A stretch of DNA of 64,000 bases from Minisyncoccia bacterium (lineage in GTDB: Bacteria > Patescibacteriota > Minisyncoccia > Phycocordibacterales > UBA5272). The DNA is taken from the NCBI GenBank assembly GCA_038326985.1, contig JBBQKQ010000001.1, forward strand, positions 5,943 through 69,942. The letters are read 5' to 3'. The translations under genes were made by a program, and so were the position numbers. This document shows positions 1-64,000 of this stretch, piece after piece (positions within the stretch are counted from its first letter, which is position 1; every line of letters starts with the position of its first letter). The notes under the pieces are model-generated. The model searched no databases, was not told the origin of the DNA, and worked only from the letters and a program-made list of their open reading frames with translations.

Positions 1-212
1 TTATTTTCCAAATAAGTTTTTAGTTTTAAAGCTAGTTCTTGTGGCGAAATATTTAAATTCTTACTTTCTTGTAAACAAATGTTTGTAGTCAAGTCACCAA
101 ACTGTAATTCTGGAAGCTCGATGTTGATATTTTTAAGTTCAAAGTTAAACTCACTTTTAAAAAACTCTTTTATTTTCTTGGTCAATTCACTTTTGATTTC
201 CAGGATGTTCAT
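1..212 (-). CDS. argS: arginyl-tRNA synthetase, N-terminal part only (gene continues past position 1)
   Basis: Edge ORF, absent from the track. Manual translation from the ATG at 212..210 gives MNILEIKSELTKKIKEFFKSEFNFELKNINIELPELQFGDLTTNICLQESKNLNISPQELALKLKTYLEN... This fits the ArgS N-terminal domain pattern (MNI..., QFGDxxxN, sPxeLA). The frame stays open to the window edge. Confidence 0.65.
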   Translation of the reverse strand, partial: MNILEIKSELTKKIKEFFKSEFNFELKNINIELPELQFGDLTTNICLQESKNLNISPQELALKLKTYLEN

Positions 213-218
213 CTTTAC

Positions 219-227
219 ATTTTACCA
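219..227 (-). promoter_or_regulatory. extended -10 box (TGGTAAAAT) 6 nt upstream of the argS ATG
   Basis: The minus strand reads TGGTAAAAT-GTAAAG-ATG. No purine-rich SD sits between the box and the ATG. Confidence 0.5.
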
Positions 228-249
228 TAAAATATGGTAGATTATATAT

Positions 250-569
250 AGCCCATTCCAAAGTGGAGTGTGGCTCAATCGGGGAAGTCCAAAATGCTCG
301 TCGTCCAAATGCGACCACAATACCATCAGATTTTTCAGTCAATGACTGAAAAGATAAGACCTGTCTGCAACCGCGTATGTGGAAGTGGAGGGTGCCGCAA
401 GGCGGTAGAGAAAAAACGTTGTCCTTCGCCTCCTGGGGAATGTTCAACCTACAGATACCTTGGTCCTAACAATGAGATCAAGCATGTACCCTACAAAGTC
501 GGGGGACAAATAACGATACCAGCACCTGGCTAAACTGAAATGAATACCACTGGAAACGGTGGTGTTTTT
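250..569 (+). ncRNA. rnpB: structured RNA, best guess RNase P RNA (divergent)
   Basis: GC-rich island in an AT-rich context. Both track ORFs here (187..447 -, 270..533 +) translate to Cys/Gly/Arg-rich nonsense. The + strand carries RNase P-like blocks in order. GGGGAAGUCCAAAAUGCUCG compares with GAGGAAAGUCC and with Bacillus-type AAGUCCAUGCUCG. GACCACAAUACC compares with GCCACAGnnAnACC. There is a hairpin at 332-352. GCCGCAAGGCGGUAGAG compares with GAGCAAGGCCAAAUAGG. CCAGCACCUGGCUAAAC compares with ACAGAACCCGGCUUA. AG(U)CCA at 286-291 can pair with UGGCU at 527-531, which would give a P4 helix with the bulged U. A TGgTAGATT box lies at 235-243. An 8-bp stem with a GAAA loop plus U5 lies at 545-569. 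P1/P2 pairing and the CR-IV position could not be resolved by eye. Confidence 0.45.
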
Positions 570-1432
570 CATTTCAATTTTTCATAACTCCCTAAAACTT
601 TTACAAATTTACAAATCTGTCCCAAGTTTTCAATAGCATACTTTACAATCTCATCGTCATATTTACCATCAATATCAACATAAAAATAATAATCCCAAGG
701 AGATTTTGGAATTGGTCTGCTTTCTATTTTTGTTAAATTAATGTCGCGAAGAGAAAAACAAGCTAAAGCTTTAAATAAAAACCCTGTTTTAGCATTTCCT
801 GCAAACAGAATAGAAGTTTTGAATTTTGAATTTGCTGATCCATTTAATTTTATAAAATTTTTACTTATTACTACAAACCTTGTAAAATTATCTTTATCAT
901 CTTGAAAATCAGCTTTTAGCACTAGAAGGCCATAGACTGCGCAAGCTTTTATACTCGAAATAGCAGCTCTACTTTTATCTTTGGTTTCCAAAAGCATTTG
1001 TGCAGCTCCCGCAGTATCAAAATACTCAACCACTTTAACGTCCGGTAAAAACTTTTTAATATTGTGTTCACATTGAGCAAGTGCCTGCCAATGACTATAA
1101 ACCTCTTTTATATCTTTTAATTTAGTTCCTGGTAAAACTAAAAGCTGGTGCTTTACATGCACAATTTCTTCACCAATTATTTTTAAATCATGTTTAGCCA
1201 ATAAGTCGTAATTTTTGTGAATAGATCCTGCAAGAGAATTCTCCACTGGAACTACTCCGTAGTCTAGCTCACCAGATTCTACTTTTTGAAAAATCTCTTC
1301 AAAAGTATTTTGTCCAAAACATTCAAAATTATTTTTATTAATTTTTACAAAATTCTTATTTCCAAAGTTTTCGCTTGCCATTTCACTATATGCACCTGCA
1401 ATTCCTTGGTAACCAATATTAATTTTAGTCAT
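569..1432 (-). CDS. pheA: prephenate dehydratase (PDT domain plus C-terminal ACT domain)
   Basis: 287 aa. Hallmark motifs TRF (NFTRFVVIS) and ESRP (LTKIESRP) are present. Length and domain order are typical. Confidence 0.9.
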   Translation of the reverse strand: MTKINIGYQGIAGAYSEMASENFGNKNFVKINKNNFECFGQNTFEEIFQKVESGELDYGVVPVENSLAGSIHKNYDLLAKHDLKIIGEEIVHVKHQLLVLPGTKLKDIKEVYSHWQALAQCEHNIKKFLPDVKVVEYFDTAGAAQMLLETKDKSRAAISSIKACAVYGLLVLKADFQDDKDNFTRFVVISKNFIKLNGSANSKFKTSILFAGNAKTGFLFKALACFSLRDINLTKIESRPIPKSPWDYYFYVDIDGKYDDEIVKYAIENLGQICKFVKVLGSYEKLK

Positions 1433-1484
1433 CTACTTATTCTAACAAAAATATTGATCAAATGCCAACTTTATTAAAATAAAT

Positions 1485-1626
1485 ATGGCCCCGCGGAGAT
1501 TTCCGCGGGGCACCATGTTAGTGGACATTTGTGTCCACCTAACTTTCCTCTTGCTTTATGACTCCTAACCATATTTTCATCAAATGACCCCACAAGTCTT
1601 CGGGGTAAGTATTAGTGGTTTTTTTG
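1485..1626. ncRNA. GC-rich structured element of unknown class (small RNA on + strand, or 5' leader/attenuator of pheA on - strand)
   Basis: Hairpin 1 at 1485-1516: AUGG-CCCCGCGG-loop-CCGCGGGG-(CA)-CCAU. Hairpin 2 at 1517-1543: GUUAGUGGACA / UGUCCAC(C)UAAC. Hairpin 3 at 1587-1606 (ACCCC...GGGGU) is followed by T7 at 1619-1625. On the minus strand, hairpin 1 is followed by AUAUUUAUUUU and lies 53 nt upstream of the pheA ATG. Confidence 0.35.
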
Positions 1627-1722
1627 CTCATAATTTTTTCTTTCAAGGTGGGGTTAAATATACATTATCATACTATTTGTTATCTGTCTAGTAAGTGGTC
1701 TTTAGAGTTTTTCAAATAACAG

Positions 1723-1749
1723 AAAGCTCTTGTTTTAAACAAGAGCTTT
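1723..1749 (-). terminator. hairpin terminator downstream of rplK
   Basis: 12-bp inverted repeat AAAGCTCTTGTT / AACAAGAGCTTT with a 3-nt loop, 20 nt after the rplK stop, with T/A-rich flanks. Confidence 0.6.
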
Positions 1750-1768
1750 TTAATTTGATTTATAAAAT

Positions 1769-2197
1769 TTAAGCAACCACTTCGAGCCCCATACTTCTTG
1801 CTGATCCAGCAAGAACTTTGGCAGCTTGCTCAACCGTATTAGCATTTAAATCTGACATTTTCATCTCGGCTAGCTTTTTAAGTTGGTCCATACTTATTTT
1901 CCCAGCTTTTATACTTCCTGGTTTTGTAGAACCTTTAGTAAGTCCAAGCTCTTTTAAAATAAGCTCAGTCGCTTGTACTCCACCGGTTTTAAATTCATAA
2001 GACCTGTCTTCAAAAACTTTTATTTTTGCAATTACTTTACTGCCTTTTTTGTCAGCAGTAGCATCATTAAACTTCTTAACGAATTCTGCAATGTTAATAC
2101 CCGCTTGTCCGAGTGCTGGACCTAATGGTGGCGCCGGTGTTGCAGCTCCTGCCATTATTTTTACCTTTATTTGTTTTGTTACTTTCTTTTTTGCCAT
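1769..2197 (-). CDS. rplK: 50S ribosomal protein L11
   Basis: 142 aa. L11 signature AGAATPAPPLGPALGQAGINIAEFVKKFN. Sits downstream of nusG as usual. Confidence 0.97.
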   Translation of the reverse strand: MAKKKVTKQIKVKIMAGAATPAPPLGPALGQAGINIAEFVKKFNDATADKKGSKVIAKIKVFEDRSYEFKTGGVQATELILKELGLTKGSTKPGSIKAGKISMDQLKKLAEMKMSDLNANTVEQAAKVLAGSARSMGLEVVA

Positions 2198-2248
2198 ATA
2201 TTTTTATTGTATTATAACATTTATTTATTAAAATTTCAATCCTTAAAA

Positions 2249-2797
2249 TTAATTTGCTTTTACTTGCAAAAAGTCGAGCTCTACAGGAGTCTCACGACCG
2301 AACATGTTTACATTTACTTTTAATTTTCCTCTTTCTTCATCTACACTTTCTACCTTACCCTCCATACCTTTAAATGGCCCATCAGACACAATTACTTGTT
2401 CTCCAGCTTTAACTTTTATTACATGAGTTGTAGCATCAGTTTTCAGGCGAGAAAAAATGAACTCGATTTCTTTTTGAGTAAGTGGTACTGGGGTTGTTCC
2501 AGCACCTACAAAACCTGTCACACGAGGTGTGTTTCGCACTAGGTACCAAGAGTCCTCATCAGCAATCATGTCTACAAGTACGTACCCTGGGTAAAAATTC
2601 TCCTCCACTTCCACACGCTTGCCATTTTTGATTTTAACTTTCTTTTCCAAAGGGACAAGCACATCGAAAATCTTTACTCCATACATACCCTCACTTTGAG
2701 CTTTTTGTTTAAGATTTCTCTCAACCGCTTTCTCATAGCCAGAGTAAGTTTGAATCGTGTACCATTTTCTTGTAATAACGTTTGTATCTTCTAACAT
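2249..2797 (-). CDS. nusG: transcription termination/antitermination factor NusG
   Basis: 182 aa. NGN domain (WYTIQTYSGYEKAVERNL) and KOW motif (GPFKGMEGKV). secE-nusG-rplK synteny. Confidence 0.95.
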   Translation of the reverse strand: MLEDTNVITRKWYTIQTYSGYEKAVERNLKQKAQSEGMYGVKIFDVLVPLEKKVKIKNGKRVEVEENFYPGYVLVDMIADEDSWYLVRNTPRVTGFVGAGTTPVPLTQKEIEFIFSRLKTDATTHVIKVKAGEQVIVSDGPFKGMEGKVESVDEERGKLKVNVNMFGRETPVELDFLQVKAN

Positions 2798-2801
2798 AAA
2801 T

Positions 2802-3098
2802 TTATTTTACGATAGTATTTGTAGCTGTACTTGTAGCAATATTGATTAAAGTTGTAGTCGCAACTTCTGTCACCTCTTTAATGGCGTGAAATTTACTTGC
2901 AAACTGACTATCACGAAGTAAAGCTATGCCGTCTAAAATTACTTTTCCAAACACAACATCAAGTAGTCCTAAGAATGCAGCCATAACGGCTGTAAAGATT
3001 ATTACGAAAAGCGTGAAGTTTATAACCACATTTTGAGTAGGAAAAGTCGAAAGTCGGAGCTCTTTAAGTACATCTTTTAAATAGTTTTGCAGGTTCAT
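2802..3098 (-). CDS. secE: preprotein translocase subunit SecE (with a C-terminal extension)
   Basis: 98 aa, immediately upstream of nusG. KELRLSTFPTQ is followed by one TM helix (compare SecE KVxWPxxxE plus TM). About 35 extra C-terminal residues. Confidence 0.75.
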   Translation of the reverse strand: MNLQNYLKDVLKELRLSTFPTQNVVINFTLFVIIFTAVMAAFLGLLDVVFGKVILDGIALLRDSQFASKFHAIKEVTEVATTTLINIATSTATNTIVK

Positions 3099-3099
3099 A

Positions 3100-3735
3100 G
3101 TGAGTGCATTATATCATAAAGACAATTATTATGCTAGAATGAAAATCATGATTCATGCCATACACCACCTTGGCTATATAGGAATATTTATAACCATATT
3201 TTTAGAAATTGGACTTATGATTTTCCCACTTCCTGGGGACACTTTACTTTTTACAACAGGTATAATGTCTAACTTAAAAAACGGAGTAGAGATTTTCAAC
3301 TACCCACTACTTATTCTTACGAGTTTCTTTGCTTCAGTAGTAGGAGGTCATTTTGGATATTTTATAGGTACAAAAATCAATCGCGAACAGCTAGTAAATA
3401 ATAAATATTTTAAAATTAATGACGCTCACCTTTTGCGTACAGAAAAATTCTTTGAAACATATGGTGCAGTAGCAATAATATTTTCACGGTTTGTGCCGAT
3501 AGTTAGAAACTTTATTTCGCAAATTTTAGGAATATTAAACTACGACAAAAAAAAGTTTGCCATTTATAACACAATCGCTAGTATAATATGGCCATTTATG
3601 ATTATTACAATTGGTAAGGTTTTTGGTGCCATGTTTCCCAACTTAATAAACTACGCAGAATACGCAATAGCCATAGTTTTAGTTGTACTTTGTTACCCAG
3701 TAATTAAAGAAGTAGTTAAACAAAGAAAGTCTTAA
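3100..3735 (+). CDS. DedA family membrane protein
   Basis: 211 aa, multi-TM. DedA motifs LPGDTLLFTTG and FSRFVPIVRNF. The true start may be an internal Met near 3139. Confidence 0.8.
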   Translation: MSALYHKDNYYARMKIMIHAIHHLGYIGIFITIFLEIGLMIFPLPGDTLLFTTGIMSNLKNGVEIFNYPLLILTSFFASVVGGHFGYFIGTKINREQLVNNKYFKINDAHLLRTEKFFETYGAVAIIFSRFVPIVRNFISQILGILNYDKKKFAIYNTIASIIWPFMIITIGKVFGAMFPNLINYAEYAIAIVLVVLCYPVIKEVVKQRKS

Positions 3736-4504
3736 ATTCTTCAGGTAGCTCAGATTCAATTTTCATTTCCAAGCTAGTTTTTAGGTGTAAAAGTTTTAGA
3801 CTTTTTGCGTGCAACATTAACCTATTTTCCGCATCTTCTTTACCAACATTATCAATTCCGCCATATCCATATTTTTTATCTCCTAAAATCGGTATTCCTA
3901 AAAACTTTGCATGTAAACGTATTTGGTGAGTTCTACCAGTCTTAGGCCAAAATTTTACTTGCACTAAGTTCCTCCCCTTCATTAAGGGGAGGTTAGGTGG
4001 GGTTTGCACTTCATACCTAGTTTCTGCATCTCTTACACTTTTTCTACTCCCTTCTTCACTTTGTAAAACCCAAATTCTGGGATCTTTTTTGTGCCTACTC
4101 AAAGGCTCTCGCACTACTCCCCTCTCCTTCGGAGAGGGGTCGGGGGTGAGGCCAGCAGTTTTTGCATAACATATTGCCAAGTATTCTTTTTCAATACTTC
4201 TTTCACTAAACTGCTTTTGTAAACTCTCAAACACTTCTAAATTTTTTGCAATCAAAATTATGCCACTTGTTTCCCTATCGAGCCTGTTAACTATTCCCCA
4301 TCTATTCTCATATCTTCCACTATCTAAAGTATGTGGATTGCCCACACTTTCAAGATCTGGAAAATTAATTTTTATCCAATCTGTCAAACTTTTTTCATCA
4401 GTACGACCATCATTATGCACTACCAAACCACTTGGCTTGTCGATAGCTAGAAAAAAATCGTCTTCAAATATTATTTTTATGGCCAATTGCTCGACGTCTT
4501 TCAT
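3716..4504 (-). CDS. RluA-family pseudouridine synthase (no S4 domain)
   Basis: 262 aa. Motifs HRLDRETSGIILIAK and GRTHQIRLH. Carries two GC-rich in-frame elements (see repeats at 3971 and 4119). Confidence 0.9.
   Translation of the reverse strand: MKDVEQLAIKIIFEDDFFLAIDKPSGLVVHNDGRTDEKSLTDWIKINFPDLESVGNPHTLDSGRYENRWGIVNRLDRETSGIILIAKNLEVFESLQKQFSERSIEKEYLAICYAKTAGLTPDPSPKERGVVREPLSRHKKDPRIWVLQSEEGSRKSVRDAETRYEVQTPPNLPLMKGRNLVQVKFWPKTGRTHQIRLHAKFLGIPILGDKKYGYGGIDNVGKEDAENRLMLHAKSLKLLHLKTSLEMKIESELPEEFKTFFV
3971..4003 (-). repeat. GC-rich hairpin mini-element, family B, copy 1 (in frame inside the RluA gene)
   Basis: cctcccctt-catt-aaggggagg (9-bp perfect stem) followed by ttaggtggggt. Translated in the host frame as TPPNLPLMKGRN. 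A related copy lies at 37322-37355. Confidence 0.8.
4119..4152 (-). repeat. GC-rich hairpin mini-element, family A, copy 1 (in frame inside the RluA gene)
   Basis: cccctctcc-ttc-ggagagggg (9-bp perfect stem) followed by tcgggggtgaggc. Translated as GLTPDPSPKERGV. A related copy lies at 58964-58996. Confidence 0.8.
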
Positions 4505-4546
4505 AATTAGGTTTACATTCTAACACATTTGGTATAATATAATCAT

Positions 4547-5014
4547 ATGAAAATTCAAACTACAGAGGAAAATAAAATAAGAAGAAATTTTTTAATTAGT
4601 GTTTTTATTAAAGGAGCAATTTCTTTTGCAGAAATTGTAGCAGGATTAATTTTATTTTTTATTCCAATATCTTTTATTATCAACCCACTATTATCTTTTA
4701 GTTTTGTCTCACACTATTTACAAGGAATTATTAATGAACTTACTGCGGCAAGTGGAACATTTATTGCAATTTATTTATTATCACGAGGACTTATTAAGTT
4801 TTTATTAATAATTGCCCTTTTGAAAGATAAGCTTTGGGCATACCCAAGTTCATTAGCAGTGTTAGGATTATTTGTTTTGTATCAAATATATCAAATAATA
4901 ACAACTCATTCAATAGCTATAGTTTTAATAACCATTTTTGATTTGTTTGTTATGTGGAGTATTTGGAGAGAATATATTTTACTAAAAGATAAAAAAGTTT
5001 TTACCAGTTTGTAA
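4547..5014 (+). CDS. small multi-TM membrane protein (DUF2127-like)
   Basis: 155 aa, 4 predicted TM helices. The N-terminal pattern RRNFLISVFIKGAISFAEIVAGL resembles DUF2127 from memory. Unverified. Confidence 0.5.
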   Translation: MKIQTTEENKIRRNFLISVFIKGAISFAEIVAGLILFFIPISFIINPLLSFSFVSHYLQGIINELTAASGTFIAIYLLSRGLIKFLLIIALLKDKLWAYPSSLAVLGLFVLYQIYQIITTHSIAIVLITIFDLFVMWSIWREYILLKDKKVFTSL

Positions 5015-6725
5015 GACGAGCTAAGCCGAGAGCATATTCGAGCCACCAAGTTCCCGCAGAAGGACCTCCATTACAATTACCATCACTTTCACCAGGTGCT
5101 TTAATCCATAAATATGCATCTATTAATGAATCGCCAGTATTGGCAGATGGTTTATTCCCTAAAGATCTTCCACTTGGGTTACACCATTCACCATTTGAGC
5201 CATTCCCATTTCTAGAACTGTCAATTATGAAATGTTTATTTCCCACTCTAGCAGAAATATCTTTTCCATAAACTGTATTTTCATCAGAAGATTGGAAATT
5301 TGATACATTCAAACTAAACCCATCAGCACTTGCTATCCCCGCTTTTTGTAGTCTATCAGACATATCTACTGGTGCTATCCAATTTGCATGACCAGCATCC
5401 AAATAAACATATGCGTTACTTTGTTTTAAAGTTTTTACTGCATAATTTAGCATTGAAAATCTATCATTTTTCATGCTATCCGATAGACAATCTAGTTGAG
5501 AAAGTGAATCTGGCTCAAGAACAACTATTACTCCATTTACATTATCATTTTTAATATTTTGAGCAACCATATTTATCCAGGTTTTGTAAGAATCTACATT
5601 ATTAGATCCCCCACTTGAATAACTTCCACAATCGCGTGACGGAATATTATAAACAACAAATATTGGCATAGCTAAATCCGCCTTTGAGGCTTTCATTACT
5701 TTTTGAATATCTAAGGGTGTACTCCAACCGCCTAGCCAAGTCGCTACTGAGTTGGACGATATTTTTTTCATCAAATTTATGTCAGTAGTATTTGTCATCT
5801 GTGACACTGCTTTTGCAGCACTACTGCTAGGGTTCACATAAAACTTTTTACCAGAAAATATTCCAGAAGTATTAGAAGTATTATTTAATGTTGTTATAAT
5901 TGTAGGCTGAACAATATTTTTTACATAAATTGTCTTATCAATTTTTCCTACCGTATTTCCATTAAGATCTTTTGCTATAAAAGTGAGAATATATGGACCA
6001 TAAGGATTGGTACTTGTACCTCCTCTCCACTTCCAGCCAGACATATCTACTAGCGATTCTTTATGAGGGTAGTCTGTGGCATTGTCAAACATTTCCGAAA
6101 GATTACCATTATCTACCTGCCAGAACATTTTATATTCCGTAACATTTTTTCCATCCACAACTGCTTTAAAAGGTGAAGTCACGTCTAAAATTGCATTATT
6201 TGCAGGCCACCACACATTAATATTTAAATTTAACGGAGTAACGATGGCTGAAACAATAATTGGTTGCGCAACAATAACTGGTTGCGAAACTGCTATTGGT
6301 ATTGGTGTAGATGTAGGCGTATCTACATATATATTTACAGATTTTTCTGAGATGAAATCCCCATTATTATTTTTAGATTTAAAAGTTAGTTTGTAAGAAT
6401 TTGCCCCCTTCCAATTCCAACCCGAAAGGTCTACTGTGGATTCTTTATGAGGATAACCTTCGTATGAAGTTGGCATTACATTTAAAGTGCCCCCATCCAC
6501 TTGCCAAAACATTTGATAATCGTTTATTAAAGTATTTTGTAACATCCCTTTAAAAGGAATATTAGTTGAAGTGTTATTAAAATGAGCACCCTCAAACGGC
6601 CACCAGACTTCTGTGATAGGTACATCTGCTGCATATACAAAACTAAAAGTGTTAATCAACAATACACCTAAAATACTAAATGAAAATTTTACCCACTTAT
6701 TTATTCTGTTGCTAAATTTTGACAT
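5001..6725 (-). CDS. secreted glycoside hydrolase family 6 (cellulase) with two N-terminal copies of an uncharacterised beta-rich domain
   Basis: 574 aa with a signal peptide. Both GH6 signatures are present: FVVYNIPSRDCGSYSSGG and VIVVLEPDSLS. Also DAGHANW and WIKAPGESDG. Residues about 37-135 and 167-269 are tandem repeats (VWWP...Y(Q/K)MFWQVD.G.L...YPHKES.VD.SGW.W). Confidence 0.88.
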   Translation of the reverse strand: MSKFSNRINKWVKFSFSILGVLLINTFSFVYAADVPITEVWWPFEGAHFNNTSTNIPFKGMLQNTLINDYQMFWQVDGGTLNVMPTSYEGYPHKESTVDLSGWNWKGANSYKLTFKSKNNNGDFISEKSVNIYVDTPTSTPIPIAVSQPVIVAQPIIVSAIVTPLNLNINVWWPANNAILDVTSPFKAVVDGKNVTEYKMFWQVDNGNLSEMFDNATDYPHKESLVDMSGWKWRGGTSTNPYGPYILTFIAKDLNGNTVGKIDKTIYVKNIVQPTIITTLNNTSNTSGIFSGKKFYVNPSSSAAKAVSQMTNTTDINLMKKISSNSVATWLGGWSTPLDIQKVMKASKADLAMPIFVVYNIPSRDCGSYSSGGSNNVDSYKTWINMVAQNIKNDNVNGVIVVLEPDSLSQLDCLSDSMKNDRFSMLNYAVKTLKQSNAYVYLDAGHANWIAPVDMSDRLQKAGIASADGFSLNVSNFQSSDENTVYGKDISARVGNKHFIIDSSRNGNGSNGEWCNPSGRSLGNKPSANTGDSLIDAYLWIKAPGESDGNCNGGPSAGTWWLEYALGLARLTNW

Positions 6726-6766
6726 AGTATATTAGTGTAATATACATAATCAAAAATAGCAATGGG

Positions 6767-7366
6767 TTAGTCATTTATTAGCGTTGAGTAAACGACTAGT
6801 CGAGAATTTTTTGTGTTTTCACTTTGAACAAATTTGCCTTCACAAGTAATAAGGTTTAGATTTCTAGAGTGGCTTTCATCAAAAATTTTTTCTAAGGGAG
6901 CATTCTTATAGTTATAGACTTCAATGTTCATTACTTGAAAGTTTTTTATTTCGCCATCAATCGTTTTTACAACTATTCGATCGCCTATATTAAGACGGTG
7001 CAAATTCCTAAAAATTACTCCGAAACCGAATTGGTCAACTTCATGTCCGTCAATTACCGCGTTCCCAATTTCTCCTGGTTTTGGCCCATACTTGTACCAT
7101 CCAGTTTGCATTAAGTTTTTAGGCACATCCATATTACCTGATATTGTTTTACCAACAGGAATAACTTTGGCCTCTAAATTAATTTTTGGAATAGATATAC
7201 TGGTTGGTTCACCAACTATTTCAAAACTATTAGCTTCAATATCTATTTTTTTTTCAACATTATTTATCGGATTTTTGTAAAAATAGAATGATAAATTATT
7301 AATTTGAAAAAATAATACTGTCAGCAAAAGTGCACCACTAATACGTAAAAGAAAAGAATTCCACAT
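6767..7366 (-). CDS. sortase-family transpeptidase
   Basis: 199 aa with an N-terminal TM anchor. Contains His (AVIDGHEV), LITCEG (TLxTC-type Cys) and a downstream Arg (SRLVVYS). Confidence 0.85.
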   Translation of the reverse strand: MWNSFLLRISGALLLTVLFFQINNLSFYFYKNPINNVEKKIDIEANSFEIVGEPTSISIPKINLEAKVIPVGKTISGNMDVPKNLMQTGWYKYGPKPGEIGNAVIDGHEVDQFGFGVIFRNLHRLNIGDRIVVKTIDGEIKNFQVMNIEVYNYKNAPLEKIFDESHSRNLNLITCEGKFVQSENTKNSRLVVYSTLIND

Positions 7367-7369
7367 TTA

Positions 7370-8479
7370 TTAATTTATAGTTTCTCGATTTTTAGAATAA
7401 TTTTTATTTGTAAAGTAAATAATTTCTATCAATGACACGAAAAGGAAAAATAGAAAGTAGAAAGAATTTCTGTTATCACCTAAACCCGTATTGGGCATAT
7501 TTGGTAATGTGCTTGGAGAATTTTCTCCATTTAAATCTCCTGTCGTAGAAGCCCCTAAGACAGTTGGAACACTAGGAATATTTGAAACTGTGCTTCCACC
7601 ACCTAACTGCACAGGAACAATTACAGGTGTCACATTACCTACTCCGCCAAATGTCGGAATAACAATACTTCCTCCCCCACCTCCGCCTCCGCCACCAGCA
7701 CTTACAATAATAGTAGCTGGAATTGATGTTGTAGAAACAGAAGTTGTAGCTATTGTAGAAGTTGCTAAAGTAGAAGTTGCAATTGTTGAAGTAGCAATAG
7801 TACTAGTTGGTGTTGTGGTTGCAATTGAGGTTGAACTTATTTCTGAAACCTTAACAGCATCTAAATAAGTACCTAATGCATTTGGAACTCCTAAATCTGT
7901 GAATTCAAGCCTTGTTGTGCTTGCTGTAGCAATCACATCATAACTTTTTAATATCCACTCAATGTTTGTATGACTAATATTTGTTGAAGAAACTGTGTCT
8001 AAAGTTGAACTACTCCATTTTATACGTAAAACATTTTGTGTAGAATCTGGAGCATCAGGTCGAGCAGCAAATGCAAAACTAATAATATAATGTAGTCCGA
8101 GAACAGTGGGTAAGTCCTGCCAAATATTTATAGAAGCCGGATTTGATTGTGAAGGAAAATTTGGACCGAACCAATCTGAGTCAAGCTCTGCGTACTGATT
8201 ACCAGAGTAAGCCGTGTAGCCTAAGTGACCTGTTTTTTGAAGTTCCAAATTTGCAACTACTGGTCGAGTGGTTGGATTATAAGTATTTGCTCCACCAAAC
8301 CACTCTACATTCCAACCTAGTCCTGAAGTACCACTTGGGAATATATCCCATTTGTCTGCATGGGTAATGACTGGTGTTTCAAAATCATTATTCAATACCG
8401 GTATAGTAGTTGTTGCCGCAAAAGTACTAGTTGTCGCACATAAAAAGAAAACTGCAGAATTTATTATTTTATTTTTCAT
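7370..8479 (-). CDS. cell-surface protein with a C-terminal sortase sorting signal (MPNTG)
   Basis: 369 aa with a signal peptide. N-terminal beta-sandwich resembling DUF642/galactose-binding-like (NNDFETP...GWNVEW...GNQYAELDS...GTYLDAV). T/S/I-rich linker, then a Gly run encoded at about 7675-7701. LPNMPNTG is followed by a hydrophobic helix and a basic tail. Adjacent to the sortase. Confidence 0.7.
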   Translation of the reverse strand: MKNKIINSAVFFLCATTSTFAATTTIPVLNNDFETPVITHADKWDIFPSGTSGLGWNVEWFGGANTYNPTTRPVVANLELQKTGHLGYTAYSGNQYAELDSDWFGPNFPSQSNPASINIWQDLPTVLGLHYIISFAFAARPDAPDSTQNVLRIKWSSSTLDTVSSTNISHTNIEWILKSYDVIATASTTRLEFTDLGVPNALGTYLDAVKVSEISSTSIATTTPTSTIATSTIATSTLATSTIATTSVSTTSIPATIIVSAGGGGGGGGGSIVIPTFGGVGNVTPVIVPVQLGGGSTVSNIPSVPTVLGASTTGDLNGENSPSTLPNMPNTGLGDNRNSFYFLFFLFVSLIEIIYFTNKNYSKNRETIN

Positions 8480-8501
8480 AGTTTTTTACTCTTTTATAAT
8501 T

Positions 8502-11495
8502 TTAATTATTTATTAATTTATACTCTTTTAGAAGCATTCCTTCTGAGAAGGATTTTGTTTGCACTAGTTGATAATGTTCATCAAAATAATTCTCAATTTT
8601 AGATTGATACCCCTGGTCATAACTTAGGAGGAGCCACAAATGGCTGTGGCCAGATACAATTTTTCCAGCCTCCGTTGGCAATGTTTTTTCGTCAAACGGA
8701 GGAATGGGCCCTGCGACACTCCTGTCCCACAGGGGTAAAGTAGTTATGAGCGTATTTCCATGGTAGTAATAAAGAAACGGAAAAATTATAAATGGTGCAG
8801 ATAAAGTTATTACATCTTCTTCACTTGCATAACGCTCTATATATGCTGTAGCTTCTTTATAGTTTTCTTTAACTGGTGTTTGTGCATTATTAATTTCCAA
8901 TGAAAGCGTAAACAACATTACAGCAACTAATCCAAATCTTGCAAATCTTGCAACTACCGGCCTATAAGTAGAAAACATCCAGGATACTAAAATATAAAGT
9001 GATGGTGCAGTGAATATAAGATATCTACTTAAAAATACTGGTTTGTAAAAAATACTTATTGCAAATGATATTGCAACTGGTACAATAAAACTCAAGAGGA
9101 AATAAAATGTTTCAGGTGAACTTTTTTGTCTTTTTTGTAAGAACATAAAAACTAACAATACTATGATTGGCCAAAAAGAAACTAGAATGGTATTGGTATC
9201 AGGCGTTTGAAAACCAAATAAAAACTGTGAAAAAGTGTTAAAAAGGTCAACTGTCGTAGGCTGTATAAGTCCAGGTTGAGAGTTACTTGCACTTCCCAGG
9301 GACTTCACATAATAAATCCAAGGTAGAAACCCTAATGCAACTAACCCGCCAGAAATTATAAATTTTTTAAATGATCCCTCAGGAAATATTTTAGTGTTTA
9401 AAAAATAAAATATAACTTGTGTGATTATGAATAAGGAAAAAAAGTAATGTACATACATACCGATAATAGAAATTAACGTATACCCTATCCAGACTTTTTT
9501 ACTAGGATTTTTCCAAAGTGAAACAAATAGATATTGACTCAAAAGAACCAAAAAAACAAACATGGTGTACATTCGAATTTCACTTCCATACCAGTTCATA
9601 AAAGCCGAGGCCGCAAGTAATATTGATGCGTATATACCAACATTACTATTATAAGCGCGCTTACCAACAAAATAAATTAAAACTATTGAAGCTAGAAAAA
9701 AAATGAGTGAGAGGAGTCTTGCAACTTCGATACTATCACCTAGAAAATAGCGCCAAATGTATAAAGTAAAGTGGTAAAGTGGTACGTGCACATCTTGACC
9801 TATAAGGTTTAATATTTTGGCAGGTGAATGTGAAGTTTGCCAAAGACTTTGTGATTCATCCAGTCTTAAACTTTGTAAACTAAAAACAATTTTTGAAAGT
9901 AATGCTGCGAATATTAGCAATCCTGATATGATTACATTACTTTGAAAACTAGAAATAGTTTTAACTTTAGTTATCACTTTTTGAAGTTCTGTTTTTTTGG
10001 TTTGTGGCAATGCTGCATAAATAAAAGGTACGAATATTCCTATATTTAGAAGTGCCCATGCAGTATTAGTAAAAAATGAAGCTGTAAAACCTTCTCTAAA
10101 ATATGAATATCCTACTCCAACTATTACTAATACTATATAAGAAATTTGGGGTATTACTAGCTTTATAAAGTTACCTTCAACAGCTTTTTTAGAAGTAACT
10201 TCGAACTTTGATTTCTTATTTGTTAGTGCTGCCCATAAAGCCTTTATATGTATGTTAAAACCAGAGTTTGAAAAACATAGTGAAGAAAAGGTAAACGAAT
10301 AGTTTGTTGACTGCTCAAGCAATAATAAGGTTAGAAAGATATATGGTAAGAATACTGAAGCAAGAAGCATTGTTGAGGAAACTATGGGTACGGCACCAGT
10401 GAAAAAATAAATCAGTGGAATACAAGCATCTATTACAACTACTATGCCTGATAAAAAGAAACACACAGAAGACATATATTGTAAGCGTTGTTTAAACGTA
10501 AGTCCATGTGTTTTATTTTTTCTTGAAAAAATGCCCCGAAAAATAATATTATGTTTGAAAATAACGTCCAGTGCTCCCCGGGCCCATCTAAATTGTTGAT
10601 TAAAATAAGACAGGAAGTCTTCAGGTGCTAAACCTTCCGCTAAAACCTCTGGTACGTAAACCGATTTATATTTTCTTTCATGTAAAAGTATTCCTGTTAA
10701 TAAATCTTCGGCAATTGATGCTTCCCACATGCCCCCGACTTCGCTCAGTGCGAGCCTCGATAAAACCATATTTGTACCACACATAGTAGCACTGTTGTCA
10801 CGATTTTTACCTTTACAAATTGGACCAAAGAAAAGCTCTTGTTGTTCCCAAGCACTTTCAGTAATAATGTTTACATCAGAGTTTTTATAAAATTGAGGTG
10901 TTTGAACATATGCTACTTTTTCGTCTGCGAAATAAAGCATTGTTTTCTTTAAAAAGTCAGTATGAGGAACATGATCAGCATCAAAAATAGTAATATATGG
11001 TGCACTTGTTTTACTGATTGCATGATTTATATTACCTGCTTTTGCACCTCCGGGAATTGTACGAGTAATACTAGTAACGCCATGTTTTAAAGCAAGCTCG
11101 TCAATTTCTTGCCAATTATCTTTGGATGCAACTAACCCATCATTTAAAATAAATATTTTAAAATTTGGATAGTCCATTTTTTTTGCAGCTATTATTGTTT
11201 CTTCAACTATTTGGACTGGCTCCCCACATACTGTTATAAAGACATCTACAGGTTGAGAAAAATTTGGGTCTTTAATTTCTGGCATGTATTCCGTATTCCA
11301 AATAGTGTAAAGAAAGGTCATAAATTGAAAAACATGAAAAACTTCTCCAAATATTAATAAGTAAAATACTATAGAATTACTTACAACAAATGTAAAAGCA
11401 ATGATATAAAAATATATTAACGTAAGAAGTACAGCAGAAAGAATGAGGATTTTATTTACTTTAGTTTGTAAAAACTTTTCACGAGGGTTTTGCAT
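8502..11495 (-). CDS. fusion protein: processive GT2 beta-glycan (cellulose-synthase-like) synthase plus C-terminal GT-C (ArnT/PMT-like, COG1807-type) domain
   Basis: 997 aa. N-terminal half has BcsA/CesA-type motifs: DVFITVCGEP, ILNDG, ITIFDADHVP, VQTPQFY, AEDLLTG, QQFRWARG (QxxRW). No PilZ domain was seen. From about residue 545: LRLDESQSLW...VPLYHFTLYIWRYFLGDSIEVARLLSLIFF, a multi-TM region typical of GT-C enzymes that use lipid-linked sugars. Confidence 0.8.
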   Translation of the reverse strand: MQNPREKFLQTKVNKILILSAVLLTLIYFYIIAFTFVVSNSIVFYLLIFGEVFHVFQFMTFLYTIWNTEYMPEIKDPNFSQPVDVFITVCGEPVQIVEETIIAAKKMDYPNFKIFILNDGLVASKDNWQEIDELALKHGVTSITRTIPGGAKAGNINHAISKTSAPYITIFDADHVPHTDFLKKTMLYFADEKVAYVQTPQFYKNSDVNIITESAWEQQELFFGPICKGKNRDNSATMCGTNMVLSRLALSEVGGMWEASIAEDLLTGILLHERKYKSVYVPEVLAEGLAPEDFLSYFNQQFRWARGALDVIFKHNIIFRGIFSRKNKTHGLTFKQRLQYMSSVCFFLSGIVVVIDACIPLIYFFTGAVPIVSSTMLLASVFLPYIFLTLLLLEQSTNYSFTFSSLCFSNSGFNIHIKALWAALTNKKSKFEVTSKKAVEGNFIKLVIPQISYIVLVIVGVGYSYFREGFTASFFTNTAWALLNIGIFVPFIYAALPQTKKTELQKVITKVKTISSFQSNVIISGLLIFAALLSKIVFSLQSLRLDESQSLWQTSHSPAKILNLIGQDVHVPLYHFTLYIWRYFLGDSIEVARLLSLIFFLASIVLIYFVGKRAYNSNVGIYASILLAASAFMNWYGSEIRMYTMFVFLVLLSQYLFVSLWKNPSKKVWIGYTLISIIGMYVHYFFSLFIITQVIFYFLNTKIFPEGSFKKFIISGGLVALGFLPWIYYVKSLGSASNSQPGLIQPTTVDLFNTFSQFLFGFQTPDTNTILVSFWPIIVLLVFMFLQKRQKSSPETFYFLLSFIVPVAISFAISIFYKPVFLSRYLIFTAPSLYILVSWMFSTYRPVVARFARFGLVAVMLFTLSLEINNAQTPVKENYKEATAYIERYASEEDVITLSAPFIIFPFLYYYHGNTLITTLPLWDRSVAGPIPPFDEKTLPTEAGKIVSGHSHLWLLLSYDQGYQSKIENYFDEHYQLVQTKSFSEGMLLKEYKLINN

Positions 11496-11503
11496 AAAAT
11501 TTT

Positions 11504-12736
11504 TTACTTATTATATGGAATATAATTTTTTGCTAAATTTGGTAGTTGGCCATTATATAAAGAAATAGCAAACCAAGTCCAATTGTCATCATAATAACTT
11601 AGTTGGGTTTTCCAGTCGTTTATATCAATGTCATAAAGGTAAACTATTTTTTTGTCGTAAATTTCTTTAGCTGATGCTTTGTCCATTATCCAAAAATACC
11701 CAAATGAACCCGCATACATTGCTGGTGATTCTTTTTCGGAAACTATTCCACCGTTATGTAAATATACACTTGCTAATTTCTTTCTAGACTTCCATTCATT
11801 TCCTAAAAATCCCAATCTACTTAGATAGTTTTTTGCCCTTGGGTCACCAAACCACTCATAATCAAGCGCAATTCTAAATGGAACCCGCAATGCATCATAA
11901 GAATAATTTGTTGTATTAGTTGTATTTAAATCATTACTATTTGGTACAATCTCTCCAGAAGATTTACTAATAGTTAGCCAATCAGGTGGAAGAGATGCTG
12001 AAGATTCTTTATCAAGCTTATCCTCAGTTGATCGCAGTAAAAGCCCATAGGAGCTATCAACCAAATCATTCCAGTTGTGAGTAGGGTCAACTTTAGCAAA
12101 TATTTTGTAAGCGTAAGGAGAAAAATAAGAAACATTTATTACATAATTTTCTTTGGCTAAATATTCTATGTCGTCTGCCGCAAGATATGGAACATTTTTA
12201 ATTTGAACAACATCATATTTCCACATGTCATTTAATATATTTTTTGCTTGTTCTAAATACCTTGGGTCTCCCCATCTTTCACTTGCAAATATAAGCGCAA
12301 GTGCAATATCACTATCAGCATCACTTGCAGTATTTTGGCCACCTCTTTCTGTTATTATTCCATAAGTACCATCAATTTTTTTTCCATAAAGCCACGAGAA
12401 AAGATTGTCATTTTCCCTTTTTAAATTCTGATTTGCCCATGTAAGAGTTTTTTCAAAAGTTACCTTATCATCTGAATATACTGCACGCAAAAGTGAATAA
12501 CTTATACCCTCTGAAGTTGTAATATCTCCAGATTGTCTATCAAGTGTTCTTCCACTCTCAACTTCTATGTAGTTCTTTTTATAATTATTCCAAATAAAAG
12601 AAAGCGCATCTTTGGGTGCAAATAGTCTCGTTTGATCAGGATATTTACTATTTAAAAACAATGCATAAACCGCTACTAAGAATGCTAAGGTGATGAATAT
12701 CACTCCAAGATTTTCTCTAGAAATATCTTTTATCAT
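11504..12736 (-). CDS. glycoside hydrolase family 8 (BcsZ-like endoglucanase), membrane-anchored
   Basis: 410 aa. Perfect GH8 signature ASDADSDIALALIFASERW. TSEGISYSLL catalytic-Glu region. N-terminal TM helix. Confidence 0.9.
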   Translation of the reverse strand: MIKDISRENLGVIFITLAFLVAVYALFLNSKYPDQTRLFAPKDALSFIWNNYKKNYIEVESGRTLDRQSGDITTSEGISYSLLRAVYSDDKVTFEKTLTWANQNLKRENDNLFSWLYGKKIDGTYGIITERGGQNTASDADSDIALALIFASERWGDPRYLEQAKNILNDMWKYDVVQIKNVPYLAADDIEYLAKENYVINVSYFSPYAYKIFAKVDPTHNWNDLVDSSYGLLLRSTEDKLDKESSASLPPDWLTISKSSGEIVPNSNDLNTTNTTNYSYDALRVPFRIALDYEWFGDPRAKNYLSRLGFLGNEWKSRKKLASVYLHNGGIVSEKESPAMYAGSFGYFWIMDKASAKEIYDKKIVYLYDIDINDWKTQLSYYDDNWTWFAISLYNGQLPNLAKNYIPYNK

Positions 12737-12744
12737 AAATTTGA

Positions 12745-13827
12745 TTAGTCTAGTGTGTAAGGAATTGTGTTTTCTCCTTCAATACTATTCATAAAGTTTC
12801 TAGATCGTCCTCTACTTAAAACTTTAATCTGTTTTAGAGCCGGGGCTACAACAAAACCACCTACAAAATCTATTCCTAGTGACACTAAAATAATTCCAAG
12901 GGTTAACATTTCTCCAAACTGGTTTTTGGAAAATTGCTGTCTTGCATATACCTCACTCACACCGTCTGCATATACTGTACCTCCAAATATTTCACTAGGA
13001 AATATAGCACCAGTTGCTACAAAAGTAATTCCTCCAAAAATTATTAAGTTTAAAAGTACAGGTGTAACAACTGAAGGTTTTTTGATGATGTCATATTTTC
13101 CGAGTAATTTTCTAAAAGTTATAATTGCTAAATCTTTTAGAGAATCCACATATGAGAATAAACTTACAGTTGACCCTACAGGATTATTAAAAACAACAGG
13201 AAGTTCTTTAATTTGGTAATTATTTTTTCTTGCAATTACCAATGCTTCGATATCAAAAGCAAATCTAAAAATAGTTGTTTTTGAGAATACCGCCTCAGCA
13301 GCTCTTTTAGTAAAAAGTTTAAATCCACGTTGGGTATCTTTAATTCCAGGTGTTGCCAAAAGCTCTACAGGTTTTTTAGAAAGTTTACCTAAAAAATTTC
13401 TTAAAAAACCGTTGTTTTCTTTCTTCACTGATCCCTCTTCCAATAGTTCAATTGAGCCAATTACCACGTCACTTTTGCCAGTTCCATTTCCACAATTTTC
13501 TAAAAATTTATCCAAGTGAGAAATATCCACAGAATTATCTGCATCCATAAAAAGTCTGTATTCACCCACCGCTTCAAGCATTCCAGTTTTTACAGCATAT
13601 CCTTTTCCTTGATTTTTTTGATAACTAACCAATTTCAAATTATCAACTTTTCTCTTATACTCACTAATAACTTCAGATAAATTATCTGGAGATCCATCAT
13701 TAACAACAATTATTTCATAAGTATAACTCTTATTTTTAAAGTAATTATTAAGAGAAACCAGCGTAGACCCAATCCTCTTAGACTCCTTATAAGCTGGTAT
13801 AATTACCGATACAAAAATTTTATTCAT
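12745..13827 (-). CDS. GT2 polyprenyl-phosphate hexosyltransferase (GtrB / dolichyl-phosphate glucosyltransferase-like)
   Basis: 360 aa. VIIPAYKES, VVNDGSPD, FMDADNS (DxD), then C-terminal TM helices. Confidence 0.85.
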   Translation of the reverse strand: MNKIFVSVIIPAYKESKRIGSTLVSLNNYFKNKSYTYEIIVVNDGSPDNLSEVISEYKRKVDNLKLVSYQKNQGKGYAVKTGMLEAVGEYRLFMDADNSVDISHLDKFLENCGNGTGKSDVVIGSIELLEEGSVKKENNGFLRNFLGKLSKKPVELLATPGIKDTQRGFKLFTKRAAEAVFSKTTIFRFAFDIEALVIARKNNYQIKELPVVFNNPVGSTVSLFSYVDSLKDLAIITFRKLLGKYDIIKKPSVVTPVLLNLIIFGGITFVATGAIFPSEIFGGTVYADGVSEVYARQQFSKNQFGEMLTLGIILVSLGIDFVGGFVVAPALKQIKVLSRGRSRNFMNSIEGENTIPYTLD

Positions 13828-13857
13828 AAGTTCTAAGACGTACGAAAAACGAAAAAA

Positions 13858-14286
13858 TTACTTGAAAACTATGTATTTGTAGCCAATGTAGTTCCAAATC
13901 ATCACAGTTAGGGTACCTATAACAGCTGAAATATTGCCCACTATTTGGTTTTGTTGAGGTAGCAAATTTATCAGAATTCCGAAGGCAAAAGTCGATATAA
14001 GAACGTTAATTAAAAACCCTACCCCACTCACACCAAAGAATAATATTTTTTGTTTGGAGCTTTTCTCTGGCTGATCGGTTTTTTTCTCCTCAAACACCCA
14101 ATATTTGTTCAAAAAGTAGCTATTTATTACCGCAGCTATAAATGATAAAGCTTTAAAAGCTGTAAAATACATATTATTCTCACCAGTTCCAAACAAATAA
14201 ATCAACACATTTAAAACTGCCAAATCTACGGCAGTATTGATTCCCCCAACAAATACGAATTTGATTATTTGTTTTAACATAAACAA
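13858..14286 (-). CDS. GtrA-family membrane protein (lipid-linked sugar translocation)
   Basis: 142 aa, 4 TM helices. N-terminal IKFVFVGGINTAVDLAVLNVL and C-terminal WNYIGYKYIVF are typical of GtrA. Confidence 0.85.
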   Translation of the reverse strand: MFMLKQIIKFVFVGGINTAVDLAVLNVLIYLFGTGENNMYFTAFKALSFIAAVINSYFLNKYWVFEEKKTDQPEKSSKQKILFFGVSGVGFLINVLISTFAFGILINLLPQQNQIVGNISAVIGTLTVMIWNYIGYKYIVFK

Positions 14287-14400
14287 TTTTCTTTTTTTTA
14301 TTATACATCATTAATTATAAAATGAAAATATTTTTTTAATAAAAACTCATTTTAAAACAAATTTACAACTTTAGAGATTTGTGGTAAAATGTTTCGACAT

Positions 14401-14472
14401 GGTGGCTATGGTGTAGTGGTAGCACTAGGGTTTGTGGAACCCTCAGTTCGGGATCGATACCCGATAGTCACC
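14401..14472 (+). tRNA. tRNA-His (GUG), with encoded G-1
   Basis: Folds as a cloverleaf. G-1 plus GUGGCUA pairs with UAGUCAC plus C73. Anticodon stem AGGGU/ACCCU, loop UUGUGGA. T arm UCGGG-AUCGAUA-CCCGA. CCA is not encoded. Confidence 0.9.
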
Positions 14473-14507
14473 CAAATAGGTTGCTTTTTTAATATTTATA
14501 TTTTATT

Positions 14508-14768
14508 TTATAAAAAAAGATAAGATATTAACAGTACAACTGGCAGACACAAAATTAGAGGTAATAGTACTAAAAAATTTGTCTTTCCTCCTTTTGTAAG
14601 AAATGGTTCTCTCGTTAAACTCATTGATAAAAAAAATATTTGTGGAACACTGAAAATTACTAAAAGGAAGGACATAAATTGAAAAGATTCGGAATACTGT
14701 GAAAAATTCCGCTCAGGGATTTTTAGGAGAATGCTTATAGGCCATACTATTTGTGAGGTCTGGGGATA
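14508..14768 (-). pseudogene. 5'-truncated third copy of the small membrane-protein family at 14769-15653
   Basis: The frame directly continuing past the TGA stop of 14769..15212 stays open for 86 codons. It reads ...KIPERNFSQYSESFQFMSFLLVIFSVPQIFFLSMSLTREPF...LLPLILCLPVVLLISYLFL, which aligns with the C-terminal two-thirds of the two upstream paralogues. It has no start codon of its own near the 5' end. Confidence 0.45.
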
Positions 14769-15212
14769 TCACAAAACAATAAGATGAATAACAATTATTG
14801 TAAGTGGAAGGGAAATAATAAATAGTGCAAATAATAAATAATCTACTTTGTTGGCTTTTTTACTTCTATTATTGAAATTAAATAGTCTGTTTCTCATACT
14901 TAGAAAGAGAGAAAGGAGCTGAGAAATACCAAGTATCCCCACAAAAAATTGTCCATAGGAAAATATACTACCTTGTAAATCAAAGACTGACGTAGGTATA
15001 TTAAAAATATATTGAAAAGCAGAGACTATAAACCAATAACAAGAAGATATATAATCTAATAAGGATAGATATCTACCCCCAGAGTGTTCATTAGAAAATA
15101 AATACGGTCCAAGAAATAGAGCGAGAAAAATCCAAAAGAAATAATTTTTACTAAGTGAAATAACTTTTTCTTTTACTTTTTTCATATTTATTAATCTACA
15201 GTTTAACGACAT
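14769..15212 (-). CDS. small multi-TM membrane protein, paralogue 1 (unknown function)
   Basis: 147 aa. KEKVISLSKNYFFWIFLALFLGPYL matches the neighbour's KEKVIAISKNIFFWIFLTLFLGPYL. The likely true start is MKKVKEK, near 15185. Confidence 0.55.
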   Translation of the reverse strand: MSLNCRLINMKKVKEKVISLSKNYFFWIFLALFLGPYLFSNEHSGGRYLSLLDYISSCYWFIVSAFQYIFNIPTSVFDLQGSIFSYGQFFVGILGISQLLSLFLSMRNRLFNFNNRSKKANKVDYLLFALFIISLPLTIIVIHLIVL

Positions 15213-15227
15213 ATGGATCTTGGAGAT

Positions 15228-15653
15228 TTATGAGGTTATGAGAATTATAAGTACAACAAACAAAGCAAATGGTAATGAAATAAAAAATAATAAAAGCAAT
15301 AAGAAATCAGTCATTGTCCTTATTCTTGTTTCATTAATTGCTAGTTTTTTTATAAAAATGAACAGACTGAGTAATTGTGATATACCCAATAACCCTACAA
15401 AAATTAATTCGGTAGAAAAAAAATTATAGCTATAGTTAAAAACTGTTTGAGGAATATTGAAATAATTTTCAATTGGAATAAATACAAACCAATAACAAGC
15501 TAAAATATAATCTTTGAATGATAAAATCTTCTCACTGTGGTGAATTTGTGACATGAAGTGGGACCCCAAATACGGTCCAAGAAATAGAGTGAGAAAAATC
15601 CAAAAGAAAATATTTTTACTAATTGCAATAACTTTTTCTTTTATACTTTTCAT
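15228..15653 (-). CDS. small multi-TM membrane protein, paralogue 2 (unknown function)
   Basis: 141 aa, collinear similarity to 14769..15212 throughout. Confidence 0.55.
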   Translation of the reverse strand: MKSIKEKVIAISKNIFFWIFLTLFLGPYLGSHFMSQIHHSEKILSFKDYILACYWFVFIPIENYFNIPQTVFNYSYNFFSTELIFVGLLGISQLLSLFIFIKKLAINETRIRTMTDFLLLLLFFISLPFALFVVLIILITS

Positions 15654-15826
15654 GAATATACTATAATCATAGCATCTTTATTTTATTTATTGTATGTTAA
15701 TAAAACAAATGAAGATTTATTTCCAGGAGACCTTGTTGTCACATTTAGGAAAATATTTTGTAATTTGTTTTTTATACTTACGTCATAAAAGTATAGACAA
15801 TTAACTAAAAACTATAACTAAACTAT

Positions 15827-16681
15827 ATGACTGATATTATCATAAACGGCAGATTACTCGAATTGAAGGATGTAAAAGTATACATAGAAGATACTGGTGG
15901 TTCAGGTCGCCCTGTCGTCTTAATTCATGGTTGGCCACTTTTAGGAAAATCGTGGAAAAAACAAATTCCCGACCTAAAAGAAGCAGGTTATAGAGTTATT
16001 ACTTATGATCGTCGTGGGTTTGGACAAAGCGATAAGCCATCAACAGGATATGATTATGATACTTTGGCGGAAGATCTGTCGGGATTGATCGAAGAACTTG
16101 ATTTGCACGATGTGACCCTTGTTGGGTTTTCTATGGGTGGTGGAGAGGTTGCAAGATATATTACTAATTATGGTGAAGATCGGCTAAAAAGTGTGGTGTT
16201 TGCTAGCTCTGTTACACCTATGATGATGAAAACTCCAGACAATCCTGGTGGGCCACTTGATCCTACAAAAGCAGCAGCTATGACGGACCAACTTATGATA
16301 AATTCTGATACCTTTTACGATAATTTTACTAAACAATTTTTTTCTGCAAACGCCGAAGGTAAAATATTGGTAACAGAAAGTGAATTACAGGAAGCTCTTG
16401 ATTTATGTAAACAGTCCGACAAAGGTGCAGCACTAGAAGCAATGCAGGCTTTTGCAACTACTGACTTCCGGGAAGATCTCAAAAAAATAACTGTACCCAC
16501 TCTTGTTATTCATGGGGATGCGGATGGAACTGTGCCGTATATAGGGTCGGGGGATTTAACACACACGGCAATACCCCAGAGTGAACTTCATCTTATTGTA
16601 GGTGGCCCTCATGGAATTAATGTTAGTCATACTGATCAATTTAATAAAACCATATTAGAGTTTCTTAAAAAATATGATTAA
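15827..16681 (+). CDS. alpha/beta hydrolase, non-haem haloperoxidase/arylesterase-like
   Basis: 284 aa. VVLIHGWPL, YDRRGFGQS, nucleophile elbow GFSMGGGE, and C-terminal HGDADG..P...HG. Visibly more G+C than its neighbours. Confidence 0.85.
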   Translation: MTDIIINGRLLELKDVKVYIEDTGGSGRPVVLIHGWPLLGKSWKKQIPDLKEAGYRVITYDRRGFGQSDKPSTGYDYDTLAEDLSGLIEELDLHDVTLVGFSMGGGEVARYITNYGEDRLKSVVFASSVTPMMMKTPDNPGGPLDPTKAAAMTDQLMINSDTFYDNFTKQFFSANAEGKILVTESELQEALDLCKQSDKGAALEAMQAFATTDFREDLKKITVPTLVIHGDADGTVPYIGSGDLTHTAIPQSELHLIVGGPHGINVSHTDQFNKTILEFLKKYD

Positions 16682-16770
16682 GTAAACCTAATGAACACAG
16701 CACAATAAAATATATTATTTAATAAAACTGGAATATAAATTATTATATTTATTCTTCTTATAATCTTAAT

Positions 16771-17274
16771 TTACATCCACCCGTCCTCTGGAATACTCTC
16801 TAAGTTATCTTTCATTAACATACTTAATTTTTCGTCTGTTACCTCTTCTTCCTCAAGATTTGTAGTTAACAACCCTACTATGTCAGTCAAATTTAATGCT
16901 GTAGCTTGATCAATAGCACACAAATACATTGACATTTCATAATGCTCTACAGCTCTGGCAGAACTCGCTAACATCATATCTTTTATATTACCCATATCAA
17001 ACTCTTCTAATGTCTTATGGGCATCGGAAATAATACCTACTATTCCATCAACAGGCTGTTTGGTTGCGTTTTCCCCTAGAATTTTAAAAATTTCTTCTAA
17101 ACGACTTATGTGCAAAGCCGTTTCTTTCAAATGTTTTTCAAAACCCTCTTCCAAATCTACATTATTTGCAGCGTGAGCCATTTTTGGTAATGCCCTCTCA
17201 ATTTCATTTTCAATAAAATAAAGTTCTTGAATTTTTATAATAAATGCCATTTTAAAATTGTTTGCTTGTGTCAT
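16771..17274 (-). CDS. ferritin-like DUF892 (YciE/YciF-type) protein
   Basis: 167 aa, all-helical. LYFIENEIERALPKMAHAA...HLKETALHISRLEEIF is typical of YciE/YciF. Confidence 0.75.
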   Translation of the reverse strand: MTQANNFKMAFIIKIQELYFIENEIERALPKMAHAANNVDLEEGFEKHLKETALHISRLEEIFKILGENATKQPVDGIVGIISDAHKTLEEFDMGNIKDMMLASSARAVEHYEMSMYLCAIDQATALNLTDIVGLLTTNLEEEEVTDEKLSMLMKDNLESIPEDGWM

Positions 17275-17383
17275 GTGTTTTTTATTTTTTTATAATCTCA
17301 AAATAATTAAAAATAATTAATTTTAAATTATTAACTTATTACTTGGACGTATAAAATTAAAAAAAATTTCAATATTTTTTGGG

Positions 17384-18265
17384 TTAGCTTATTATTTTTA
17401 TAAATTCATCCATAAGCAATTTATTTCCACCTATTATTACAATCCCTATTTTGTCTACTTTTTCTGTTTGAACTTTTACGTCAAGTAATTCTGGAGTAGC
17501 TTCGACGTGGTATGTTAGGTCATTCTTTTGGTAAAATCCCTTCATTCTATAAATATTTTTTTCTTTCATGTATTTGTAAGCATTGTCAGGATTAAAATTA
17601 TTTAAATCTGACCCAGTTAAAACTCTCACAAAATTTTGACCATGATGTACTTCACTATTTACTTTTAAAGACCATTCCCTAAATGTTTGATTTGTATTTT
17701 TCATAAGTCTATCTATCCATCTGTCGTCATTTAAATTTTCTTTAATTTGAAAACTTAATTTTTTATATTTTTCTTTTATTAAATTATCTAAATTTTGGTG
17801 CTCTCTAAAGGTTTTTAGTTCATCATATTTTGTGACTATCACAAAATCGGCAATTTCCAAATCATTTATATCTGTTCGCTCAATTCCAAGAGCATCGACT
17901 AAAAAAATACAGGCACCTATTTCGTATTTGTTCGCCAATCCTTCTTCTACTAAAATATTTATTAAAAGTTGGTTTAAAGAAGTTACACCTGAAGACTCAA
18001 TAACCACGTTTTCATAATCCTCATCTGCTACTCTTTTCAAAACGTTTACGAGCTCTTTTGGGTCACCACAACAAATACACTCACCAGCAAAAACTTTAAT
18101 TTGTTTTGGGTCAATATGAAGGCACATGTTATCTACCGAAAAAGACGAAACTTCGTTTTCTATAATGTAAAACTTACCTAGTTTTCCACTAGTTATAAGC
18201 TGATTAATTAGAGTTGTTTTACCAGAGCCTAGTGCACCGTTTATAAAATAAATAGTTTTTTTCAT
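17384..18265 (-). CDS. COG0523-family metallochaperone GTPase (CobW/ZigA/YeiR-like)
   Basis: 293 aa. P-loop GALGSGKTTL and the CxCC motif (ECICCGD). Sits immediately downstream of a Fur-family gene. Confidence 0.9.
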   Translation of the reverse strand: MKKTIYFINGALGSGKTTLINQLITSGKLGKFYIIENEVSSFSVDNMCLHIDPKQIKVFAGECICCGDPKELVNVLKRVADEDYENVVIESSGVTSLNQLLINILVEEGLANKYEIGACIFLVDALGIERTDINDLEIADFVIVTKYDELKTFREHQNLDNLIKEKYKKLSFQIKENLNDDRWIDRLMKNTNQTFREWSLKVNSEVHHGQNFVRVLTGSDLNNFNPDNAYKYMKEKNIYRMKGFYQKNDLTYHVEATPELLDVKVQTEKVDKIGIVIIGGNKLLMDEFIKIIS

Positions 18266-18273
18266 AGATTATT

Positions 18274-18726
18274 TTAAATATTAAAATTTAATGATTTATT
18301 TTTAAAACATTTTTTACACATTCCAAATAGTTCAATTATATGACTTGTCACAGCCTGAAAACTATCAACTTGTTTTAAAGCATTCTCTGAAAGTTTTTGA
18401 TAATTGCAGCCATGAAAATCTTCTACTTTCTTACACTCTAAACATATAATGTGATGATGGTCATATTTGTCATCTTTTAGTTCATAATAAGGTTGGCTTT
18501 CTTGAAAGTTTAGTTCAGAAATTACTCCTACATCTCTAAATGATTTTAGCATTCTATAAACTGTTGCTTGGTCAATATCATTACCAATTTCATGCATAAC
18601 CTGCTTAATATTTACAGGAAATTTTTGTTTTTTAAGGTGGCTTATCAAAAGTACCCGTGTGTCAGTTAATTTAAAACCTGCATCTTGTATTATTTTTTTA
18701 ACCTCTTCTTCTTTTATTTTTTTCAT
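18274..18726 (-). CDS. zur: Fur-family metalloregulator, probably Zur
   Basis: 150 aa. Winged-helix N-terminus, HHHIICLECKKVEDF and CKKC Cys pairs. Context: COG0523 and a divergent znuABC. Confidence 0.85.
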   Translation of the reverse strand: MKKIKEEEVKKIIQDAGFKLTDTRVLLISHLKKQKFPVNIKQVMHEIGNDIDQATVYRMLKSFRDVGVISELNFQESQPYYELKDDKYDHHHIICLECKKVEDFHGCNYQKLSENALKQVDSFQAVTSHIIELFGMCKKCFKNKSLNFNI

Positions 18727-18734
18727 ATTTTAAA

Positions 18735-19193
18735 TTATCCGTTCATTGCAGTTCTTACAAAAGTTTCGTATTGTTCTTGTGAAGAGCAATTATAATCTTT
18801 CATTCCACGAAACACACAAGTTGTAACTTCGCTTGGATTTGGACCTGGGTCTGCATCGTATGCCCTAAAAGTTGCAATTGTACGCTTATTTGTTATGTCA
18901 TATACATCATCCAAAAAATATTCTAGCTCGCCATTTTTCCAAGGGGTTAAAATATGAACTGAAATAAGACAGACTTTCCCTACGGTGTTAAAATGCCAAT
19001 CAGTTTCAATTGTTAGTGCTGATTTTTTATAGCCCTTTTGAGATATAAACTGATTTACCAATTTCTCGCAATTTATACTTGGATTTACTGCACTGACTTT
19101 TATATTTTTAGGTAACCCCAATACTAAAGTAGTAGAAAAAAAGAAAGTTGCCAAAAAAGTTATAGTATATTTATTCATAATTTTTACTTGCAA
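18735..19193 (-). CDS. secreted hypothetical protein (first gene of the zur operon)
   Basis: 152 aa. A signal-peptide-like N-terminus follows MNKYTITF (the likely start). No recognisable motif. Confidence 0.35.
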   Translation of the reverse strand: MQVKIMNKYTITFLATFFFSTTLVLGLPKNIKVSAVNPSINCEKLVNQFISQKGYKKSALTIETDWHFNTVGKVCLISVHILTPWKNGELEYFLDDVYDITNKRTIATFRAYDADPGPNPSEVTTCVFRGMKDYNCSSQEQYETFVRTAMNG

Positions 19194-19215
19194 ATTATTC
19201 GCATATAGTATATCA

Positions 19216-19224
19216 TGTAATAAT
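19216..19224 (+). promoter_or_regulatory. extended -10-like box (TGTAATAAT) 6 nt upstream of the znuA ATG
   Basis: Reads TGTAATAAT-AAATTT-ATG, with no SD. It lies in the 37-bp divergent zur/znuA intergenic region, where a Zur operator is expected. Confidence 0.4.
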
Positions 19225-19230
19225 AAATTT

Positions 19231-20166
19231 ATGTATAGTCAAAGACTTATATCAATTGTTTTAGGATTTATCATTATTGGAACATTGGCATATTTATTTT
19301 ATCCAAAAACCAAATCTTCTGTAAATATGGCAACAGATTCTTCAGGTAAATTTCTGGTTACTGCTAGTTTTTACCCGTTATATTTCTTTGCATCAGAAAT
19401 TGGCGCTGATAAGGCCAACGTGATAAATATCACACCAACTGGTGCGGAGCCTCACGATTATGAGCCTACAGCCAGAGATATAGTAAATATTGAAAAAAGT
19501 AAGCTGCTGATTTTAGTAGGGGACTCTTTGGAAACTTGGGGTAAAAAAGAGCGGGAAATACTTGACCAAACTAAAACAGAAATCGTAGTAGCTGGTGAAG
19601 GTCTTAGCACTCAAACGGTAGTAGAAGACGGGAAAACCGTAATAGACCCACACATGTGGCTTTCACCACCCCTTGCAATCCAAATGGTAAACAAAATTAC
19701 ATCTTCTTACATAAAGATTGACCCCGAAAATAAAGATTATTATTTGTCCAATTCAGAAGTTTTAAAAACTAAATTGTCTCAACTTGATGCAGATTATAAA
19801 CAAGGTCTTTCAACATGTGGGAAATATGATATCGTAACATCTCATGCTGCATTTGGATACTTAGCATCTACTTATAATCTCAATCAAGTTGCTATTTCAG
19901 GGCTCTCACCAGATGCAGAGCCATCGGGAAAACAACTTGCCAACATTACAAACTTTGCTAGAAAAAATAACGTTAAAATTATTTTCTTTGAGAGTTTGGT
20001 ATCACCAAAATTATCAAAAACAATTTCATCTGAAATTGGGGCTCGTTCTCTAGTTTTAGACCCTATCGAAGGCCTCACACCAGAGTCAATCTCACAAGGA
20101 AAAAACTATTTTTCAGTAATGCAACAAAACTTAACAAATCTGAAAATTGCGCTAGACTGTAAATAA
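19231..20166 (+). CDS. znuA: metal ABC transporter substrate-binding protein (ZnuA/TroA family)
   Basis: 311 aa. GAEPHDYEP, DPHMWLSP, HAAFGYL. Confidence 0.9.
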   Translation: MYSQRLISIVLGFIIIGTLAYLFYPKTKSSVNMATDSSGKFLVTASFYPLYFFASEIGADKANVINITPTGAEPHDYEPTARDIVNIEKSKLLILVGDSLETWGKKEREILDQTKTEIVVAGEGLSTQTVVEDGKTVIDPHMWLSPPLAIQMVNKITSSYIKIDPENKDYYLSNSEVLKTKLSQLDADYKQGLSTCGKYDIVTSHAAFGYLASTYNLNQVAISGLSPDAEPSGKQLANITNFARKNNVKIIFFESLVSPKLSKTISSEIGARSLVLDPIEGLTPESISQGKNYFSVMQQNLTNLKIALDCK

Positions 20167-20183
20167 CAAATATAAAAATAACA

Positions 20184-20927
20184 ATGTCTCATAGCAAAAC
20201 AAATCATTTAGAAAATATTGTTGAAATACAAAATGTTTCTTTTGACTTTGGGAAAAATGAAGTATTGAAAGATATAAATTTAAATATTCACAGAGGTGAC
20301 TATCTTGGTTTAGTGGGTGGAAATGGTGCAGGTAAAACAACCCTATTAAAAATAATTCTTGGACTACTAAAACCAACAACTGGTAAAGTGAAACTATTTG
20401 GAGAAGATATAAATGAATTTAAAAATTGGCAAAAAGTTGGCTACGTTCCTCAAAAAGCCACAAACTTTGATAATAACTTCCCTGCTACAGTTTTGGAAGT
20501 TGTTCTAATGGGGCGCTATGGAAGAATCGGCTTATTTAATATGGTGAAGGAAATAGATAGAGAAAAAGCCAAACAAGCCCTAATAAATGTTGATATGTGG
20601 GAGTTTAAAGACAAGCTTATCGGTGACCTTTCAGGTGGTCAGCAGCAAAGAGTATTTATTGCACGTGCCATAGCTTCCGACCCAGAAATAGTTTTTTTAG
20701 ACGAGCCAACTGTTGGAGTTGAACTACAAGTTAAGAATGAGTTTTACGAACTTCTTAAGAATCTTAATTCTAAATTAGAACTTACAATAGTTTTAGTGAC
20801 CCATGAAGTTGAAAATTTAATAAATAATGTTGACCATATTGCTTGTGTCGATAAGACACTTTTTTTTCATAACTCTGTAGACCAATATTTTAAAGAAAGC
20901 CACCCCATAATTCACCCACACTCATAA
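20184..20927 (+). CDS. znuC: metal ABC transporter ATP-binding protein
   Basis: 247 aa. Walker A GGNGAGKTT, signature LSGGQQQR, Walker B VFLDEPT. Confidence 0.9.
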   Translation: MSHSKTNHLENIVEIQNVSFDFGKNEVLKDINLNIHRGDYLGLVGGNGAGKTTLLKIILGLLKPTTGKVKLFGEDINEFKNWQKVGYVPQKATNFDNNFPATVLEVVLMGRYGRIGLFNMVKEIDREKAKQALINVDMWEFKDKLIGDLSGGQQQRVFIARAIASDPEIVFLDEPTVGVELQVKNEFYELLKNLNSKLELTIVLVTHEVENLINNVDHIACVDKTLFFHNSVDQYFKESHPIIHPHS

Positions 20928-20933
20928 AATTAT

Positions 20934-21737
20934 ATGTTAGAAATTTTTCAATATGGTTTTGCTGTTCGAGGATTAGAAGCCGGAATAATGATTGCTATCA
21001 TTGCTCCACTTATAGGTATTTTTCTAGTATTACGTAGATATTCTTTAATTGCCGACACTTTAGCACACGTTTCTTTGGCGGGAATTGCCCTTGGACTTCT
21101 GTTGAAAATAAGTCCAATTGTCACTTCACTTATTGTTACCATAATATCATCTCTTGGAATTGAAAAACTTCGCAATTCTAATAAAATATATGGCGAGTCT
21201 GCACTCGCACTTTTCTTATCAGGAAGCTTAGCTATTGCTACCATTTTGCTCAGCTTGGGAAAAGGATTTAACACTAATTTATTTAATTATTTATTTGGAA
21301 GTATCGTAACTGTTACAGAAATGGATTTATATACTATAGCATTATTAGGAGCTGTAGTCTTAGTTGTTTTATTTTTATTTTATAAGGAATTATTATTTAT
21401 TACATTTGATGAAGTATCCGCGCAAGTATCTGGAGTACCGGTTAAAACAATTAACACAATTTTAATTTTACTTTCTGCAGTAACGATAGCGATTGCAATT
21501 CCTATTATTGGAGTATTACTTATTTCAGCTCTCATTGTAATACCTGCAATCTCAGCATTACAACTAAAACAAAGTTTTATAAAAACAATTCTTTATGCAG
21601 AGATGATTTCCATATTCTCAGTTGTTACAGGAATATTCGGATCGTTTTATTTGAACCTATCTACAGGTGGTTCCATTGTGATTTTGATGTTAATAATTTT
21701 TGTAATAATATTAGTTTGTAAACCAGCACAATCATAA
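20934..21737 (+). CDS. znuB: metal ABC transporter permease
   Basis: 267 aa, multi-TM. Typical ZnuB/TroC pattern (LIADTLAHVSLAGIALG). Confidence 0.9.
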   Translation: MLEIFQYGFAVRGLEAGIMIAIIAPLIGIFLVLRRYSLIADTLAHVSLAGIALGLLLKISPIVTSLIVTIISSLGIEKLRNSNKIYGESALALFLSGSLAIATILLSLGKGFNTNLFNYLFGSIVTVTEMDLYTIALLGAVVLVVLFLFYKELLFITFDEVSAQVSGVPVKTINTILILLSAVTIAIAIPIIGVLLISALIVIPAISALQLKQSFIKTILYAEMISIFSVVTGIFGSFYLNLSTGGSIVILMLIIFVIILVCKPAQS

Positions 21738-21823
21738 TAAATTTAATGTAATAGTTAGTATTTTTTTGCGTCATAATATATAGAGGAAAATATTAATAAT
21801 TTAGTTTCCTAAAATAAAATAAT

Positions 21824-22012
21824 ATGCCAAAAAGATTAACAATAGAACAAAAATATAATGAAGCAATATATATGTATTTTATAAAAAATATGTCTATAGA
21901 TGAAATTTCTTCAACTGTTAAACTTTCAACAAGAACAGTAACAAAAAGAATTAAACTTGGATTATTTAAACTTACAAATATATTTAAAACTCAAGAACTA
22001 ATTTTTACTTAG
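21824..22012 (+). CDS. small helix-turn-helix protein (sigma region-4/LuxR-like)
   Basis: 62 aa. MSIDEISSTVKLSTRTVTKRIKLG looks like an HTH. Confidence 0.35.
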   Translation: MPKRLTIEQKYNEAIYMYFIKNMSIDEISSTVKLSTRTVTKRIKLGLFKLTNIFKTQELIFT

Positions 22013-22101
22013 ATTTACTTAGATTAGTAATTACTAAAGAAAATATTTTTCTAATATTTTTCTAAGTTGATAATATATTTAAAGTGTTATACTTTTAATA
22101 T

Positions 22102-22233
22102 ATGAAAAATATTAAATTGAACGAAGTAACTTGGCATTCCAAATCATTAGCATTTATTTTCTTAGTAATTTTATTCCCTATACTTACTTTCTATATCGGT
22201 ACCCTTTACCAAAGTACAAAAAATTTCCTTTAG
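22102..22233 (+). CDS. possible 43-aa single-TM peptide
   Basis: Manual ORF below the track cutoff: MKNIKLNEVTWHSKSLAFIFLVILFPILTFYIGTLYQSTKNFL. Confidence 0.25.
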   Translation: MKNIKLNEVTWHSKSLAFIFLVILFPILTFYIGTLYQSTKNFL

Positions 22234-22241
22234 TTTTTAAG

Positions 22242-22373
22242 TTATTTACTAGATTTTGATTTTCTTATACTTACTCCAGCTTCTGAAAGTGCAATAGCAA
22301 TTGCTTGTTCTTGGCTTTTAACTTTCTTATTGCTAGTACCAATATTTAATTCCCCCTCTTTCCACTCATGCAT
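22242..22373 (-). CDS. small conserved basic protein (MHEWKEGEL...QAIAIALSEAG family)
   Basis: Manual ORF below the track cutoff: MHEWKEGELNIGTSNKKVKSQEQAIAIALSEAGVSIRKSKSSK. It resembles a widespread small-protein family (MHEFKxGxL...QAIAIALSEA) that I recall as a DUF. The upstream in-frame stretch lacks a start codon. Confidence 0.45.
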   Translation of the reverse strand: MHEWKEGELNIGTSNKKVKSQEQAIAIALSEAGVSIRKSKSSK

Positions 22374-22461
22374 AACTTTTTTAATTTTTGTTTCTTTTTC
22401 ATATTTAAATACTTTGACGCTGGTGAGCTTTCATTCTTACAAAATAAAATAATATCCTTTC

Positions 22462-22470
22462 TGATATAAT
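22462..22470 (+). promoter_or_regulatory. extended -10 box (TGATATAAT) 6 nt upstream of the ung ATG
   Basis: Reads TGATATAAT-GTAAGT-ATG, with no SD. Confidence 0.6.
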
Positions 22471-22476
22471 GTAAGT

Positions 22477-23157
22477 ATGGAAATAACTTGGTCAGATATT
22501 TTAAAAGACGAGAAAGAAAAAGAATATTTTAAAAATGTTTTAGGTTTTTCACTTCAAGAAAGACAACTAGGAAAAGAAATTTACCCCATCAAAGAAAATG
22601 TTTTTAAAGCTTTTGAGCTCACTACATTTTCTAGTATTGAAGTGGTAATTTTAGGGCAAGACCCATACCACGGAGCTGGACAAGCAGAAGGACTTTGTTT
22701 TTCAGTACCTCAAGGTGTTCGTTTACCTCCTTCCCTTCAAAATACATTTAAAGAATTAGCGGAAGATTTTCATGATCTTAAATATCTAGAAAATATTAAA
22801 AATCAAAATGGTCACCTAGGTAAATGGGGAGAGCAAGGTGTATTTTTACTAAACTCGGTTTTAACAGTAGAAAATGGTAAACCTGCTTCACATGCAAATA
22901 AAGGTTGGGAAACTTTTACCGATGAAGTAATTAGAAAAATATCTGAACATAAAAGTGGAGTTGTATTTTTACTTTGGGGAAATTATGCAAAGAAAAAAGA
23001 AATTTTAATTGACAAAACCAAACATTTTATTTTAACCGCACCGCACCCTTCTCCATTTTCAGTTCATACTGGTTTTTTTGGTTGTAAACATTTTTCAAAA
23101 ACAAATCAGATTTTAAAACAACTTGGTCACAAGGAAATAGATTGGAAAATCAATTAA
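22477..23157 (+). CDS. ung: uracil-DNA glycosylase (family 1)
   Basis: 226 aa. GQDPYHG water-activating loop and the APHPSPFS motif. Confidence 0.95.
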   Translation: MEITWSDILKDEKEKEYFKNVLGFSLQERQLGKEIYPIKENVFKAFELTTFSSIEVVILGQDPYHGAGQAEGLCFSVPQGVRLPPSLQNTFKELAEDFHDLKYLENIKNQNGHLGKWGEQGVFLLNSVLTVENGKPASHANKGWETFTDEVIRKISEHKSGVVFLLWGNYAKKKEILIDKTKHFILTAPHPSPFSVHTGFFGCKHFSKTNQILKQLGHKEIDWKIN

Positions 23158-23164
23158 TTAAAAA

Positions 23165-23329
23165 TTAATTTGACAATTTAAATCCAAAATAAATTCCTAT
23201 TGCCCCACCTAATGCGCTTAAAAATATACCCCATAGTGAAAACATATCTGCTCCCCAAAGACTCGGAATGATGCTACCAATAGTAGACCCTATAAACATT
23301 GATATCCAAATTAATGATTTTGATGACAT
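23165..23329 (-). CDS. small two-TM membrane protein
   Basis: Only the C-terminal 54 aa of track ORF 23165..23506 (MSSKSLIWISMFIGSTIG...GIYFGFKLSN) are kept. The upstream part overlaps tRNA-Leu on the opposite strand. Confidence 0.45.
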   Translation of the reverse strand: MSSKSLIWISMFIGSTIGSIIPSLWGADMFSLWGIFLSALGGAIGIYFGFKLSN

Positions 23330-23409
23330 ATGATTATAATAGTAAAGCATGAAATTATAAAATATGCTTGTTGGATAATATAGTAAATTTAGGTATAATA
23401 CTCTTAACT

Positions 23410-23491
23410 GCCCAGGTGGGGAAATTGGTAGACCCACTACCTTGAGGTGGTAGCGCCTAATAGCGTGCTGGTTCGAGTCCAGTCCTGGGCA
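23410..23491 (+). tRNA. tRNA-Leu (GAG)
   Basis: Acceptor GCCCAGG/CCUGGGC. Anticodon stem CUACC/GGUAG, loop UUGAGGU. Long variable arm. T loop UUCGAGU. CCA is not encoded. Confidence 0.93.
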
Positions 23492-23504
23492 CAAGTATGT
23501 AAAC

Positions 23505-23537
23505 AAAAAAACCTCAACAAAAGTTGAGGTTTTTTTG
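23505..23537. terminator. bidirectional intrinsic terminator
   Basis: ACCTCAAC-AAAA-GTTGAGGT flanked by A6 and T6, between tRNA-Leu (+) and the convergent gene ending at 23546 (-). Confidence 0.8.
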
Positions 23538-23545
23538 TTTAGAAT

Positions 23546-23914
23546 CTACTTTTTTTCGCTGTAGAAAGCCGCGCCAAGAATAACAACACCAAGGAAAATG
23601 TGTAGCAAATGGTCAGCAGAGTTTGTTCGTACTAGACCAAGAAGATCTCCACCATTTGGAACTAACAAAAATCCTAGTAGTGCAATCAGTAAGTAAACAC
23701 CACCGAAAACTTTCATGGTCATTGTAGATTTTTCAGGTGAATTTTTAGATACATAAATGAAAATAATACCAGAAATCAAGTGAACCAAATCATGTAGAAG
23801 ATTTGTTTGGAAAAGTGCACTATCACTACCACCAACTATCGGGTTAGGTATAAAACCTAATAGCCCTACAGCTACGAACACTACACCAAGAATGAATAAT
23901 ATTTTTTTAGCCAT
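23546..23914 (-). CDS. DUF4383-like membrane protein
   Basis: 122 aa, 4 TM helices. LLHDLVHLISG and ADHLLHIFLG repeats are typical of that family as I recall it. Confidence 0.6.
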   Translation of the reverse strand: MAKKILFILGVVFVAVGLLGFIPNPIVGGSDSALFQTNLLHDLVHLISGIIFIYVSKNSPEKSTMTMKVFGGVYLLIALLGFLLVPNGGDLLGLVRTNSADHLLHIFLGVVILGAAFYSEKK

Positions 23915-23959
23915 AATAAATATATATATTTGTTATTAATTTTCGCTTTCAACTATTTT

Positions 23960-24112
23960 TTAATTTAGTTTACTCGCGGGATTATCCCCAACAATTTTTG
24001 CACTTTCTTTATACTCCATGTATTCTCCCACCAAAGAACCTACCAAAACTACGGCTGCAGCTATAAATATTATTATTTTTGTTTTACTACGTTTTAGGTG
24101 TTCGTTTATCAT
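23960..24112 (-). CDS. possible 50-aa single-TM peptide
   Basis: Manual ORF: MINEHLKRSKTKIIIFIAAAVVLVGSLVGEYMEYKESAKIVGDNPASKLN. Confidence 0.3.
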   Translation of the reverse strand: MINEHLKRSKTKIIIFIAAAVVLVGSLVGEYMEYKESAKIVGDNPASKLN

Positions 24113-24220
24113 ATTTTCTAAAGCTTTATATTTGTCTTACTAAATAGTATACCTTAGAATTATATTAATATATCTTGATTCAAAAAATAAAAGCTCACAT
24201 ATTGTGAACTTTATTTCAAA

Positions 24221-24637
24221 TTATTCCGCGGTTTCTAATTTAGCTGTATCAGTATTTTTGACAGTTTTGATAGCCTTTAGCTTCTTTCTAGTTTGTTTAG
24301 CAGCTTTTGTTCTTACGAAATATATCTTTGATTTTCTAACCCTGTTTGAACGAACAGTTTTAATAGCTTCTATGGCTGGTGAGTAAAGTGGAAATATTCT
24401 TTCTACTGCAATATCTCCTGAAAGTTTACGAACTGTAAATGTTGCTCCAGCCTCTGTTCCATGTTTACGTGCTAAACATAGCCCTTCAAATGCTTGAATT
24501 CTAAATTTATCTTGACCAGCTTTGTCTTTTCCTTCTTTTACTTTAGTGTCTATTTTCAAAAAGTCACCGGCTTTGAAATCCAATTTTTTTCTGGCATCTA
24601 CGTCTACTGTAGATAGTTTGATTGTTGTAGTTTTCAT
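24221..24637 (-). CDS. rplS: 50S ribosomal protein L19 (with a basic C-terminal extension)
   Basis: 138 aa. FKAGDFLKIDTKVKEG...RIQAFEGLCLARKHGTEAGATFTVRKLSGDIAVERIFPLYSP. Confidence 0.9.
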   Translation of the reverse strand: MKTTTIKLSTVDVDARKKLDFKAGDFLKIDTKVKEGKDKAGQDKFRIQAFEGLCLARKHGTEAGATFTVRKLSGDIAVERIFPLYSPAIEAIKTVRSNRVRKSKIYFVRTKAAKQTRKKLKAIKTVKNTDTAKLETAE

Positions 24638-24695
24638 AAAATTTTACTTCTGTCTGAATTTTTATTCTTATCGCGTAATTGTAACACAAATTAGG

Positions 24696-25526
24696 CTATA
24701 AAGCAAAAGCAAAATCTTTTGGAAAAGGTGACTCTATTTTTATAGTTTCGCCAGTTTCCGGATCTTGAAAAGCAATACTTTTTGCATGCAAAAGTTGATG
24801 AACTTTGTTTTTCCCAAATACTTCTTGTTCAAGTTTTTCATTTTTTGGTCCATACAAATGGTCCCCTACTATAGGGTGACCGATAGATTTTGTGTGAATT
24901 CTTATTTGGTGCATACGTCCACTTTCTGGTAAAAACGCTACTAAAGTTAGACGCACTCCAGCAAACACAAAACGCTTCACTACTCTATATCGTGTGAGCG
25001 ATGCCCTCTCTTCTCCACGAAATTTCTCTTCCCCTTCTATGGTAATTTTTACCACTTCTTTACGCCGAAAATCCGACCGTGAGCGAGCTATTGCATAGTC
25101 AATTATCCCAGTTTCGTTTCTCATATTACCAAACACAACCGCATAGTACTCTTTTTTAATTTTGTGTTCTGAAAACTGGATCTTTAAATTTTCGTAAGCA
25201 TCCTCTATTTTTGCTAACAGCAATACCCCGGAAGTATCTTTATCTAGCCTATGGACTATTCCTGGTTTTTTAATTTCTACTTCTTTACCGTTAACATTTA
25301 CAAAAGCATTTTCACCCACTTTAGCTAATTTTTTAAAATTTTTCAAAACAAAATCTGCAACTGTAAATTCCTCTCTTTTACCATCTTTGTGTACTGACAC
25401 TCCAGAGGGCTTATCAAGAGCAATAACATTTTTGTTCTCAAATAGAGTTTTAATTTTAATCTCTTTAATTTTTTTAAGAGTTATTTTTTTTACCTCTGTT
25501 TTTTTTGTAGTTTTTAGTTCTTTCAT
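24696..25526 (-). CDS. RluA-family pseudouridine synthase (second paralogue)
   Basis: 276 aa. HRLDKDTSGVLLLAK and GRMHQIRIH. Lacks the GC-rich elements seen in 3716..4504. Confidence 0.9.
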   Translation of the reverse strand: MKELKTTKKTEVKKITLKKIKEIKIKTLFENKNVIALDKPSGVSVHKDGKREEFTVADFVLKNFKKLAKVGENAFVNVNGKEVEIKKPGIVHRLDKDTSGVLLLAKIEDAYENLKIQFSEHKIKKEYYAVVFGNMRNETGIIDYAIARSRSDFRRKEVVKITIEGEEKFRGEERASLTRYRVVKRFVFAGVRLTLVAFLPESGRMHQIRIHTKSIGHPIVGDHLYGPKNEKLEQEVFGKNKVHQLLHAKSIAFQDPETGETIKIESPFPKDFAFAL

Positions 25527-25592
25527 TTACGTACATTCTAACATTAAAAAATACCATACACAATATGGCATTTTTTAAATATAGGTTGGGAA

Positions 25593-26066
25593 TTATTTAT
25601 TCATCATCCTGTCTTTGTGACAAGGCAACATAACAGACATTTTACCAGGACCAACTAGAGCAATAGCAATTGAACAAACTAAAAGTAATAGTTGAAACTC
25701 AAAGCCTCCAGCCATAGAGTTAAAACCTGCTTTTAAGTGTACGGTCGATATAGCAACTAGAAGTATTACGGCGAATAAACCACCTACAAGACGTGTGAAA
25801 ATTCCAAGTGCAAGAGCAATTCCTCCAATTAGTTCAATGTAGGCTACAAGATAGAACATCATAGCTCCAAATCCTAGACTTGCAAAAAATCCCAAAAATT
25901 GGTCAGGAGATTGAATCTTCTGCAATCCATGAAAAATGAAAGTCGCAGCAACTGAAAGTCGTATTAACAATAATGAGAGATCAAGATATTTTGAAGTATC
26001 CCCTGTACCACACATCATATTACACATTTTTATAGAATCCATATTTTTTGTTTTATTTACCCACAA
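25593..26066 (-). CDS. DoxX-family membrane protein
   Basis: 157 aa. LLLIRLSVAATFIFHGLQKI, 4 TM helices. The true start may be an internal Met. Confidence 0.75.
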   Translation of the reverse strand: MWVNKTKNMDSIKMCNMMCGTGDTSKYLDLSLLLIRLSVAATFIFHGLQKIQSPDQFLGFFASLGFGAMMFYLVAYIELIGGIALALGIFTRLVGGLFAVILLVAISTVHLKAGFNSMAGGFEFQLLLLVCSIAIALVGPGKMSVMLPCHKDRMMNK

Positions 26067-26069
26067 AAA

Positions 26070-26789
26070 TTAATATCTTCTGTGAGTATTTGTCTTACAA
26101 GAATATCCACTGTAGTTGTAACGAGAATTATACTGAGGAGCATAATTATTGTTATAACCATAATTATAGTTATTGTTATTGTTATAATTGTAACTATTTT
26201 GACAAGATAAAGTTCTAAAAGAAAGAGTGTTACCGTATTGAGTACCATTTTGACCTGTTGAAACTGCACGGAAATAATAAGTAGTGTCACAAGAAAGATT
26301 TTGAGGAACAGCATTCAAATTTGTGCTGCCATAAACTGTTGCAGGTATAGTTCGTAAACTCAAGTTGCCATAATTACTACCGTACTCAAAATACACACTC
26401 ATGTATTGGGAGTTTTGATAATATGAATTGTTAGAGGAAACGTAGCCATTCATTGTTGCATAATATCTAGAGATATTTGTAGCGTTGTTTGTTGTTACAG
26501 AATTTACTATTGGTGCAACATATTGACTTTGTTGTTGATAATAACCATTATTATAGTTGTTGTTATAATTATTATTGTAATTATTACTATAACCATAGCT
26601 GTTATTGTAACTATATGGGTCATAGGTATTGTAACCACTTTGGTATGCATAGTTGTAATTACTATTATTGTTGTAATTATTAAAACTAGAGTCATAACTG
26701 TTTTGATAATAACTTTGTGCAAAAACACTCCCAGAAAACAAGAGTACAGAAGCAGTCGAAATTGTGATATTTTTAATTAATTTTTTCAT
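26070..26789 (-). CDS. secreted Asn/Tyr-rich low-complexity protein with a central FN3-like domain
   Basis: 239 aa with a signal peptide. Both ends are N/Y/S repeats (NNYNNNSNYNYAYQSGYNTYDPYSYNNSYGYSNNYNNNYNNNYNNGYY). The middle (PIVNSVTTNNATNIS...YYFRAVSTGQNGTQYGNTLSFRT) looks like a beta-sandwich. Confidence 0.6.
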   Translation of the reverse strand: MKKLIKNITISTASVLLFSGSVFAQSYYQNSYDSSFNNYNNNSNYNYAYQSGYNTYDPYSYNNSYGYSNNYNNNYNNNYNNGYYQQQSQYVAPIVNSVTTNNATNISRYYATMNGYVSSNNSYYQNSQYMSVYFEYGSNYGNLSLRTIPATVYGSTNLNAVPQNLSCDTTYYFRAVSTGQNGTQYGNTLSFRTLSCQNSYNYNNNNNYNYGYNNNYAPQYNSRYNYSGYSCKTNTHRRY

Positions 26790-26838
26790 ACGCTATAATT
26801 CTAATACTTTTTAAAAAACATTGCAAGTAGCCTAAAAA

Positions 26839-26847
26839 TGCTATAAT
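26839..26847 (+). promoter_or_regulatory. extended -10 box (TGCTATAAT) 6 nt upstream of the EVE-domain gene ATG
   Basis: TTGCAA at 26821-26826, then TGCTATAAT-CTACTT-ATG, with no SD. Confidence 0.6.
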
Positions 26848-26853
26848 CTACTT

Positions 26854-27318
26854 ATGAAATATTGGTTAATGAAGTCAGAGCCTGACGTTTATGGGATCGA
26901 CAATTTACAAAAAGATAAGTTTACTATTTGGGAAGGAGTGCGTAACTATCAAGCCAGAAACTTTATGCGTGACAATATGTCCATAAATGATGAGGTGCTT
27001 TTTTACCATTCTAGTTGTGATATTCCTGGTATTTATGGACTTGCAGAGGTTTCTAAAGTCAGAGTTGTAGACAAAACTCAGTTTGAAAAGAAGAGTGAGT
27101 ATTTTGATAAGAGGTCAAAAGTAGAATCTCCTTCTTGGATTTGTGTGGAAGTAAAATTTATCAAAAAATTTCTTTACCCAATTACCCTTTCAGAAATACG
27201 GGAGGATGAAAATTTACAAAATATGAGAGTGGTTCAAAAAGGCTCCCGCCTTTCTATCCAGCCTGTAGATAAAAAAGATTTTGAATACATATTGAAATTA
27301 AGCGAACAAAGAAAATAA
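26854..27318 (+). CDS. EVE (PUA-like) domain protein
   Basis: 154 aa. MKYWLMKSEPDVYGIDNL...WEGVRNYQARNFMR is the classic EVE N-terminus. Confidence 0.9.
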   Translation: MKYWLMKSEPDVYGIDNLQKDKFTIWEGVRNYQARNFMRDNMSINDEVLFYHSSCDIPGIYGLAEVSKVRVVDKTQFEKKSEYFDKRSKVESPSWICVEVKFIKKFLYPITLSEIREDENLQNMRVVQKGSRLSIQPVDKKDFEYILKLSEQRK

Positions 27319-27326
27319 ATAAATTT

Positions 27327-27357
27327 TAAAAAACCTCTTATTGAAAGAGGTTTTTTA
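27327..27357. terminator. bidirectional intrinsic terminator
   Basis: AACCTCTT-ATTGA-AAGAGGTT flanked by A and T runs, between convergent genes. Confidence 0.8.
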
Positions 27358-27381
27358 TATATTTTTCATCATTAATTTTCT

Positions 27382-28311
27382 TTATTGTAATTGAGTAAAT
27401 AACTGTTGAATCTGGATAAACAGATTTTGTATTTGCTGCTGCAAGGCACTTATGTTACTAATTATCATTGAACGAGTAGCACTTGATGAAGCAGTACTTG
27501 TTCCGCTTCCCATGTTGGTTGATGTTCCCATACTACTTGTACTTGTTGAACTTCCCATATTTCCAACGTTAGTTGTACTACCCATGTTGCCATTATGGTT
27601 TCCATTATCCATCTTCATATTATTTGGATTTCGGAAATTATACACATGGAGCATAACAGTTTTATCTGTGTCATTAGTTACATCCAACTTTATAAGACCT
27701 TTAGCATCATCACTTGCTAAAAAGGTTTGTTTATCATTGTTTGGAATTAATTGTGGAGGTGTAAATCTCACTGCTCCAAAATGAAAACCATTTGGTGGTA
27801 TTGTTTCCATTATATCAACTTTTCCATTACCAGCATTTACGTCACTAAATTGGTAGTGAGAAATATCGAGGGCGGTTGTTGTCGAAATGATCCCATTACC
27901 ATCCACGTCCTTATTTACATCTGCTTCAGTAATTTCATACTCCATGAAGTCGGCATCTTCAAAATATTGTATAGCACTATTTTCTCCTAAAACACTGAAT
28001 TCATAGTTTGTTCGCGGTGAAGAAACCGTTCCTGAAGCTATATTATTTTTAGGTAAAGGAGTAGTTGGACAATTTATTATAGTATTTGCAAACGCTCCTA
28101 TAGGATCCTTGCCATTTTCAAGTGCTTTAAAATCATCTATATTTTTAATATTTGAATTACATAAATGATTCATTACCTGAATTGTTACCAGGTTATTATT
28201 ATCTTGAGAAGATGTAGCACTATCCCGCTCTAGTGCCATAACTGAAGTTGCTAAAGTTGAGAGTGCAATCGAGACGACTGAAACGAAACCAATGAGTTTA
28301 TTTTTTTTCAT
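27382..28311 (-). CDS. secreted hypothetical protein with an S/T/M/G-rich tract and a Q-rich C-terminal helix
   Basis: 309 aa with a signal peptide. C-terminus: NMGSTTNVGNMGSSTSTSSMGTSTNMGSGTST...QQQIQNLFIQIQQLFTQLQ. Confidence 0.4.
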   Translation of the reverse strand: MKKNKLIGFVSVVSIALSTLATSVMALERDSATSSQDNNNLVTIQVMNHLCNSNIKNIDDFKALENGKDPIGAFANTIINCPTTPLPKNNIASGTVSSPRTNYEFSVLGENSAIQYFEDADFMEYEITEADVNKDVDGNGIISTTTALDISHYQFSDVNAGNGKVDIMETIPPNGFHFGAVRFTPPQLIPNNDKQTFLASDDAKGLIKLDVTNDTDKTVMLHVYNFRNPNNMKMDNGNHNGNMGSTTNVGNMGSSTSTSSMGTSTNMGSGTSTASSSATRSMIISNISALQQQIQNLFIQIQQLFTQLQ

Positions 28312-28449
28312 ATTTTTTATTTTATTAACGAATGACTAAAACCTTAGTTAGTTTTAGTCACCTGTATAATTGACGACGGGAGAAATATAAAAATATTACA
28401 AACTTTTTTTTATTAAAAATAATTGGCTTACTAACAGTTCTCTTTTTAT

Positions 28450-29153
28450 TTATATATCTAGAAATTCTTCTGGAGAATAATTTACCCTATAATCAACTCC
28501 ATCTTTTGGTGGAAAATCTATATTGTCGGTAAAAGTATTATTACCCCACGAACTATTCAAATTTAATTTTCTAGCAATCTTCAAGGGTAAACTTTCAGTT
28601 ATCTTTACACTTAGTCTTGAAGTTGGAACTTTTTGTTCATCTAAAATGATAAATTCTGCAAGTCTAGAATTTTTTCCACTTTTTATTTTTTCTAATTCTT
28701 CTCTCAACATATACCACAGTCCTTTTTGTACATGTTTTTCTTCTTCACTCATATTTGCAGTTGCCCCAATATCAATAACTTTTGTAGGTATCATTGTTAT
28801 TTCCTCTTCAGTTGTTGGACTTAGTTTTTTTATTGTAGTTATGTTTTCTATTATAATTTCACCAATATGAGTACTTACCAATTTATTGATATCCCCACCT
28901 CTTAGAAGAAGAATTAAATTATTAAACTTTTCTTCTATTAATTTTTTAAATTGAGGATTATCAAATGCAGTCTTAGCTTCATGAATTAAGTTTTCTAAAT
29001 GTTTTTTCTATTCTCTTTTATTCCCTGTTCTTTCAGATTGGAGTTTATTCCACTAATAAGGTCTTCAACATGAATAATCTGGCTTTTAGTGGGCTTGACA
29101 GTGAGTTCAGTGGTAAATTCATTTTGACTTTCTGGTTTTTCTAGAGATAACAT
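28450..29153 (-). CDS. hypothetical protein encoded in two frames joined at an A_AAA_AAC site (programmed -1 frameshift, homopolymer error or pseudogene)
   Basis: ORF1 29153..28995 (MLSLEKPESQNEF...KENRKNI*). ORF2 is open from 29007 to 28450, but its first start-type codon is the TTG at 28881. The -1 frame opens right after a TAG at 29010-29008, and the slippery heptamer lies at 29007-29001. Confidence 0.45.
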
Positions 29154-29239
29154 ATTTATTATCAAAAAGTATACTATAATTTTTACTAATAAAAATACCC
29201 CTTCAGTGAAGAGGGGTATTTTATTTTGAAAACTAGTAA

Positions 29240-30484
29240 TTACCGATGAGAGTTAATATACCCTCTTGTAGACAAACCAAACATTCCTGTTCCAGATTGG
29301 AGACCTAAAGGAGTTAAAATCTCACCTCTATGAGCTTCTTGAAAAGATTTAAGAGCTGCTTTAGTTTTTGGACCAAAAAGACTTGTTTCAGTTCCTTTAG
29401 AACCTAGTCCACTTGAGGAAACAGTGTAGCCATGGTTATTAAGATATTGTTGGAGTCGAAGCACGTCAGCACCACTACTTCCAAGAGTGAGAGAGACATC
29501 GAATGCTTGAGCAACATTAATTTGAGCTTGGATTGTTTGTGTATTTTGAACAGAAGAAGTAACTATTGTTGGTGATTGTGTAGAAGTATTGATACCACTA
29601 GCGCTTCCAGAAGTAGTATAGGTTGTTTGATTTTGTGTAGGAGTTTGTATGGTTGTTTGTGATGGAGTTTGCGCTGGAGCCGGTGTTACTATTTGTGTAG
29701 GGGTTGGATTTAATATTACAGATGGTTGAGTAAAATTTCCAGTACTCATAACTGCATTTGCATCCAATGTTACAGCAGTCTGTGCTAAAGCTCTACCATT
29801 AAGCGTTGCGCCTGTTTGTAAATTAATTGCAGTTTGAGTTAACAGGTTGCCATTAAACTGTGCCGTTGTTCCAATGTTTGCATTGCTTCCAACTTGCCAA
29901 AATATATTTTTTGCTTGTGCACCTCCAGTAAGAATTACTTTCTTGCCACTCGCTACATTTAATCCTTGAGCTATTTGAAAAATCCAAACATCATTTGGAC
30001 CACCTGAAAGGGTAACATCCGAATTTATTGCAACGCCTGTACCCCATTTATACAGTCCAGGAGCAATCGTTAGCCCACTAATATCTCCTGCCCCAAGTTC
30101 AGTTGCAGTTGGCAAGGTTCTACCTGCAGCATCAGTGTACGCAGTTTGCATATCCCCTACTGCAGAAGTAAGATTAGAAGAAGTAGGATCTGCATAGTTC
30201 GCTGCGTAAATTTTTCCAGTAACAACAGGAGAAGTAGAAAATACATTTGTAGCATCAGCCGAAAGTCCAAATCCAGTTATGTAGGTTGCAGCAACTGGAC
30301 TCACTCCAATGTCACCTGTAATCTGCGTCACTCCTGTGGTTGAGATTCCTGTTTTTGACAAGATTACAAAGTTTCCTGCAGTTCCAAGATTTACTGCTGC
30401 TGGTCCCGCAGCAAATGCGTTGGCCCCGCTCATTGCAACAACGAGAACCAATAATAGATAAGACAATTTATTTTTATTTTTCAT
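29240..30484 (-). CDS. secreted DUF3494 (ice-binding-like beta-solenoid) protein with a C-terminal peptidoglycan-binding (PG_binding_1) domain
   Basis: 414 aa with a signal peptide. VNLGTAGNFVILSKTGISTTGVTQITGDIGVSP is typical of DUF3494. T/Q/P-rich linker. C-terminus: GADVLRLQQYLNNHGY...GPKTKAALKSFQ. Confidence 0.8.
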   Translation of the reverse strand: MKNKNKLSYLLLVLVVAMSGANAFAAGPAAVNLGTAGNFVILSKTGISTTGVTQITGDIGVSPVAATYITGFGLSADATNVFSTSPVVTGKIYAANYADPTSSNLTSAVGDMQTAYTDAAGRTLPTATELGAGDISGLTIAPGLYKWGTGVAINSDVTLSGGPNDVWIFQIAQGLNVASGKKVILTGGAQAKNIFWQVGSNANIGTTAQFNGNLLTQTAINLQTGATLNGRALAQTAVTLDANAVMSTGNFTQPSVILNPTPTQIVTPAPAQTPSQTTIQTPTQNQTTYTTSGSASGINTSTQSPTIVTSSVQNTQTIQAQINVAQAFDVSLTLGSSGADVLRLQQYLNNHGYTVSSSGLGSKGTETSLFGPKTKAALKSFQEAHRGEILTPLGLQSGTGMFGLSTRGYINSHR

Positions 30485-30625
30485 ACTTCAGTTTTTATTT
30501 ATTTATTTTGAACATCCACTAGTTATTCAACATTATTTAGTGTACTTCCCAAAGACAAAAAAGTCTAGGAATAATTTTGTAAAATACAAATACCCGATTT
30601 TGAAAATGGGTATTTTTATATTTTG

Positions 30626-30698
30626 TGGGCGATAGAGGACTCGAACCTCTGACCTTCGCTGTGTAAAAGCGTTGCTCTACCAACTGAGCTAATCGCCC
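30626..30698 (-). tRNA. tRNA-Val (UAC)
   Basis: The reverse complement folds with acceptor GGGCGAU/AUCGCCC, D arm GCUC-AGUUGGUA-GAGC, anticodon loop UUUACAC and T loop UUCGAGU. CCA is not encoded. Confidence 0.92.
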
Positions 30699-30778
30699 GT
30701 TTTTATTCGGACGAAAACATTATAGCAAATTTATTTAACTTTGTGAATACATATTTAAAAGCTATACTCTAGTTTAAT

Positions 30779-31453
30779 ATGGCAGATATAAGTGAAAGAC
30801 AAAGTGCAAAGCAAATAATCCAAGGTCAATTTGCCGGAAACCAAGAAATAAAGCCAGAAGCAAAGATAGAAAATATTGCCGGAGCTGCAAAAGAAGCTCT
30901 TGAAGCCCAAACTTCAACAACTGTAAAACCTGTTGATAAAAGCTTGTCAGATAACGAGGAAAATATTACAGAGCTACAAAACAGACCCCTAACAGAGTTA
31001 TTGCAACCTGAAATCGAAAATGAAACTACCAGTATTAGTCCTAACGAAGAAATTGCCCAGAGTTCCCAAACAAAAACAAAACAAAAATCTCGTGGTAGAA
31101 AATTTTTACCTCTGATAAATGCCGGAATAGAGTATTTAATAAATGACTTTATTATTGGTGCTGGCTTATCACTTACTGCATTTGGTTTTACGTCCACTAT
31201 TGGAGCTGCTGCTACCGTTGTCGGACTTTTAGCAACTCCTTTTACATTTATTATTATGCTTGTAGGATTAATTCTTTTGGTTAGTGGAGTAATAATAAAA
31301 TTTATCTTTTCAATAGTTGTTTGGAAAACATCTAAAAATGTATCATTTCCTGCAAAGCTGATTTTAGAAATTTTTAACTGGATAAGTTTTGGATATTTCC
31401 CAGGCAATTTTATAATAAGAATACTTAATTTACGAAAGAAAAAAGTATTGTAA
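30779..31453 (+). CDS. hypothetical membrane protein (disordered acidic N-terminus, 3-4 C-terminal TM helices)
   Basis: 224 aa with coding-like composition. The antisense ORF 30826..31407 was judged spurious. Confidence 0.4.
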   Translation: MADISERQSAKQIIQGQFAGNQEIKPEAKIENIAGAAKEALEAQTSTTVKPVDKSLSDNEENITELQNRPLTELLQPEIENETTSISPNEEIAQSSQTKTKQKSRGRKFLPLINAGIEYLINDFIIGAGLSLTAFGFTSTIGAAATVVGLLATPFTFIIMLVGLILLVSGVIIKFIFSIVVWKTSKNVSFPAKLILEIFNWISFGYFPGNFIIRILNLRKKKVL

Positions 31454-31490
31454 AATAACCATTTTGTGGTAGAATGTATTTTACAAACAT

Positions 31491-31562
31491 GCTCCTGTAG
31501 TTCAATGGATAGAACAGCGGACTTCTAAGCCGTTGATGTAGGTTCGATTCCTACCCGGAGCA
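31491..31562 (+). tRNA. tRNA-Arg (UCU)
   Basis: Acceptor GCUCCUG/CCGGAGC (one U-C mismatch). D arm GUUC-AAUGGAUA-GAAC. Anticodon loop CUUCUAA. T arm GUAGG-UUCGAUU-CCUAC. A TGGTAGAAT box lies upstream. Confidence 0.85.
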
Positions 31563-31618
31563 CAGACATAACGTTTAAATAATTGATGTGGTAAACTATT
31601 TAAACAATAATTCGCTTC

Positions 31619-32221
31619 ATGAAAAAAAGATGCAGTATTTTCTTTCGATTAATAATTATGATTTTGTTATTTTCTATATTTAACACACCTCGCACATCCG
31701 CTCTTTTATCTCAAAGTAAAGACACTATAGTTAGATTGTTTGTAATTAATTCACACGGGAAAATTCTACTTCTTAAAGATGAGCATCTTCCTGATTTAAA
31801 ACAATGGGTTGTACCACAAGCAACAATTAAAACTAATGAATTAAAAAACAAACAAGAAGCCACTCTAAAAAATATCCTCAACAAGATTACAAATATTGAC
31901 TCCATTAATATTAGTCGCTTAAACCCTAATGACTCAAAAAAAGATTTCCTTATTTTAGCAAAAGATCAAGAAGTGATTTTGTCGGACAAAAAAACAAATA
32001 ACTATTCAGAATACATATGGATTACCGAAGAAAATATTAAAAATAATATACCAAATAATCTATACCTTACTAAGAACCAACTTGTAAAAATATTTGCAAC
32101 CAAAGATATTATTTCTAATATAAAGAAAATACCTCCACCCGCTAAAGAATCTTCTTCTTTAGAAATTAATCGATTTTACCATAAGCCCTTTAAGGAAAAC
32201 TCTAATTCTAAAAAAAATTAG
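31619..32221 (+). CDS. hypothetical secreted protein
   Basis: 200 aa with a signal-peptide-like N-terminus. No confident motif (weak Nudix-fold-like N-terminus without a Nudix box). Confidence 0.3.
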   Translation: MKKRCSIFFRLIIMILLFSIFNTPRTSALLSQSKDTIVRLFVINSHGKILLLKDEHLPDLKQWVVPQATIKTNELKNKQEATLKNILNKITNIDSINISRLNPNDSKKDFLILAKDQEVILSDKKTNNYSEYIWITEENIKNNIPNNLYLTKNQLVKIFATKDIISNIKKIPPPAKESSSLEINRFYHKPFKENSNSKKN

Positions 32222-32406
32222 AAGAAAACCGACTTTTTCTATTAAACTTGCTAAAACAAAAATTTCTGATAAACTTTGTATTTAGTGTACAAAAACATTT
32301 TAAAAAATAAAATATTGAAGCAAAAAACACCTGCTTTGATATTTCTATTTCAAAAAGCCTCATTCGTTTGAGGCTTTTGTTTTTGTATAAAATTAAAACA
32401 AAAAAT

Positions 32407-32742
32407 ATGAGTACAAATTTTAATGAACTTAATGAAGCTTATATGAATTTAAGAGGAAGAGTATTGGAAGATGCGGAGAAGAGAGGTTTAATTGCTGAAT
32501 TTAAATATGAAGAACATAGAGAAGAAGGAATTCCAATAGGTTTTTCAGGTTTCTCTATCAGAGATACTTCCCTTTTTAAAGTTTTAGTACATGGAAATCT
32601 AGATACCCTTAAAGAGCTATATGAGGGTTCTGCGGAATACGATCAAATGATGATTGAGGTTTTTGGACCCGAGGAAGGAAATGAACTTGCAATTGAAAAA
32701 CAGAGATCTATTGAAGACCAAGAAGATAGAGAAGCGGCGTAA
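32407..32742 (+). CDS. hypothetical acidic protein
   Basis: Track ORF 32368..32742. MSTNFNELNE at 32407 is the more plausible start. Confidence 0.3.
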   Translation: MSTNFNELNEAYMNLRGRVLEDAEKRGLIAEFKYEEHREEGIPIGFSGFSIRDTSLFKVLVHGNLDTLKELYEGSAEYDQMMIEVFGPEEGNELAIEKQRSIEDQEDREAA

Positions 32743-32743
32743 A

Positions 32744-33181
32744 TTATCGAATAGTAGTTCCTACTGGTGCGTCGAGATCCGGAGTTACAGAAAATAATTT
32801 TCCAGACTCACCTCCGGCAAAAAGTAGCATGCCGGTACTTTCATATCCACGTAGTTTGCGTGGTGCAAGATTTGTAACTACACATACTTTTTTACCAATA
32901 AATATTTCTTTGTCAGGAAAAAATTCTCTTATTCCCGACAATATAGTTCTGTAAACCTTGCGTGTTTCTACATTTTCCATACTTCCATTTTGTAGCTCAT
33001 CACTAATTTCTCCTTCAGAATTCTCCTCTTTTAGCACCTGTAAAGTTTCTCCGATATCTACCAGAAATCTGTACAGCTTATCTGCACCTTCTACAATATG
33101 AGCTTCTAATATTTGCCCAACCTTTAGTTCTACTTTTGTAAAATCATCTATACTTATTTGTGTTTTGTTTTCTTCTGTCAT
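32744..33181 (-). CDS. tRNA-binding domain protein (CsaA / MetRS C-terminal-like OB fold) with an internal acidic insertion
   Basis: 145 aa. IDDFTKVELKVGQILEAHIVEGADKLYRFLVDIGE ... KKVCVVTNLAPRKLRGYESTGMLLFA. Confidence 0.8.
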   Translation of the reverse strand: MTEENKTQISIDDFTKVELKVGQILEAHIVEGADKLYRFLVDIGETLQVLKEENSEGEISDELQNGSMENVETRKVYRTILSGIREFFPDKEIFIGKKVCVVTNLAPRKLRGYESTGMLLFAGGESGKLFSVTPDLDAPVGTTIR

Positions 33182-33185
33182 TTTT

Positions 33186-33557
33186 TCATTTTAGCACAAA
33201 ATAAAAATATATTATAATTGGCAATACCCAAGATAAAATATCTGCTACTCCTTTCCACTTCGGCTGACTATAGTATTTGTTATGTATAAATAATTCTTGA
33301 TATATGATAAATAAAATAAAAATTATTGACAAATTTATCTGTGCGCTTATTTTTAAATAAGATATGAATAGCAAGAAAACAGCAGAACCAAAAAAATGCA
33401 CTAAACACCGAATTAATTCTGTTTTAATACACCTGGAATTATCATTTTTATAGCAATTAACAATTGAGTTGCAGTGAATAAATCCTGATTGGCCAAAAAA
33501 TTTACTTATAAAAATGTCGGGAATTCCCAATATTTTTTCATAAGTTTTTTTTATCAT
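33186..33557 (-). CDS. hypothetical membrane protein
   Basis: 123 aa, 3 TM helices. Overlaps the ruvX stop by 4 nt (operon-like). Confidence 0.3.
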   Translation of the reverse strand: MIKKTYEKILGIPDIFISKFFGQSGFIHCNSIVNCYKNDNSRCIKTELIRCLVHFFGSAVFLLFISYLKISAQINLSIIFILFIIYQELFIHNKYYSQPKWKGVADILSWVLPIIIYFYFVLK

Positions 33558-34048
33558 AAATCCTCGTTGTCATATATTCCCTCTTCCAATTCTTCCCGCA
33601 TTTTCATTTCTTCATCACTTAAAATTTTTTTCGCATTTTCTTTATCCAAGTGGCGCTGTAAAATAAGCGCTGCAGCTCGGTCGTCTACCGCAATATGTTT
33701 TCCAAAGTTATTTTTTCCTTCGTCCAAGTCTCGTGCATGTTTACTCGATAGAAATTCTTTTTCATATTTAAACTCAACCTCCCCATTAATTATTCTAGCC
33801 TCATACTTTTCTTTCATTTTATCCACAAACTTTTTTGTAGCATCCCAAATTTTATTGTGCTCACCTTTACTATTTACACTTTCACCGAAAATTATTCTCT
33901 CAAACAGAACGTTGCCCAACATATGGTCCAGCTCATTTTCAAGTTCAACTGTGGGAACAACTTTGAAAGGTACTGCTATTGTTCCTTTGTCGTCACTCAC
34001 CGCAATCCCGCACTTTTTACTTCCATAATCTATTGATAGGTATTTCAT
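33554..34048 (-). CDS. ruvX: Holliday-junction-resolvase-like nuclease YqgF/RuvX (with a C-terminal extension)
   Basis: 164 aa. MKYLSIDYGSKKCGIAVSDD N-terminus and ...DERLSS-like FLSSKHARD. Confidence 0.8.
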   Translation of the reverse strand: MKYLSIDYGSKKCGIAVSDDKGTIAVPFKVVPTVELENELDHMLGNVLFERIIFGESVNSKGEHNKIWDATKKFVDKMKEKYEARIINGEVEFKYEKEFLSSKHARDLDEGKNNFGKHIAVDDRAAALILQRHLDKENAKKILSDEEMKMREELEEGIYDNEDL

Positions 34049-34050
34049 AT

Positions 34051-34506
34051 TTATATTTTACTATATTTTCCGAGAATTGGCTTCTCAATATTTATGAAAT
34101 CAAATTTCTCTATTTGTAAACTTTCAGTTAATAGTCCAATATTAAAATTTAAAATATTTTCCAATTCTTCGTCTGCATATGTTTGTAAACCTAGGACACT
34201 TCCAAAAGGTGGTACCGACCCAGGTACACAACCAATTCTTTCAAATGGATCTTTGGCAAACTGAAACTTCTCACCAGTAACAAGTTTTAGTTTTGCAAAG
34301 TCAATTTTTTTATGTGCCGGAATAACTACTAAAACAGTTTTTCCGCTTTTCTCACCTTCTAAAACAAGTGCTTTTGCTCCAGAAGACATTGGTACACCTC
34401 GTACTTGTGACGCCTGTTCACTTGTATGAACAGGCTCATGCAATGAGTGGGTATGCTTTACATTTTTTACTAATTCTAAAATTTTATCTCTATGAATTGC
34501 TGACAT
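34051..34506 (-). CDS. YbaK/ProX-type aminoacyl-tRNA deacylase
   Basis: Trimmed from track ORF 34051..34608, whose first 34 codons overlap tRNA-Arg. SSGAKALVLEG...VVIPAHKKIDFAKLK...IGCVPGSVPPFG. Confidence 0.7.
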   Translation of the reverse strand: MSAIHRDKILELVKNVKHTHSLHEPVHTSEQASQVRGVPMSSGAKALVLEGEKSGKTVLVVIPAHKKIDFAKLKLVTGEKFQFAKDPFERIGCVPGSVPPFGSVLGLQTYADEELENILNFNIGLLTESLQIEKFDFINIEKPILGKYSKI

Positions 34507-34550
34507 AAACTTATTATAACATCTTGCACTAAAGCACAAGTGTTCCCTTG

Positions 34551-34622
34551 TCCTCGAGACAGGAATCGAACCTGTATCGTACGTACCGCAAACGCATATT
34601 CTATCCATTGAACTACCCGAGG
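34551..34622 (-). tRNA. tRNA-Arg (GCG)
   Basis: The reverse complement folds with acceptor CCUCGGG/CUCGAGG (C1-G72), anticodon stem UGCGU/ACGUA, loop UUGCGGU (G34 C35 G36, G37) and T arm ACAGG-UUCGAUU-CCUGU. Confidence 0.88.
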
Positions 34623-34644
34623 TATTTTTGTATTATACAACAAT

Positions 34645-34670
34645 AAAAGCTTTTTGTAAAAGCTTTTTTA
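34645..34670 (-). terminator. hairpin terminator after the ABC-2 transporter operon
   Basis: AAAAGCTTTT-TGT-AAAAGCTTTT followed by T-rich sequence. Confidence 0.6.
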
Positions 34671-34692
34671 TTTTATAAAAATGTTAATTATT

Positions 34693-35493
34693 TTAACTCC
34701 TTAATTTCCACCCTGTTTTAAATATCCAAACAACAAGATAAAGTGAAAGTATTCCTAGTCCAAAAAGTACCGCTAATCCTAGCACAATTGGTGCTTCATG
34801 GTAGCCAGTCATAGCAAAACGTATTCCGTCTGTTGAGTAAAATAGAGGGTTTAGGTGTACAAGAAACCTTAAATTTTCAGGCAACATGTTTACTGAGTAA
34901 AACGCACCACCTAAAAATGATAATGGTGTAATAATGAAGTTTGTAATAATATTAAACTTTTCAAAACTATTGTCAGCCCATATTCCAACTACAAGTCCCA
35001 AAAGTCCAAACACAAAAGAAATGAGTAGCACGTAAAGCAATAAGTAAAAAGGATGAGCTACACTATTTACCCCAAAAGTTAATGCCACTATCGAAAGAGT
35101 TACCATGATAATTAGCCCGCGAAATATTCCGTTAGCAATTAATGACAAGACGAGCTCTAAGTATGAAAGTGGATAAGTTAAAAAGTCTTCTAAAGTTTTT
35201 CCAAACTTCATGGAATAAATTGAGAAGCTTGTGGCCCCAAATACCGCCATGATGAGGTTCATAGAAAATACTCCTGGAAAAACAAATGAGATGTATTTTA
35301 TTCCTTCGATAGTATCTATTTTACTGCCAACTACATACCCGAAAATAAAAATGTAAAGAGAAGCCGTTACCAATGGGGCTATTAAAGACTGTGTTAATAC
35401 TCTTTTATTTCTTGCAATTTCTCGCTCCATAAGCGTAAAAAATGGTGTGAACCTTTTTTTAAGTTGATGAATTATATTTGTTATTGGTTTCAT
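34693..35493 (-). CDS. ABC-2 type transporter permease
   Basis: 266 aa, 6 TM helices, downstream of a DrrA/NatA-type ATPase. Confidence 0.85.
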   Translation of the reverse strand: MKPITNIIHQLKKRFTPFFTLMEREIARNKRVLTQSLIAPLVTASLYIFIFGYVVGSKIDTIEGIKYISFVFPGVFSMNLIMAVFGATSFSIYSMKFGKTLEDFLTYPLSYLELVLSLIANGIFRGLIIMVTLSIVALTFGVNSVAHPFYLLLYVLLISFVFGLLGLVVGIWADNSFEKFNIITNFIITPLSFLGGAFYSVNMLPENLRFLVHLNPLFYSTDGIRFAMTGYHEAPIVLGLAVLFGLGILSLYLVVWIFKTGWKLRS

Positions 35494-35497
35494 AAAT

Positions 35498-36229
35498 TTA
35501 ATTTTGAGTTATTTCTAAATACTTTTTCTCTAGCTTGCCACCTTCCATGGCAGTTTTTATATTTTCGTCGTACAAAACACTCCCACCTTTTATAATTATT
35601 ACTCGCTCACACATTTCTTCTATTTCTTCTAAATAGTGTGAAGTAAGAATAATAGTTTTACCATTTTTTTGAAGTTCTTTTAAATATTTCCAAATATCCT
35701 GACGAGTTTCAACGTCTACTCCTGCTGTAGGCTCATCTAAAATGACAATTTCAGGGTTATGAATTAAAGCTTTTGCCACAACAGTTCTTCTTTTGAGCCC
35801 ACCAGATAAAAAGTTAAAGCCTTTTTTACGGTGCTCCTGAAGATTAAAAACATTTAGCATCTCCTCTACTCTTTTTCTTCTTTCTTCTCCTACAATTCCA
35901 AAAAACCCAGCTTGGTAATATAGAACATCCTCAACAGGAGCGAAAAAATCAATATTAAACTCCTGAGCTGAAATACCGACCATCTGGCGAGCTTTTCGGT
36001 AATCTTTTACAACGTCATGTCCAAATATTTTTATACTTCCGCTGGTTGGCTCAGTTACTCCGACAATGCAGTTTATAGTAGTGGTTTTTCCAGCCCCGTT
36101 TGGTCCAAGTAGACCTACGAACTCTCCTTTTTTAATCTCTAAATTTATACCGTGAAGTGCCTCTTTTTCTGGCTGTTTCCCTTGTGCTCGGTAAACTTTT
36201 TTTAAGTTTTCTATTTTAATTGCTTCCAT
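35498..36229 (-). CDS. ABC transporter ATP-binding protein (ABC-2/DrrA-like)
   Basis: 243 aa. GPNGAGKTT, LSGGLKRR, VILDEPTAGVD. Confidence 0.9.
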   Translation of the reverse strand: MEAIKIENLKKVYRAQGKQPEKEALHGINLEIKKGEFVGLLGPNGAGKTTTINCIVGVTEPTSGSIKIFGHDVVKDYRKARQMVGISAQEFNIDFFAPVEDVLYYQAGFFGIVGEERRKRVEEMLNVFNLQEHRKKGFNFLSGGLKRRTVVAKALIHNPEIVILDEPTAGVDVETRQDIWKYLKELQKNGKTIILTSHYLEEIEEMCERVIIIKGGSVLYDENIKTAMEGGKLEKKYLEITQN

Positions 36230-36235
36230 CTACAC

Positions 36236-36244
36236 ATTATATCA
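36236..36244 (-). promoter_or_regulatory. extended -10 box (TGATATAAT) 6 nt upstream of the ABC ATPase ATG
   Basis: The minus strand reads TGATATAAT-GTGTAG-ATG, with no SD. Confidence 0.6.
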
Positions 36245-36269
36245 TAAAATGCTTATGCAAATTAAATAC

Positions 36270-38060
36270 TTATATTAAAATTCTATATAACCTCAAGTCA
36301 TCATAAGAGTGTTTCTCTTTTAATTCCTTAAAAACCGGGTTTAACTTACCTGACAGCTCTTCGTCGTTTGCAAACTTTTCAAAGGCTTTTTTAACTGCGA
36401 CTGGTATTTTTTGATATTTTTTAGGAATTAATTCTTTCACTTCATCTTTCCCGATTTTTTCCCATTCTAAAAGCTCTTCAACATGTCCGAGAATTGTAGC
36501 AATCGTCAAACCACGTTTTTTAGCAATGTCCTCGAGCTTTACTTTTTCTAAAAGGTAATTTAAAGTTTGGTCTTGAGTAGATAATTTACTTTCTTGAACC
36601 TTTGGCATTACTCCCCCTTCAGGACTACCACCACACCTGACAATAAAATCATGTTTTAGTTTCTCCATTCTTCCGGCTTCCGAATTTCTTAATTTCTCTT
36701 GGATAAATTTTGAGTCTTTCAAAATCTTTTCGTCAAACTCACTTATGGCTTCATTTACTAGCAAACTTTTTGCATTAAAACTTTTTAAATGGAGCCCATC
36801 CAAACTTCGTACTCGCGAAAGTGCCACATACCCCTGTCCGTATTCAAAAGTCTCCCCCAAAGAAACTACTGCCGAGTCAAGTGACATACCTTGTGACTTA
36901 TGGACGGTTATTGCCCACGCAAGACGGAGTGGATACTGACTTATTTTTGCTTTTACTTTTCCATCATCCTCAATTGCCCAATCTGCTTGTTTTAAGTTTA
37001 CTGTTTGTCCATTGGTTTTCCTGATTGTAATTCCAAAACTTGAAAGGTCTACGACTTCGCCCATTGTTCCATTTACAAATTGTCCTTCCATATCATTTTT
37101 AGTAAAAATAACTTTAGCTCCAACTTTAAGTTTTAAAATTTCAGGTGACAAACAATTTTTTATTAAACCCTCTACTAGTTTTGCACTTCCAGTACTTATC
37201 ATTTTATATATTTTTTCTGTACCAACCAAATTTTTTAATTTATTTTCATTGATACTATCTACGTCTTTATTATGCGAATGTAGCTCAATAATATCGACCA
37301 AATCAATACCTTGTGGAACTTCCCCACCCTTATTTAAGGGAAGGTTAGGGGGGGTCTCTTCTAGCACTTCAATACTTTCTTCCTCAAATTCTTCTTTTAT
37401 TATCTTCTCTTTTATACCTAGTTTTTTATTTGTCCTCTTTACTAGTTCTTCTAAAATTTCCACATGCATTTCTTCAATGTTATTCGCTCGTATTGCTAAA
37501 AGCAAATTTGTAAATATCTCGTCACTTTGGCGAAACTGTTCTTCTAAGTAGCAAGTTAAAGGCCGAGCTTCTTTCCAAGCTGAGCTTGCAAAGGCAAAAT
37601 GTTTTCCTTGTTCACCAAATTTTGTAACTGGTGGTAGTTGAAAAAAGTCCCCGACAAATATTACTTGAAGCCCCCCAAAAGCTTTTTCTGGATTTTTAAT
37701 AGCTTTACAAACTTTGTTCACATTCTCTAAAGTTTGCGCATCAAGCATCGATATCTCATCTATTATAAGTACAGTGGCATTTTGTATTTTTTTTACAAGC
37801 TTTTCTCGACTCATTATTTCGTCTAGTTTATAGTCATCTATATAATTTGAAATTCCAATCCCACTCCATGAGTGGATTGTACTTCCAGAGATATGTGTGG
37901 CAGCTATCCCAGTTGAAGCCGTGATGCTTGGATATATTCCATGCTCTACCAAATATTTTACGTATTGGTTTATCACGTAGGTCTTTCCAGCCCCTGGAAC
38001 TCCAGTTAAAAAGACATTGCTCCCGGTTTTTAAAATTTCTAAGGCCTCTGTTTGTAGCAT
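36270..38060 (-). CDS. Pif1/RecD-family (SF1B) DNA helicase with a C-terminal HTH-like domain
   Basis: 596 aa. Walker A GVPGAGKTYV, LIIDEISML, GDFFQLPPV, VHKSQGMSLD. Carries GC-rich element B2 in frame. Confidence 0.9.
   Translation of the reverse strand: MLQTEALEILKTGSNVFLTGVPGAGKTYVINQYVKYLVEHGIYPSITASTGIAATHISGSTIHSWSGIGISNYIDDYKLDEIMSREKLVKKIQNATVLIIDEISMLDAQTLENVNKVCKAIKNPEKAFGGLQVIFVGDFFQLPPVTKFGEQGKHFAFASSAWKEARPLTCYLEEQFRQSDEIFTNLLLAIRANNIEEMHVEILEELVKRTNKKLGIKEKIIKEEFEEESIEVLEETPPNLPLNKGGEVPQGIDLVDIIELHSHNKDVDSINENKLKNLVGTEKIYKMISTGSAKLVEGLIKNCLSPEILKLKVGAKVIFTKNDMEGQFVNGTMGEVVDLSSFGITIRKTNGQTVNLKQADWAIEDDGKVKAKISQYPLRLAWAITVHKSQGMSLDSAVVSLGETFEYGQGYVALSRVRSLDGLHLKSFNAKSLLVNEAISEFDEKILKDSKFIQEKLRNSEAGRMEKLKHDFIVRCGGSPEGGVMPKVQESKLSTQDQTLNYLLEKVKLEDIAKKRGLTIATILGHVEELLEWEKIGKDEVKELIPKKYQKIPVAVKKAFEKFANDEELSGKLNPVFKELKEKHSYDDLRLYRILI
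37322..37355 (-). repeat. GC-rich hairpin mini-element, family B, copy 2 (in frame inside the helicase gene)
   Basis: ccccacccttatttaagggaaggttagggggggt. Translated in the host frame as ETPPNLPLNKGGE, compared with TPPNLPLMKGRN at 3971-4003. Same orientation and frame relative to the host gene. Confidence 0.75.
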
Positions 38061-38066
38061 TAAAAT

Positions 38067-38075
38067 ATTATATCA
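38067..38075 (-). promoter_or_regulatory. extended -10 box (TGATATAAT) 6 nt upstream of the helicase ATG
   Basis: The minus strand reads TGATATAAT-ATTTTA-ATG, with no SD. Confidence 0.6.
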
Positions 38076-38123
38076 CTCAAAAGAGAAAAGCGCCCAACGG
38101 AAGTTGAACGCTTTAAACCTGCT

Positions 38124-38747
38124 TTACAAATAAATATTCTTAAAATCCAAATTCAAGAAAAACTTTTTTACTTTTTCAAAATCAACCTCAAATCCTTTCA
38201 TCATAAAAATCTCATCATCTTCTATTTCATCAAAATATTTTAAACTTTTTAAAATTAAAGACGCATTTAAGCTAGGATATTTTATATTACACTGATCGAG
38301 TAGATATTGTAAATTAAAATCTCGAAGTAAGAAATATAAATCAACATAATCTTTTTTAGTCGATCTTTGGCAAATTGCACTTAATTTCATGCAAGCAATA
38401 TCTAGTTTGCTCGCTAATTTTAAATATTTTTCATTTTTAAAAATTTCCAACATTTCATATTTGATTGTAAAAAAACTGACCTTAACACCATTGTCCAACA
38501 AAAACACAAGTGTATTTTTTGCTTCTCTAGTTATTTCTAATTTATAATTTTTGAAAACTTCTCGGCATTTTTCAAAAAGAATGGCTACATCAAAATCTTG
38601 ATCTGTAAAAAAGTCAAAGTCGATACTTTCTCTATGTCCTAAGTAAAGTGCCAATGCGGTACCACCAGCCAAATAAAAATCATTTTTAAAATTCTCCATT
38701 AGTGGCAACACTTCCATTCTCGCTTTATCTAAAACTTCGTATTTCAT
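38124..38747 (-). CDS. nucleotidyltransferase, AbiEii/AbiGii toxin-like (type IV TA family)
   Basis: 207 aa. FYLAGGTALALYLGHRESIDFDFF is the characteristic NTase motif of this family. Confidence 0.7.
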   Translation of the reverse strand: MKYEVLDKARMEVLPLMENFKNDFYLAGGTALALYLGHRESIDFDFFTDQDFDVAILFEKCREVFKNYKLEITREAKNTLVFLLDNGVKVSFFTIKYEMLEIFKNEKYLKLASKLDIACMKLSAICQRSTKKDYVDLYFLLRDFNLQYLLDQCNIKYPSLNASLILKSLKYFDEIEDDEIFMMKGFEVDFEKVKKFFLNLDFKNIYL

Positions 38748-38757
38748 ATATTAGTTT

Positions 38758-38997
38758 TTAAATATTTTTAAATTCGTTATTCCAGAATGAAAAAGTTTTA
38801 GAATCAAACTCTGTTTTTTTAACAGAATAAAAAACTTTTTTAATTTCATTTTTTCCGTAAATTTTAAAAAGTTCTTTCCACGAGTTTGTATTTCCAAAAT
38901 TCAATATATTCAAAATAATAGTTTTTTTATTTTTTTCAATATCTAACTTTTCAAATATATAGCTCCACAAATATGGTTTAAAGCTTATTGGTAACAT
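38758..38997 (-). CDS. small partner protein upstream of the AbiEii-like NTase (putative antitoxin; DUF6922-like)
   Basis: 79 aa. LWSYIFEKLDIEKNKKTIILNILNFGNTNSWKELFKIYG resembles the xFWDvxxxxLDxEKhxxxIIxRvLxxG...W family, recalled from memory. Confidence 0.5.
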   Translation of the reverse strand: MLPISFKPYLWSYIFEKLDIEKNKKTIILNILNFGNTNSWKELFKIYGKNEIKKVFYSVKKTEFDSKTFSFWNNEFKNI

Positions 38998-39040
38998 GAC
39001 TATATTATATCACAAATTTATGATATAATGAAATAAATAT

Positions 39041-39817
39041 ATGTCAAATTACAAAGAAAATACAACCAGCAACATAGAGTTTATCTATGGAAAAAATGCA
39101 GTGGCAGAAGCACTCAGAAATAGAGCTGATACCATAGAAAGAGTGTTCATGGAAAAAGATAGAACTTTTGATGATGAGTACGAGAAAGAAGTTTTAAGTT
39201 TAGTTAAAAAAAATAATCTAAAGCTAGAGAAGTTTTCCCCAAACGATTTGGCTAAAGAGCTAAAATTTGCAAACCACCAAGGAATCTTAGCAAAAGTGAA
39301 TATTAATAGTCTGACAGTTTCTTTTGAACACTTTATTGAAAATCTACAAGTTGACCCAAACACTTGTTTACTAATTCTGGGAGAACTTCAGGACCCACAA
39401 AATGTTGGCTCGATTATAAGAAGTGCTGCGGCCTTTGGAGTTGCCGGAATTCTTATTCCTGAACACGACCAGGTACAGATTAACGCTACAGTGGTAAAAG
39501 TTTCTGCTGGTGCAGCATTCTCTATTCCTCTTGTTAGAATAAACAATGTCAACAACTGTATTGAAAAACTAAAAGAAAAAAGATTTTGGATTTACGGATT
39601 AGATATGGAAGGAGAGAAATTTATTTCCGAAGAATCCTTCACTGAGCCAAGTGTGTTTGTTATTGGAAATGAAGGTGACGGAATAAGACAAAAGACAAAA
39701 GAAACTTGTGACATGGTTTTAAAAATCCCCCAATCTGAAAAAGTAGAGTCTCTCAATGCGTCAATCTCTACTGCCGTTGCGCTCTATGAATGGAGGAGAC
39801 AAAAAATTACTAATTAG
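39041..39817 (+). CDS. rlmB: SpoU/TrmH-family 23S rRNA 2'-O-methyltransferase (RlmB-like)
   Basis: 258 aa. N-terminal substrate-binding domain (IYGKNAVAEAL), LQDPQNVGSIIRSAAAFG, VIGNEGDGI, SLNASISTAVALYE. Confidence 0.88.
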   Translation: MSNYKENTTSNIEFIYGKNAVAEALRNRADTIERVFMEKDRTFDDEYEKEVLSLVKKNNLKLEKFSPNDLAKELKFANHQGILAKVNINSLTVSFEHFIENLQVDPNTCLLILGELQDPQNVGSIIRSAAAFGVAGILIPEHDQVQINATVVKVSAGAAFSIPLVRINNVNNCIEKLKEKRFWIYGLDMEGEKFISEESFTEPSVFVIGNEGDGIRQKTKETCDMVLKIPQSEKVESLNASISTAVALYEWRRQKITN

Positions 39818-39823
39818 CAATAA

Positions 39824-41566
39824 TTAATTTTTCTGGTTCTTAATATAAACCTCCCAATCGTTTTTAAATTTTTGGTTTCTCACTAACAAATCGGCAAATG
39901 TACTCTCATCAATAATTTCACCATTTGAGAAAATTACAATTCTGTCAAAATATTTCAATAAATTCATTTTGTGAATCGTGGCTAGAATTGTTTTGTTTTC
40001 AAAATTCTTAAAAATATTTTGATAAATTTTTACTTCATTTTCAGGGTCTACCGATGAGGTGGACTCATCAAGTAAAAGAATATTTTTATCTTGGGAAAAC
40101 AATAAGGCCCTAGTTAGAGCTAAGCGCTGTTTCTGGCCACCAGACAAATTCACTCCTTTTTCATTTATAACAGAATCAATTCCATGAGGAAGTAACCCTA
40201 ATACATTTGTAAATTCTGCCATGTCAGTGGCTTTTTTTATTTCCTTATCTGTAAAGTCTAGAAGTAGGGTAATATTTTCTTTTATACTAGCAGAAAATAC
40301 CTCGGGTTCTTGTGGAACTAAAGTGGTATGCAAATCTATATTTGCAAAATTGGTCTCCATTTCTGTTAAAGCATTTTCCTTATGAACAAATAATTTCGCA
40401 CTTGAATTTGGATAAAGACCATGCAAGATTTTTAAAAAAGTACTTTTCCCCGAACCGCTTTCCCCAATTAAAGCTACTTTTTCACCCATCTGAAAATTAA
40501 AGTCTATATTTTTAATATTATTTTCAGAACTTGTATGGTCTTGGTATTTAAAAACTAAATTTTTAATTTCTATTTTAGTCCAGTTATCAACTTTAGGTTT
40601 TATAATTTTCTCTAATTGTTCATAATCTTTTTCTATTGCCTCGGCATTCAAAACTCGACTTTTGTTAACAACCATTTCTTCATAATTTCCTGCAAAGGTA
40701 TAAAAAACATTATCTAGGTTTGAAAGATATAGATACAAGGAGCTTATAGTACCTATTTGAAATGCTAAATTATTTCTATAAATAGTATAAATATAATAAC
40801 TAAACGGTACCAAAACTAAAATCCTAAAAAGTAAAGAACCTGTAAACCATTTTAGTTCGCTGATAATTCTTATGTTCTGAAAAATAGAAAAACTAGACCC
40901 AAAACTTTTATTTAAACTTTCTTGCACAGGTTTTTCAATGTTCAAAACTTTTACGGTTGTGATATTTGAAATAACGTCGAAAACCTTAGCAGACATTTTA
41001 TTATCTAAATTATTTATTTTTTTGTATTTCGGAATTAAATTTTTATCAAAAGCAAAAATTATAGTTAATGCTCCAATTAAAATCCCGATAGCTAAAAACC
41101 CTACAGTTAAATTAAAGGAAATTAGAATTATGGTGGTGCCGACTGCTCTTATTATAACTGAGATGACTTGGAAAATTTTTGAAGAAAAACTAAAGAGTCC
41201 GTCACTAGCTTTGTTTACCTTGTCGATTGTGTCCCCACTATCACGGTTGCCATGCCAGGAAAGTCCTAGCGACATTACGCATTTTAATAAATATTTTTTA
41301 AAATTTCTATCAATTTTATAGGCTACTCCCATTTCCAAAATTCTAGATGGTCCATGAAAGGCCCAAAATAATATTGGTATTATGAAAATTGCAAAAAGCT
41401 GTAAAGATAAATAATTAATGTTTGAGGATACAATTCCATTATTTTGAATTTCATTTAAAAATCTTCCAAGAAAAAATGGTGGAAAGAGATCAACAACACT
41501 TGCCATAACTGAAAGAAAAATATACAAAAAAACAATATGTTTATTCCCGTCTGCATATTGCCACAT
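39824..41566 (-). CDS. ABC exporter, fused TMD-NBD (MsbA/type I exporter-like)
   Basis: 580 aa. 6 TM helices followed by GESGSGKST, LSGGQKQR, LLLDESTS. Confidence 0.9.
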   Translation of the reverse strand: MWQYADGNKHIVFLYIFLSVMASVVDLFPPFFLGRFLNEIQNNGIVSSNINYLSLQLFAIFIIPILFWAFHGPSRILEMGVAYKIDRNFKKYLLKCVMSLGLSWHGNRDSGDTIDKVNKASDGLFSFSSKIFQVISVIIRAVGTTIILISFNLTVGFLAIGILIGALTIIFAFDKNLIPKYKKINNLDNKMSAKVFDVISNITTVKVLNIEKPVQESLNKSFGSSFSIFQNIRIISELKWFTGSLLFRILVLVPFSYYIYTIYRNNLAFQIGTISSLYLYLSNLDNVFYTFAGNYEEMVVNKSRVLNAEAIEKDYEQLEKIIKPKVDNWTKIEIKNLVFKYQDHTSSENNIKNIDFNFQMGEKVALIGESGSGKSTFLKILHGLYPNSSAKLFVHKENALTEMETNFANIDLHTTLVPQEPEVFSASIKENITLLLDFTDKEIKKATDMAEFTNVLGLLPHGIDSVINEKGVNLSGGQKQRLALTRALLFSQDKNILLLDESTSSVDPENEVKIYQNIFKNFENKTILATIHKMNLLKYFDRIVIFSNGEIIDESTFADLLVRNQKFKNDWEVYIKNQKN

Positions 41567-41670
41567 TTTCCTGGTTAGGAAAGTTACTGGTTCGTTTTTA
41601 AAATTATTAATTTTTATTTTGAATAATTATATTATAAAGGAATTTTTTTATAATGTAAATAAATCTTCAT

Positions 41671-41699
41671 TTGACTTATACCCCACTAGGGTATATACT
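41671..41699 (+). promoter_or_regulatory. sigma-70-type promoter with an embedded CsoR-type operator
   Basis: TTGACT (41671-76), a 17-nt spacer, then TATACT (41694-99). The spacer contains the inverted repeat TATACCC-CACTA-GGGTATA (41677-41695), of the TACCC...GGGTA type bound by CsoR. The ATG lies 8 nt after the -10. Confidence 0.7.
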
Positions 41700-41707
41700 C
41701 TTGTTAT

Positions 41708-41980
41708 ATGCACGGAATAAATAAAAATCAGCAAGGTATTTTAAATCGAATCAAGAGAATCCAAGGTCAGCTTAATGGTGTAGAAAAAATGATTACGGGT
41801 GACAAATATTGCATAGATATAATAACTCAAACAAGTGCTATTAAGAATGCCATTTCTTCGCTGGAAGACGAAATGCTAGAAAGCCATCTTGCACATTGTC
41901 TTCACAAAGAAACCAATAAAAATCGCTTGGAAGAAATGCAAAAAGAAATTATAAAAGTATATAAACTTAAAAGAAAATAA
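41708..41980 (+). CDS. csoR: CsoR/RcnR-family metal-sensing repressor
   Basis: 90 aa. ILNRIKRIQGQLNGVEKMI, then C-x28-H-x3-C ligands (YCIDI...SHLAHC). Confidence 0.9.
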   Translation: MHGINKNQQGILNRIKRIQGQLNGVEKMITGDKYCIDIITQTSAIKNAISSLEDEMLESHLAHCLHKETNKNRLEEMQKEIIKVYKLKRK

Positions 41981-41983
41981 TAT

Positions 41984-42472
41984 ATGAAAGTTTCAGAAGA
42001 TAATAAAAATTATTTAACATATGTCTCTAAATATTTAGGAGTTGCTCTAATTTCTGGATCTGTAGTGCATATTGGTACCATCCAAGATAGTGTATCTAAA
42101 TATGTTGTTTTAATTATTATTGGTTTAGTTTTAATGACGATTGGAAATATTAGAGAAGCTAAAATAAGTGGTCAAAAAATTAATTTAAATTACTTAGTAA
42201 TAATTACTGCTTTATCTTTGTCTACTGGCTTTTTATCTGGAGGAGTACAACATTATTTAGATAACCCATCTTATGCTGGCTTGCTGCTGGGACTAGGTGT
42301 AGTAATTACTTATATAACTTTTTTTCTGAAAGATAGACTTAATTTACCCCTCAAAAATGTTATGATAATTATCATGTTTGCAATTTTAATAATTTTAATT
42401 TCAAATTTTCTAATTGACGACAAACTACTTGGTGCAAATCATCACGAATTATCAATAACTTACATAAAATAA
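41984..42472 (+). CDS. hypothetical 4-TM membrane protein (csoR operon)
   Basis: 162 aa. Tightly coupled, with a 3-nt gap after csoR. Confidence 0.4.
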   Translation: MKVSEDNKNYLTYVSKYLGVALISGSVVHIGTIQDSVSKYVVLIIIGLVLMTIGNIREAKISGQKINLNYLVIITALSLSTGFLSGGVQHYLDNPSYAGLLLGLGVVITYITFFLKDRLNLPLKNVMIIIMFAILIILISNFLIDDKLLGANHHELSITYIK

Positions 42473-42476
42473 TTAT

Positions 42477-43103
42477 ATGCAGACAAAAAATAAATGCGAG
42501 AAGTGTTCAATGGATGGAGAATACAAGGAAGTAGTAAATAGCTTTGTACATTATTATTGCGTACACCACAAGACGGAGCACTCAGTTAAAATAGAAAATT
42601 TACCAAAGAAAAGTATTTTAAATACCCTGAGTGAATTATTACCATTAATTTATGTTATTCTTGGAATATCACTAATTGCTTGTATAAGGCAGATTGGAGA
42701 AATTAATGGAATGCTTTACATGATGGACTGGATGGGACTTTTTCTTTTAGTATTTGGTGGTTTGAAACTTGTAGATTTAAAAGGTTTTGCAGAGGGTTTT
42801 GCAAGTTACGATATCATAGCCAAGAAATTCCATAACTATGGTTACCTATTTCCATTTTTAGAAATTATTCTTGGTATTTTGTATCTAACTGGTCATATGT
42901 ATCTTTTACAAAATATTTTAGTTTTAGTTATTTCAGCTCTCGGAATGTATTCAGCTTATAAAGTAATAACTGATAAACTTGAAATTCGTTGTGTCTGCCT
43001 CGGTACCCTCTTCCACATTCCTATGACCTGGGCAACTTTTATTGAAAACTTTTTAATGGCAGTTATGATAATTGTAATGCTTTCAATACCTATGAGTATG
43101 TAA
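42477..43103 (+). CDS. MauE/DoxX-like membrane protein with an N-terminal Cys/His-rich (zinc-ribbon-like) segment
   Basis: 208 aa. CEKCSMDG...YYCVHHKTEH, then 4 TM helices with GGLKLVDLKGF and the CVCLG motif typical of MauE-like proteins. Confidence 0.5.
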   Translation: MQTKNKCEKCSMDGEYKEVVNSFVHYYCVHHKTEHSVKIENLPKKSILNTLSELLPLIYVILGISLIACIRQIGEINGMLYMMDWMGLFLLVFGGLKLVDLKGFAEGFASYDIIAKKFHNYGYLFPFLEIILGILYLTGHMYLLQNILVLVISALGMYSAYKVITDKLEIRCVCLGTLFHIPMTWATFIENFLMAVMIIVMLSIPMSM

Positions 43104-43105
43104 AT

Positions 43106-44155
43106 ATGGATAATTCAAATCTTTTTTCAAATGTAGAAATATCCTTATCACCCACTAACTTTGAGATTATAAAAAAAGTAATAGAAAAGGTAGAAAATTT
43201 ATTAAAAACTCCTGAATATATAGCTGGGAAAACTAATGGTGTTTTTATGTCATATGATTTTCACATTAAAGAAAAGGGTCCACAACTTATAGAAATAAAT
43301 ACTAATGCAGGTGGTGGGGCTTTATTCTACACACATCTAGAGTCTTTAGAAGTTAAAAACTATTTTCCAGGTTTGAAACAATATATTGTAAGTATGTTCG
43401 AGAGTGAGTGGCAAAAGTTTAATTCTGGAGATATGTCTAAAAAACTAAAAACAATAGCTATTGTAGATGAAAACCCAGTAACTCAGTTTTTGTATTCTGA
43501 ATTTATAATAATTCAAAAAATTTTGAAAGATGTAGGATACGAAGTGTTTATCCTAAACCCAAAAGATTTACAATTTGCAGATGGTATTTTAACTTTTAAT
43601 GGGATACAAATAGATTTGGTCTATAATAGACTAACAGATTTTTACTTTGAAAAACCTGAGTCTAAAGTTTTGAAAGAAGCTTATGAAAGTAGAAGAGTTT
43701 TAATAACTCCAAATCCACTCCATCATAAAACCTTTGCCAATAAATCAAATTTTATATCTTTAAGTCAAAATGAAAACTTAAAAGAAAATGTGCCTGAAAC
43801 AATTTTAGTTACGGAAAATAATAAAATTAGACTTTGGAATGAAAGAAAAGAAAATTTCTTTAAACCAATTTCAGGATCTGGTAGTCGAGCGGTTTACTGT
43901 GGTGAAAAAATAACCACTAGAGTCTGGAATGAAACAATCGATGGAAGTTATATTGCACAAAAATGTACTAAAGCTAGTAGAATTCTTAATTCTAAAGGAA
44001 AAGAAATGCGATACGATGTTAGGTTTTTTACCTATGGTGGTGAAATATTTTTCATGTTCGCGCGACTATATAGTGGCCAAGCAACAAATTTTAGGACTGA
44101 GGGTGGTGGATTTGCAACTGTAAAAATTGAAGATAGTCTTGTTGCCGATATTTAG
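43106..44155 (+). CDS. ATP-grasp-superfamily-like protein (glutathionylspermidine-synthase/circularly-permuted type), function unknown
   Basis: 349 aa. PQLIEINTNAGGG and DLVYNRLTDFYFE...ITPNPLHHKTFANKS resemble ATP-grasp ligases. The assignment is tentative. Confidence 0.4.
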   Translation: MDNSNLFSNVEISLSPTNFEIIKKVIEKVENLLKTPEYIAGKTNGVFMSYDFHIKEKGPQLIEINTNAGGGALFYTHLESLEVKNYFPGLKQYIVSMFESEWQKFNSGDMSKKLKTIAIVDENPVTQFLYSEFIIIQKILKDVGYEVFILNPKDLQFADGILTFNGIQIDLVYNRLTDFYFEKPESKVLKEAYESRRVLITPNPLHHKTFANKSNFISLSQNENLKENVPETILVTENNKIRLWNERKENFFKPISGSGSRAVYCGEKITTRVWNETIDGSYIAQKCTKASRILNSKGKEMRYDVRFFTYGGEIFFMFARLYSGQATNFRTEGGGFATVKIEDSLVADI

Positions 44156-44183
44156 TGCAGCAAGAAATACAAATAAATAATAT

Positions 44184-44618
44184 ATGCAAAATATAAACTA
44201 CAAATATGTGTCTTTAGCCCTAGCTTTTGTTTTAGTTGTTACTTATTCTTGGCATTGGGATGGAATATTTAATTCTAAATCTCAAATGAGTGGTGACATG
44301 AATATGGCTGGAATGATGCATAAAATGCCTAATGGTGAAATGATGATGAATGATGGTAGCATGATGAAAAAAGATATGGGAATGGACAGTATGATGATGG
44401 ATATGTTGGCAGGCATGAAAGGTAAAACTGGAAAAGATTTAGAAAAAGTATTCTTGCAAGAAATGATAGTGCATCACCAAGGTGCAGTAGATATGGCAGC
44501 AGAATTACTAAAAGATAAGACAGTTACAAACCCAGAGCTTGTAAAATTTGCACAAAGCATAATTACAAACCAAAATAGAGAAATCGAATTGCAAAAAACT
44601 TGGCTAAAAGCTTACTAA
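44184..44618 (+). CDS. DUF305 protein with an N-terminal Met-rich (Cu(I)-binding-like) tract
   Basis: 144 aa with a signal/TM segment. MSGDMNMAGMMHKMPNGEMMMNDGSMMKKDMGMDSMMMDM, then the DUF305 motif FLQEMIVHHQGAVDMA. Confidence 0.8.
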   Translation: MQNINYKYVSLALAFVLVVTYSWHWDGIFNSKSQMSGDMNMAGMMHKMPNGEMMMNDGSMMKKDMGMDSMMMDMLAGMKGKTGKDLEKVFLQEMIVHHQGAVDMAAELLKDKTVTNPELVKFAQSIITNQNREIELQKTWLKAY

Positions 44619-44625
44619 TATAATA

Positions 44626-44674
44626 AAAGCAAAAAAAGATAAGATTTCGTAAGAATCTTATCTTTTTTTGCTTT
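44626..44674. terminator. long bidirectional hairpin terminator
   Basis: 21-bp inverted repeat AAAGCAAAAAAAGATAAGATT / AATCTTATCTTTTTTTGCTTT between convergent genes. Confidence 0.75.
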
Positions 44675-44690
44675 TCTAAATAACTACCTT

Positions 44691-44963
44691 TTAATTTATA
44701 AACTTAACTCCCTCTTTCTTTAAAATATCAATTTTACTTTTACCGCGAATTTGGTTATATCCACCAATTTTACCATCACTTCTTACAACCCTATGACATG
44801 GAATATTTTTATCACAGTTTCGTGACATTATCATGCCTACTGCTCTTGCTGCTTGCATTTTTCCTGCCCTTTCCCCAACTTGTTTATAAGTTAAAACTGA
44901 ACCAGAATTAATTTTAGAAACAATTTCCAATACTTTTTCTTTAAAGGTTTTTTGGATTAACAT
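44691..44963 (-). CDS. ogt: methylated-DNA-protein-cysteine methyltransferase, DNA-binding/catalytic domain only
   Basis: 90 aa. The active-site IPCHRVV is present. Confidence 0.88.
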   Translation of the reverse strand: MLIQKTFKEKVLEIVSKINSGSVLTYKQVGERAGKMQAARAVGMIMSRNCDKNIPCHRVVRSDGKIGGYNQIRGKSKIDILKKEGVKFIN

Positions 44964-44968
44964 AAATA

Positions 44969-45433
44969 TTATTTTATTTCGTTTAAAACTTCTTGTGCAT
45001 GTTCTTTAGTATTTACTTTTCCGTATACTTTTTCTACTCTACCTTTTTCGTTTATAAGGTACGATATACGAGTAATACCCATGTACTTTTTTCCATACAT
45101 ACTTTTTTCTTGCCAAGCACCATACTTTTCAATTATTTCTCCAGCTTCGTCAGACAATAGATGAAAATTTAGATTATATTTCTCTGCAAATTTTTTGTGA
45201 CTTTTTACTGAGTCTTTGGATATTCCTATTATTTCTACACCTTGATCTTGTAGCTCATATCGGAAATCTCGAAATCCACAGGCTTCAGTAGTACAACCTG
45301 GAGTATCGTCTTTTGGGTAAAAATATAACAAGACTTTTTTGCCTTTATTTCCCAGAAACATTTTAAGAGCTATTATCTTTCCATCTTGGTCGGGGAGAGA
45401 AAACTCCGGTGCTTTATCTTTTTCTTTTAACAT
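44969..45433 (-). CDS. bcp: peroxiredoxin Bcp
   Basis: 154 aa. FYPKDDTPGCTTEAC. Confidence 0.93.
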   Translation of the reverse strand: MLKEKDKAPEFSLPDQDGKIIALKMFLGNKGKKVLLYFYPKDDTPGCTTEACGFRDFRYELQDQGVEIIGISKDSVKSHKKFAEKYNLNFHLLSDEAGEIIEKYGAWQEKSMYGKKYMGITRISYLINEKGRVEKVYGKVNTKEHAQEVLNEIK

Positions 45434-46135
45434 TTATATTGAATGAGCGGACATTTGTCTATACAGGTAAGCATAAGAGATACCAGCTACCCCTGAAAAA
45501 ATAAATAATGCAGGAATTATTCCTATTATTAAACAAATTATTCCTGCTGCAAAAGCACCTACAGCCAAAAGAATCATTGTTATATTATATTTTAGAATAC
45601 CCCATTTAATACCTTCAGTAATTTTTGTACTTTCTGCAAAAGCCTCGCCTAAGCTAAGATTTTTATCTAAAGATAATATTGGTGCAAAAGAAAATCTTAT
45701 TGCCAAATATATTCCAGGGATAATAAATAATATAAGTCCTAAAACCACTAAAAACCCATAAACAAAATATACAAGAGTATAGCGAACCATACCTTTAGTA
45801 GGTTTTTCAAATATATCTCCTACTACAAAATGTTTATGATCAACTATCTTTAAGTAAATTTTTTGTAAAGTTGCGCCAAACCAAAGTCCCACCAGGATAC
45901 TAAATATTGAAAGTAAATTTGTTAAAATTGCAATTGGGAGGGGCTCAGAATCATAAGTAAACATTCTTAAAGTTTCGTCCCAAACTCGATAAGGGTATTG
46001 TAATACATAAATAATCCCTTCAAACAACAATGACGCTCCAAAAGTAATAGCTAAAATTAATATTAATTTTTTCCAGTTATTTTTAAAAAGTACCCACGAA
46101 TGACCAATAATTTGGTCTATATTAATTTTTTTCAT
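45434..46135 (-). CDS. integral membrane protein (DUF975-like)
   Basis: 233 aa, about 6 TM helices. The family assignment is tentative. Confidence 0.45.
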   Translation of the reverse strand: MKKINIDQIIGHSWVLFKNNWKKLILILAITFGASLLFEGIIYVLQYPYRVWDETLRMFTYDSEPLPIAILTNLLSIFSILVGLWFGATLQKIYLKIVDHKHFVVGDIFEKPTKGMVRYTLVYFVYGFLVVLGLILFIIPGIYLAIRFSFAPILSLDKNLSLGEAFAESTKITEGIKWGILKYNITMILLAVGAFAAGIICLIIGIIPALFIFSGVAGISYAYLYRQMSAHSI

Positions 46136-46164
46136 AATTTAATGATACATAAATTATAGCACAC

Positions 46165-47772
46165 CTATTTTTTATTTGCGCAGGCCATGATAAATTCCAA
46201 AAACATGGGATGTGGCTGCCAAGGGCGACTCAGAAACTCTGGGTGACTTTGAGTGGCAAAAAAGAATGGATGTTTAGGGTCTACCGCTTCCACCAGCTCA
46301 ACAAGTTTATTGTCTAAAGAAGTACCTGAAACTTTTACCCCTCCTTTATTAAAATAATCCTCAAATTTTCTATTAACCTCAAACCTATGTCTATGCCTCT
46401 CTTGCACCTCTAACTTTTTAAAAGTCTTATGCGCCAAGGTATTTGGAGTGATTTTGCAGCTGAAGGTCCCGAGTCGCATACTCCCACCAGTACCAACTTT
46501 GCCTACTTGGTCAGGCATAATATAAATTGTATTTTCTAAGGTTTTAGAAAATTCCTCACTGTTAGCATTGTTTAGTCCTCCCAGTCGAGATGCCCCCATG
46601 ACAGCCACCTGTAATCCTAAACATAATCCTAAATATGGTATTTTATTTTCCAATGCATATTGGGCAGACGATATCTTCCCTTCTATTCCCCTTTCACCAA
46701 AGCCACCAGGTACTAGTACTCCATCATATTTTTCTAAAATACTTTTGCTGTTTTTAGTATTTATCTTTTCAGCATCTACCCATTCGTAGTTCATTTCTAT
46801 TCCTGCGTGCCAGCTAGCTATTTTCAAACTCTCTATTACAGAATAATATGAGTCGGCATTGTCCAGATACTTCGCAACTATCCCAATCAAAACTTTTTTA
46901 TTGTTTTTCTTAGTTGCCAAATCTAAAACTTTCTTCCAGTTAGAAATATTTATCTTTTGTTTAAATTTAAATTTATCTAAAATTATTTTTCCAACTTTTT
47001 TTTCATACAAAGTAATTGGTACACGGTAAATAGTATCTGCATTTGGAAGGACTATTATTTGTTCTTCCGGCACCCCAACAAATGGTGCAACTTTTTTTTC
47101 AATATAATTATTTTTGGGAGTTTCCTCACAGCGGGCCATTATAAAATCGGGAACAATTCCGTATTCACGAAGGTCTCGTACAGAGTTTTGCAGAGGTTTA
47201 GTTTTGAACTCTTGAGAAACTTTTAAAAATGGAACATATGCTACATGTACAAACACACAATTTTCTCTACCTACTCTGGACGATAATTCTCGCACTGCTT
47301 CAATAAAGGATAGGGCTTCGTAGTCTCCTACTGTCCCCCCAAGCTCCATAATATGGACGTCACTATTTTTACTAGCTTCTAAAATTTTTTCTTGGATAAG
47401 GTTTGTAAGATGAGGGACTAGTTGCACATTTTTACCTAAATATTTTCCATCTCTTTCTCTTTGCAATAGCTCTTGCATGAGAGCACCCGAAAGGAGCACA
47501 CAGTTTTTATCTAAGTCACGACCTATAAATCTTTCATAGTGACCAAGATCGAGGTCGGTTTCTTTTCCGTCAGCTGTTACAAAACATTCTCCATGCTCAG
47601 CCGGAGAAAGTGTACCCGAGTCAACATTTAGATATGGCTCTAATTTTTGAACTGTTACTTTTAAATCTGCGCAATTTAAAAGGGCGCCTATAGACGCCGC
47701 TGTTATCCCCTTTCCTATACCTGAAAGCACACCTCCAGTCACAATTACATATTTTGAACTACTCTTCTTCAT
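46165..47772 (-). CDS. pyrG: CTP synthase
   Basis: 535 aa. KYVIVTGGVLSGIGKGI N-terminus and GATase Cys GLCLGLQ. Full length. Confidence 0.97.
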   Translation of the reverse strand: MKKSSSKYVIVTGGVLSGIGKGITAASIGALLNCADLKVTVQKLEPYLNVDSGTLSPAEHGECFVTADGKETDLDLGHYERFIGRDLDKNCVLLSGALMQELLQRERDGKYLGKNVQLVPHLTNLIQEKILEASKNSDVHIMELGGTVGDYEALSFIEAVRELSSRVGRENCVFVHVAYVPFLKVSQEFKTKPLQNSVRDLREYGIVPDFIMARCEETPKNNYIEKKVAPFVGVPEEQIIVLPNADTIYRVPITLYEKKVGKIILDKFKFKQKINISNWKKVLDLATKKNNKKVLIGIVAKYLDNADSYYSVIESLKIASWHAGIEMNYEWVDAEKINTKNSKSILEKYDGVLVPGGFGERGIEGKISSAQYALENKIPYLGLCLGLQVAVMGASRLGGLNNANSEEFSKTLENTIYIMPDQVGKVGTGGSMRLGTFSCKITPNTLAHKTFKKLEVQERHRHRFEVNRKFEDYFNKGGVKVSGTSLDNKLVELVEAVDPKHPFFFATQSHPEFLSRPWQPHPMFLEFIMACANKK

Positions 47773-47814
47773 ATGTTTGATTAGTATATCTCAAATATGC
47801 TAGAATGCAAATAG

Positions 47815-48357
47815 ATGGAAGAAAAAAAGCCAGTACAAACCAAAATTATATTTTTTTTGAAAAAATTCATAATTTTAGTTTTAATATTTCTAGCACTAAC
47901 TATTGGCTACGCGGCTGGTCGTGGTTTTAAAACTTATGAAGTAAATTTGTTAGAGAAAAATAAGTTGCCTGTAGTAAAAAAGGTTTCAGTTGTAAATCTT
48001 CAAACACTTCAAAAAAAGACAATCCCTGTTATGTCAGGCTGGAGAGACCCAAAAGTAGAAGTTGTTTCTACTCCGGATTCTCTAGGTGGTGCTACATTAA
48101 ATTTAAAACTAACTTCCTTTTTCTTTTCACCGAACGATTTTGGTAATCCACCAAAACCAAATACTGGCAATGCCTACGCTCTAGTAAACAATGTTTTAGT
48201 TGGTAGAGCGTTTAATAACTATTTTTCTATTGCCCCATCAACACTAGAAACTGGTATAAATATTATTAAAGTAGTATTGGCAGCTAATGACGGAAGCTTG
48301 TGGATCGCACGTTCTACTGGAAAAGAAATTAGCGCAACTATAGAGATTTTGAAATAG
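47815..48357 (+). CDS. hypothetical membrane-anchored protein
   Basis: 180 aa, one N-terminal TM helix, beta-rich ectodomain. TGCTAGAAT lies 8 nt upstream of the ATG. Confidence 0.35.
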   Translation: MEEKKPVQTKIIFFLKKFIILVLIFLALTIGYAAGRGFKTYEVNLLEKNKLPVVKKVSVVNLQTLQKKTIPVMSGWRDPKVEVVSTPDSLGGATLNLKLTSFFFSPNDFGNPPKPNTGNAYALVNNVLVGRAFNNYFSIAPSTLETGINIIKVVLAANDGSLWIARSTGKEISATIEILK

Positions 48358-48401
48358 AGTATTTCATGTTATAATTGCAAAATAATCCACAAAACGATTA
48401 T

Positions 48402-48489
48402 GGAAGCTTGGCCGAGTGGTTTAAGGCAACAGTCTTGAAAACTGTCGTAGGGCAACTTACCGTGAGTTCGAATCTCACAGCTTCCGCCA
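48402..48489 (+). tRNA. tRNA-Ser (UGA), CCA encoded
   Basis: Acceptor GGAAGCU/AGCUUCC, anticodon loop CUUGAAA, long variable arm, T arm GUGAG-UUCGAAU-CUCAC, then GCCA. A TGTTATAAT box lies at 48367-48375. Confidence 0.93.
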
Positions 48490-48493
48490 AAAT

Positions 48494-48530
48494 ACAGAAC
48501 CAGAAGCTTCGCTTCTGGTTCTGTTTATTT
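48494..48530 (+). terminator. intrinsic terminator after tRNA-Ser
   Basis: 13-bp stem ACAGAACCAGAAG / CTTCTGGTTCTGT followed by TTATTT. Confidence 0.8.
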
Positions 48531-48601
48531 TATAAGGAACAAGATAGTTGGAACTCTGTGGTACCAGCGGTCAATATATTCTAGACACTCATTACCCTGA
48601 C

Positions 48602-51070
48602 TTATCTGACAACATGCTTTAATCTCTTAAGCTTTCGCATATCTTGATTGGTAATGTGTTTATGAGTCTCTTTGATTATCACATCTACAATGAGTATGGT
48701 AAGCGCAAAGATAATCATGAGAATTATGAGCGGTATTGTAATTGGCTGGGTATGGAGGAATCTATTACCAAGAGGGGAGAATATGCTACCAAGTAAGATA
48801 ATTGTTTCAATAATAACAGCACCAATAACGAATTTATTTGTGAAGAGTGAAAACATAAAGACATGGTCATAATTCTTTCGTGTGTTAAATGCGTTAAACC
48901 AAATAAATGCTGAGATGAGGAGCATGCATGCAGTTCTAGCTACTCCCACTTCAAGCATATAGACGATAGTGAAGAGATAGAATCCAAAAATAGTTGCAGC
49001 GCCGATGAATGTTCCTAGTATAAGGATACGTATGAGGTCGTAGAAGTTAATAAGGAATCCATGGTAGCGTTTAAAGTTATAGCGTCTGTAGATACTTTCT
49101 GGTTCCTCTGTTGCGATAGAAACATCAAGCAGTCCTGTTGTTACAAAATTGAGCCAAAGAATTTGTATTGCAAGAAACGGTAGTGCTATACCAAGGAGGA
49201 GTGACCCAAGAATTGCGACAACAATACCAACGGAGGATGTCATGAGAAATACTATTGTCTTTCTAATATTTTCAGAAATTGTTCTCGCTTCAAAGATGGC
49301 TAGGACGATATCAGAAAAGTCATCATTAAGGAGAACTAAATCAGAAGCTTCTCTAGCAACTTCAGTACCTGATTTACCCATTGAGATGCCGATGTTTGCA
49401 AGTGACAGTGCTGGGCCATCATTAACTCCATCACCTGTCATAGCAACAACTTCTCCCTTTTCTTGTAATAACTTAACGATACGTTCTTTGTGGATTGGGT
49501 TGGCTCGCGCAAGTACTTTGATGGTGATAAGTTTTTCTTTAAGATCTTTGTCACTCATCGCATCTAACATGTCTCCTGTGAGTGAGGTCTCTCCATCGTG
49601 TGCAAGGATGCCGACTTTTCTTGCAACATGCTCTGCTGTAAGGATGTTATCTCCAGTAATCATAAGAATTTTAATTCCTGCTTGTTTACATTCAGTGATT
49701 GATTGTGCAACTTCTTCACGAATCTTGTCTTCAAAAACAATAAGTCCAAGAGGAGTGATTTCACTTGTTGTAAATTCTTCTGAAGATGATAGTTTTTTAT
49801 ATCCAACACCTAGAACTCTAAAGCCTTCTTTAACGTAAGGAGTAATGATATCAGAGGAAATACCGAGCGCTTCAGGTGCCCCTTTAAAGATTTGGAGGTG
49901 TGTTCCGTCAACGATGTACTCCTTTGCGTTGTATTTCGTTTCGCTTGTAAATGGTAACTCTTTAGTTTCTTGGAATGTAAATGAGTCGTTCAAATGTTTT
50001 TCAATAGTGAGGTCAAGTACATCCCCAACTTTTTCTCCGTTGATGTCTTTGATGTCGATACTATGATACATATAGGAATTAAACTGTGTCTCTGAAAGGT
50101 TGGTGGTATTGATGTTTACGACTTCTTTTACTGTTAAATTACCATGTGTGATCGTCCCCGTTTTATCGGTACAGATAAACGAAACTGAGGCGAGGGTAGA
50201 ACCTGAAGGGAGATTGCGAAGCATGGCTTTTGCTCGACTGATGTGAAGCGCTCCAAGTGACAACACGACAGTAAGTACAATTGGAAGCCCTTCAGGAATA
50301 GTTGCAACACCAAGAGCAACTGTAGTCTTTAACGCGGTTATAAGTTGAATTCCACTTTTTAATGAGAACAACATAAAAGCAACAAGTGCTATTCCAAGAG
50401 CAATGAGTAAATATAATGAAAAGGAAGATAGTTTTTTCTCAAGCTCAGTTTTTTTATCAGCATTGTTTGCGATATCTTTAGCAATTGACCCTACAAATGT
50501 ATCTTTCCCAATTTTCTTAACGAGCATAAATGCATTACCAGAGATAACAACGCTCCCACGGTAGAGCTTATCTTTGAGCGCTTTATTGACTGGGAGCGAT
50601 TCGCCGGTGATCTGACTTTCATTGACCGCTACCATGTGTGACTCAAGGATTTCACCGTCTGCAGGGATAAGATCTCCAGACTCGAGGTAGACAATGTCAT
50701 CAATAGTTACTTCATCAGTTTTTACGGTGTGGAGAATTTTTTCTCGTAGAACACGTGATTTTGTATGAGACAGTTTTTTGAGTGCTTTAATCGCATTGTT
50801 TGCTTTGTATTCTTGTAATGTACCAACAACGGCATTAATGACAAGAATTATAAGAATAACAAATGCGTCAGTCCTTTCCCCTGTCAAAAAAGAGATAAAT
50901 GCTACCCCAAGCAGAATATAGATGAACGGACTTAGGAATTGCTTAATAAAAAGGAGGATGGGATGATTCTTGTTATTGTCTGGAAGTGCGTTCGGTCCGT
51001 AACGCTCTAAATGTTCTTGGGCTCTTTGTTGACTAATACCAGTAAGATTATTTGAAATATACATTATCAA
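48602..51070 (-). CDS. P-type cation-transporting ATPase (type II, Ca2+/PacL-like)
   Basis: 822 aa. ITGESLP, ICTDKTGTITHG, IPEGLP, MITGDN, TGDGVNDGPAL, 10 TM helices. Visibly more G+C-rich than the flanks. Confidence 0.92.
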   Translation of the reverse strand: MIMYISNNLTGISQQRAQEHLERYGPNALPDNNKNHPILLFIKQFLSPFIYILLGVAFISFLTGERTDAFVILIILVINAVVGTLQEYKANNAIKALKKLSHTKSRVLREKILHTVKTDEVTIDDIVYLESGDLIPADGEILESHMVAVNESQITGESLPVNKALKDKLYRGSVVISGNAFMLVKKIGKDTFVGSIAKDIANNADKKTELEKKLSSFSLYLLIALGIALVAFMLFSLKSGIQLITALKTTVALGVATIPEGLPIVLTVVLSLGALHISRAKAMLRNLPSGSTLASVSFICTDKTGTITHGNLTVKEVVNINTTNLSETQFNSYMYHSIDIKDINGEKVGDVLDLTIEKHLNDSFTFQETKELPFTSETKYNAKEYIVDGTHLQIFKGAPEALGISSDIITPYVKEGFRVLGVGYKKLSSSEEFTTSEITPLGLIVFEDKIREEVAQSITECKQAGIKILMITGDNILTAEHVARKVGILAHDGETSLTGDMLDAMSDKDLKEKLITIKVLARANPIHKERIVKLLQEKGEVVAMTGDGVNDGPALSLANIGISMGKSGTEVAREASDLVLLNDDFSDIVLAIFEARTISENIRKTIVFLMTSSVGIVVAILGSLLLGIALPFLAIQILWLNFVTTGLLDVSIATEEPESIYRRYNFKRYHGFLINFYDLIRILILGTFIGAATIFGFYLFTIVYMLEVGVARTACMLLISAFIWFNAFNTRKNYDHVFMFSLFTNKFVIGAVIIETIILLGSIFSPLGNRFLHTQPITIPLIILMIIFALTILIVDVIIKETHKHITNQDMRKLKRLKHVVR

Positions 51071-51225
51071 ATTTTATCATGATATTTATAATTCTCGTCA
51101 CTGTATTCTGGGGCATGTACCATGGTTGTAGCTATTTTTTCCAGTGAGGCGCAAAACCAATCATGCGTATTATGGAGCCAACATATTCAGATGAGATTTG
51201 CGAAAAATGCATTATTTAAAATGAG

Positions 51226-52073
51226 ATGTACGACGTGATGAGTAATAACAATATGGGGGTGCTTAACCAAAAAGGGCTGATAGTTATCGCAGGAAAAGAT
51301 CTACTTATCACGGTAGCACTCTTTATGATGTTAGTGATAGTCCTCGTGTTTATTGTGTTGGTTAAATTTGCGTGGAGGTATAGAGAATGGAACACAAAGG
51401 CACACCATGCTCCAAACTGGCACAACAATGTAGCTCTAGAAGTAATATGGTTGTGCATACCATCTGTTATTGTTGTGATATTGGCAGTTATAACATGGAA
51501 GAGTACTCATGATCTTGACCCATACAAACCAATAGTCTCAAACTTAACACCAGTTATGGTGCAAGTGGTGACTCTTGATTGGAAGCGAGTATTCATCTAT
51601 CTAGAGGAAGGTGTCGCAACAGTTAATTTTGTTCAATTCCCAAAAAAAAGACCTGTAGACTTTATTATTACCTCAGATGCTCCGATGAATGGGTATTGGA
51701 TACCACAGCTTGAGGTCAAGTCTATGCGATGGTTGGTATGAGTGCCTAACTGTATCTGCAATCTCACGAGACGGTTGACTACAAAGGACTTTCTTCAAAT
51801 TTTAGCGGGAATGGTTTTTCTGGCATGAAGTTTACAGCTCAAGTATCGTCACAAGAGGATTATGATGTGTGGGTTCAAACAGTTCGATCATCGCAGTATG
51901 CTCTTTTGATAAATGAATATAATGAACTGCGTAAGCCTTCCAAAGATGCTCCGATACAATAATATGTATCTATCGTTGATGGCTTGTATACTTCAATTAT
52001 CATGAAGTTTATGAAACCTGCTGATCATACTGGTTCTTGTCCTGAAGGAGGTAGATATATAGTGAACCACTAG
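51226..52073 (+). pseudogene. cyoA: decayed cytochrome o/ubiquinol oxidase subunit II (cyoA) fragment
   Basis: ORF 51226..51741 aligns with CyoA (KFAWRYREWNTKAHHAPNWHNN..EVIW...ITWKSTH...VTLDWKRVFIYLEEGVATVN...ITSDAPMNGYWIPQL). Homology continues in another frame (YAMVGMSA*LYLQSHETVDYKGLSSNFSGNGFSGMKFTAQ...DGLYTSIIMKFM). That implies one frameshift near 51720 and in-frame TAA codons at 51747-49 and 51960-62. The lipoprotein signal is missing and no cyoB follows. Confidence 0.75.
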
Positions 52074-52250
52074 TACTGGTGGTATAAGTTCAGTGTAGGC
52101 CATATGTCATGCTATATACCTTTTTACAGACAAATTCAAATCCTTTTTATAGTGTCTATTCTGTCTGTTGAGACCCGACTCACTTACCTCAAATTGAGTA
52201 GTAGAAAGACGCTAAATATCCTTATGGTGGTTGTACCTACAGGTACCTAA

Positions 52251-52269
52251 CTCACATGTACCGCAAATG
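52251..52269 (+). repeat. degenerate copy (copy 0) of the cassette-end motif
   Basis: ctcacatgtaccgcaaatg compares with cccacgtcttccgcaaatg at copy 2. It is followed by the same ACCCTTAnnAAATAAGGGT hairpin as copy 1. Confidence 0.5.
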
Positions 52270-52284
52270 TTTTTTATTAAAAAT

Positions 52285-52310
52285 ACCCTTACAAAATAAG
52301 GGTTAATATT
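52285..52310 (+). terminator. hairpin (ACCCTTA-CAAAA-TAAGGGT) after motif copy 0
   Basis: 7-bp stem, nearly identical to the hairpin at 53783. Weak T tract. Confidence 0.4.
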
Positions 52311-52438
52311 TTAACTTCAACGAACTTTTCGTAAAAATATTCTTTTTATAAATTCTCTTTTATATTTATAAACTATGGTATAAATAATAAAATAGTATAA
52401 ATTGTGTTATAATTTTTGATGTAAAAACAATCAAAAAT

Positions 52439-52969
52439 ATGCAACCCTCAATCCCAACAGGCGCACCCTCACAAGAAATAAAAAAAGAAGGTTTTGAAAT
52501 TGTTTCTGGCAACCCAGAACTTGTAGAACTTACGCGAGTGCTTTTTGATAAAATGATAAAGCCACTTTATGGCGACCAAACTGTGGCAATGGATAGAATT
52601 GAAAGAGGTGAAGACAGGACTACGCAAATACTTTTTTCAGAGGAAAAAGATGTTGGTATTTTAGTGATTAAAAATAAGCCAAATGGTGAGTTTGCAAGTG
52701 AAGGTGCAGACAATGCGATTGAAATTAAGACACTATTCGTAATTGACCCAGACAATCGCCCAAGACAAGGAACAGGCACAAAGTTAATTTCCCAAGCCAT
52801 AGACCACGCTACAAATGCAGGGGCGGATAATTTAGCAGTTACAGTTTCGGCGACCAAAACAGAAAGTTTGGCATTTTTCCAAAAGCATGGATTTGAAATT
52901 AAAAAAGAAATGCCTGATAAATATGTGCAAGGAGTGACAGAGTTTTTGCTAATTAAGAAATTAAAATAA
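52439..52969 (+). CDS. GNAT-family N-acetyltransferase
   Basis: 176 aa. The acetyl-CoA motif RPRQGTGTKLI is followed by ...SLAFFQKHGFE. TGTTATAAT lies at 52405-52413. Confidence 0.8.
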   Translation: MQPSIPTGAPSQEIKKEGFEIVSGNPELVELTRVLFDKMIKPLYGDQTVAMDRIERGEDRTTQILFSEEKDVGILVIKNKPNGEFASEGADNAIEIKTLFVIDPDNRPRQGTGTKLISQAIDHATNAGADNLAVTVSATKTESLAFFQKHGFEIKKEMPDKYVQGVTEFLLIKKLK

Positions 52970-52970
52970 T

Positions 52971-53294
52971 ATGCAAAATACTCTAAATATAAATGTTCAA
53001 GAACCATACTTTTCTTTTATTAAAGACGGGCAAAAAACAGTAGAGGGGCGACTAGCAAAAGAAAAGTTTACTTCACTTAAAGTCGGAGATTTTTTAATGA
53101 TAAATGAAGAAGTAAAAAAAGAAATTGTGGGAGTGTATATTTACCCAACATTTAGCGATATGATAATTATGGAAGGTGTAAAAAATGTTATCCCTGATGC
53201 AAAAGACCTAGACGAAGCAGTGGGTGCATACTATAAGTTTTTCACACCAGAAGACGAACAAAGTTTAGGTGTTTGTGCTATAAAAATAAAATAG
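52971..53294 (+). CDS. ASCH (PUA-like) domain protein 1
   Basis: 107 aa. EPYFSFIKDGQKTVEGRL...LKVGDFL. The start lies 1 nt after the GNAT stop. Confidence 0.8.
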   Translation: MQNTLNINVQEPYFSFIKDGQKTVEGRLAKEKFTSLKVGDFLMINEEVKKEIVGVYIYPTFSDMIIMEGVKNVIPDAKDLDEAVGAYYKFFTPEDEQSLGVCAIKIK

Positions 53295-53306
53295 CAGACA
53301 AAATAT

Positions 53307-53717
53307 ATGAACCAAAAAACACCTCCAAGTGGACGACCTACAAATCAAAACGAAAATAAAGCAACTTATGAATTTACTTTGCAAAAAAAGTATTTAGATT
53401 TTATTAAAGATGGTTCCAAAACTGTGGAAGGTCGAATTGGGTCAGGTGCATTTAGAAATATGAAAGTTGGGGAAACTATAAAGTTCTTTGACCCTAAGAA
53501 TCCCAATAACTTTGTGATTGTAGAAGTGACACAGAATAATCATTACAAAACATTTAGAGATATGCTTGTGGGTGAAGGTGTAGATAAAATGTTGCCTGAT
53601 ACTAAAACAGTGGACGAGGGTGTAAAAATCTACGAGAGAATACCAAATTATTTAGAGAGGTGTAAAAAGAGTGGATGTGTGGGGATTGGAGTAAAAGTAC
53701 TTGCTAAATCTAATTAA
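53307..53717 (+). CDS. ASCH (PUA-like) domain protein 2 (paralogue with an N-terminal extension)
   Basis: 136 aa. KKYLDFIKDGSKTVEGRI...MKVGETI. Collinear with ASCH 1 (YKTFRDMLVGEGVDKMLPD versus YPTFSDMIIMEGVKNVIPD). Confidence 0.8.
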   Translation: MNQKTPPSGRPTNQNENKATYEFTLQKKYLDFIKDGSKTVEGRIGSGAFRNMKVGETIKFFDPKNPNNFVIVEVTQNNHYKTFRDMLVGEGVDKMLPDTKTVDEGVKIYERIPNYLERCKKSGCVGIGVKVLAKSN

Positions 53718-53742
53718 AACCGGACTGCTTCCTCTAGGATTG

Positions 53743-53774
53743 CCTGCCGAACATTGTCCCACGTCTTCCGCAAA
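53743..53774 (+). repeat. cassette-end motif, copy 1
   Basis: cctgccgaacattgtcccacgtcttccgcaaa, 25 nt after the ASCH-2 stop. Confidence 0.85.
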
Positions 53775-53782
53775 AAAATATT

Positions 53783-53810
53783 ACCCTTAGAAAATAAGGG
53801 TTTTTATTTT
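53783..53810 (+). terminator. intrinsic terminator after motif copy 1
   Basis: ACCCTTA-GAAAA-TAAGGGT followed by TTTTTATTTT. Confidence 0.7.
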
Positions 53811-53858
53811 GACTGGGAAATAAACATTCGTCAAAAGTTCGTGGTATACTTTTTTTAT

Positions 53859-54554
53859 ATGAAAGAAAAATTATTACTTGAACCTAAATGTGTCATTCCA
53901 GAAGAGTATAAAGATAGAAAAGTATTTTTCCTTGCTGGACCAATTCGTGGTGGTGGAAATTGGCAAATGAGAGCAGCAGAAACTTTATGGAAAAAATATC
54001 CCGGTTGCATTGTTGTTGACCCATCAAGATGGGATGCTGCAGAAAAAAATGCAAAGTCAGAAGAAGAAAGATCAAAAATTACTGAACACAGAAAAAACGC
54101 AATCGGTGTAAAAGATGAAAGTCTTTATCTCGCTCAAGCACCTTGGGAAAGTCATCATATGAAAATTGCGAGTGAATTAGGTACACTTTTCTTTTGGCTG
54201 GAAAAACAATCCAAAGATGACCCACGCCTACAAAATGAAGGAGTGTATGCACAAGATACAAGAGTTGAAATGGGTATTTGGATTGAACGAGCTCATAATA
54301 ATCCGAGTTTGAAAATTAAAATTGGAGGAAATTGGGAGATTGATGAAACTGGCAAAGAAACAGAAAACTCTTTTGGAGGAATGAATTTCATTGCTTATTA
54401 TTTGACTGGCGAAAAGGATAGAAGAAAAGTTTACAATGGTGAAGTCAAAAGCGAACATTTAGTTTTGGCACATTCATTGGAAGAATTTTTAGAAAACGCT
54501 GTTGTTGATAAAGAGAAAGTAGAGCCAAAAGTTCCTAACATGCCAATGAAATAA
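53859..54554 (+). CDS. nucleoside 2-deoxyribosyltransferase-like (NDT/DrHyd-fold) protein
   Basis: Trimmed from track ORF 53754..54554, whose first 35 codons translate the repeat motif and terminator. MKEKLLL...RKVFFLAGPIRGGGNWQ...WESHHMKIASELGTLFFWL...YAQDTRVEMGIWIE fits the NDT-like pattern (hFLAGPi..W ... E.G). TGGTATACT lies 8 nt upstream of the ATG. Confidence 0.6.
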   Translation: MKEKLLLEPKCVIPEEYKDRKVFFLAGPIRGGGNWQMRAAETLWKKYPGCIVVDPSRWDAAEKNAKSEEERSKITEHRKNAIGVKDESLYLAQAPWESHHMKIASELGTLFFWLEKQSKDDPRLQNEGVYAQDTRVEMGIWIERAHNNPSLKIKIGGNWEIDETGKETENSFGGMNFIAYYLTGEKDRRKVYNGEVKSEHLVLAHSLEEFLENAVVDKEKVEPKVPNMPMK

Positions 54555-54574
54555 TTTAATTTTCTTCCAAAACC

Positions 54575-54606
54575 CCTGCCGAAAATTGTCCCACGTCTTC
54601 CGCAAA
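54575..54606 (+). repeat. cassette-end motif, copy 2
   Basis: cctgccgaaaattgtcccacgtcttccgcaaa, 20 nt after the NDT-like stop. Confidence 0.85.
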
Positions 54607-54625
54607 TGAAATAGAGTAAAAATAT

Positions 54626-54650
54626 CCTTATAAATTAAGGTTATTTTTTT
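54626..54650 (+). terminator. intrinsic terminator after motif copy 2
   Basis: CCTTA-TAAAT-TAAGG followed by TTATTTTTTT. Confidence 0.55.
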
Positions 54651-54733
54651 ATTTGTAATTTTTACAGGTTGTGATAGAAAAACACTAGATATGCAAAATC
54701 AAATATTTTTGTTACACTATTAATACAATACTT

Positions 54734-55423
54734 ATGCAACCACCAAGACCAGAGCCACAACAATTAGAATTGCAACCACAAAAAGTTGAAGATTTAAGCA
54801 AAGAAAAATATTTCACCGTGGAAGTGGGGTCTTCACCACAATTAGAAGAATTAAAAAAACAAGCACGAAGTCTAAGAGATTTACCATTTATAGAAAAACT
54901 GGAAACTCTCAAGAAACTTTCCACCAACCCATTAAAGAATGTATATGATTTAGAACCTAACCTTAGTGGAGTTGCAGTATTGAAAGCCCAGTTAGAGAAA
55001 AGCGCAAGAATAGAAGATATTCTAAAAAAAGAACAGACTCTTTCTTATGCGCTTGAAAAAGGTTATGGTTGTTGTAGGTATCAAGCGTTATTGTTTTTCT
55101 TGCTAAGTATAGAAGCAGGTTTAGGAAGTACTGGAATGCTTTTAACTAAAAGAGTATTTGGGAATTTCTTTTCAGTTTTCAATGTTGTCTTTGACGAAAA
55201 AGGAAACAGGCATGCTTTTTCACTTTTCAATGACAGTTTATTAGAAGGAAACTCTGCTAGATATAATATGGATTTAACTGATTATGATATCGTCCCAAAT
55301 AACTTTTCTTCTCAACAAGATTATCCATATTATGTAAAAGAGAGTAGTGAAATTCAAATTTACAAAGTTTCAGGTAAAAATAAAAGGAAGTTATTAGGGC
55401 TTTACGCGCAAGGAATTAACTAA
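54734..55423 (+). CDS. hypothetical protein, possibly a transglutaminase-like/papain-fold cysteine enzyme
   Basis: 229 aa. EKGYGCCRYQALLFFLLSIEAGLG resembles the transglutaminase-core Cys helix (G.C..fa.lf..l.r..G). Downstream NRHAFSLFND could supply the His/Asp. Tentative. Confidence 0.35.
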   Translation: MQPPRPEPQQLELQPQKVEDLSKEKYFTVEVGSSPQLEELKKQARSLRDLPFIEKLETLKKLSTNPLKNVYDLEPNLSGVAVLKAQLEKSARIEDILKKEQTLSYALEKGYGCCRYQALLFFLLSIEAGLGSTGMLLTKRVFGNFFSVFNVVFDEKGNRHAFSLFNDSLLEGNSARYNMDLTDYDIVPNNFSSQQDYPYYVKESSEIQIYKVSGKNKRKLLGLYAQGIN

Positions 55424-55438
55424 TTTCCTCTAAAACCC

Positions 55439-55470
55439 CCTGCCGAAAATTGTCCCACGTCTTCCGCTAA
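55439..55470 (+). repeat. cassette-end motif, copy 3 (last copy, abutting the convergent glycosidase gene)
   Basis: cctgccgaaaattgtcccacgtcttccgctaa, 15 nt after the stop at 55423. Confidence 0.85.
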
Positions 55471-55480
55471 ATAATAATAA

Positions 55481-57235
55481 CTATCTGTTCACAAAGACGT
55501 CAATTGATTTCTGGTTAATCATATTTCCCATATTATCTTTTGCAACAAAATTTATTGTATAATTTTTACTTGATTTCCAATTCCACCCTGGAAGATCTAC
55601 GATTGCTTCTTTGTGTGGATAATCTACTGACGAATCGTAAAGCTTATTTAAAACATCACCATCTACTTGCCAAAACATTTGGTATTGGCTTAATTCTGTA
55701 TTTTGCAAAATTGCTTTCCACGGTTGCACACCGCTGAGATTGATATTTTGAGTTGGCCACCAAACCTCAATTAATTTTTGAGATTGAGAGGATTGAACAG
55801 GATTTGTGCTGGAGGCAGTAGTAGTGGTTGAATCGTTTACTTGGATAACAAGTAAAGAGTCAATCCAAAAATAATTTTGTGTCCAGTCAGATTTAAAAAT
55901 TCCTACTTTCAGAGTGTATTTTCCTGAAGCTGTGGGAGTCCAGCTTTCTAAAAATTTTAAACTAGAGTTTGTAGTTAAAGTTTGTCCTTCTTTAAATTTT
56001 TGGAAAACTTTTTGATTACTTTCATTGTATATTTCAATATCTACAATCACATTTTGTAAGGTGGTGCTTCCATTTCTAATTGTTATATAAATAGAAGTAG
56101 GAGAGTTTTTTGTTGGCATAGCTGGACTTAAAACTCCACTCGCAGAGATTGCAGAAGTTGGACCTGGAGTTACAAAATTTCCTGTGTACCAATTTTTTAT
56201 TACAGTTTCTGCTGACTTGTTTTGAGGAGAGTAGTCAATATTTCCCGGACCTCCATAGTTGGGATCGCTGTTCCAATCCCATAGAAATATTCCACTTAAA
56301 TAAGGATAGTTATTACAATATTCGAAAAATGCCTGGTAGTCTGTTTTCTGCTCTAATTCATCATAAGCACCCGATGGTTCTGCTGGGTTTAAATGGGCAC
56401 CTGCGCTACTTCTATAACCAATTTCTGAAAAGAATATTTTCTTACCAGTTCTTTGTTGTAATAATTGAATGTCATTTTTGTTTATAATATCCCATGATTG
56501 CTTTAATTGTTCTACGTTGTTATTTGAATTTGACTGAAGTGGCCAATAAGCTGAAATACTTATTAAATCTAGTTTGTCCCAGAATTCTATATGATCCTTT
56601 TCATCACCCCAAGTATCATAGTTACCCCAGTTTGCACCATAAGTAATTTTTCCAGTGTAGCGTTTACGAACTTCGTCAATAAGCCTGTTCCAATTGGTAG
56701 TGTTAGTACTGTTTACACTTGGGGTTGTTAGGCTGATTAGCTCTGTTCCTAACACATATAGTTCGACATTATTGGATTTGGCTATATCGGCATATTTGTT
56801 AAGTATATTTCCATAATTAGCAAACCAAAGGTCCCTGTTGGACGGATTTATATTTGCCCTCCACTCCCAAGTAGTAGATTCAACATGAGGTTTTAACATC
56901 ACTTTCATGCCTTGATCATGTATAAATTTGATTGCGCTTGTAAGTGCTATATCTGTTGGAGTGTTGTAGCCCGCAGAAATTTCTGTAGAGTTTAAGTTTG
57001 TTTGATAAATTGGTATTGCCAGCCCTACACTGTTAGCCCCTATGTTTTTTAAATTTAGTACTGACTGTTTAAAAGAGTCACTCCCAAAGTCTGTTTCTGA
57101 TCGAGATTGAATATCAGCACCTTTAAATTCCTAATCACTCGGTGCTGCAGATGTGTGAAAAGTTGAAATGACAGACAAAGAAATTATTAACATTCCGTTT
57201 AATGCCTTTTTGGATAATATTTTTAATTTAAACAT
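55481..57235 (-). pseudogene. secreted (beta/alpha)8 glycoside hydrolase (clan GH-A-like) with a C-terminal Ig-like domain and a WWP/FWQVDG domain, interrupted by one in-frame TAG
   Basis: The track ORF 55481..56908 starts mid-domain. The same frame is open upstream to the ATG at 57235 (MFKLKILSKKALNGMLIISLSVISTFHTSAAPSD*EFKGADIQ...), except for the TAG at 57133..57131 (codon 35). Candidate catalytic Glu residues lie in VLGTELISL and FFSEIGYRS. The C-terminal 95 aa are homologous to the GH6 N-terminal repeats. Confidence 0.6.
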
Positions 57236-57327
57236 ATTTTTAATTATGAATTTGCATTAACTTAATATGGTATATAGACGTTTATAAAAAAGAGATGTTA
57301 CATTTAAATTATGATATCATTTTTTAA

Positions 57328-57870
57328 ATGATCGAGAAAAATGTATTAGAAAATATTTTGCCCCAAGATTTTTACAATAGAGACACCACCACCGTTGCAC
57401 AAGAGCTTCTGGGAAAACTTCTGGTTCATAAAATTGGGGAGAGAAAATTTGTAGGAGTAATAACCGAAACCGAGGCTTGTCTACCAAAAGACGATCTTGC
57501 AGCTCATGGGTATATTGGTAAAATAAAAAGAAACCTTAGTCTTTTTAAATCTTCTGGTCATGCCTATGTTCACAGTATGAGACAATATTTTTTGCTCGAC
57601 GTTGTAACTGAAAAAGAAAATATCCCTGGGTCGGTCCTAATTAGAAGTATTGAGCCAATTGAAAATATGGAGGGAGTGATAAATGGTCCTGGAAAGGTGT
57701 GTAGAGCTATGCAAATTTCTAAGGAACTTGATGGTGTGGATGTTACTTCTGAAACTAGTGGGCTATACATTACAACTAATATTAATTTTACTGCTCGAGA
57801 AATAAAAATTTCAAATAGAGTTGGGATATCTAAAGCTAAGGAACTATTACTTCGGTTCGGGTTTAAATAA
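57328..57870 (+). CDS. mpg: DNA-3-methyladenine glycosylase (Mpg/AAG family)
   Basis: 180 aa. FYNRDTTTVAQELLGKLLVH...ITETEAC...DLAAHG...GHAYVH. Confidence 0.88.
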   Translation: MIEKNVLENILPQDFYNRDTTTVAQELLGKLLVHKIGERKFVGVITETEACLPKDDLAAHGYIGKIKRNLSLFKSSGHAYVHSMRQYFLLDVVTEKENIPGSVLIRSIEPIENMEGVINGPGKVCRAMQISKELDGVDVTSETSGLYITTNINFTAREIKISNRVGISKAKELLLRFGFK

Positions 57871-57910
57871 ATACTAGTCACAGGTGAGTCTATAGGTCGT
57901 ATTCATATAT

Positions 57911-58849
57911 GTGAAAAGAAAAAAAATACATGTTCTTGGAATTTTAGCAATGTTTATGAGCACTCAAATTACTTTTGCATTTTCCCCAAAAGATACTCCT
58001 GCATATTTCAATGCCCCCACAGTCACAAATATCACTAGTAATAGTGCAACCTTATTTCTAAATAGTAAAGTACTTTCAGATATTACTCCAGAAGAAAAAG
58101 TAGGAATATACTTTCAATACTCAGAAACAAATCAAATCTGCATTGCTATTTACCCCACTCCTGCAGAATGTTTGCCAAAAAAAACTGAAATTGGAAAAAC
58201 TGAAATTGATATTGTAAATTTGAAACCCAATACTTCATATAGTGTTTATTACAAAAGAGACAATACTATACGCTGTATCACAACTCCCTGCCCTTCAAAT
58301 GAGTTCCAAAGCCAACCTGTAGAATTTATCACTAAAAATAATAATATCTCTTCATCTACTAACTCTACATCCACTCTTACTAAAAACTTATTTTTCGGTA
58401 GTCATGATAAGCAAGTATTTATACTTCAAAAGAATTTAATAGAAAAACATTACTTAAAAACCTCAGCAAATGGATATTTCGGACGCAGCACCTTAAAAGC
58501 AGTTAAAAAATTTCAAAAAGCAAATGGCCTAACGCCAACTGGATTTGTTGGTCCAAAAACACGGGCAGCATTAATGAGTACTTCTCTTACAGGTGAATAT
58601 TTTGAAGGAGTAGTAAGTGCATATTCTACAAATTGTTTTGCAGACGGAATCTGTAGCATTACTGTTGGTGGGAAAATAGTTATACTGATTGTTGGAAGAA
58701 AACAGGGACCCTTAGGTCAACTAAAAGGTGTAGAAAGCATAAGTGATATTTCAAAAAAAATAGGTTCAACGGCTAAAGTTTATGCTGCAAAAACTACTAA
58801 TGGGTACACACTTTATGGAAATAATGATTTCTACGTGGATATAAAGTAG
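57911..58849 (+). CDS. secreted protein with an FN3-like domain and a peptidoglycan-binding (PG_binding_1) domain
   Basis: 312 aa with a signal peptide. APTVTNITSNSATLFLN...LKPNTSYSVYY. VFILQKNLIEKHYL...GYFGRSTLKAVKKFQKANGLTPTGFVGPKTRAAL. Confidence 0.65.
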   Translation: MKRKKIHVLGILAMFMSTQITFAFSPKDTPAYFNAPTVTNITSNSATLFLNSKVLSDITPEEKVGIYFQYSETNQICIAIYPTPAECLPKKTEIGKTEIDIVNLKPNTSYSVYYKRDNTIRCITTPCPSNEFQSQPVEFITKNNNISSSTNSTSTLTKNLFFGSHDKQVFILQKNLIEKHYLKTSANGYFGRSTLKAVKKFQKANGLTPTGFVGPKTRAALMSTSLTGEYFEGVVSAYSTNCFADGICSITVGGKIVILIVGRKQGPLGQLKGVESISDISKKIGSTAKVYAAKTTNGYTLYGNNDFYVDIK

Positions 58850-58854
58850 TTTTA

Positions 58855-59358
58855 CTAGTGGAAAAAACCTAAGATTATCTCATCCACTAAAGAAATTTTC
58901 TGATCTTTATTTTCCTTCAAATTGCTTCCTATTGCATTTTTAATCATATCTATATTGGCACTTCCTCCCTCTCTATCGGAGAGGGTCGGGGTGAGGCTTT
59001 CCTCGCCACTTAGGTCAATATAGGCATCTTGGTAAAGTGGGCTTTTAAAAGTAAGCCTCAAAAATGGCTTTGGCAATTCAAAAACTTGATTAATAATTGA
59101 ATAACTCAAAAGGTCACTATATTTATAACTAGTATTTCCATAAAGTATTCCATCATCAAATATATAAACTTCAATATTTTCTTCCCTATCTTTACTTAAA
59201 AAGATTAAAAAAGTTATCATACAAACGATTACAAAAAATAAAATATTCCCAAACATGAAAGCAAAAAATAACACAAAGGCAAGAAAAACTCCCAAGTAAA
59301 CTTTACCAGGAACGTGTATATCCTTTTTATATATAGTAAATGAATAAATAGGACTCAT
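58855..59358 (-). CDS. hypothetical 2-TM membrane protein
   Basis: 167 aa. Carries GC-rich element A2 in frame. Confidence 0.3.
   Translation of the reverse strand: MSPIYSFTIYKKDIHVPGKVYLGVFLAFVLFFAFMFGNILFFVIVCMITFLIFLSKDREENIEVYIFDDGILYGNTSYKYSDLLSYSIINQVFELPKPFLRLTFKSPLYQDAYIDLSGEESLTPTLSDREGGSANIDMIKNAIGSNLKENKDQKISLVDEIILGFFH
58964..58996 (-). repeat. GC-rich hairpin mini-element, family A, copy 2 (in frame)
   Basis: cctccctctctatcggagagggtcggggtgagg. Translated as SLTPTLSDREGG, compared with GLTPDPSPKERG at 4119-4152. Confidence 0.75.
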
Positions 59359-59372
59359 TCTTATATTATACC

Positions 59373-60011
59373 CTATTTGTTAAGTGCTTTTAAATCTTTG
59401 ACATTATCTTGAAGAGTTTTAACTTTATTTTTTAAGCTTGTTACTAGTGCTTTTTTATAAATAGTTTCTTCTGTTTTTAGAGTATCAATGTCACCTCTCA
59501 TTTTTATAGCTTCATCTGTAGGCAAATCCTCATCATCGCAAATATTTGAATCTATGAAAAGTGAGGTACTAGCAAGAGAAGTATCAATGTCAGTATAATA
59601 ATTCCTTGCATCGTCAATTTGCTTTTTCATAGTTTTAAAAATAATTTTTTCTTTTGTCTTTAAAAGTATTAAATCTTTTGTATTTCCAAATATCTCTTCA
59701 CGTAGTAAATATTCTTGGTTTATAATATCTTCTATTTTATCAATTTTAAGCTTCATTTCTCCTGAAGAACTTTCTAAGTCCAAAACTTTATCAGTAATAT
59801 CGTCAAAAACTTCACAACTTGTTTTGTTTTCACTCAGACTAACTGTCAAAACGGGTTCAACATTTTTAGGAGTAGATTTTCCAAAGAAAAACTCTTTTAC
59901 ACTTTCTACGGCTCCAGAAGCTTCGGCGTTAGCTGGTTTTGTATCCACTGCAAAAATACTCAAGGTTAGAATAATCACAGAAAATATTTTGGTAAAATTT
60001 TTAATTTGCAT
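59373..60011 (-). CDS. hypothetical secreted coiled-coil protein
   Basis: 212 aa with a signal peptide. Last gene but one of the ECF sigma operon. Confidence 0.3.
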   Translation of the reverse strand: MQIKNFTKIFSVIILTLSIFAVDTKPANAEASGAVESVKEFFFGKSTPKNVEPVLTVSLSENKTSCEVFDDITDKVLDLESSSGEMKLKIDKIEDIINQEYLLREEIFGNTKDLILLKTKEKIIFKTMKKQIDDARNYYTDIDTSLASTSLFIDSNICDDEDLPTDEAIKMRGDIDTLKTEETIYKKALVTSLKNKVKTLQDNVKDLKALNK

Positions 60012-60285
60012 TTTCTAAATTGTCTAACTGGTTAATCAGTCTAGTATTTGAGTCTTCCAACATGGCAATTTGGTTAGAATATGGAGTAGCTGGAGTTTTG
60101 TTTACTAGAAAAAGCCCAAGAACAGCAACTAGTGCGGGAATGGCAAAGGCAAATGAAAGCGCTCGTTTATTGAAAACTTTAAAACTTGGTATTCCAAAAT
60201 GGGGTACTGCAACCTGTGAAAATTCTGCTTTTTTAAAAGCATTTATTTCTTGTTCGTATTCTTGTTCAAATTTTTCTAATTTCAT
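60001..60285 (-). CDS. single-pass membrane protein, putative anti-sigma factor
   Basis: 94 aa. Overlaps the sigma gene by 20 nt. One central TM helix. Assigned by position only. Confidence 0.35.
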   Translation of the reverse strand: MKLEKFEQEYEQEINAFKKAEFSQVAVPHFGIPSFKVFNKRALSFAFAIPALVAVLGLFLVNKTPATPYSNQIAMLEDSNTRLINQLDNLENAN

Positions 60286-60847
60286 ATTTTTTTTCTGGTT
60301 CGACCTTGGTATTTTTTCTCACTTTAGCAAGTGCACGGGATATTTTTTTTCTAACGTTATCTTCTGTGGTATTATAAATTTTTGACAGTTCAGAATATTC
60401 TAGTTCCGACAGAAAGCGAAGACTGACCAGTTCGCGCTCTAGAGGTTCTAAAATATTTAACATTTCCATCACCATTTTATTGTTTTCGTTTTTAATGAAA
60501 ATGTCTTCAGGTAATGGAAGATCACTTTTGACCGAGTCAAACTGGTTTTGATCATTAGGGCTTGTGTCTGTAAACTCGTCGTGTGAGTTTCCAGGCAAAA
60601 ACCCTAAATACTTATGCCGAGCTGACCTAAAAAAGTCAATTGATTTGGAACGTGCGATGACATACAAGTAAGACATTGCCACTTTTTCATCTGGAATAAC
60701 ATCCCAAGTTCTAAAAGCTTTTAAGAAAACTTCTTGCACAAGATCTTTAACTTCTTCACTATCGTTTATCCGAAATGACAAGTAAGAATAGACCCGGTTA
60801 TACAGGCGATTGTGCATGGAAGTAAATTCCTGATTATCTATGCTCAT
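60266..60847 (-). CDS. ECF-type RNA polymerase sigma-70 factor
   Basis: 193 aa. Region 2 (DLVQEVFLKAFRTW...YLYVIARSKSIDFFR) and region 4 HTH (YSELSKIYNTTEDNVRKKISRALAKV). Confidence 0.85.
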   Translation of the reverse strand: MSIDNQEFTSMHNRLYNRVYSYLSFRINDSEEVKDLVQEVFLKAFRTWDVIPDEKVAMSYLYVIARSKSIDFFRSARHKYLGFLPGNSHDEFTDTSPNDQNQFDSVKSDLPLPEDIFIKNENNKMVMEMLNILEPLERELVSLRFLSELEYSELSKIYNTTEDNVRKKISRALAKVRKNTKVEPEKKYEIRKI

Positions 60848-60907
60848 ACGCCTACATAGTATATACGATAATTTATTATTTTTGTGACCAACAAAAAAAG
60901 CCCTGGT

Positions 60908-61171
60908 TTAGGCTATTTTTGCAACTGCTTTTGACAATCTTGACTTCTTTCTATTTGCAGCTCCTTTTTTAATAACTCCTCTTTTTGCAGCTTTGTCGAT
61001 CGCCTTAAAAGCGGCACTCATGTCGTCTCTTAAGTTTGTCTTTTCTTTTTTAAGAACACTTGTTTTTACAACCTTAACAGTATCCTTCATTTTGTTAGTT
61101 CGTCTTTCATTTACAAGAGCTTTTTTTAAAGATTGTCGATGTGCTTTTTTACCACCTTTTGTTATTGCCAT
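60908..61171 (-). CDS. rpsT: 30S ribosomal protein S20
   Basis: 87 aa. KKAHRQSLKKALVNERRTNKMK...AFKAIDKAAKRGVIKKGAANRKKSRL. Confidence 0.9.
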   Translation of the reverse strand: MAITKGGKKAHRQSLKKALVNERRTNKMKDTVKVVKTSVLKKEKTNLRDDMSAAFKAIDKAAKRGVIKKGAANRKKSRLSKAVAKIA

Positions 61172-61351
61172 ATATTTATATTATTATTTTTAACTTGAAT
61201 AAATTCTATCACGATTTGCTACTTTTAGCAAATTAATAACTTATAACTCCACTACCAATGTAGAATTATTAATGTGAGTATATACTAAAAGTATTTTTCT
61301 ATGGATAAAAATTTGTGGGTAACCAAAGAAAAGTCTTAATAAGAAATAATT

Positions 61352-62326
61352 TTATTTTTTATTTTTATAATAATTTCTTATTCTTCTAATTTCATCATGT
61401 TCACGGTGTAAATGCCACGCAGTAGCTGCTAAAAGCACCATAAATAAAAATGTGTAAATCTCAATTTTGTGTTTGTCTACAAAAGTACGTTTATCTTTTA
61501 AAACTCCAATTTGCTTACTTGTAACAACAGGCAAAATATTACCTTGAAAAAAAGTTTGTAAATAAATTGTATACTCCCCTTCATTTAAAGTATCTCCCGG
61601 TACAGTCACAACGTAGTTCGAATTTTGAAGATCATTTGCATAAAAGGTTTTCGTGTAAACTTCTTGACCTTGTTGGTTCACAACAACCAAGTTTAATTTT
61701 TCCAAACTCTTACCTGTTGATACAGGATTGCCAACCGAAAAAGTGTAGTCGGTATTATCATAAATAGCTATCTTGCCATTTATGTTTAGTGCCAAGTCCA
61801 AAGTTCTAATTTCACTTGTGCTGGCATTTTTTGTTTCTTCTTTTTTGTCAGAAATATTAATGTTCATAACCTTCTGTTGCAGTCCCAAATCCATGTTATT
61901 TACATCCAAAGCTACTCCACCCTCAATTGAAAGTGAAGTACTCCCAGCTTTTTCTGCAGTAAATTTGTAAGTTAAGTATTGAGTCCTAGATTTTACACCA
62001 TTTGGAAAACCTGCAGTTCTTTCAATGATTCCACTTGCTTCATCATCTAAATAAGTAGCTGGTGTGTTAACTGGAAACCAGTCAGGTGCGAATGTTGCAT
62101 CTTCAAATTTTAAATTATCAGGATTATAGAACAAAGTATTGGCAATAGTATAAACGGCTTTACCATTTTCTGGCTCTAAAAATAAATTAATTGTTACTGT
62201 ATCTCCTACTTTTACGTCTAAAGACTGGGTATACCATTTTGCAGCAACTGGGTTAGCGAAACTAAAACCGAACATCATCAAACTTGCAAGTACACTTAAA
62301 AATATTTTACTAAAAAAGTTGGGCAT
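61352..62326 (-). CDS. hypothetical secreted protein with a C-terminal TM anchor (beta-sandwich/cohesin-like?)
   Basis: 324 aa. Signal peptide, beta-rich, C-terminal TM helix plus a basic tail. Confidence 0.3.
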   Translation of the reverse strand: MPNFFSKIFLSVLASLMMFGFSFANPVAAKWYTQSLDVKVGDTVTINLFLEPENGKAVYTIANTLFYNPDNLKFEDATFAPDWFPVNTPATYLDDEASGIIERTAGFPNGVKSRTQYLTYKFTAEKAGSTSLSIEGGVALDVNNMDLGLQQKVMNINISDKKEETKNASTSEIRTLDLALNINGKIAIYDNTDYTFSVGNPVSTGKSLEKLNLVVVNQQGQEVYTKTFYANDLQNSNYVVTVPGDTLNEGEYTIYLQTFFQGNILPVVTSKQIGVLKDKRTFVDKHKIEIYTFLFMVLLAATAWHLHREHDEIRRIRNYYKNKK

Positions 62327-62389
62327 AATGATTTATTGTTGTTATTAACCTCTCTTTTTTAGTATACAACCAATTCTTATTTTAACCAA

Positions 62390-62929
62390 TTAAAACTTAC
62401 CTAAAACACTTGTAGAAATGAAACTCTTACAAACAGTCATGTCTTCACACTGTTCTTTTGTAGTTGCTAGTTTTATATCTGCACCTTTTTTATAAATATA
62501 AGTACTAACTCCAGCATCTGTACACTTAACAATTGGGAATTCTAGACCATCTTTTTTATTCTTAGAAGTTCCATCAGTATTCTCTACCACACACTCTCCT
62601 GATAAATTCTTAATCACAGTTTCCGTTCCGGCTTTATCAATAAATGAAATGGTAGTTTTTGTTGCGGTAGTACTTGCAACTAATCTCCATGAGAATTCTC
62701 CACTTGCCGATTTATAAACAGTTTTATCTGCTTCTGATTGTTTTGCTGCTTCTGCTTCTGCTGCAACACGAGCTTGTTCAGCGTCACGTGCCGCCTGATC
62801 TTGTTGCATTTTTACTTTCTCTTGAGCAACTCTTTCTGCTTCTGCTCGGGCTGAGTAATCAACATAAGCAAATATTCCACTCCCTACAATAACTAATGCC
62901 AAAACTATTATTATTATTTTATTTTTCAT
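62390..62929 (-). CDS. hypothetical membrane-anchored protein with an A/E/Q-rich helix
   Basis: 179 aa. Confidence 0.3.
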   Translation of the reverse strand: MKNKIIIIVLALVIVGSGIFAYVDYSARAEAERVAQEKVKMQQDQAARDAEQARVAAEAEAAKQSEADKTVYKSASGEFSWRLVASTTATKTTISFIDKAGTETVIKNLSGECVVENTDGTSKNKKDGLEFPIVKCTDAGVSTYIYKKGADIKLATTKEQCEDMTVCKSFISTSVLGKF

Positions 62930-63017
62930 ATACGCATAGTTTACCTTAAATTATAATTATTGCAAGAAAGTAATATTTTGGTTTTAGATTGAACACTTAA
63001 TTAACACTTCATAAAAC

Positions 63018-63047
63018 CAAAAACCTATACTGGGTATAGGTTTTTTG
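63018..63047 (-). terminator. intrinsic terminator after the fibre-like gene
   Basis: AACCTATAC-TGG-GTATAGGTT flanked by A/T runs, 32 nt after the stop at 63079. Confidence 0.75.
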
Positions 63048-63078
63048 TTTCAATTTACACTTGAAAGAATTTTAGAAT

Positions 63079-64000
63079 TTATGGAGTTGCTGGAACCGGT
63101 GTAGGGTCTGGAGTTGGAGCCGGGCTTGGTGTGGAAGTAGGATCTGTTGAAGTTCCTGAACTAGGATTAGCTGGTGCTGAAGTATTGGCATTACCACCTC
63201 CAGAGTTATTAGAACCAGATGATATTATCTTGTCTAAGTCTTCTTTTGTATAACATTTCTCTACTCCGTCAGTTCCTGTTAGACAAAGTTGTTTTGTCTT
63301 AACTTTTTCTACACCGACATTTGCTAACAAATATTTAACTTCAGTTATTATTCTCTCAATTACTAGCCCTAAGAATGTTGAAGTTGTAGTAGAAGTTGTA
63401 GCTGTAAGAAGTGTTCCAGAAGCGTTATAAGTAGCAGGAGTTACGACAGTTGAAGAAGTTGCAGAAGTACTTGAGGAAAGTTCCGCCAAGAAGTCATTAA
63501 CTTGTTTTGCATTAGTACCAAGAGCTTTTAATTTAGCATCCACAGAAATTGTTGAACTTGCAGTTAAGTCTTCGATAGTTACTGCTGTAACTGTTGCAGA
63601 ACTAAATATTCTACTGTTCAACTCTTGAAGGGCTCGAATTGCAGGAACAACTAGTGATGCATAATCTACACCAAGAGTGTCTTTCACAGTCGTTGTACTT
63701 CCATCAGCATTTGCATAAGTTGTTGCTCCTATTATTGTTACTGAGTCTGGGAAGAGAGCTTGAACATTTTGGGCAAGAAGTCCAGTGTGTGTTCCAACTT
63801 TATTTATATCTTTCCAAGAGAAGTTTACAGTGTTTAGGTTTAAGATATTTTCAAGCGCTGACTTTCCATCTAAAGTTCCTAGATTATTTTTTAATCTTTC
63901 ATCTGAAGTACAATTTGTTGCACCAGTTCCTGCACCGATTATACAAGTAGTTCCAGAGCCTGCTACTGTTAGATTTCCATTGGCTGCTACTGTCAAGACG
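63079..64000 (-). CDS. C-terminal part of a fibre-like protein with a peptidase S74 (intramolecular chaperone/endosialidase-type) domain and an S/T/P-rich tail. The N-terminus lies outside the window.
   Basis: CTSDERLKNNLGTLDGKSALENILNLNTVNFSWKD...GLLAQNVQALFPDSV...LGVDYASLVVPAIRALQELNSRI matches the S74 pattern (SDxRLKxNI ... Y.wk ... G.iAQev ... v.Y..l....i.A.QeL). The frame is open to position 64000. Confidence 0.75.
   Translation of the reverse strand, partial: VLTVAANGNLTVAGSGTTCIIGAGTGATNCTSDERLKNNLGTLDGKSALENILNLNTVNFSWKDINKVGTHTGLLAQNVQALFPDSVTIIGATTYANADGSTTTVKDTLGVDYASLVVPAIRALQELNSRIFSSATVTAVTIEDLTASSTISVDAKLKALGTNAKQVNDFLAELSSSTSATSSTVVTPATYNASGTLLTATTSTTTSTFLGLVIERIITEVKYLLANVGVEKVKTKQLCLTGTDGVEKCYTKEDLDKIISSGSNNSGGGNANTSAPANPSSGTSTDPTSTPSPAPTPDPTPVPATP

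Follow-up and report, generated by a model that had tools for sequence, protein, structure and literature searches.

Why would short, G+C-rich palindromic blocks sit in frame inside protein-coding genes of an A+T-rich bacterium, and where would they come from? The question is raised by a contig of Patescibacteria (CPR), of which we analyzed a 64-kb stretch (called the window here) with a G+C content of 32.8%. An earlier note had described four G+C-rich blocks of 33-34 nt in the window as two families of hairpin mini-elements that behave like Rickettsia palindromic elements (RPEs), and both the coordinates and sequences of the blocks and the four peptides quoted for them were confirmed. All four blocks lie within minus-strand ORFs, in frame, and are distributed over three genes:

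3716-4504, minus strand, RluA/RluD-type pseudouridine synthase of 262 aa (PF00849, E = 2.2e-25), carrying A1 and B1
36270-38060, minus strand, Pif1-family helicase of 596 aa (PF05970, E = 7.8e-37) with a C-terminal HTH_40 domain, carrying B2
58855-59358, minus strand, predicted membrane protein of 167 aa, matching no Pfam family, carrying A2

The blocks themselves, each with its G-rich strand on the plus strand, are composed as follows:

3971-4004, plus strand, B1, triplex motif in the RluA gene with a perfect 9-bp stem: pyrimidine arm CCTCCCCTT (3971-3979), loop CATT (3980-3983), purine arm AAGGGGAGG (3984-3992), second loop TTA (3993-3995), third strand GGTGGGGTT (3996-4004)
4119-4151, plus strand, A1, triplex motif in the RluA gene with a perfect 9-bp stem: pyrimidine arm CCCCTCTCC (4119-4127), loop TTC (4128-4130), purine arm GGAGAGGGG (4131-4139), second loop TCG (4140-4142), third strand GGGGTGAGG (4143-4151)
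37322-37355, plus strand, B2, degenerate B-type copy in the Pif1 gene: in the same order, CCCCACCCTT, ATTT, AAGGGAAGG, TTA and GGGGGGGT
58964-58996, plus strand, A2, triplex motif in the membrane-protein gene: pyrimidine arm CCCTCTC(T) (58967-58974), loop, purine arm (G)GAGAGGG (58978-58985), second loop TCG (58986-58988), third strand GGGTGAGG (58989-58996)

In 100 dinucleotide-preserving shuffles, the expected number of matches to the block cores (20-21 nt) was 0.00, and a hairpin scan of the 64 kb found five G+C-rich hairpins of at least 7 bp, three of which are the present elements. An Rfam search of the elements matched no family. The perfect 9-bp hairpin that had been ascribed to every block holds for both RluA copies (with loops of 4 nt in B1 and 3 nt in A1); the stem of the membrane-protein copy is 7 bp long (8 bp allowing one mismatch), and the Pif1 copy, whose core has two mismatches to that of B1, is degenerate, with a hairpin of 5+2 bp and two mismatches. 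The "G-rich tail" that the earlier note saw behind each hairpin is indeed present, but the note missed that this tail mirrors the purine arm and could provide the third strand of a triplex. In B1 the third strand mirrors the purine arm exactly, T facing A, and in A1 the mirror of GGAGAGGGG would be GGGGAGAGG versus a third strand of GGGGTGAGG, giving one T.A and one A.A triplet. With such a mirror-image tail behind its hairpin, each block corresponds to a class II intrastrand-triplex motif, in which the G-rich segment of single-stranded DNA may fold onto the hairpin through predicted reverse-Hoogsteen G.G:C, A.A:T and T.A:T triplets. A strict search for this architecture by the rules of PMC4666352 recovered three of the four copies (B1, A1 and A2, each having no more than one mismatch), versus 0.07 per shuffled window; B2, with two to three mismatches in its third strand, failed the search. 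A hairpin at 1488-1511 was rejected as a family member, as it is intergenic, lacks a third strand and is followed by a T-rich run.

Motifs of this architecture have been described in E. coli by Holder et al. (2015; PMC4666352), who give the consensus CCCTCNCCC-N3-6-GGGNGAGGG-N3-GGGNGAGGG and two types with second loops TTA and CCG. The present elements share with BoxC/PIT/TMECO the order of parts (pyrimidine arm, 3-6-nt loop, purine arm, ~3-nt loop and mirror-repeat G-rich third strand), a length of ~33-37 nt, a near-identical core, many dispersed, over-represented copies (four in the 64-kb window), the lack of a known associated transposase, and two variants set apart by the second loop, TTA versus YCG. 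Moreover, A2 contains an 18-mer, GAGAGGGTCGGGGTGAGG, that it shares exactly with copies 12 and 20 of the E. coli K-12 TMECO set (Table 1 of PMC4666352), a link that draws on the sequences printed in that paper, blastn of the A1 45-mer being too insensitive. The A copies match the TMECO consensus at about 8 of 9 positions per block, although, unlike in TMECO, the present stems are 9 nt long and slightly shifted in register, and the arm of the B copies differs (AAGGGGAGG), which sets them apart from TMECO proper as a variant within the class. The four blocks thus appear to be copies of a known pan-bacterial class of mini-repeats, the G/C-rich class II intrastrand-triplex motifs BoxC/PIT/TMECO, and the "two families" of the earlier note are two variants of this one class, with second loops TCG (A) and TTA (B).

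The present copies differ from those of E. coli in where they lie. All 23 of the 23 TMECO copies of E. coli K-12 are intergenic (PMC4666352), whereas all four window copies, and 19 of 22 once the copies in related CPR genomes are tabulated as the earlier note had advised, lie in ORFs, in frame, and the host is a 33% G+C CPR bacterium and not a proteobacterium or cyanobacterium. The proportion of genic copies agrees with coding density (p = 0.74); most copies lie in genes because the genome is ~88% coding, and in the related genome L225 the DNA motif is also found between genes. Intergenic location describes the E. coli copies and is outside the structural definition of the class: a class whose E. 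coli copies occur only between genes can also occupy coding DNA. We consider it probable that the blocks are BoxC/PIT/TMECO copies that are translated as functionless loops, filtered by selection, and eroding under A+T pressure. To our knowledge, no function, means of dispersal, or proven in-cell structure has come to light for BoxC/PIT/TMECO in ~30 years. These BoxC or PIT elements were reportedly treated by Bachellier et al. in the 1990s and by Hoyne and Maher in 2000 and 2002. For the triplex in E. coli cells, DMS footprinting was negative (PMC4666352).

Further copies exist well beyond the window. In loci from the clade we counted 18 motifs in 219,581 bases, versus one in 724,263 bases from 80 unrelated bacterial loci, and the host genes in CPR comprise RluA, ArgRS, Pif1, and a glycosyltransferase. 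Of the 15 loci returned by a contig scan with the RluA protein, three belong to the clade; a metagenome scan with the RluA orthologue alignment, which employed generic RluA patterns, yielded only homologues of ~30% identity and was used as a non-CPR control. The A-type pattern GGAGAGGG(N)TCGGGG(N)TGAGG matched at least 120 IMG/VR stretches, with G+C contents of 37-74% among the matches listed, nearly all of which have the complementary arm upstream. The B-type pattern likewise matched at least 120 viral-contig stretches (27-70% G+C among the matches listed), and the exact B1 subfamily, including its flanks, is present in viral contigs of 37-46% G+C. These matches mark the class as pan-bacterial and not specific to the present lineage. 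In one phage-like contig the triplex motif forms tandem intergenic arrays with ~72-nt spacing; a CRISPR-like reading of these viral-contig copies was rejected, as they are tandem repeat units between phage genes with no unique spacers. We found nothing relevant in the literature on CPR/Patescibacteria with palindromic in-frame insertions, and nothing on coding-sequence copies in the literature following up intrastrand triplex repeats or BoxC.

Within genes, the copies are compatible with translation. A stop-free frame is used in 18 of 18 genic copies, many of which have only one or two open frames, and the product of (open frames/3) over the genic copies is 2.4e-4. On the minus strand, B1 encodes TPPNLPLMKGR (RluA residues 168-178), A1 encodes LTPDPSPKERG (RluA residues 119-129), B2 encodes TPPNLPLNKGG within the acidic inter-domain linker of Pif1, and A2 encodes LTPTLSDREGG. 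Both A copies keep the host frame open, as the earlier note had it, but they do not keep the same register: indels shift the frame inside the element, so the two copies differ in register through the hairpin. Mapping onto structure, also proposed in the note, placed the RluA inserts in low-confidence coil: in an AlphaFold model with a mean pLDDT of 90, residues 119-129 and 168-178 form coil between beta-strands and are the only low-pLDDT internal segments, with pLDDT below 50 at residues 117-123 (the A1 region) and low values in the block 171-180 (the B1 region). The copies sit in predicted disordered loops or linkers of low confidence. The RluA paralogue at 24696-25526 has ordinary A+T-rich loops at both sites, as claimed. 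From the continuity of the reading frame, we infer that the copies would be translated as short Pro/Gly/charged loops and that they add nothing to protein function.

Comparison with orthologues provides evidence for insertion and against an ancestral motif. The RluA orthologues P0002 and P0003 (67-70% identity) lack both elements, membrane-protein orthologues (71-72% identity) lack A2, and the nearest Pif1 orthologue (82% identity) has a different variant in the same linker as B2. Three of the four window sites are thus empty in the nearest orthologues, and the copies there resemble lineage-specific gains, although at RluA site 1 loss of the element in the orthologue lineage may be an alternative to gain. 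Copies occur at three different sites among ArgRS orthologues and at three loops among RluA orthologues, and these alignments show that lineages have apparently acquired distinct copies in permissive loops that they have in common. For each of the three window cases the net lengthening of the gene is +7 codons, versus a 33-34-nt motif, and no clean insertion boundaries could be drawn. Erosion is seen as well: the P0017 copy, from a 27% G+C genome, is an A+T-shifted remnant, and the Pif1 copy B2 is degenerate. The same comparison bears on whether the blocks could be assembly or chimera artefacts of a metagenome-assembled genome. The source is a MAG contig, and G+C-rich 33-mers do look foreign in A+T-rich genes; nevertheless, the blocks have 3n lengths and keep the reading frame, host sequence on both flanks aligns to orthologues, and independent assemblies (NCBI, JGI, ENA, and Logan) show the same phenomenon, which makes an artefact extremely improbable.

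If the peptides and not the DNA were the object of selection, the blocks would be ancestral or convergent motifs (PPLxKGG, LTPxPSPKERG) with a role at the protein level, and the palindrome would be incidental. Three of the six differences between the B copies are synonymous, TPPNLPL.KG is kept while the hairpin decays, and similar peptides recur in orthologues. This recurrence is, however, explained by the palindrome, which encodes PPL.KGG in both orientations. Furthermore, one DNA subfamily is translated in a frame that varies from gene to gene and so yields different peptides (QTPPNLPLMKGRN versus QPHLTSPINRGG), the DNA motif also occurs between genes (in L225) and in the phage-like tandem arrays, the peptides are missing from the nearest orthologues at three of the four sites, and the segments are predicted to be disordered. 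A peptide motif is therefore very improbable, and the description in the earlier note of dispersed G+C-rich palindromic mini-elements, in frame in unrelated genes at surface loops or linkers, and not ancestral peptide motifs, is borne out.

How, then, might the elements reach these sites? One explanation is that they are relatives of REP/REPIN, MITE, or RPE sequences, mobilized by a transposase that acts in trans from elsewhere in the genome (an IS200/IS605-like Y1 enzyme, RAYT, or one of another type) and inserting as single-stranded hairpins. Short dispersed G+C-rich palindromes, with related subfamilies at non-orthologous sites of related genomes, are consistent with this idea, and one relative provides a candidate empty site: the element-free RluA of GFS_6112 has AGT joined directly to GGAGTAGTG exactly at the A1 position, and in the ArgRS of the same relative the 9-nt flank GGAGTAGTG follows an A-type copy. 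The empty site and shared flank would fit site-specific insertion or precise excision, and a conserved (A)CT/TT adjoins the pyrimidine arm. Other features argue against a transposable element of these kinds. There is no GTAG or CGTC head, the flank consensus being C-T or (A)CT(T); the only copies with GTAG are A1 and that of L220, where it lies on the other side and on the other strand. We saw no flanking direct repeats or target-site duplications, and the hairpin is the only inverted repeat, with boundaries blurred by loop divergence. The search for a RAYT or other transposase that the earlier note had recommended came up empty, with no transposase, RAYT, Y1, or integrase in 73 of the 76 ORFs of the 64 kb covered, 20 of the 73 being without a Pfam match, and no transposase or integrase remnants lie near the E. 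coli copies (Holder et al., PMC4666352). The elements are, in addition, three to four times shorter than RPEs, and the mirror-repeat third strand is foreign to REP, RPE, and MITE. We regard this explanation as unlikely.

The similarity to these systems is nevertheless instructive. RPEs are ~100-150 bp long, add ~30-50 residues, are specific to Rickettsia, and have no mirror-repeat third strand. The present elements, by contrast, are 33-34 nt long, encode ~11 residues, and belong to a pan-bacterial class. What the two have in common is that a reduced, A+T-rich genome carries palindromic repeats within unrelated genes without loss of frame, at surface positions that tolerate the insert, with orthologues both with and without it. 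RPEs are said to have been described by Ogata et al. in 2000 and are mentioned in PMC1779305. Because the inserts are dispersed and in frame and the nearest orthologues are free of them (at three of the four sites), the RPE-like behavior put forward in the earlier note stands; membership of RPE, REP, or MITE does not. REP sequences bear a GTAG or CGTC tag, lie outside genes by definition, and are accompanied by a RAYT gene (PMC3116915; PMC3733652). Like REP, BIME, and REPIN sequences, the present elements are 20-40-nt dispersed G+C-rich imperfect palindromes, sometimes in tandem arrays (here at ~72 nt, in the phage-like contig), but they differ from REP in having no tag, no RAYT in the window, and a mostly intragenic location. 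Small dispersed repeats (SDR) of ~21-27 nt are apparently mobile, have no known transposase, and are nested in other sequences. They are likewise very small and transposase-less, but their sequence families differ and they are not defined by triplex architecture; SDR were reportedly described in heterocystous cyanobacteria by Elhai et al. in 2008 (Genome Res 18:1484; cited in PMC3116915). The G+C clusters and byps of yeast mitochondria are also G+C-rich palindromic mini-elements that spread in a very A+T-rich genome and may insert into coding sequence. Yeast mitochondrial byps are skipped by the ribosome. Those elements are organellar and unrelated in sequence, whereas here frame conservation argues for plain read-through; the byp elements of yeast mitochondrial genomes are said to have been reported by Lang et al. 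in 2014.

Another possibility is that the nucleic-acid structure is selected in cis, as a pause site, an mRNA-stability element, or a recombination or replication signal, with the peptide as a by-product. At RluA loop 1, unrelated G+C-rich hairpins are present in other lineages, such that at least four unrelated palindrome types are found there (A-type, B-type, GGGCGGCGGAC/GTCCGCCGCCC, GGGGTGCCGC/GCGGCGCCCC, and others), and a structured element at this loop could itself be selected; recurrence in a loop is, however, also predicted by random insertion with filtering at the protein level. Orientation is also biased. The uniform orientation that the earlier note observed is true of the window but is no rule, as intergenic copies occur and, in related genomes, the C-rich strand is the sense strand in 15 copies and the G-rich strand in 3 (p = 0.0075), a ratio that, like the copy density of roughly one per 12-20 kb in the present CPR lineage, is possibly biased, given that 64 kb of the source genome were covered and that the relatives' loci were partly chosen for such peptides. 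An mRNA triplex was dropped as the cause of this bias because purine-motif triplexes do not form in RNA. The mRNA hairpins of three copies are stable (-14.5 to -18.3 kcal/mol by ViennaRNA, which models the hairpin only; -16.7 kcal/mol for B1, z = -4.1), and the fold of B2 is no better than shuffles. A triplex motif is also present in the equivalent RluA loop 2 of a 57% G+C bacterium, and sequence conservation across phyla is very strong; such near-identity hints at a sequence-specific partner or function, which a "neutral passenger" model would not explain. Against selection in cis, three of the four sites are empty in the nearest orthologues, hairpin and triplex complementarity are gone from the Pif1 copy while its gene is intact, positions within the same protein vary between lineages, and PIT elements in E. 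coli showed no promoter or terminator activity and did not block polymerase in vivo. We regard selection in cis as quite unlikely.

Our preferred reading, translated and functionless copies of the BoxC/PIT/TMECO class, would operate as follows. Selection would act as a filter that retains insertions of 3n length, with a stop-free frame, in a permissive loop. The filter would prefer the C-rich strand as sense, which would place the purine-motif triplex strand on the transcribed template and not on the displaced strand, and retained copies would then decay under A+T mutation pressure. For the origin of new copies, our best guess, a tentative one, is template switching from an existing copy during replication or repair, primed by short flanking homology; alternatively, a single-strand DNA transposase with its gene elsewhere in the genome might supply new copies in trans. 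A bolder proposal, which we consider rather doubtful, is that BoxC/PIT/TMECO elements are actively mobile by a transposase-independent or host-enzyme route, for example microhomology-primed template switching at triplex-stalled forks, and are a recurrent source of surface loops in the proteins of reduced genomes. In a stronger form of this proposal, particular loops, RluA loop 1 among them, would positively retain structured G+C-rich inserts because these serve as pause sites during translation or transcription.

The BoxC/PIT/TMECO class is thus not intrinsically barred from coding DNA, and short Pro/Gly-rich "motifs" (PPLxKGG, LTPxPSPKERG) in predicted proteins should be treated with caution, as they may derive from repeats. 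Unlike intergenic copies, those in genes have insertion sites within protein sequence that can be aligned, so that their gain, loss, orientation, frame, and decay can be followed from lineage to lineage. The in-frame copies also provide a second case, much smaller and much more widespread, for the RPE paradigm of selfish DNA creating protein loops. If the elements are mobile, copies in conserved genes would be datable insertions in exactly alignable sequence, and CPR genomes would allow their transposition or templated copying to be reconstructed.

All four G+C-rich blocks lie inside minus-strand ORFs of the window, whose G+C content is 32.8%, and their coordinates, sequences and encoded peptides are as the earlier note had given them:

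3716-4504, minus strand: RluA-type pseudouridine synthase, 262 aa, PF00849; contains B1 (3971-4004) and A1 (4119-4151)
36270-38060, minus strand: Pif1 helicase, 596 aa, PF05970; contains B2 (37322-37355)
58855-59358, minus strand: membrane protein, 167 aa, no Pfam family; contains A2 (58964-58996)

The 20-21-nt cores had no matches in 100 dinucleotide-preserving shuffles, and the whole window has just five G+C-rich hairpins with stems of 7 bp or more, three of which are these elements. Perfect 9-bp hairpins, previously ascribed to every copy, are present in the two RluA copies only; the reading frame is open in both A copies, as claimed, with a register through the hairpin that differs between them. 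Elsewhere on the minus strand, genes for a GH6 cellulase-like protein (5001-6725), a 997-aa GT2-PMT_2 fusion (8502-11495) and a GH8 hydrolase (11504-12736) are clustered with a sortase, and the cluster is a polysaccharide synthesis/degradation locus, sizeable for a CPR genome.

In both of the "families" into which the blocks had been divided, the G-rich tail mirrors the hairpin's purine arm: purine arm AAGGGGAGG, loop TTA and third strand GGTGGGGTT in B1, and purine arm GGAGAGGGG, loop TCG and third strand GGGGTGAGG in A1. With the tail antiparallel to the purine arm, each position corresponds to a G.G:C, T.A:T or A.A:T triplet, the architecture that defines intrastrand triplexes of class II (purine-motif, reverse-Hoogsteen). 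A search built on class II rules recovered three of the four window copies, compared with 0.07 per shuffled window, and missed the Pif1 copy because its stem and third strand have both decayed. A perfect 10-bp G+C hairpin at 1488-1511 (GCCCCGCGGA gatt TCCGCGGGGC), intergenic and downstream of the L11 gene (1769-2197, minus strand), was rejected as a family member for lack of a third strand; followed by a T-rich run on the minus strand, it is probably an intrinsic terminator.

A full-text search for the element sequence identified the study of Holder et al. 2015. The motif was first seen in E. coli as BoxC; Hoyne and Maher described it again under the name PIT element, and it later became TMECO, with the consensus CCCTCNCCC-N3-6-GGGNGAGGG-N3-GGGNGAGGG and two types whose second loop is TTA or CCG (PMC4666352). 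There are 3610 TMECOs in 262 proteobacterial genomes, and cyanobacteria abound in related G/C-rich motifs; in vitro the isolated strand folds into a stable triplex, and none was detected in vivo (PMC4666352). The motif has no known promoter or terminator activity and no associated transposase, and all 23 E. coli K-12 copies are intergenic (PMC4666352). A2 and E. coli copies 12 and 20 (Table 1, PMC4666352) share the exact 18-mer GAGAGGGTCGGGGTGAGG. Since their second loops are TTA and TCG, the window's two "families" are variants of one class, and their membership in the known BoxC/PIT/TMECO triplex-motif class is established. Rfam contains no family matching the elements. Their behavior resembles that of Rickettsia palindromic elements (RPE), as had been proposed, but membership of RPE, REP or MITE is not supported, and no transposase, RAYT or integrase was found among 73 of the 76 window ORFs.

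The A pattern occurs in at least 120 IMG/VR stretches (37-74% G+C), nearly all with the complementary arm upstream, and the B-type pattern in at least 120 stretches (27-70% G+C); viral contigs of 37-46% G+C contain further copies of the exact B1 subfamily together with its flanks. In IMGVR_UViG_3300020057_000061 (L023 1740-2860), A-type motifs form tandem arrays of ~72-nt units, intergenic and between phage structural genes, and one 43.5-kb contig carries at least 17 copies. Separately, the ORF at the end of the window (63079-63996, minus strand) has a Peptidase_S74 domain (intramolecular chaperone, endosialidase or tail-fibre type) and may be phage-derived.

Sequence comparison among orthologues indicates that the elements are insertions and not ancestral peptides; their lineage-specific presence and absence is established. 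The source contig belongs to a Patescibacteria (Paceibacteria-like) MAG, and its nearest relatives in the comparison set are glacier-fed-stream MAGs (GFS_6112 and GFS_12623), a cold origin with which an ice-binding-like protein (29240-30484, minus strand; PF11999, E = 2.6e-77) carrying a peptidoglycan-binding domain fits. The closest RluA orthologues (P0002 and P0003, 67-70% identity) lack A1 and B1 and have ordinary DNA at both sites, ordinary loops also occur at these sites in the RluA paralogue (24696-25526), as noted earlier, and membrane-protein orthologues of 71-72% identity lack A2. An 82% identical Pif1 orthologue has another variant in the same acidic inter-domain linker (TCCCCTT-cca-AAGGGGA-tt-TGGGGGA, read as SPKSPLEGD), and many further orthologues have triplex-motif-type peptides in that hypervariable linker. 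Copies also occur in RluA at loop 1 (the A1 position) and a third, C-terminal loop in L001, at loop 2 (the B1 position) in L002, and in arginyl-tRNA synthetase (ArgRS) orthologues at three different positions (one copy in L220, two in L125, one in L223). One relative, of 27% G+C, retains at RluA loop 1 a copy reduced to an A+T-shifted remnant (SPNLSLFKERN); both decay and repeated occurrence in permissive loops are established. Genic copies are not restricted to CPR, since a 57% G+C, non-CPR metagenome contig (L189 1925-1969) has a motif, CCTCTCCGCCC ... GGGGGGAGAGG ... GGTGAGGTGGG with the G-rich strand as sense, inside an RluA homologue at the loop equivalent to window site 2.

Two features of other genes were also observed. 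An AbiEii-type nucleotidyltransferase toxin gene (38124-38747, minus strand) adjoins the Pif1 gene, as does its counterpart in the closest relative (L224 935-1612). Clade isoleucyl-tRNA synthetases (IleRS) carry an inserted histidine-phosphatase (His_Phos_1) domain (L002 11579-15220, L222 15192-18675, L223 18030-20798); in L222 the calls for the IleRS, ArgRS and L11 genes are truncated or in pieces.

A strict search (stems of at least 8 nt) found 18 motifs in the 219,581 bases of the clade set (the window and 14 clade loci), whereas 80 unrelated bacterial loci totalling 724,263 bases yielded one. Of the 22 copies in the full count, 19 are genic, matching the coding density of 88% (p = 0.74) and indicating that coding DNA is not avoided. 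All 18 unambiguous genic copies are read in a stop-free frame, even though on each strand B-type copies have just one or two frames open (product of (open frames/3) = 2.4e-4), which favors read-through over excision or bypass; we infer that the copies are translated as inert loops. The frame in which one DNA subfamily is read varies from gene to gene (QTPPNLPLMKGRN from B1, QPHLTSPINRGG from a glycosyltransferase copy in L225), so selection acts on frame openness rather than on any one peptide; PPL.KGG recurs because the palindrome encodes it in either orientation. In-frame genic location is established, and the literature searched yielded no description of such copies of BoxC/PIT/TMECO motifs, a niche not reported there before.

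Insertions would be filtered by selection for 3n length, an open frame, a permissive site and orientation. The single orientation relative to the host gene claimed earlier applies to all four window copies but not to the clade, where the C-rich strand is sense in 15 copies and the G-rich strand in 3 (p = 0.0075; counts carry some ascertainment bias), and one locus, L225, has both orientations plus three intergenic copies. We propose that the bias arises because, when the sense strand is C-rich, the transcribed template would be the strand of the purine-motif triplex, and the C-rich strand, whose triplex requires acid pH, would be the one displaced. In the window the G-rich strand is on the strand with negative GC skew and so would not be the lagging-strand template. 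As to the spread of copies, A1 and an ArgRS copy in GFS_6112 have 39 nt in common, including the flank GGAGTAGTG, and the element-free RluA of GFS_6112 reads AGT|GGAGTAGTG exactly at the A1 position; this may reflect microhomology-primed copying, target preference or an excision footprint. The net gain is seven codons in all three window cases, compared with a motif length of 33-34 nt.

In the AlphaFold model of the RluA protein (mean pLDDT 90), the inserts (residues 119-129 and 168-178) occupy coil segments that separate strands 105-113/128-131 and 162-167/180-187, in agreement with their presumed loop location, and overlap the only low-confidence internal segments (residues 117-123, pLDDT <50; block 171-180, pLDDT 73). 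Other G+C-rich hairpins occupy the same RluA loops in further CPR lineages:

L223 10330-10380: loop 1, in frame; plain, unrelated sequence, GGGCGGCGGAC-gga-GTCCGCCGCCC
L348: loop 1 (site 1), in frame; plain, unrelated sequence, GGGGTGCCGC-gga-GCGGCGCCCC
L002 5226-5306: loop 1, in frame; two plain hairpins, unrelated sequence
L001 753-785: site 2, in frame; plain, unrelated sequence, CCCCCG-gacagt-CGGGGG

RluA loop 1 may be a hotspot, the sole permissive loop or a site of selection for a structured element, although this last, functional reading has a low probability. Within this clade, the insertion of G+C-rich hairpins in frame may thus extend beyond the triplex motifs.

Follow-up and report, generated by a model that had tools for sequence, protein, structure and literature searches.

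A BcsA-like synthase fused to a GT-C glycosyltransferase in a putative surface-glucan operon of a Minisyncoccia bacterium

Described systems that resemble the locus

The locus considered here lies in a window of 64,000 nucleotides (the whole stretch of DNA that was analysed, from contig JBBQKQ010000001.1 of a Minisyncoccia bacterium) and encodes a 997-aa protein in which a cellulose-synthase-type half, termed CelS below, precedes a GT-C glycosyltransferase. Its likeness to the Bcs system (BcsA with BcsZ) extends to a processive GT2 with the motifs D, DxD, (T)ED, QxxRW and FxVTxK, to a modelled channel that superimposes on that of BcsA, and to a GH8 endoglucanase encoded alongside. It differs from Bcs in that CelS is without PilZ, BcsB and BcsC, has only two transmembrane (TM) helices before the GT domain, and has as its partner a GT-C glycosyltransferase, which is absent from the known subunits in a 2021 Bcs review (PMC8892547). 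The BcsA of E. coli was found in complex with BcsG, a pEtN transferase that depends on a lipid donor and modifies cellulose as it is being made (PMC8892547; PDB 9fmv/9fmz). The present locus, as known from genes and models, corresponds to that arrangement in having an outward-facing, synthase-bound membrane transferase that would use a lipid-derived donor and modify the emerging chain; BcsG, however, is a pEtN transferase of alkaline-phosphatase fold that uses phosphatidylethanolamine, whereas the enzyme here is a GT-C that presumably uses a polyprenyl-phosphate (Pol-P) sugar.

Three-component Gtr systems, in which a GtrA protein, a DPMS/GtrB-type GT2 (here a putative one) and a GT-C are encoded together as at this locus, act on O-antigens, teichoic acids and rhamnans that are built on lipid carriers (PMC8035078, PMC11127046). 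At this locus the GT-C is instead tied to a synthase-dependent polymerase (in this protein, by fusion), and a family search of the operon returned no Wzx/Wzy, ABC-transporter or teichoic-acid genes. The Streptomyces CslA-GlxA-CslZ system shares with it a PilZ-less cellulose-synthase-like enzyme, a monoderm host and a GH6 protein encoded next door (CslZ), but relies on the copper radical oxidase GlxA as obligate partner and has no GH8, where the present locus has a GT-C and a GH8 (PMC9040799); no GlxA-type copper radical oxidase family was represented among the operon proteins. Both GH8 and GH6 are families of beta-1,4-glucanases (PMC9040799). The nearest named family of the GT-C half is that of the mycobacterial polyprenyl-phosphate-mannose GT-C enzymes (NF052499, MT1671/Rv1635c), with scores far below its cut-off. 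Enzymes of the MT1671/Rv1635c type glycosylate polysaccharide outside the membrane; they differ from the present protein in genomic context and probably also in donor sugar.

The operon and its fusion protein

The genes form a co-directional minus-strand block of seven, with intergenic gaps of 3-41 nt, that reaches down to position 5001. The sequence-only reading had spoken of five genes and listed four, GtrA to the fusion; those four stand at the very coordinates it gave, on the minus strand, and are indeed co-directional and tightly spaced, but the count was wrong and the operon larger than described, as the genes for a sortase substrate, a sortase and a GH6 also belong to it. The features are given in gene order, with those inside the fusion protein following its own entry.

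14300..14328, minus strand: promoter-like site (TTTTCA, 17 nt, TATAAT) just 5' of the GtrA start; consensus match only
13858..14286, minus strand: GtrA-family small membrane protein, 142 aa, putative polyprenyl-phosphate sugar flippase (PF04138, E 1.5e-22, residues 9-141)
12745..13827, minus strand: GT2, 360 aa, putative polyprenyl-phosphate glucose synthase of DPMS/GtrB/ALG5 type (PF00535, E 3e-25)
11504..12736, minus strand: GH8 BcsZ-like endoglucanase, 410 aa, with N-terminal membrane anchor (PF01270, E 1.6e-39)
8502-11495, minus strand: whole 997-aa fusion protein (GT2 families at residues 83-390, PMT_2 at residues 570-729)
9996..11495, minus strand: CelS synthase half, residues 1-500 (TIGR03030 CelA, E 2.2e-77, below cut-off)
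10584..10598, minus strand: QQFRW motif of processive GT2, residues 300-304 (Q300, Q301, R303 and W304 invariant in alignment A1, of 29 fused proteins)
9966..9995, minus strand: part of the Lys-rich cytoplasmic linker (full linker residues 498-514, PQTKKTELQKVITKVKT)
8505..9965, minus strand: GT-C half, residues 511-997 (PMT_2 PF13231, E 9.6e-12 for the half alone)
9855..9860, minus strand: acidic pair D546-E547 (SLRLDESQSLW) in the first extracytoplasmic loop of the GT-C, from predicted TM topology
7370..8479, minus strand: secreted 369-aa protein, choice-of-anchor C/DUF642-like beta-sandwich (TIGR04362, E 3.4e-11; PF04862, E 8.9e-4; both below cut-off)
6767..7366, minus strand: class F sortase, 199 aa (PF04203, E 2.5e-22; NF033748, E 1.2e-34)
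5001..6725, minus strand: secreted GH6 glucanase, 574 aa, with two repeated N-terminal domains (PF01341, E 3e-63)
4834..4847, minus strand: terminator-like hairpin 3' of GH6; consensus match only

This DNA is not richer in promoter-like sites than shuffled sequence is; the hairpin is the only terminator-like site on the minus strand between 4400 and 15000.

The CelS half comprises two N-terminal TM helices, a GT-A domain, interface helices and then four TM helices. Its catalytic motifs (LNDG with D119, D172-A-D174, E263-D264 and Q300-Q-F-R-W304) are invariant in the 29 fused homologues with the exception of D119, which is kept in at least 90%, and its gating loop, FxVTxK, reads F431-E-V-T-S-K436, with F431 and T434 invariant in the same alignment. 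Residues 9-498 align with residues 60-575 of R. sphaeroides BcsA (4hg6; phmmer, E 2.9e-46), and the CelS model matches BcsA 9b8v/4p00 in Foldseek (E 5e-23 to 6e-22, 514-564 columns aligned), with CesA and hyaluronan synthases also among the matches; the scores of the 997-aa protein against TIGR03030 and NF008558 are far below their cut-offs. A family search detected no PilZ domain in the 997-aa protein, the alignment to BcsA ending before PilZ, and no match to the BcsB family in that protein or the operon. The description of this half as a processive BcsA-type GT2 lacking PilZ is borne out by these motifs, gating loop, alignment and structural matches, and its product would be a beta-linked glucan, probably beta-1,4, as the GH8 and GH6 genes nearby indirectly indicate.

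The GT-C half is predicted to consist of about 12 TM helices and a C-terminal alpha/beta domain of about 120 aa outside the membrane; its match to PF13231 lies above the gathering score (E 1.1e-10, residues 570-729, in the full protein). Because its AlphaFold2 model (pLDDT 79.9, pTM 0.81) matches ArnT, STT3, ALG9, AftD, PglB and Pmt4 in Foldseek, all with probability 1.00 (ArnT 5f15 at TMq 0.61; ArnT matches overall at 0.57-0.61), this half has the GT-C fold that had been proposed for it. The D546-E547 pair and many further polar and aromatic residues are invariant both in the 29 fused proteins and in a second alignment (A2) of 21 GT-C sequences, namely the GT-C half of the 997-aa protein and 20 stand-alone homologues. 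Such stand-alone homologues, about 500 aa long and about 50% identical, number in the hundreds, and source annotations of GT-C relatives read GT39 or mannosyltransferase. NF052499 ('mannosyltransferase'), which we take to be the M. tuberculosis Rv1635c family, whose members add mannose from a polyprenyl-phosphate donor to a polysaccharide, weakly matches 21 of the 21 GT-C sequences (34.7 bits for the fused half; cut-off 900). The linker between the halves contains 5 Lys/Arg among its 17 residues, and the predicted model falls below a pLDDT of 50 at its residues 506-508. The number of TM helices predicted in CelS is even, and the first GT-C helix then puts the DE pair outside, a topology consistent with an outward-facing GT-C active site beside the synthase.

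Assignment of the upstream genes as GtrA and a GtrB-like GT2 agrees with PF04138 in the one and PF00535 with two C-terminal TM helices (253-271 and 310-328, after a GT-A domain at residues 1-240) in the other. The best solved relative of the GT2 is P. furiosus DPMS (5mlz, 6e-13), with GtrB 5ekp at 1e-6; it reaches none of the NCBIfam cut-offs. NCBI and JGI name its close homologues 'dolichyl-phosphate beta-glucosyltransferase', on account of which Pol-P-glucose is taken as the donor, the lipid-linked sugar being probably glucose. The GH8 protein, with a TM helix at residues 10-28, carries the perfect PROSITE family signature that the sequence-only reading had recognised, ASDADSDIALALIFASERW, and matches the BcsZ model NF008305 below cut-off (E 1e-35). 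In the 369-aa protein the beta-sandwich is followed by a Ser/Thr-rich linker (S+T fraction 0.67 in a 30-aa window) and by a C-terminal sorting signal composed of LPNMPNTG, a hydrophobic helix and a basic tail.

The CelS and GT-C pair in related genomes

A survey of BcsA-GT-C fusions and their neighbourhoods, such as had been proposed from the sequence, covered about 80 related GTDB species, with counts based on assessable loci (74 or 69) or on 50 well-flanked loci. Of 74 assessable GTDB species loci, 72 have a GT-C homologue directly 3' of CelS, whether as a neighbouring gene, with an overlap or by fusion, and GH8 lies upstream of CelS in 67 of 69. In split relatives, which predominate, the synthase stop and the GT-C start fall at the linker position of the fused form, and they often overlap as ATGA, for instance at loci L009, L010 and L016. 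Fusion was found in 1 of 80 GTDB species and in a handful of 50%-identity clusters, yet in a neighbour-joining tree built from the CelS domain the fused forms are scattered over at least four separate positions, and a remote Actinomycetota set of fused proteins also exists. CelS-GT-C synteny is near-obligate and fusion is recurrent, and a functional link between the two enzymes is strongly supported by this constancy of arrangement. Fusion as the key feature of the system, on which the original interpretation centred, survives in that it exists and recurs; its central role does not, since the pair is widespread as split genes and only rarely fused. Carriers include Paceibacterota, Saccharibacteria, Doudnabacteria and cultured Geodermatophilus and Klenkia. 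In distant fused relatives the neighbouring genes belong to the mannanase families GH26 or GH113, so that a glucan backbone is not required across the whole family.

The surroundings of the GH8-CelS-GT-C core vary. A GtrA domain is found near it in 31 of the 50 well-flanked loci (median distance 459 bp), usually fused to or beside a GT2 and mostly as a GT2-GtrA_DPMS_TM fusion; the other 19 have neither GtrA nor GT2 nearby, and one fused homologue (P0007) stands alone, without lipid-sugar genes in its vicinity. The lipid-sugar arm, treated previously as part of the system, is therefore frequently linked to it but not universal. GH6 adjoins the core in 33 of the 50 loci, and a sortase substrate is near it in 1 of 50; the same sortase-substrate/sortase gene pair lies downstream of the GT-C at locus L058. 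Segments with S+T of at least 0.5 occur in 11 of 51 associated GH6 proteins, and the associated GH8 proteins are not Ser/Thr-rich.

A proposed mechanism and its alternatives

The best reading of these observations is that the GT-C is physically coupled to the synthase and may modify the emerging glucan; the polymer type, the donor sugar and the nascent glucan as acceptor are what we infer. The operon would then be a surface beta-glucan machine with GH8-CelS-GT-C as its core and a GT-C that adds a Pol-P sugar to the emerging chain, an account to which we give an even chance. CelS would polymerise a beta-linked glucan from a UDP-sugar and extrude it through its own membrane channel. The GT-C module, normally separate and translationally coupled, is here joined covalently through the cytoplasmic linker, which would place its DE active site on the outer face near the channel exit. 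The 360-aa GT2 would make the polyprenyl-phosphate sugar (Pol-P-glucose, as the homologue names suggest), GtrA would flip it to the outer face, and the GT-C would move the sugar onto the glucan, either as side branches or to modify the chain end. Trimming or release of the polymer may fall to the membrane-anchored GH8 and the secreted GH6, and in this organism the sortase-anchored lectin-like protein may hold it at the cell surface. A literature search found no paper describing a glucan system coupled in this way, and the adjacency of CelS and GT-C in nearly all of the approximately 80 species points to a widespread, uncharacterised route to modified surface glucan. A bolder and more doubtful proposal is that GH8-CelS-GT-C represents an unrecognised class of synthase-dependent glycan machine, in which an obligatory outward Pol-P-glucose-dependent GT-C step (branching or tethering) serves to build the main glucan on the surface of Patescibacteria and Geodermatophilaceae; were that so, the polymer could be central to envelope building or host attachment by ultra-small episymbionts.

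Among other roles for the GT-C, anchoring or ligation without decoration comes first, though we consider it unlikely. Pol-P-glucose would then prime or terminate the chain, and the enzyme would transfer lipid-linked glucose, a gluco-oligosaccharide or the chain end to a lipid, peptidoglycan or protein of the envelope, by which the glucan would be tethered to a cell without an outer membrane. For cellulose synthesis in Agrobacterium and plants, schemes with lipid-linked intermediates and with priming aided by a cellulase have been put forward (PMC8892547), the en-bloc transferases STT3, PglB and AglB are among the best Foldseek matches of the GT-C, BcsB and BcsC are missing from these organisms, with neither encoded in the cluster, and a sortase and a surface protein are further members of the operon. 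Against this, chain elongation by BcsA-type synthases takes place in the cytoplasm and, in those systems that have been solved, without need of a lipid primer; flippases of the GtrA kind typically go with single-sugar Pol-P donors, and the single-sugar transferases ArnT, ALG9 and Pmt4 match the GT-C about equally well.

Somewhat less probable still is a PMT-like protein O-glycosyltransferase that transfers a Pol-P-hexose to the Ser/Thr-rich linkers of the GH6 and sortase-anchored proteins, its tie to the synthase being merely organisational. The PMT_2 match (a family that includes protein O-mannosyltransferases), the annotations of relatives, and the Ser/Thr-rich stretches of the neighbouring 369-aa protein and of some GH6 proteins would fit such a role, as would the DE motif in loop 1, which is a hallmark of PMTs. 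Yet the invariant partner is CelS (72 of 74 loci), as against the lower counts for GH6 and the sortase substrate; the GH8 proteins do not offer such linkers, and it is not evident why a general protein glycosyltransferase should have been fused repeatedly with a polysaccharide synthase.

We think it very improbable that the GT-C half is mainly a structural substitute for BcsB, stabilising the channel or guiding the chain and having hardly any transferase activity, or none. The requirement of BcsA for BcsB and of CslA for GlxA (bioRxiv 10.1101/2023.11.20.567928; PMC8892547), would accord with that role, as would the lack of a BcsB match in the family search of the cluster and the loci (P0007 and 19 of 50) that have no lipid-sugar genes nearby; invariance of D546-E547 and of the many polar and aromatic residues across both alignments argues against it, as does the strong enrichment of the GT2/GtrA arm beside the core.

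Finally, an origin of the fusion in an assembly error or a frameshift is scarcely credible: a single-base error could join the two genes, since in most relatives they adjoin with a 4-nt overlap, but the junction is a proper 17-residue linker with no frame slip, and the fusion is to be regarded as genuine because the same architecture recurs in other clades and, at full length, in independent assemblies, in homologues of 63% identity (P0002, Logan/ENA) and 60% identity (P0003, from four contigs in NCBI and Logan, one of them in 10 samples).

Operon layout and the two halves of the fusion

The fused synthase gene was found to lie within seven co-directional open reading frames on the minus strand of the window, which run from 14286 to 5001 with gaps of 3 to 41 nucleotides. 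The initial sequence-only reading had described a GtrA/GtrB/GH8 operon around the fusion; its coordinates and family assignments were upheld by the ORF calls and by Pfam and NCBIfam matches, and the genes that it named are indeed present, but the operon proved to be longer, comprising seven genes and reaching down to 5001.

Features of the operon and its boundaries
13858-14286, minus strand: GtrA, 142 aa (PF04138, E 1.5e-22)
12745-13827, minus strand: GT2, 360 aa (PF00535, E 3e-25)
11504-12736, minus strand: GH8, 410 aa (PF01270, E 1.6e-39; BcsZ model NF008305, E 1e-35, under cut-off)
8502-11495, minus strand: synthase plus GT-C, 997 aa (GT2 families at residues 83-390; PMT_2 at 570-729)
7370-8479, minus strand: choice-of-anchor C / DUF642-like protein, 369 aa (weak matches only)
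6767-7366, minus strand: class F sortase, 199 aa (PF04203, NF033748)
5001-6725, minus strand: GH6, 574 aa (PF01341, E 3e-63)
14402-14473, strand opposite to the operon: tRNA-His, upstream boundary of the operon
14328-14300, minus strand: promoter-like site (consensus match only)
4847-4834, minus strand: terminator-like hairpin, the sole one on this strand within 4400-15000 (consensus match only)

The promoter and terminator scans gave no enrichment over shuffled sequence, and these two sites serve as landmarks only. In the GH8 protein the PROSITE signature is matched perfectly (ASDADSDIALALIFASERW), and an anchor helix lies at the N-terminus.

The synthase half of the 997-aa protein (CelS, residues 1-500) aligned to residues 60-575 of Rhodobacter sphaeroides BcsA (4hg6, E 2.9e-46), as well as to E. 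coli BcsA, and matched the CelA model TIGR03030 (E 2.2e-77, well under that model's cut-off). Its motifs comprise D119, D172xD174, E263-D264, QQFRW (300-304) and a gating loop, F431-E-V-T-S-K436; all are invariant in 29 full-length homologues except D119, which is kept in at least 90% of them. Just two transmembrane helices precede the glycosyltransferase domain, and no PilZ domain was found in the 997-aa protein. An AlphaFold2 model of the whole protein was confident (pLDDT 86.5, pTM 0.82), and its best Foldseek match was to BcsA, followed by plant CesA and hyaluronan synthases; motifs, alignment and fold comparison therefore agree with the original description of a cellulose-synthase-type GT2 lacking PilZ.

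Since the Foldseek matches covered only the N-terminal half, the C-terminal half (residues 511-997; PMT_2, E 9.6e-12) was modelled separately (pLDDT 79.9, pTM 0.81). This model matched STT3, ArnT (TMq 0.57-0.61), ALG9, AftD, PglB and Pmt4, so that the C-terminal half is, on its predicted structure, of GT-C fold, as the sequence-only reading had held. That recognition came from fold comparison only; sequence searches of the PDB returned no match, either with the single sequence or with the profile of an alignment (A2) of this half and 20 stand-alone homologues. An acidic pair, D546-E547, lies just past the first GT-C helix and does not vary among the 29 fused proteins or the 21 sequences of A2. 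The model NF052499 ('mannosyltransferase') matched weakly in all 21 GT-C sequences scanned; it represents the Mycobacterium tuberculosis Rv1635c type, which glycosylates a polysaccharide using a polyprenyl-phosphate donor. The linker between the halves (PQTKKTELQKVITKVKT) is probably cytoplasmic, being Lys-rich and of low model confidence, and, with CelS terminating after an even number of helices, such a linker would leave the DE loop facing outward, like that of known GT-C enzymes.

Directly downstream of the fusion, the operon's secreted 369-aa protein has, besides its choice-of-anchor C / DUF642-like domain, a linker rich in Ser/Thr and a run of Gly, and at its C-terminus an LPNMPNTG motif precedes a hydrophobic helix and a basic tail; the sortase gene comes next. 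This sortase substrate may be a surface-anchored glycan-binding protein, and a Kaiserbacteria locus (L058) likewise has this substrate/sortase pair after its GT-C gene (11486-13525). Beyond the tRNA-His gene, a short way upstream of the operon, lie tandem genes for paralogous small membrane proteins of 147 and 141 aa (14769-15212 and 15228-15653, both minus strand), which are alike in their N-terminal regions (KEKVISLSKNYFFWIFLALFLGPYL versus KEKVIAISKNIFFWIFLTLFLGPYL) and neither of which matched a Pfam or NCBIfam model.

Distribution of the CelS/GT-C pair and of its fused forms

A survey of 80 loci from GTDB species genomes, retrieved with an alignment of the GT-C half and annotated using the window's proteins, demonstrated that CelS stands directly before GT-C, or is fused to it, in 72 of the 74 loci with enough upstream DNA, and that GH8 lies upstream of CelS in 67 of 69. 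Among 50 well-flanked loci, GH6 was found near the core in 33 (in 30 of them convergent and just downstream) and a GtrA-type domain in 31, at a median distance of 459 bp and mostly as a GT2-GtrA_DPMS_TM fusion (Pfam-confirmed in loci L016 and L060). The carriers include Adler-, Nomura-, Kaiser-, Taylor- and Wildermuthbacteria within the Paceibacterota, together with Saccharibacteria, Doudnabacteria and cultured Geodermatophilus and Klenkia strains. The closest relatives of the window's own protein suggest that it, too, is of Paceibacterota origin.

Fusion itself was observed in 1 of 80 GTDB species. Full-length fused homologues (P0002-P0012) show 40-63% identity, and one of them, P0003, originates from a Candidatus Paceibacterota MAG and is present on four contigs; a remote fused set from Actinomycetota and Gaiellaceae shows 28-30%. 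CelS-like proteins standing alone (about 550 aa) reach 45-57% identity, and stand-alone GT-C proteins (about 500 aa), named 'mannosyltransferase' or 'GT39' in their sources, number in the hundreds at up to about 50%. End-to-end matches among 1.84 billion representatives were limited to P0003, P0004 and P0007 (and, nearly, P0081), and the best 150 matches held about 10 more distant fused clusters versus about 50 of stand-alone GT-C. The recurrence of the same architecture in independent assemblies makes an assembly or frameshift artefact very unlikely, and the fusion first reported from sequence is genuine. The survey of fusions and neighbourhoods suggested at that stage, as run on the GTDB loci, establishes that the CelS/GT-C partnership is the rule and that fusion is rare.

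In split relatives (L009, L010, L016), the synthase stop and the GT-C start overlap as ATGA, so that an architecture like the window's arises once a single stop codon is lost. When CelS domains were compared on a neighbour-joining tree, which carries no support values and is suggestive only, fused forms were interspersed with split ones at no fewer than four distinct positions, a scatter that argues against a single ancient fusion and suggests that independent fusion happened repeatedly. The window's fusion can best be read as a 'Rosetta stone' for a widespread, uncharacterised GH8-CelS-GT-C module.

The CelS family is also fused elsewhere (homologues P0013, P0097-P0099 and P0102-P0118), to a GtrA domain (P0013), GH8 (P0102 and others), GH26 (P0097, P0099) and a protein kinase (P0098), and accessory functions of the system have thus evidently been joined to the synthase repeatedly. 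Cultured Geodermatophilaceae (L073, L074, L077, L078, L079, L086) possess GtrA, GT2, GH8, CelS, GT-C and a convergent GH6, and the 38-41% identity of the Geodermatophilus and Klenkia GT-C to the window's GT-C half, near many Patescibacteria values, is a hint that Actinomycetota and Patescibacteria have exchanged these genes horizontally. In Candidatus Microsaccharimonas sossegonensis (L059, 8316-9956), CelS is broken up into three ORFs in succession, of 131, 209 and 255 aa, beside an intact GH8 and GT-C, reflecting either a pseudogene or sequencing frameshifts.

A putative decoration mechanism and its alternatives

The operon's 360-aa GT2 consists of a GT-A domain followed by two transmembrane helices; its best solved relative is the Pyrococcus furiosus dolichol-phosphate mannose synthase (5mlz, E 6e-13), GtrB (5ekp) being weaker (E 1e-6), and it reached no NCBIfam cut-off. 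Its close homologues, among them the neighbour gene of P0003, are annotated as 'dolichyl-phosphate beta-glucosyltransferase' by NCBI and JGI.

The most likely overall mechanism, to which we give roughly even chances of being correct, is one of decoration: CelS would polymerise and export a beta-glucan; the GT2 would make a Pol-P-sugar, probably Pol-P-glucose; GtrA would flip this donor across to the outside; GT-C, docked on the synthase or fused with it, would add the sugar to the emerging chain; and GH8 and GH6 would trim or release the polymer. Its lipid-sugar portion is weakened by the 19 of 50 well-flanked loci lacking a nearby GtrA or GT2, and by one fused homologue (P0007) that stands alone; its glucan portion is weakened by the GH26 or GH113 mannanase families that adjoin remote fused relatives, and the backbone may therefore vary across the family.

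Among the alternatives, GT-C might act in anchoring or as a ligase, a role consistent with the lipid-linked intermediates once proposed for Agrobacterium (PMC8892547). A PMT-like protein O-glycosyltransferase would accord with the 0.67 Ser/Thr linker of the adjoining sortase substrate and with strongly Ser/Thr-rich segments in 11 of 51 associated GH6 proteins, but is disfavoured because it is CelS, and no secreted protein, that almost invariably accompanies GT-C. A mainly structural, BcsB-like role is disfavoured by the invariance of the DE pair.

In Actinomycetota, the remote fused homologues at L006 (8001-11144) and L007 (8001-11540), of 1047-1179 aa and 28-30% identity, have GT4 genes and as many as three consecutive GH26 genes beside them in place of GH8 and GH6, which suggests a related machine with a different backbone, possibly mannan. 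At another locus (L003), a GH113 gene (10990-12927) lies directly downstream of a fused homologue. The window itself encodes, at 55481-56908 (minus strand), a 475-aa protein with a GH113 domain (beta-mannanase family, E 6e-41) and a Wzt_C-like carbohydrate-binding domain.

Relation to known systems

The known partners of bacterial cellulose-type synthases are BcsB, BcsG, acetyltransferases and GlxA, and a GT-C as a near-obligate, sometimes fused, partner would be new. It would join two pathways that textbooks usually treat apart, namely synthase-dependent secretion and lipid-carrier-dependent glycosylation outside the membrane. The 997-aa protein belongs to the BcsA/CesA synthase superfamily and to the GT-C fold class; the system is not a canonical PilZ-regulated Bcs system, since it has neither PilZ nor BcsB, nor, in having no GlxA, a CslA-GlxA system (PMC9040799), nor a classical Gtr system, the acceptors of which are glycans built on lipid carriers (PMC8035078, PMC11127046). 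The closest precedent for the proposed decoration is the E. coli BcsA-BcsG complex, in which nascent cellulose is modified from a lipid donor (PDB 9fmv/9fmz; PMC8892547). A GT-C partner is absent from the 2021 review of Bcs systems (PMC8892547), and no description of the pairing was found in literature searches that covered cellulose synthases combined with GT-C or GtrA, GH8/GH6/GT39, and Patescibacteria (Saccharibacteria and Parcubacteria among them) and Geodermatophilus; an Actinoplanes paper (PMC13390465) proved irrelevant to it. The module spans the Patescibacteria, a group with almost unknown surface chemistry, and is testable in cultured Geodermatophilaceae, where Geodermatophilus and Klenkia strains hold the same gene set.

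Elsewhere in the window, at 29240-30484 (minus strand), a 414-aa protein was found in which an ice-binding-like domain (PF11999, E 2.6e-77) is followed by a PG_binding_1 peptidoglycan-binding domain.

Follow-up and report, generated by a model that had tools for sequence, protein, structure and literature searches.

What is the short repeat that closes each of several small gene units downstream of tRNA-Ser in a Patescibacteria/Paceibacterota genome, and how did these units come to share it? Judging from its context in the DNA analysed (64 kb, referred to as the window), the 32-nt repeat forms the almost invariant centre of a junction module that parts three, perhaps four, independently transcribed accessory-gene cassettes. 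The reading we favour, with a probability of roughly 40%, is that the motif is a recombination site of the attachment type, lying between cassettes that were acquired serially at a hotspot linked to tRNA-Ser. The genes concerned are the following (positions in the window):

48402..48489, + strand: intact tRNA-Ser(TGA) (ARAGORN; Rfam tRNA, 60.9 bits); the last 15 nt before CCA are 48473-48487
48602..51070, − strand: P-type cation ATPase between the tRNA and the array (Pfam E1-E2_ATPase, Cation_ATPase_N/C)
51226..52073, + strand: decayed cyoA (cytochrome oxidase subunit II-like) gene (Pfam COX2_TM at 51226-51741; three-frame translation)
52439..53717, + strand: cassette A, with a GNAT acetyltransferase (52439-52969) and two ASCH proteins (52971-53294 and 53307-53717) (Pfam)
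53859..54554, + strand: cassette B, a 231-aa protein with a weak nucleoside 2-deoxyribosyltransferase (NDT)-like match (Pfam PF15891, E 0.005, below cutoff)
54734..55423, + strand: cassette C, a 229-aa protein of a rare family (no family match)
55481..56908, − strand: convergent GH113 glycoside hydrolase, the right border of the array (Pfam, ORF list); 10 nt separate its stop codon from motif copy 3

The cassettes are self-contained units, as the earlier note had proposed: a −10-like box (e.g., TATACT at 53845-53850 ahead of cassette B, found in a promoter scan) is followed by the gene or genes, the motif, and a hairpin trailed by a run of T. The cargo is in part rare. For example, the protein of cassette C has no match in Pfam, NCBIfam or PADLOC, a word-indexed search returned only the protein itself, and 38 distant relatives were found among 1.84 billion representatives. 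In the segment that separates the tRNA from the array, the GC content is 0.37–0.39, which is the maximum of the window, and in three-frame translation the reading frame of cyoA carries on in another frame (frameshift) and contains an internal stop; on both counts this DNA looks foreign. No tyrosine or serine recombinase, integrase or intI was found in 65/74 window ORFs (at least 90 aa) scanned, in agreement with the earlier note, which had seen no integrase in the window.

The junctions between these genes are composed of the following elements, all on the + strand:

52236..52269: junction 0, degenerate motif copy (20/32 in register at 52236-52267; alignment); the copy 0 of the earlier note is 52251-52269
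52285..52303: hairpin 0, ACCCTTACAAAATAAGGGT, with a weak T run (family search, terminator scan)
53728..53742: pre-motif element 1, CTTCCTCTAGGATTG (repeat comparison, junction alignments)
53743..53774: motif copy 1, CCTGCCGAACATTGTCCCACGTCTTCCGCAAA (motif search)
53783..53812: hairpin 1 and T run, terminator-like (family search, terminator scan, folding)
54560..54574: pre-motif element 2, TTTTCTTCCAAAACC (repeat comparison, alignment)
54575..54606: motif copy 2 (motif search)
54624..54655: hairpin 2 (ATCCTTATAAATTAAGGTT) and T run (family search, folding)
55424..55438: pre-motif element 3, TTTCCTCTAAAACCC (repeat comparison)
55439..55470: motif copy 3 (motif search), with no hairpin after it

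The three full copies of the 32-mer are identical to each other in 31–32 of 32 positions (97–100%) and, as had been claimed, each of them closes one unit; further matches with up to 3 mismatches are absent from both strands of the whole 64 kb, where shuffled sequences also let none be expected by chance, and the 5′ half searched alone gave no extra copies either. All copies are confined to 3.2 kb, where they occupy one intergenic spacer after the other, the other 60 kb of the window (which has about 70 spacers in all) being without any. They begin 25, 20, and 15 nt after the stop codons preceding copies 1, 2, and 3, respectively (ORF ends and sequence), which bears out the 15–25 nt given earlier, and they are always on the coding strand and upstream of a terminator-like hairpin where there is one. 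The motif is associated with the 3′ rather than the 5′ ends of the cassettes: it follows all three including the last, beyond which there is no + strand gene, and ahead of cassette A only the degenerate copy is found. The 32-mer is pyrimidine-rich and has neither a significant internal structure (folding z −0.74) nor a palindrome or terminal inverted repeats, so that it is indeed not itself the terminator; its outer dyad TGCCGAA/TTCCGCA is equalled by 431 of 5000 shuffles (8.6%) and is thus not significant. Rfam contains no match. A search of metagenomes, which the earlier note had called for, was run with an exact 19-mer and an exact 18-mer and yielded only chance matches in GTDB representatives, JGI metagenomes, and IMG/VR.

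The 32-mer is embedded in a junction module of about 85–100 nt, consisting of a pre-motif (TTCCTCTAAAAC-like), the 32-mer, 8–19 nt, and the hairpin with its T run. Alignment of the junctions showed that the flanks of the core are only about 60–80% alike. Copies 1, 2, and 3 are preceded by TTCCTCTAGGATTG, TTCTTCCAAAACC, and TTCCTCTAAAACCC, respectively; the upstream similarity, given previously as AAAACC(C) for copies 2 and 3, thus reaches farther than had been described. The related small hairpins said to follow copies 0, 1, and 2 were also recovered: members of the hairpin family ACCCTTAnAAAATAAGGGT occur in the entire window only at 52285, 53783, and 54624. Those after copies 0 and 1 score as terminator-like, and that after copy 2 is so only loosely (weaker stem, long T run). 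Junction 3 shares sequence with the others only up to ..CCGC. An invariant core with sharp boundaries and softer arms is the pattern that would be expected of a sequence-specific site.

It should be noted that the degenerate fourth copy ahead of the GNAT gene, also claimed earlier, is weak when taken alone: an unrelated site in pyrG scores 21/32 as compared with 20/32 for copy 0, and the tRNA similarity of copy 0 is not significant (161/1000 shuffles). It is credible only because it lies 15 nt ahead of a member of the hairpin family and because junction 0 matches junction 2 over 49 nt with 76% identity. In junction 0, conservation is highest from ..CCGCAAATG to the right, the hairpin included.

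The link to the tRNA rests on the 3′ half of the motif. Its last 15 nt (TCCCACGTCTTCCGC) agree in register with the end of tRNA-Ser at 48473-48487 (TCTCACAGCTTCCGC) in 12 of 15 positions, the tRNA-Ser end being the sole other match in the window to this 15-mer with up to 3 mismatches, and all motif copies lie 3.8–7 kb downstream of tRNA-Ser(TGA) on the same strand. The likeness, pointed out in the earlier note together with the need for shuffled controls, proved to be better than chance (p about 0.003–0.02): among 20000 shuffled 15-mers, 59 attain 12/15; so do 58 of 3000 shuffled 32-mers if every 15-nt stretch within them is admitted, and 2 of the 6474 GC-rich 15-mers that occur naturally in the window. 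With the tRNA-Ser of other Paceibacterota the agreement is 11/15 (Ser(TGA) of L014), 10/15 (Ser(GCT) of L016), and 9/15 (a Ser-like gene of L016), and non-Ser tRNAs reach at best 10/15 and never at their 3′ end. In gapped local alignments the similarity ends after about 18–20 nt, and the 5′ 14–17 nt of the motif are not tRNA-like. When the motif is paired with the 5′ strands of the resident tRNA, two of the three differing positions would oppose C to U in the acceptor stem and A to C in the T stem. Because two stem pairs would thus be broken, the motif is probably not a copy of the resident tRNA's own end. The proposal that the copies are decayed att scars of this tRNA is not supported, since they are nearly identical to each other and yet deviate from it in 3 of 15 positions. 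The motif could be the end of another tRNA-Ser, located outside the window.

The NDT-like gene of cassette B allows a comparison with relatives. It has 21 homologues, all on Patescibacteria-type contigs, and from their contexts it appears to be a movable module: in L016 a tRNA-Ser(GCT) is 21 nt away, in L007 the gene follows a tRNA-Arg at a distance of 140 nt, in L014 it follows a tRNA-Ser(TGA) at 4 kb, and in L024 and L025 the NDT-like proteins are identical while the DNA diverges from 37 nt after the stop codon. No close relative was found in the databases. The homologues with 82% and 69% identity sit in unrelated contexts, and the GH113 enzyme flanking the array has no relative above 47%. 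An alignment of the window with L007 and L010 showed that the homology of the 3′ flanks extends about 20 nt past the NDT-like stop codon and ends exactly where the 32-mer starts; an exact 11-mer of pre-motif 3 (TCCTCTAAAAC) is also present after the NDT-like gene of L007. Since the homologues keep the first ~20 nt of the 3′ flank and not the 32-mer, the NDT-like mRNA did not ancestrally contain the motif. Comparable arrays of small accessory genes split by lineage-specific repeats are present in L010, with five junctions, and in L014.

Could the motif act in the RNA rather than in the DNA? All cassette genes are co-oriented with the motif, which is located within their 3′ UTRs, and a role at the RNA level therefore fits equally well. 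The pre-motif and the 32-mer would be transcribed ahead of the terminator and would provide a single-stranded region for binding or processing, through which a protein, RNase or small RNA would co-regulate the cassette genes. The constant position on the coding strand 15–25 nt past the stop codon and before a terminator-like hairpin, the lack of structure and the pyrimidine richness, the tracking of 3′ ends by the full motif even at the last cassette, and a strictly conserved core compatible with a binding site all speak for such an element. It leaves unexplained, however, the in-register likeness to tRNA-Ser and the place downstream of the tRNA, it is at variance with the NDT-like homologues that retain their 3′ flank without the 32-mer, it lacks an Rfam match, and the same 3′ UTR on three unrelated genes would still have to be joined at the DNA level. 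We regard such an element, which the earlier note had already named as an alternative (conserved 3′ UTR or protein-binding signal), as the main rival, though a rather unlikely one. Still less likely appears to be the reuse of an intergenic module without a dedicated recombinase, in which the junction would be copied between spacers by homologous recombination, gene conversion or slippage and then serve as a homology patch for cassette swaps between strains, as in the minimal mobile elements of naturally transformable bacteria. This would be in keeping with the lack of a recombinase in the ORFs scanned and with a junction similarity that reaches beyond the 32-mer. There is also a precedent: the repeats of L010 and L014 are promoter-side modules reused beside unrelated genes, and in L022 the L010 repeat moves together with the NDT gene's own 5′ region, so that such arrays can come about when regulatory modules are used again, with no need of site-specific recombination. 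Gene conversion should, however, homogenise the entire junction instead of leaving a core of 97–100% between flanks of 60–80%, and the likeness to tRNA-Ser would be a coincidence.

That a dispersed REP-like or MITE-like intergenic repeat was merely sampled three times is quite improbable. Such repeats are likewise short, intergenic, and next to terminator-like hairpins; but there are no copies elsewhere in the 64 kb, all being in consecutive spacers, and inverted termini or a palindrome are lacking. The integron-type cassette array, with the junction as attC site, is the least probable of all and was largely refuted. An attC site is an imperfect palindrome of 57–141 nt with RYYYAAC ... GTTRRRY. 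As in chromosomal integrons, small, mostly single-gene cassettes of 0.8–1.5 kb with rare or unknown accessory cargo are lined up, and the repeat that ends each of them is uniform in one genome and different in others. Unlike in integrons, intI, attI, and an adjacent promoter (Pc) were not found in the window, the junction gives no imperfect hairpin uniting its two ends (only the small terminator hairpin folds), the boxes are missing on reading the sequence, and the cassettes are not promoterless but bear their own promoter-like boxes and terminators. The Xer-dependent pdif modules of Acinetobacter plasmids have dif-like 11-6-11 sites in alternating orientation. By analogy, they may be compared with the present array in that short conserved sites flank small gene modules, which are moved by a recombinase encoded outside them; here, however, the sites are all direct, not dif-like, and without a significant dyad.

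Closest to the attachment-type site that we favour are the tycheposons of Prochlorococcus, which are integrative islands that target tRNA genes and carry repeated partial copies of them (bioRxiv 10.1101/2020.12.28.424599). As in these, an intact tRNA is found at one end of a variable region, with same-strand direct repeats resembling the tRNA 3′ end downstream, and with small cargo modules and decayed remnants; successive insertions that push older material outward would be a further common trait (bioRxiv 10.1101/2020.12.28.424599). The geometry of the locus appears to be that of a tRNA-linked island, the higher-GC segment with the decayed cyoA lying between tRNA and copies. Unlike tycheposons, the array has no integrase or fragment of one (64 kb; 65/74 ORFs scanned), its units are single genes of 0.8–1.5 kb with their own promoter and terminator, and its repeat, which agrees with the resident tRNA in 12/15 positions and only over the last 15–18 nt, is probably no genuine partial copy of it and adds a non-tRNA 5′ half that is equally strictly conserved.

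Under the attachment-site reading, a site-specific recombinase encoded elsewhere would act on the 32-mer, and the cassettes would be joined one by one via recombination at the motif, from which it follows that n cassettes should be bounded by n+1 copies. The 3′ half of the motif would copy or mimic the last 15–18 nt of a non-resident tRNA-Ser gene, i.e., the 3′ strands of its T and acceptor stems together with the discriminator G, and a tRNA-Ser of the present lineage would be predicted to end in CCCACGTCTTCCGC. The transcript of a cassette would cross the motif and stop at the next hairpin. The repeat, its positions and lack of structure, the tRNA-Ser likeness, the accessory nature of the genes in the cassettes, and the point at which flank homology breaks off, on the left of the 32-mer, are direct observations, from which we infer the recombination process, the crossover position, and the enzyme as most likely. 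Weighing against this are the lack of a recombinase in the ORFs scanned, the fact that neither an empty site nor a circular junction nor another order or arrangement of the cassettes was seen, the differences from the resident tRNA end, the 5′ half that is not tRNA-like, the non-significant dyad, the weakness of copy 0, and the lack of an independent occurrence of the motif in the databases searched.

The genomes of CPR bacteria are tiny and contain few mobile elements that can be recognised, and hence little is understood of how accessory genes are gained and shuffled in this group. It is conceivable, albeit with a low probability, that CPR genomes (Paceibacterota) hold integron-like arrays of self-expressed single-gene cassettes, with the recombinase far from the array and with a lineage-specific boundary site, here mimicking the tRNA-Ser 3′ end; the window, L010, and L014 would be three instances of such arrays, distinct from both integrons and integrase-bearing tRNA islands. 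If a short, strictly conserved boundary site stitches single-gene units together beside a tRNA without a recombinase nearby, this would point to a trans-acting mechanism of cassette capture in CPR and would supply a concrete sequence for searches of other genomes and for biochemical tests. If the motif is instead a 3′-UTR signal, it would be among the first candidate elements of post-transcriptional control in CPR bacteria.

The core gene pyrG lies to the left of the tRNA-Ser(TGA) gene, and to the right of the latter follow, in this order (window positions; junctions are the spacers bounding the cassettes):

P-type ATPase gene, - strand
51226-52073, cyoA / cytochrome oxidase subunit II-like gene, with a frameshift and an internal stop
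junction 0, with degenerate motif copy 0 (52236-52267)
cassette A (GNAT, ASCH, ASCH)
junction 1, with motif copy 1 (53743-53774, + strand)
cassette B (weakly nucleoside 2-deoxyribosyltransferase-like, NDT-like; 231 aa)
junction 2, with motif copy 2 (54575-54606, + strand)
cassette C (229 aa, no family match)
junction 3, with motif copy 3 (55439-55470, + strand)
GH113 gene, convergent, its stop codon 10 nt past junction 3

No confident function or defence-system match was obtained for the cassette proteins. The GC content of the window is highest at 48-52 kb (0.37-0.39), where the cyoA-like gene and the adjoining P-type ATPase gene are located; no cyoB was found near the cyoA-like gene, and this segment resembles foreign DNA that is decaying within a CPR genome. 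Another accessory-looking pair (36270-38747), a PIF1-like helicase with a C-terminal HTH and an adjoining AbiEii-type nucleotidyltransferase toxin gene, is found near tRNA-Arg(GCG) (34550-34622).

The motif of junctions 1-3 is the 32-mer CCTGCCGAA(A/C)ATTGTCCCACGTCTTCCGC(A/T)AA. That it is repeated is a solid observation; the mechanism behind the repeat is what we infer. The three near-identical copies described in the earlier note are the only sites on both strands of the window with up to 3 mismatches (further matches 0, chance expectation 0), and the 5' half of the motif by itself leads to the same three sites only. The spacing of 15-25 nt from the stop codon of the upstream + strand gene also holds (25, 20 and 15 nt, from sequence and ORF ends). 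A similarity upstream of the motif, pointed out previously for copies 2 and 3, is indeed present but extends further, over ~14 nt directly 5' of the 32-mer and in all three copies (CTTCCTCTAGGATTG, TTTCTTCCAAAACC, TTTCCTCTAAAACCC); as a general cassette-end signal this pre-motif was rejected, matches to a loose pattern lying mostly in coding DNA. Members of the hairpin family ACCCTTAnAAAATAAGGGT occur in the window only at 52285, 53783 and 54624, that is 8-19 nt 3' of copies 0, 1 and 2, where all three had been reported; two of them score as terminator-like, and in the remaining one the stem is weaker and the T run long. The 32-mer itself shows no significant internal structure (z -0.74), in line with the lack of pairing noted before, and its outer dyad TGCCGAA / TTCCGCA is equalled by 8.6% of shuffles and thus not significant. 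No Rfam family matched the junctions. A coding role of the motif is ruled out because each of the three copies is in a different frame with respect to the stop codon before it.

Copy 0 requires separate consideration. In register it agrees with the motif at 20/32 positions, which is less than an unrelated site within pyrG (21/32), so that by its sequence alone the proposed degenerate fourth copy is weak. It is credible only because of its context, namely the hairpin-family member 15 nt downstream and the match of 52253-52301 to 54592-54640 at junction 2 (76% over 49 nt in the alignment), and it is treated here as an older, degraded junction.

The 3' half of the motif resembles the 3' end of tRNA-Ser. 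TCCCACGTCTTCCGC agrees at 12/15 positions with the 15 nt directly preceding CCA in the resident tRNA-Ser(TGA) gene (48473-48487), as had been claimed, and this tRNA end is the sole other site of the window with up to 3 mismatches. The shuffled controls proposed in the earlier note place the match above chance: it was equalled by 59/20000 shuffled 15-mers, by 58/3000 shuffled 32-mers when any 15-nt window was allowed, and by 2/6474 natural GC-rich 15-mers of the window. On other Paceibacterota contigs matches in the same register were found in tRNA-Ser(TGA) of L014 (11/15), tRNA-Ser(GCT) of L016 (10/15) and a second tRNA-Ser-like gene of L016 (9/15), and non-Ser tRNAs reached at most 10/15, with their best matches at other positions. 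Because the register holds across tRNA-Ser genes and not in non-Ser tRNAs, the motif 3' half can be read as the T-stem 3' strand CCCAC, the acceptor-stem 3' strand GTCTTCC and the discriminator G. After the tRNA-like segment comes CAAA, just as it does after the CCA-less tRNA-Ser(GCT) of L016. In gapped alignment the similarity ends after 18-20 nt, so that no tRNA likeness extends into the 5' 14 nt of the motif.

This does not mean that the motif is the end of the resident tRNA. Against the 5' strands of the resident tRNA (GGAAGCT and GTGAG) it would mispair once in each stem, C-U in the acceptor stem and A-C in the T stem, which speaks against the resident tRNA-Ser(TGA) as its origin; the previous reading of decayed copies of that tRNA's end is not supported. 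If tRNA-derived, the motif would come from another tRNA-Ser outside the window, and the true target would be a tRNA-Ser ending in ..GTGGGTTCRAATCCCACGTCTTCCGC with the 5' end GGAAGAC.

The metagenome search suggested in the earlier note, run with the exact 19-mer and with motif halves, gave chance or unrelated matches: for ATTGTCCCACGTCTTCCGC no match in IMG/VR, and in JGI metagenomes and GTDB representative genomes only chance matches in high-GC coding DNA; for the 5' half nothing in IMG/VR; and for the tRNA-like half ATCCCACGTCTTCCGC six unrelated matches in IMG/VR, none a tRNA-Ser bearing that end. The 32-mer is absent from all fetched loci. The only public contig found with window DNA is Logan contig L006 (SRR19962015, 1266 nt), which is identical to window 53337-54602, so the organism is present in that read set. 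L006 terminates inside motif copy 2, which is explained by an assembly break at the repeat since copies 2 and 3 share ~31 nt there.

The protein of cassette C has only 38 distant relatives (identity up to ~40%) among 1.84 billion representatives, and for the NDT-like protein 20 homologues other than itself were found (identity up to 82%), all on Patescibacteria-type contigs. For the neighbouring GH113 the closest relative is 47% identical. The homologues indicate that the source genome belongs to the Patescibacteria/Paceibacterota (CPR). The NDT-like homologues occupy unrelated contexts. For example, the gene lies 140 nt past tRNA-Arg(CCT) in L007, ~4 kb past tRNA-Ser(TGA) in L014, as in the window, and in L016 (Ga0395910_005595, 8244-8523) with its stop codon 21 nt from the 3' end of a - strand tRNA-Ser(GCT). 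The latter has no encoded CCA and is followed by the second tRNA-Ser-like gene, with the unusual anticodon ACT (ARAGORN). L024 (1269-1400) and L025 (802-986) encode an identical NDT-like protein and have 37 nt in common past the stop, after which they are wholly different; at the L024 breakpoint there is a local repeat, ATCAATC(C/T)TTTAAT, with copies ~60 nt apart. In the alignment of window, L007 and L010 the homology of the 3' flanks of the NDT-like gene spans the pre-motif, reaching ~20 nt beyond the stop, and breaks exactly at the start of the 32-mer. The exact 11-mer TCCTCTAAAAC is common to the L007 NDT flank and window junction 3, where it follows an unrelated gene. Direct repeats around the L007 gene were rejected as tRNA-Arg T-arm copies, only a 10-mer being common, which is not significant. 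In L017 (ENA ERZ27283041 k141_382745, 142-296) four tandem ~40-nt repeats starting with GCCACCTTAGCTGTTTTGGTA, partial copies of the 5' end of tRNA-Thr(CGT), lie directly 5' of that tRNA gene.

We tentatively interpret the 32-mer as a DNA-level attachment-type site, with a probability of roughly 0.4. This is favoured because an invariant core with sharp limits sits between softer flanks, because the copies are restricted to consecutive spacers of one stretch, because the geometry matches that of a tRNA-linked island, and because the homology breakpoint falls at the edge of the 32-mer. Counting against it are that neither an empty site nor an alternative order was observed, that the resident tRNA does not match and that the dyad is not significant. 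Likewise, a scan of 65 of the 74 window ORFs of at least 90 aa recognized no recombinase family of the tyrosine or serine type, which agrees with the integrase-free window of the earlier note. Moreover, the motif falls within the 3' UTR of genes that share its orientation, a position that an RNA-level element, shared as part of the 3' UTR, explains equally well; such an element is the strongest rival, with a lower probability than the attachment-type site. That an intergenic module was reused via homologous recombination appears still less probable.

Among known systems the nearest are islands that target tRNA genes and contain partial tRNA repeats, e.g., tycheposons, in which repeated integration at one tRNA scatters partial tRNAs through the island (10.1101/2020.12.28.424599). 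Unlike these, the window has single-gene, self-expressed units, no integrase in the ORFs covered, an imperfect tRNA copy, and a repeat whose non-tRNA half is equally strictly conserved. By membership tests the motif falls outside REP or MITE elements and dif-type sites, and a dispersed REP-like repeat is improbable; the array likewise falls outside integrons, literature searches turned up no relevant work on integrons or gene cassettes in Patescibacteria, and an integron attC is the least probable reading.

Comparable arrays exist in L010 and L014. In L010 (Ga0376277_0001423, 8950-12650) a 26-nt repeat with one mismatch brackets the NDT-like gene, and a related sequence (GCTGACCGTCTGGGAGGACGTT.GAA / GCTGGCGGGCTCG.GTTAGAACCAAATTGGTTC) marks five junctions that flank four small genes pointing either way; the array genes, in both orientations, are APH, NDT-like, a 355-aa gene, NUDIX and bPH_2. 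L010 also has a perfect palindrome, GAACCAAATTGGTTC, and, upstream of the two minus-strand genes, a 91-nt repeat (9792 and 12423) for which Rfam gave no match. The 26-nt repeat was dropped as a second att-type site and is no independent support, because L022 places it in the NDT gene's own 5' module, i.e., its promoter-side region. In L014 (Ga0558126_02154) a 46-nt promoter-like module, TTCGACA .. TATAGT .. ATG with the inverted repeat GTGCGC-TATAGT-GCGCAC, occurs three times (7960-8005, 8654-8699 and 9084-9129), preceding small genes downstream of tRNA-Ser(TGA) in a region that also holds the NDT-like gene. Since such repeats can be regulatory modules, those of L010 and L014 do not count as unambiguous evidence of a recombination site. 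What they do show is that small units, linked to one another by lineage-specific repeats, make up the variable regions of these genomes.
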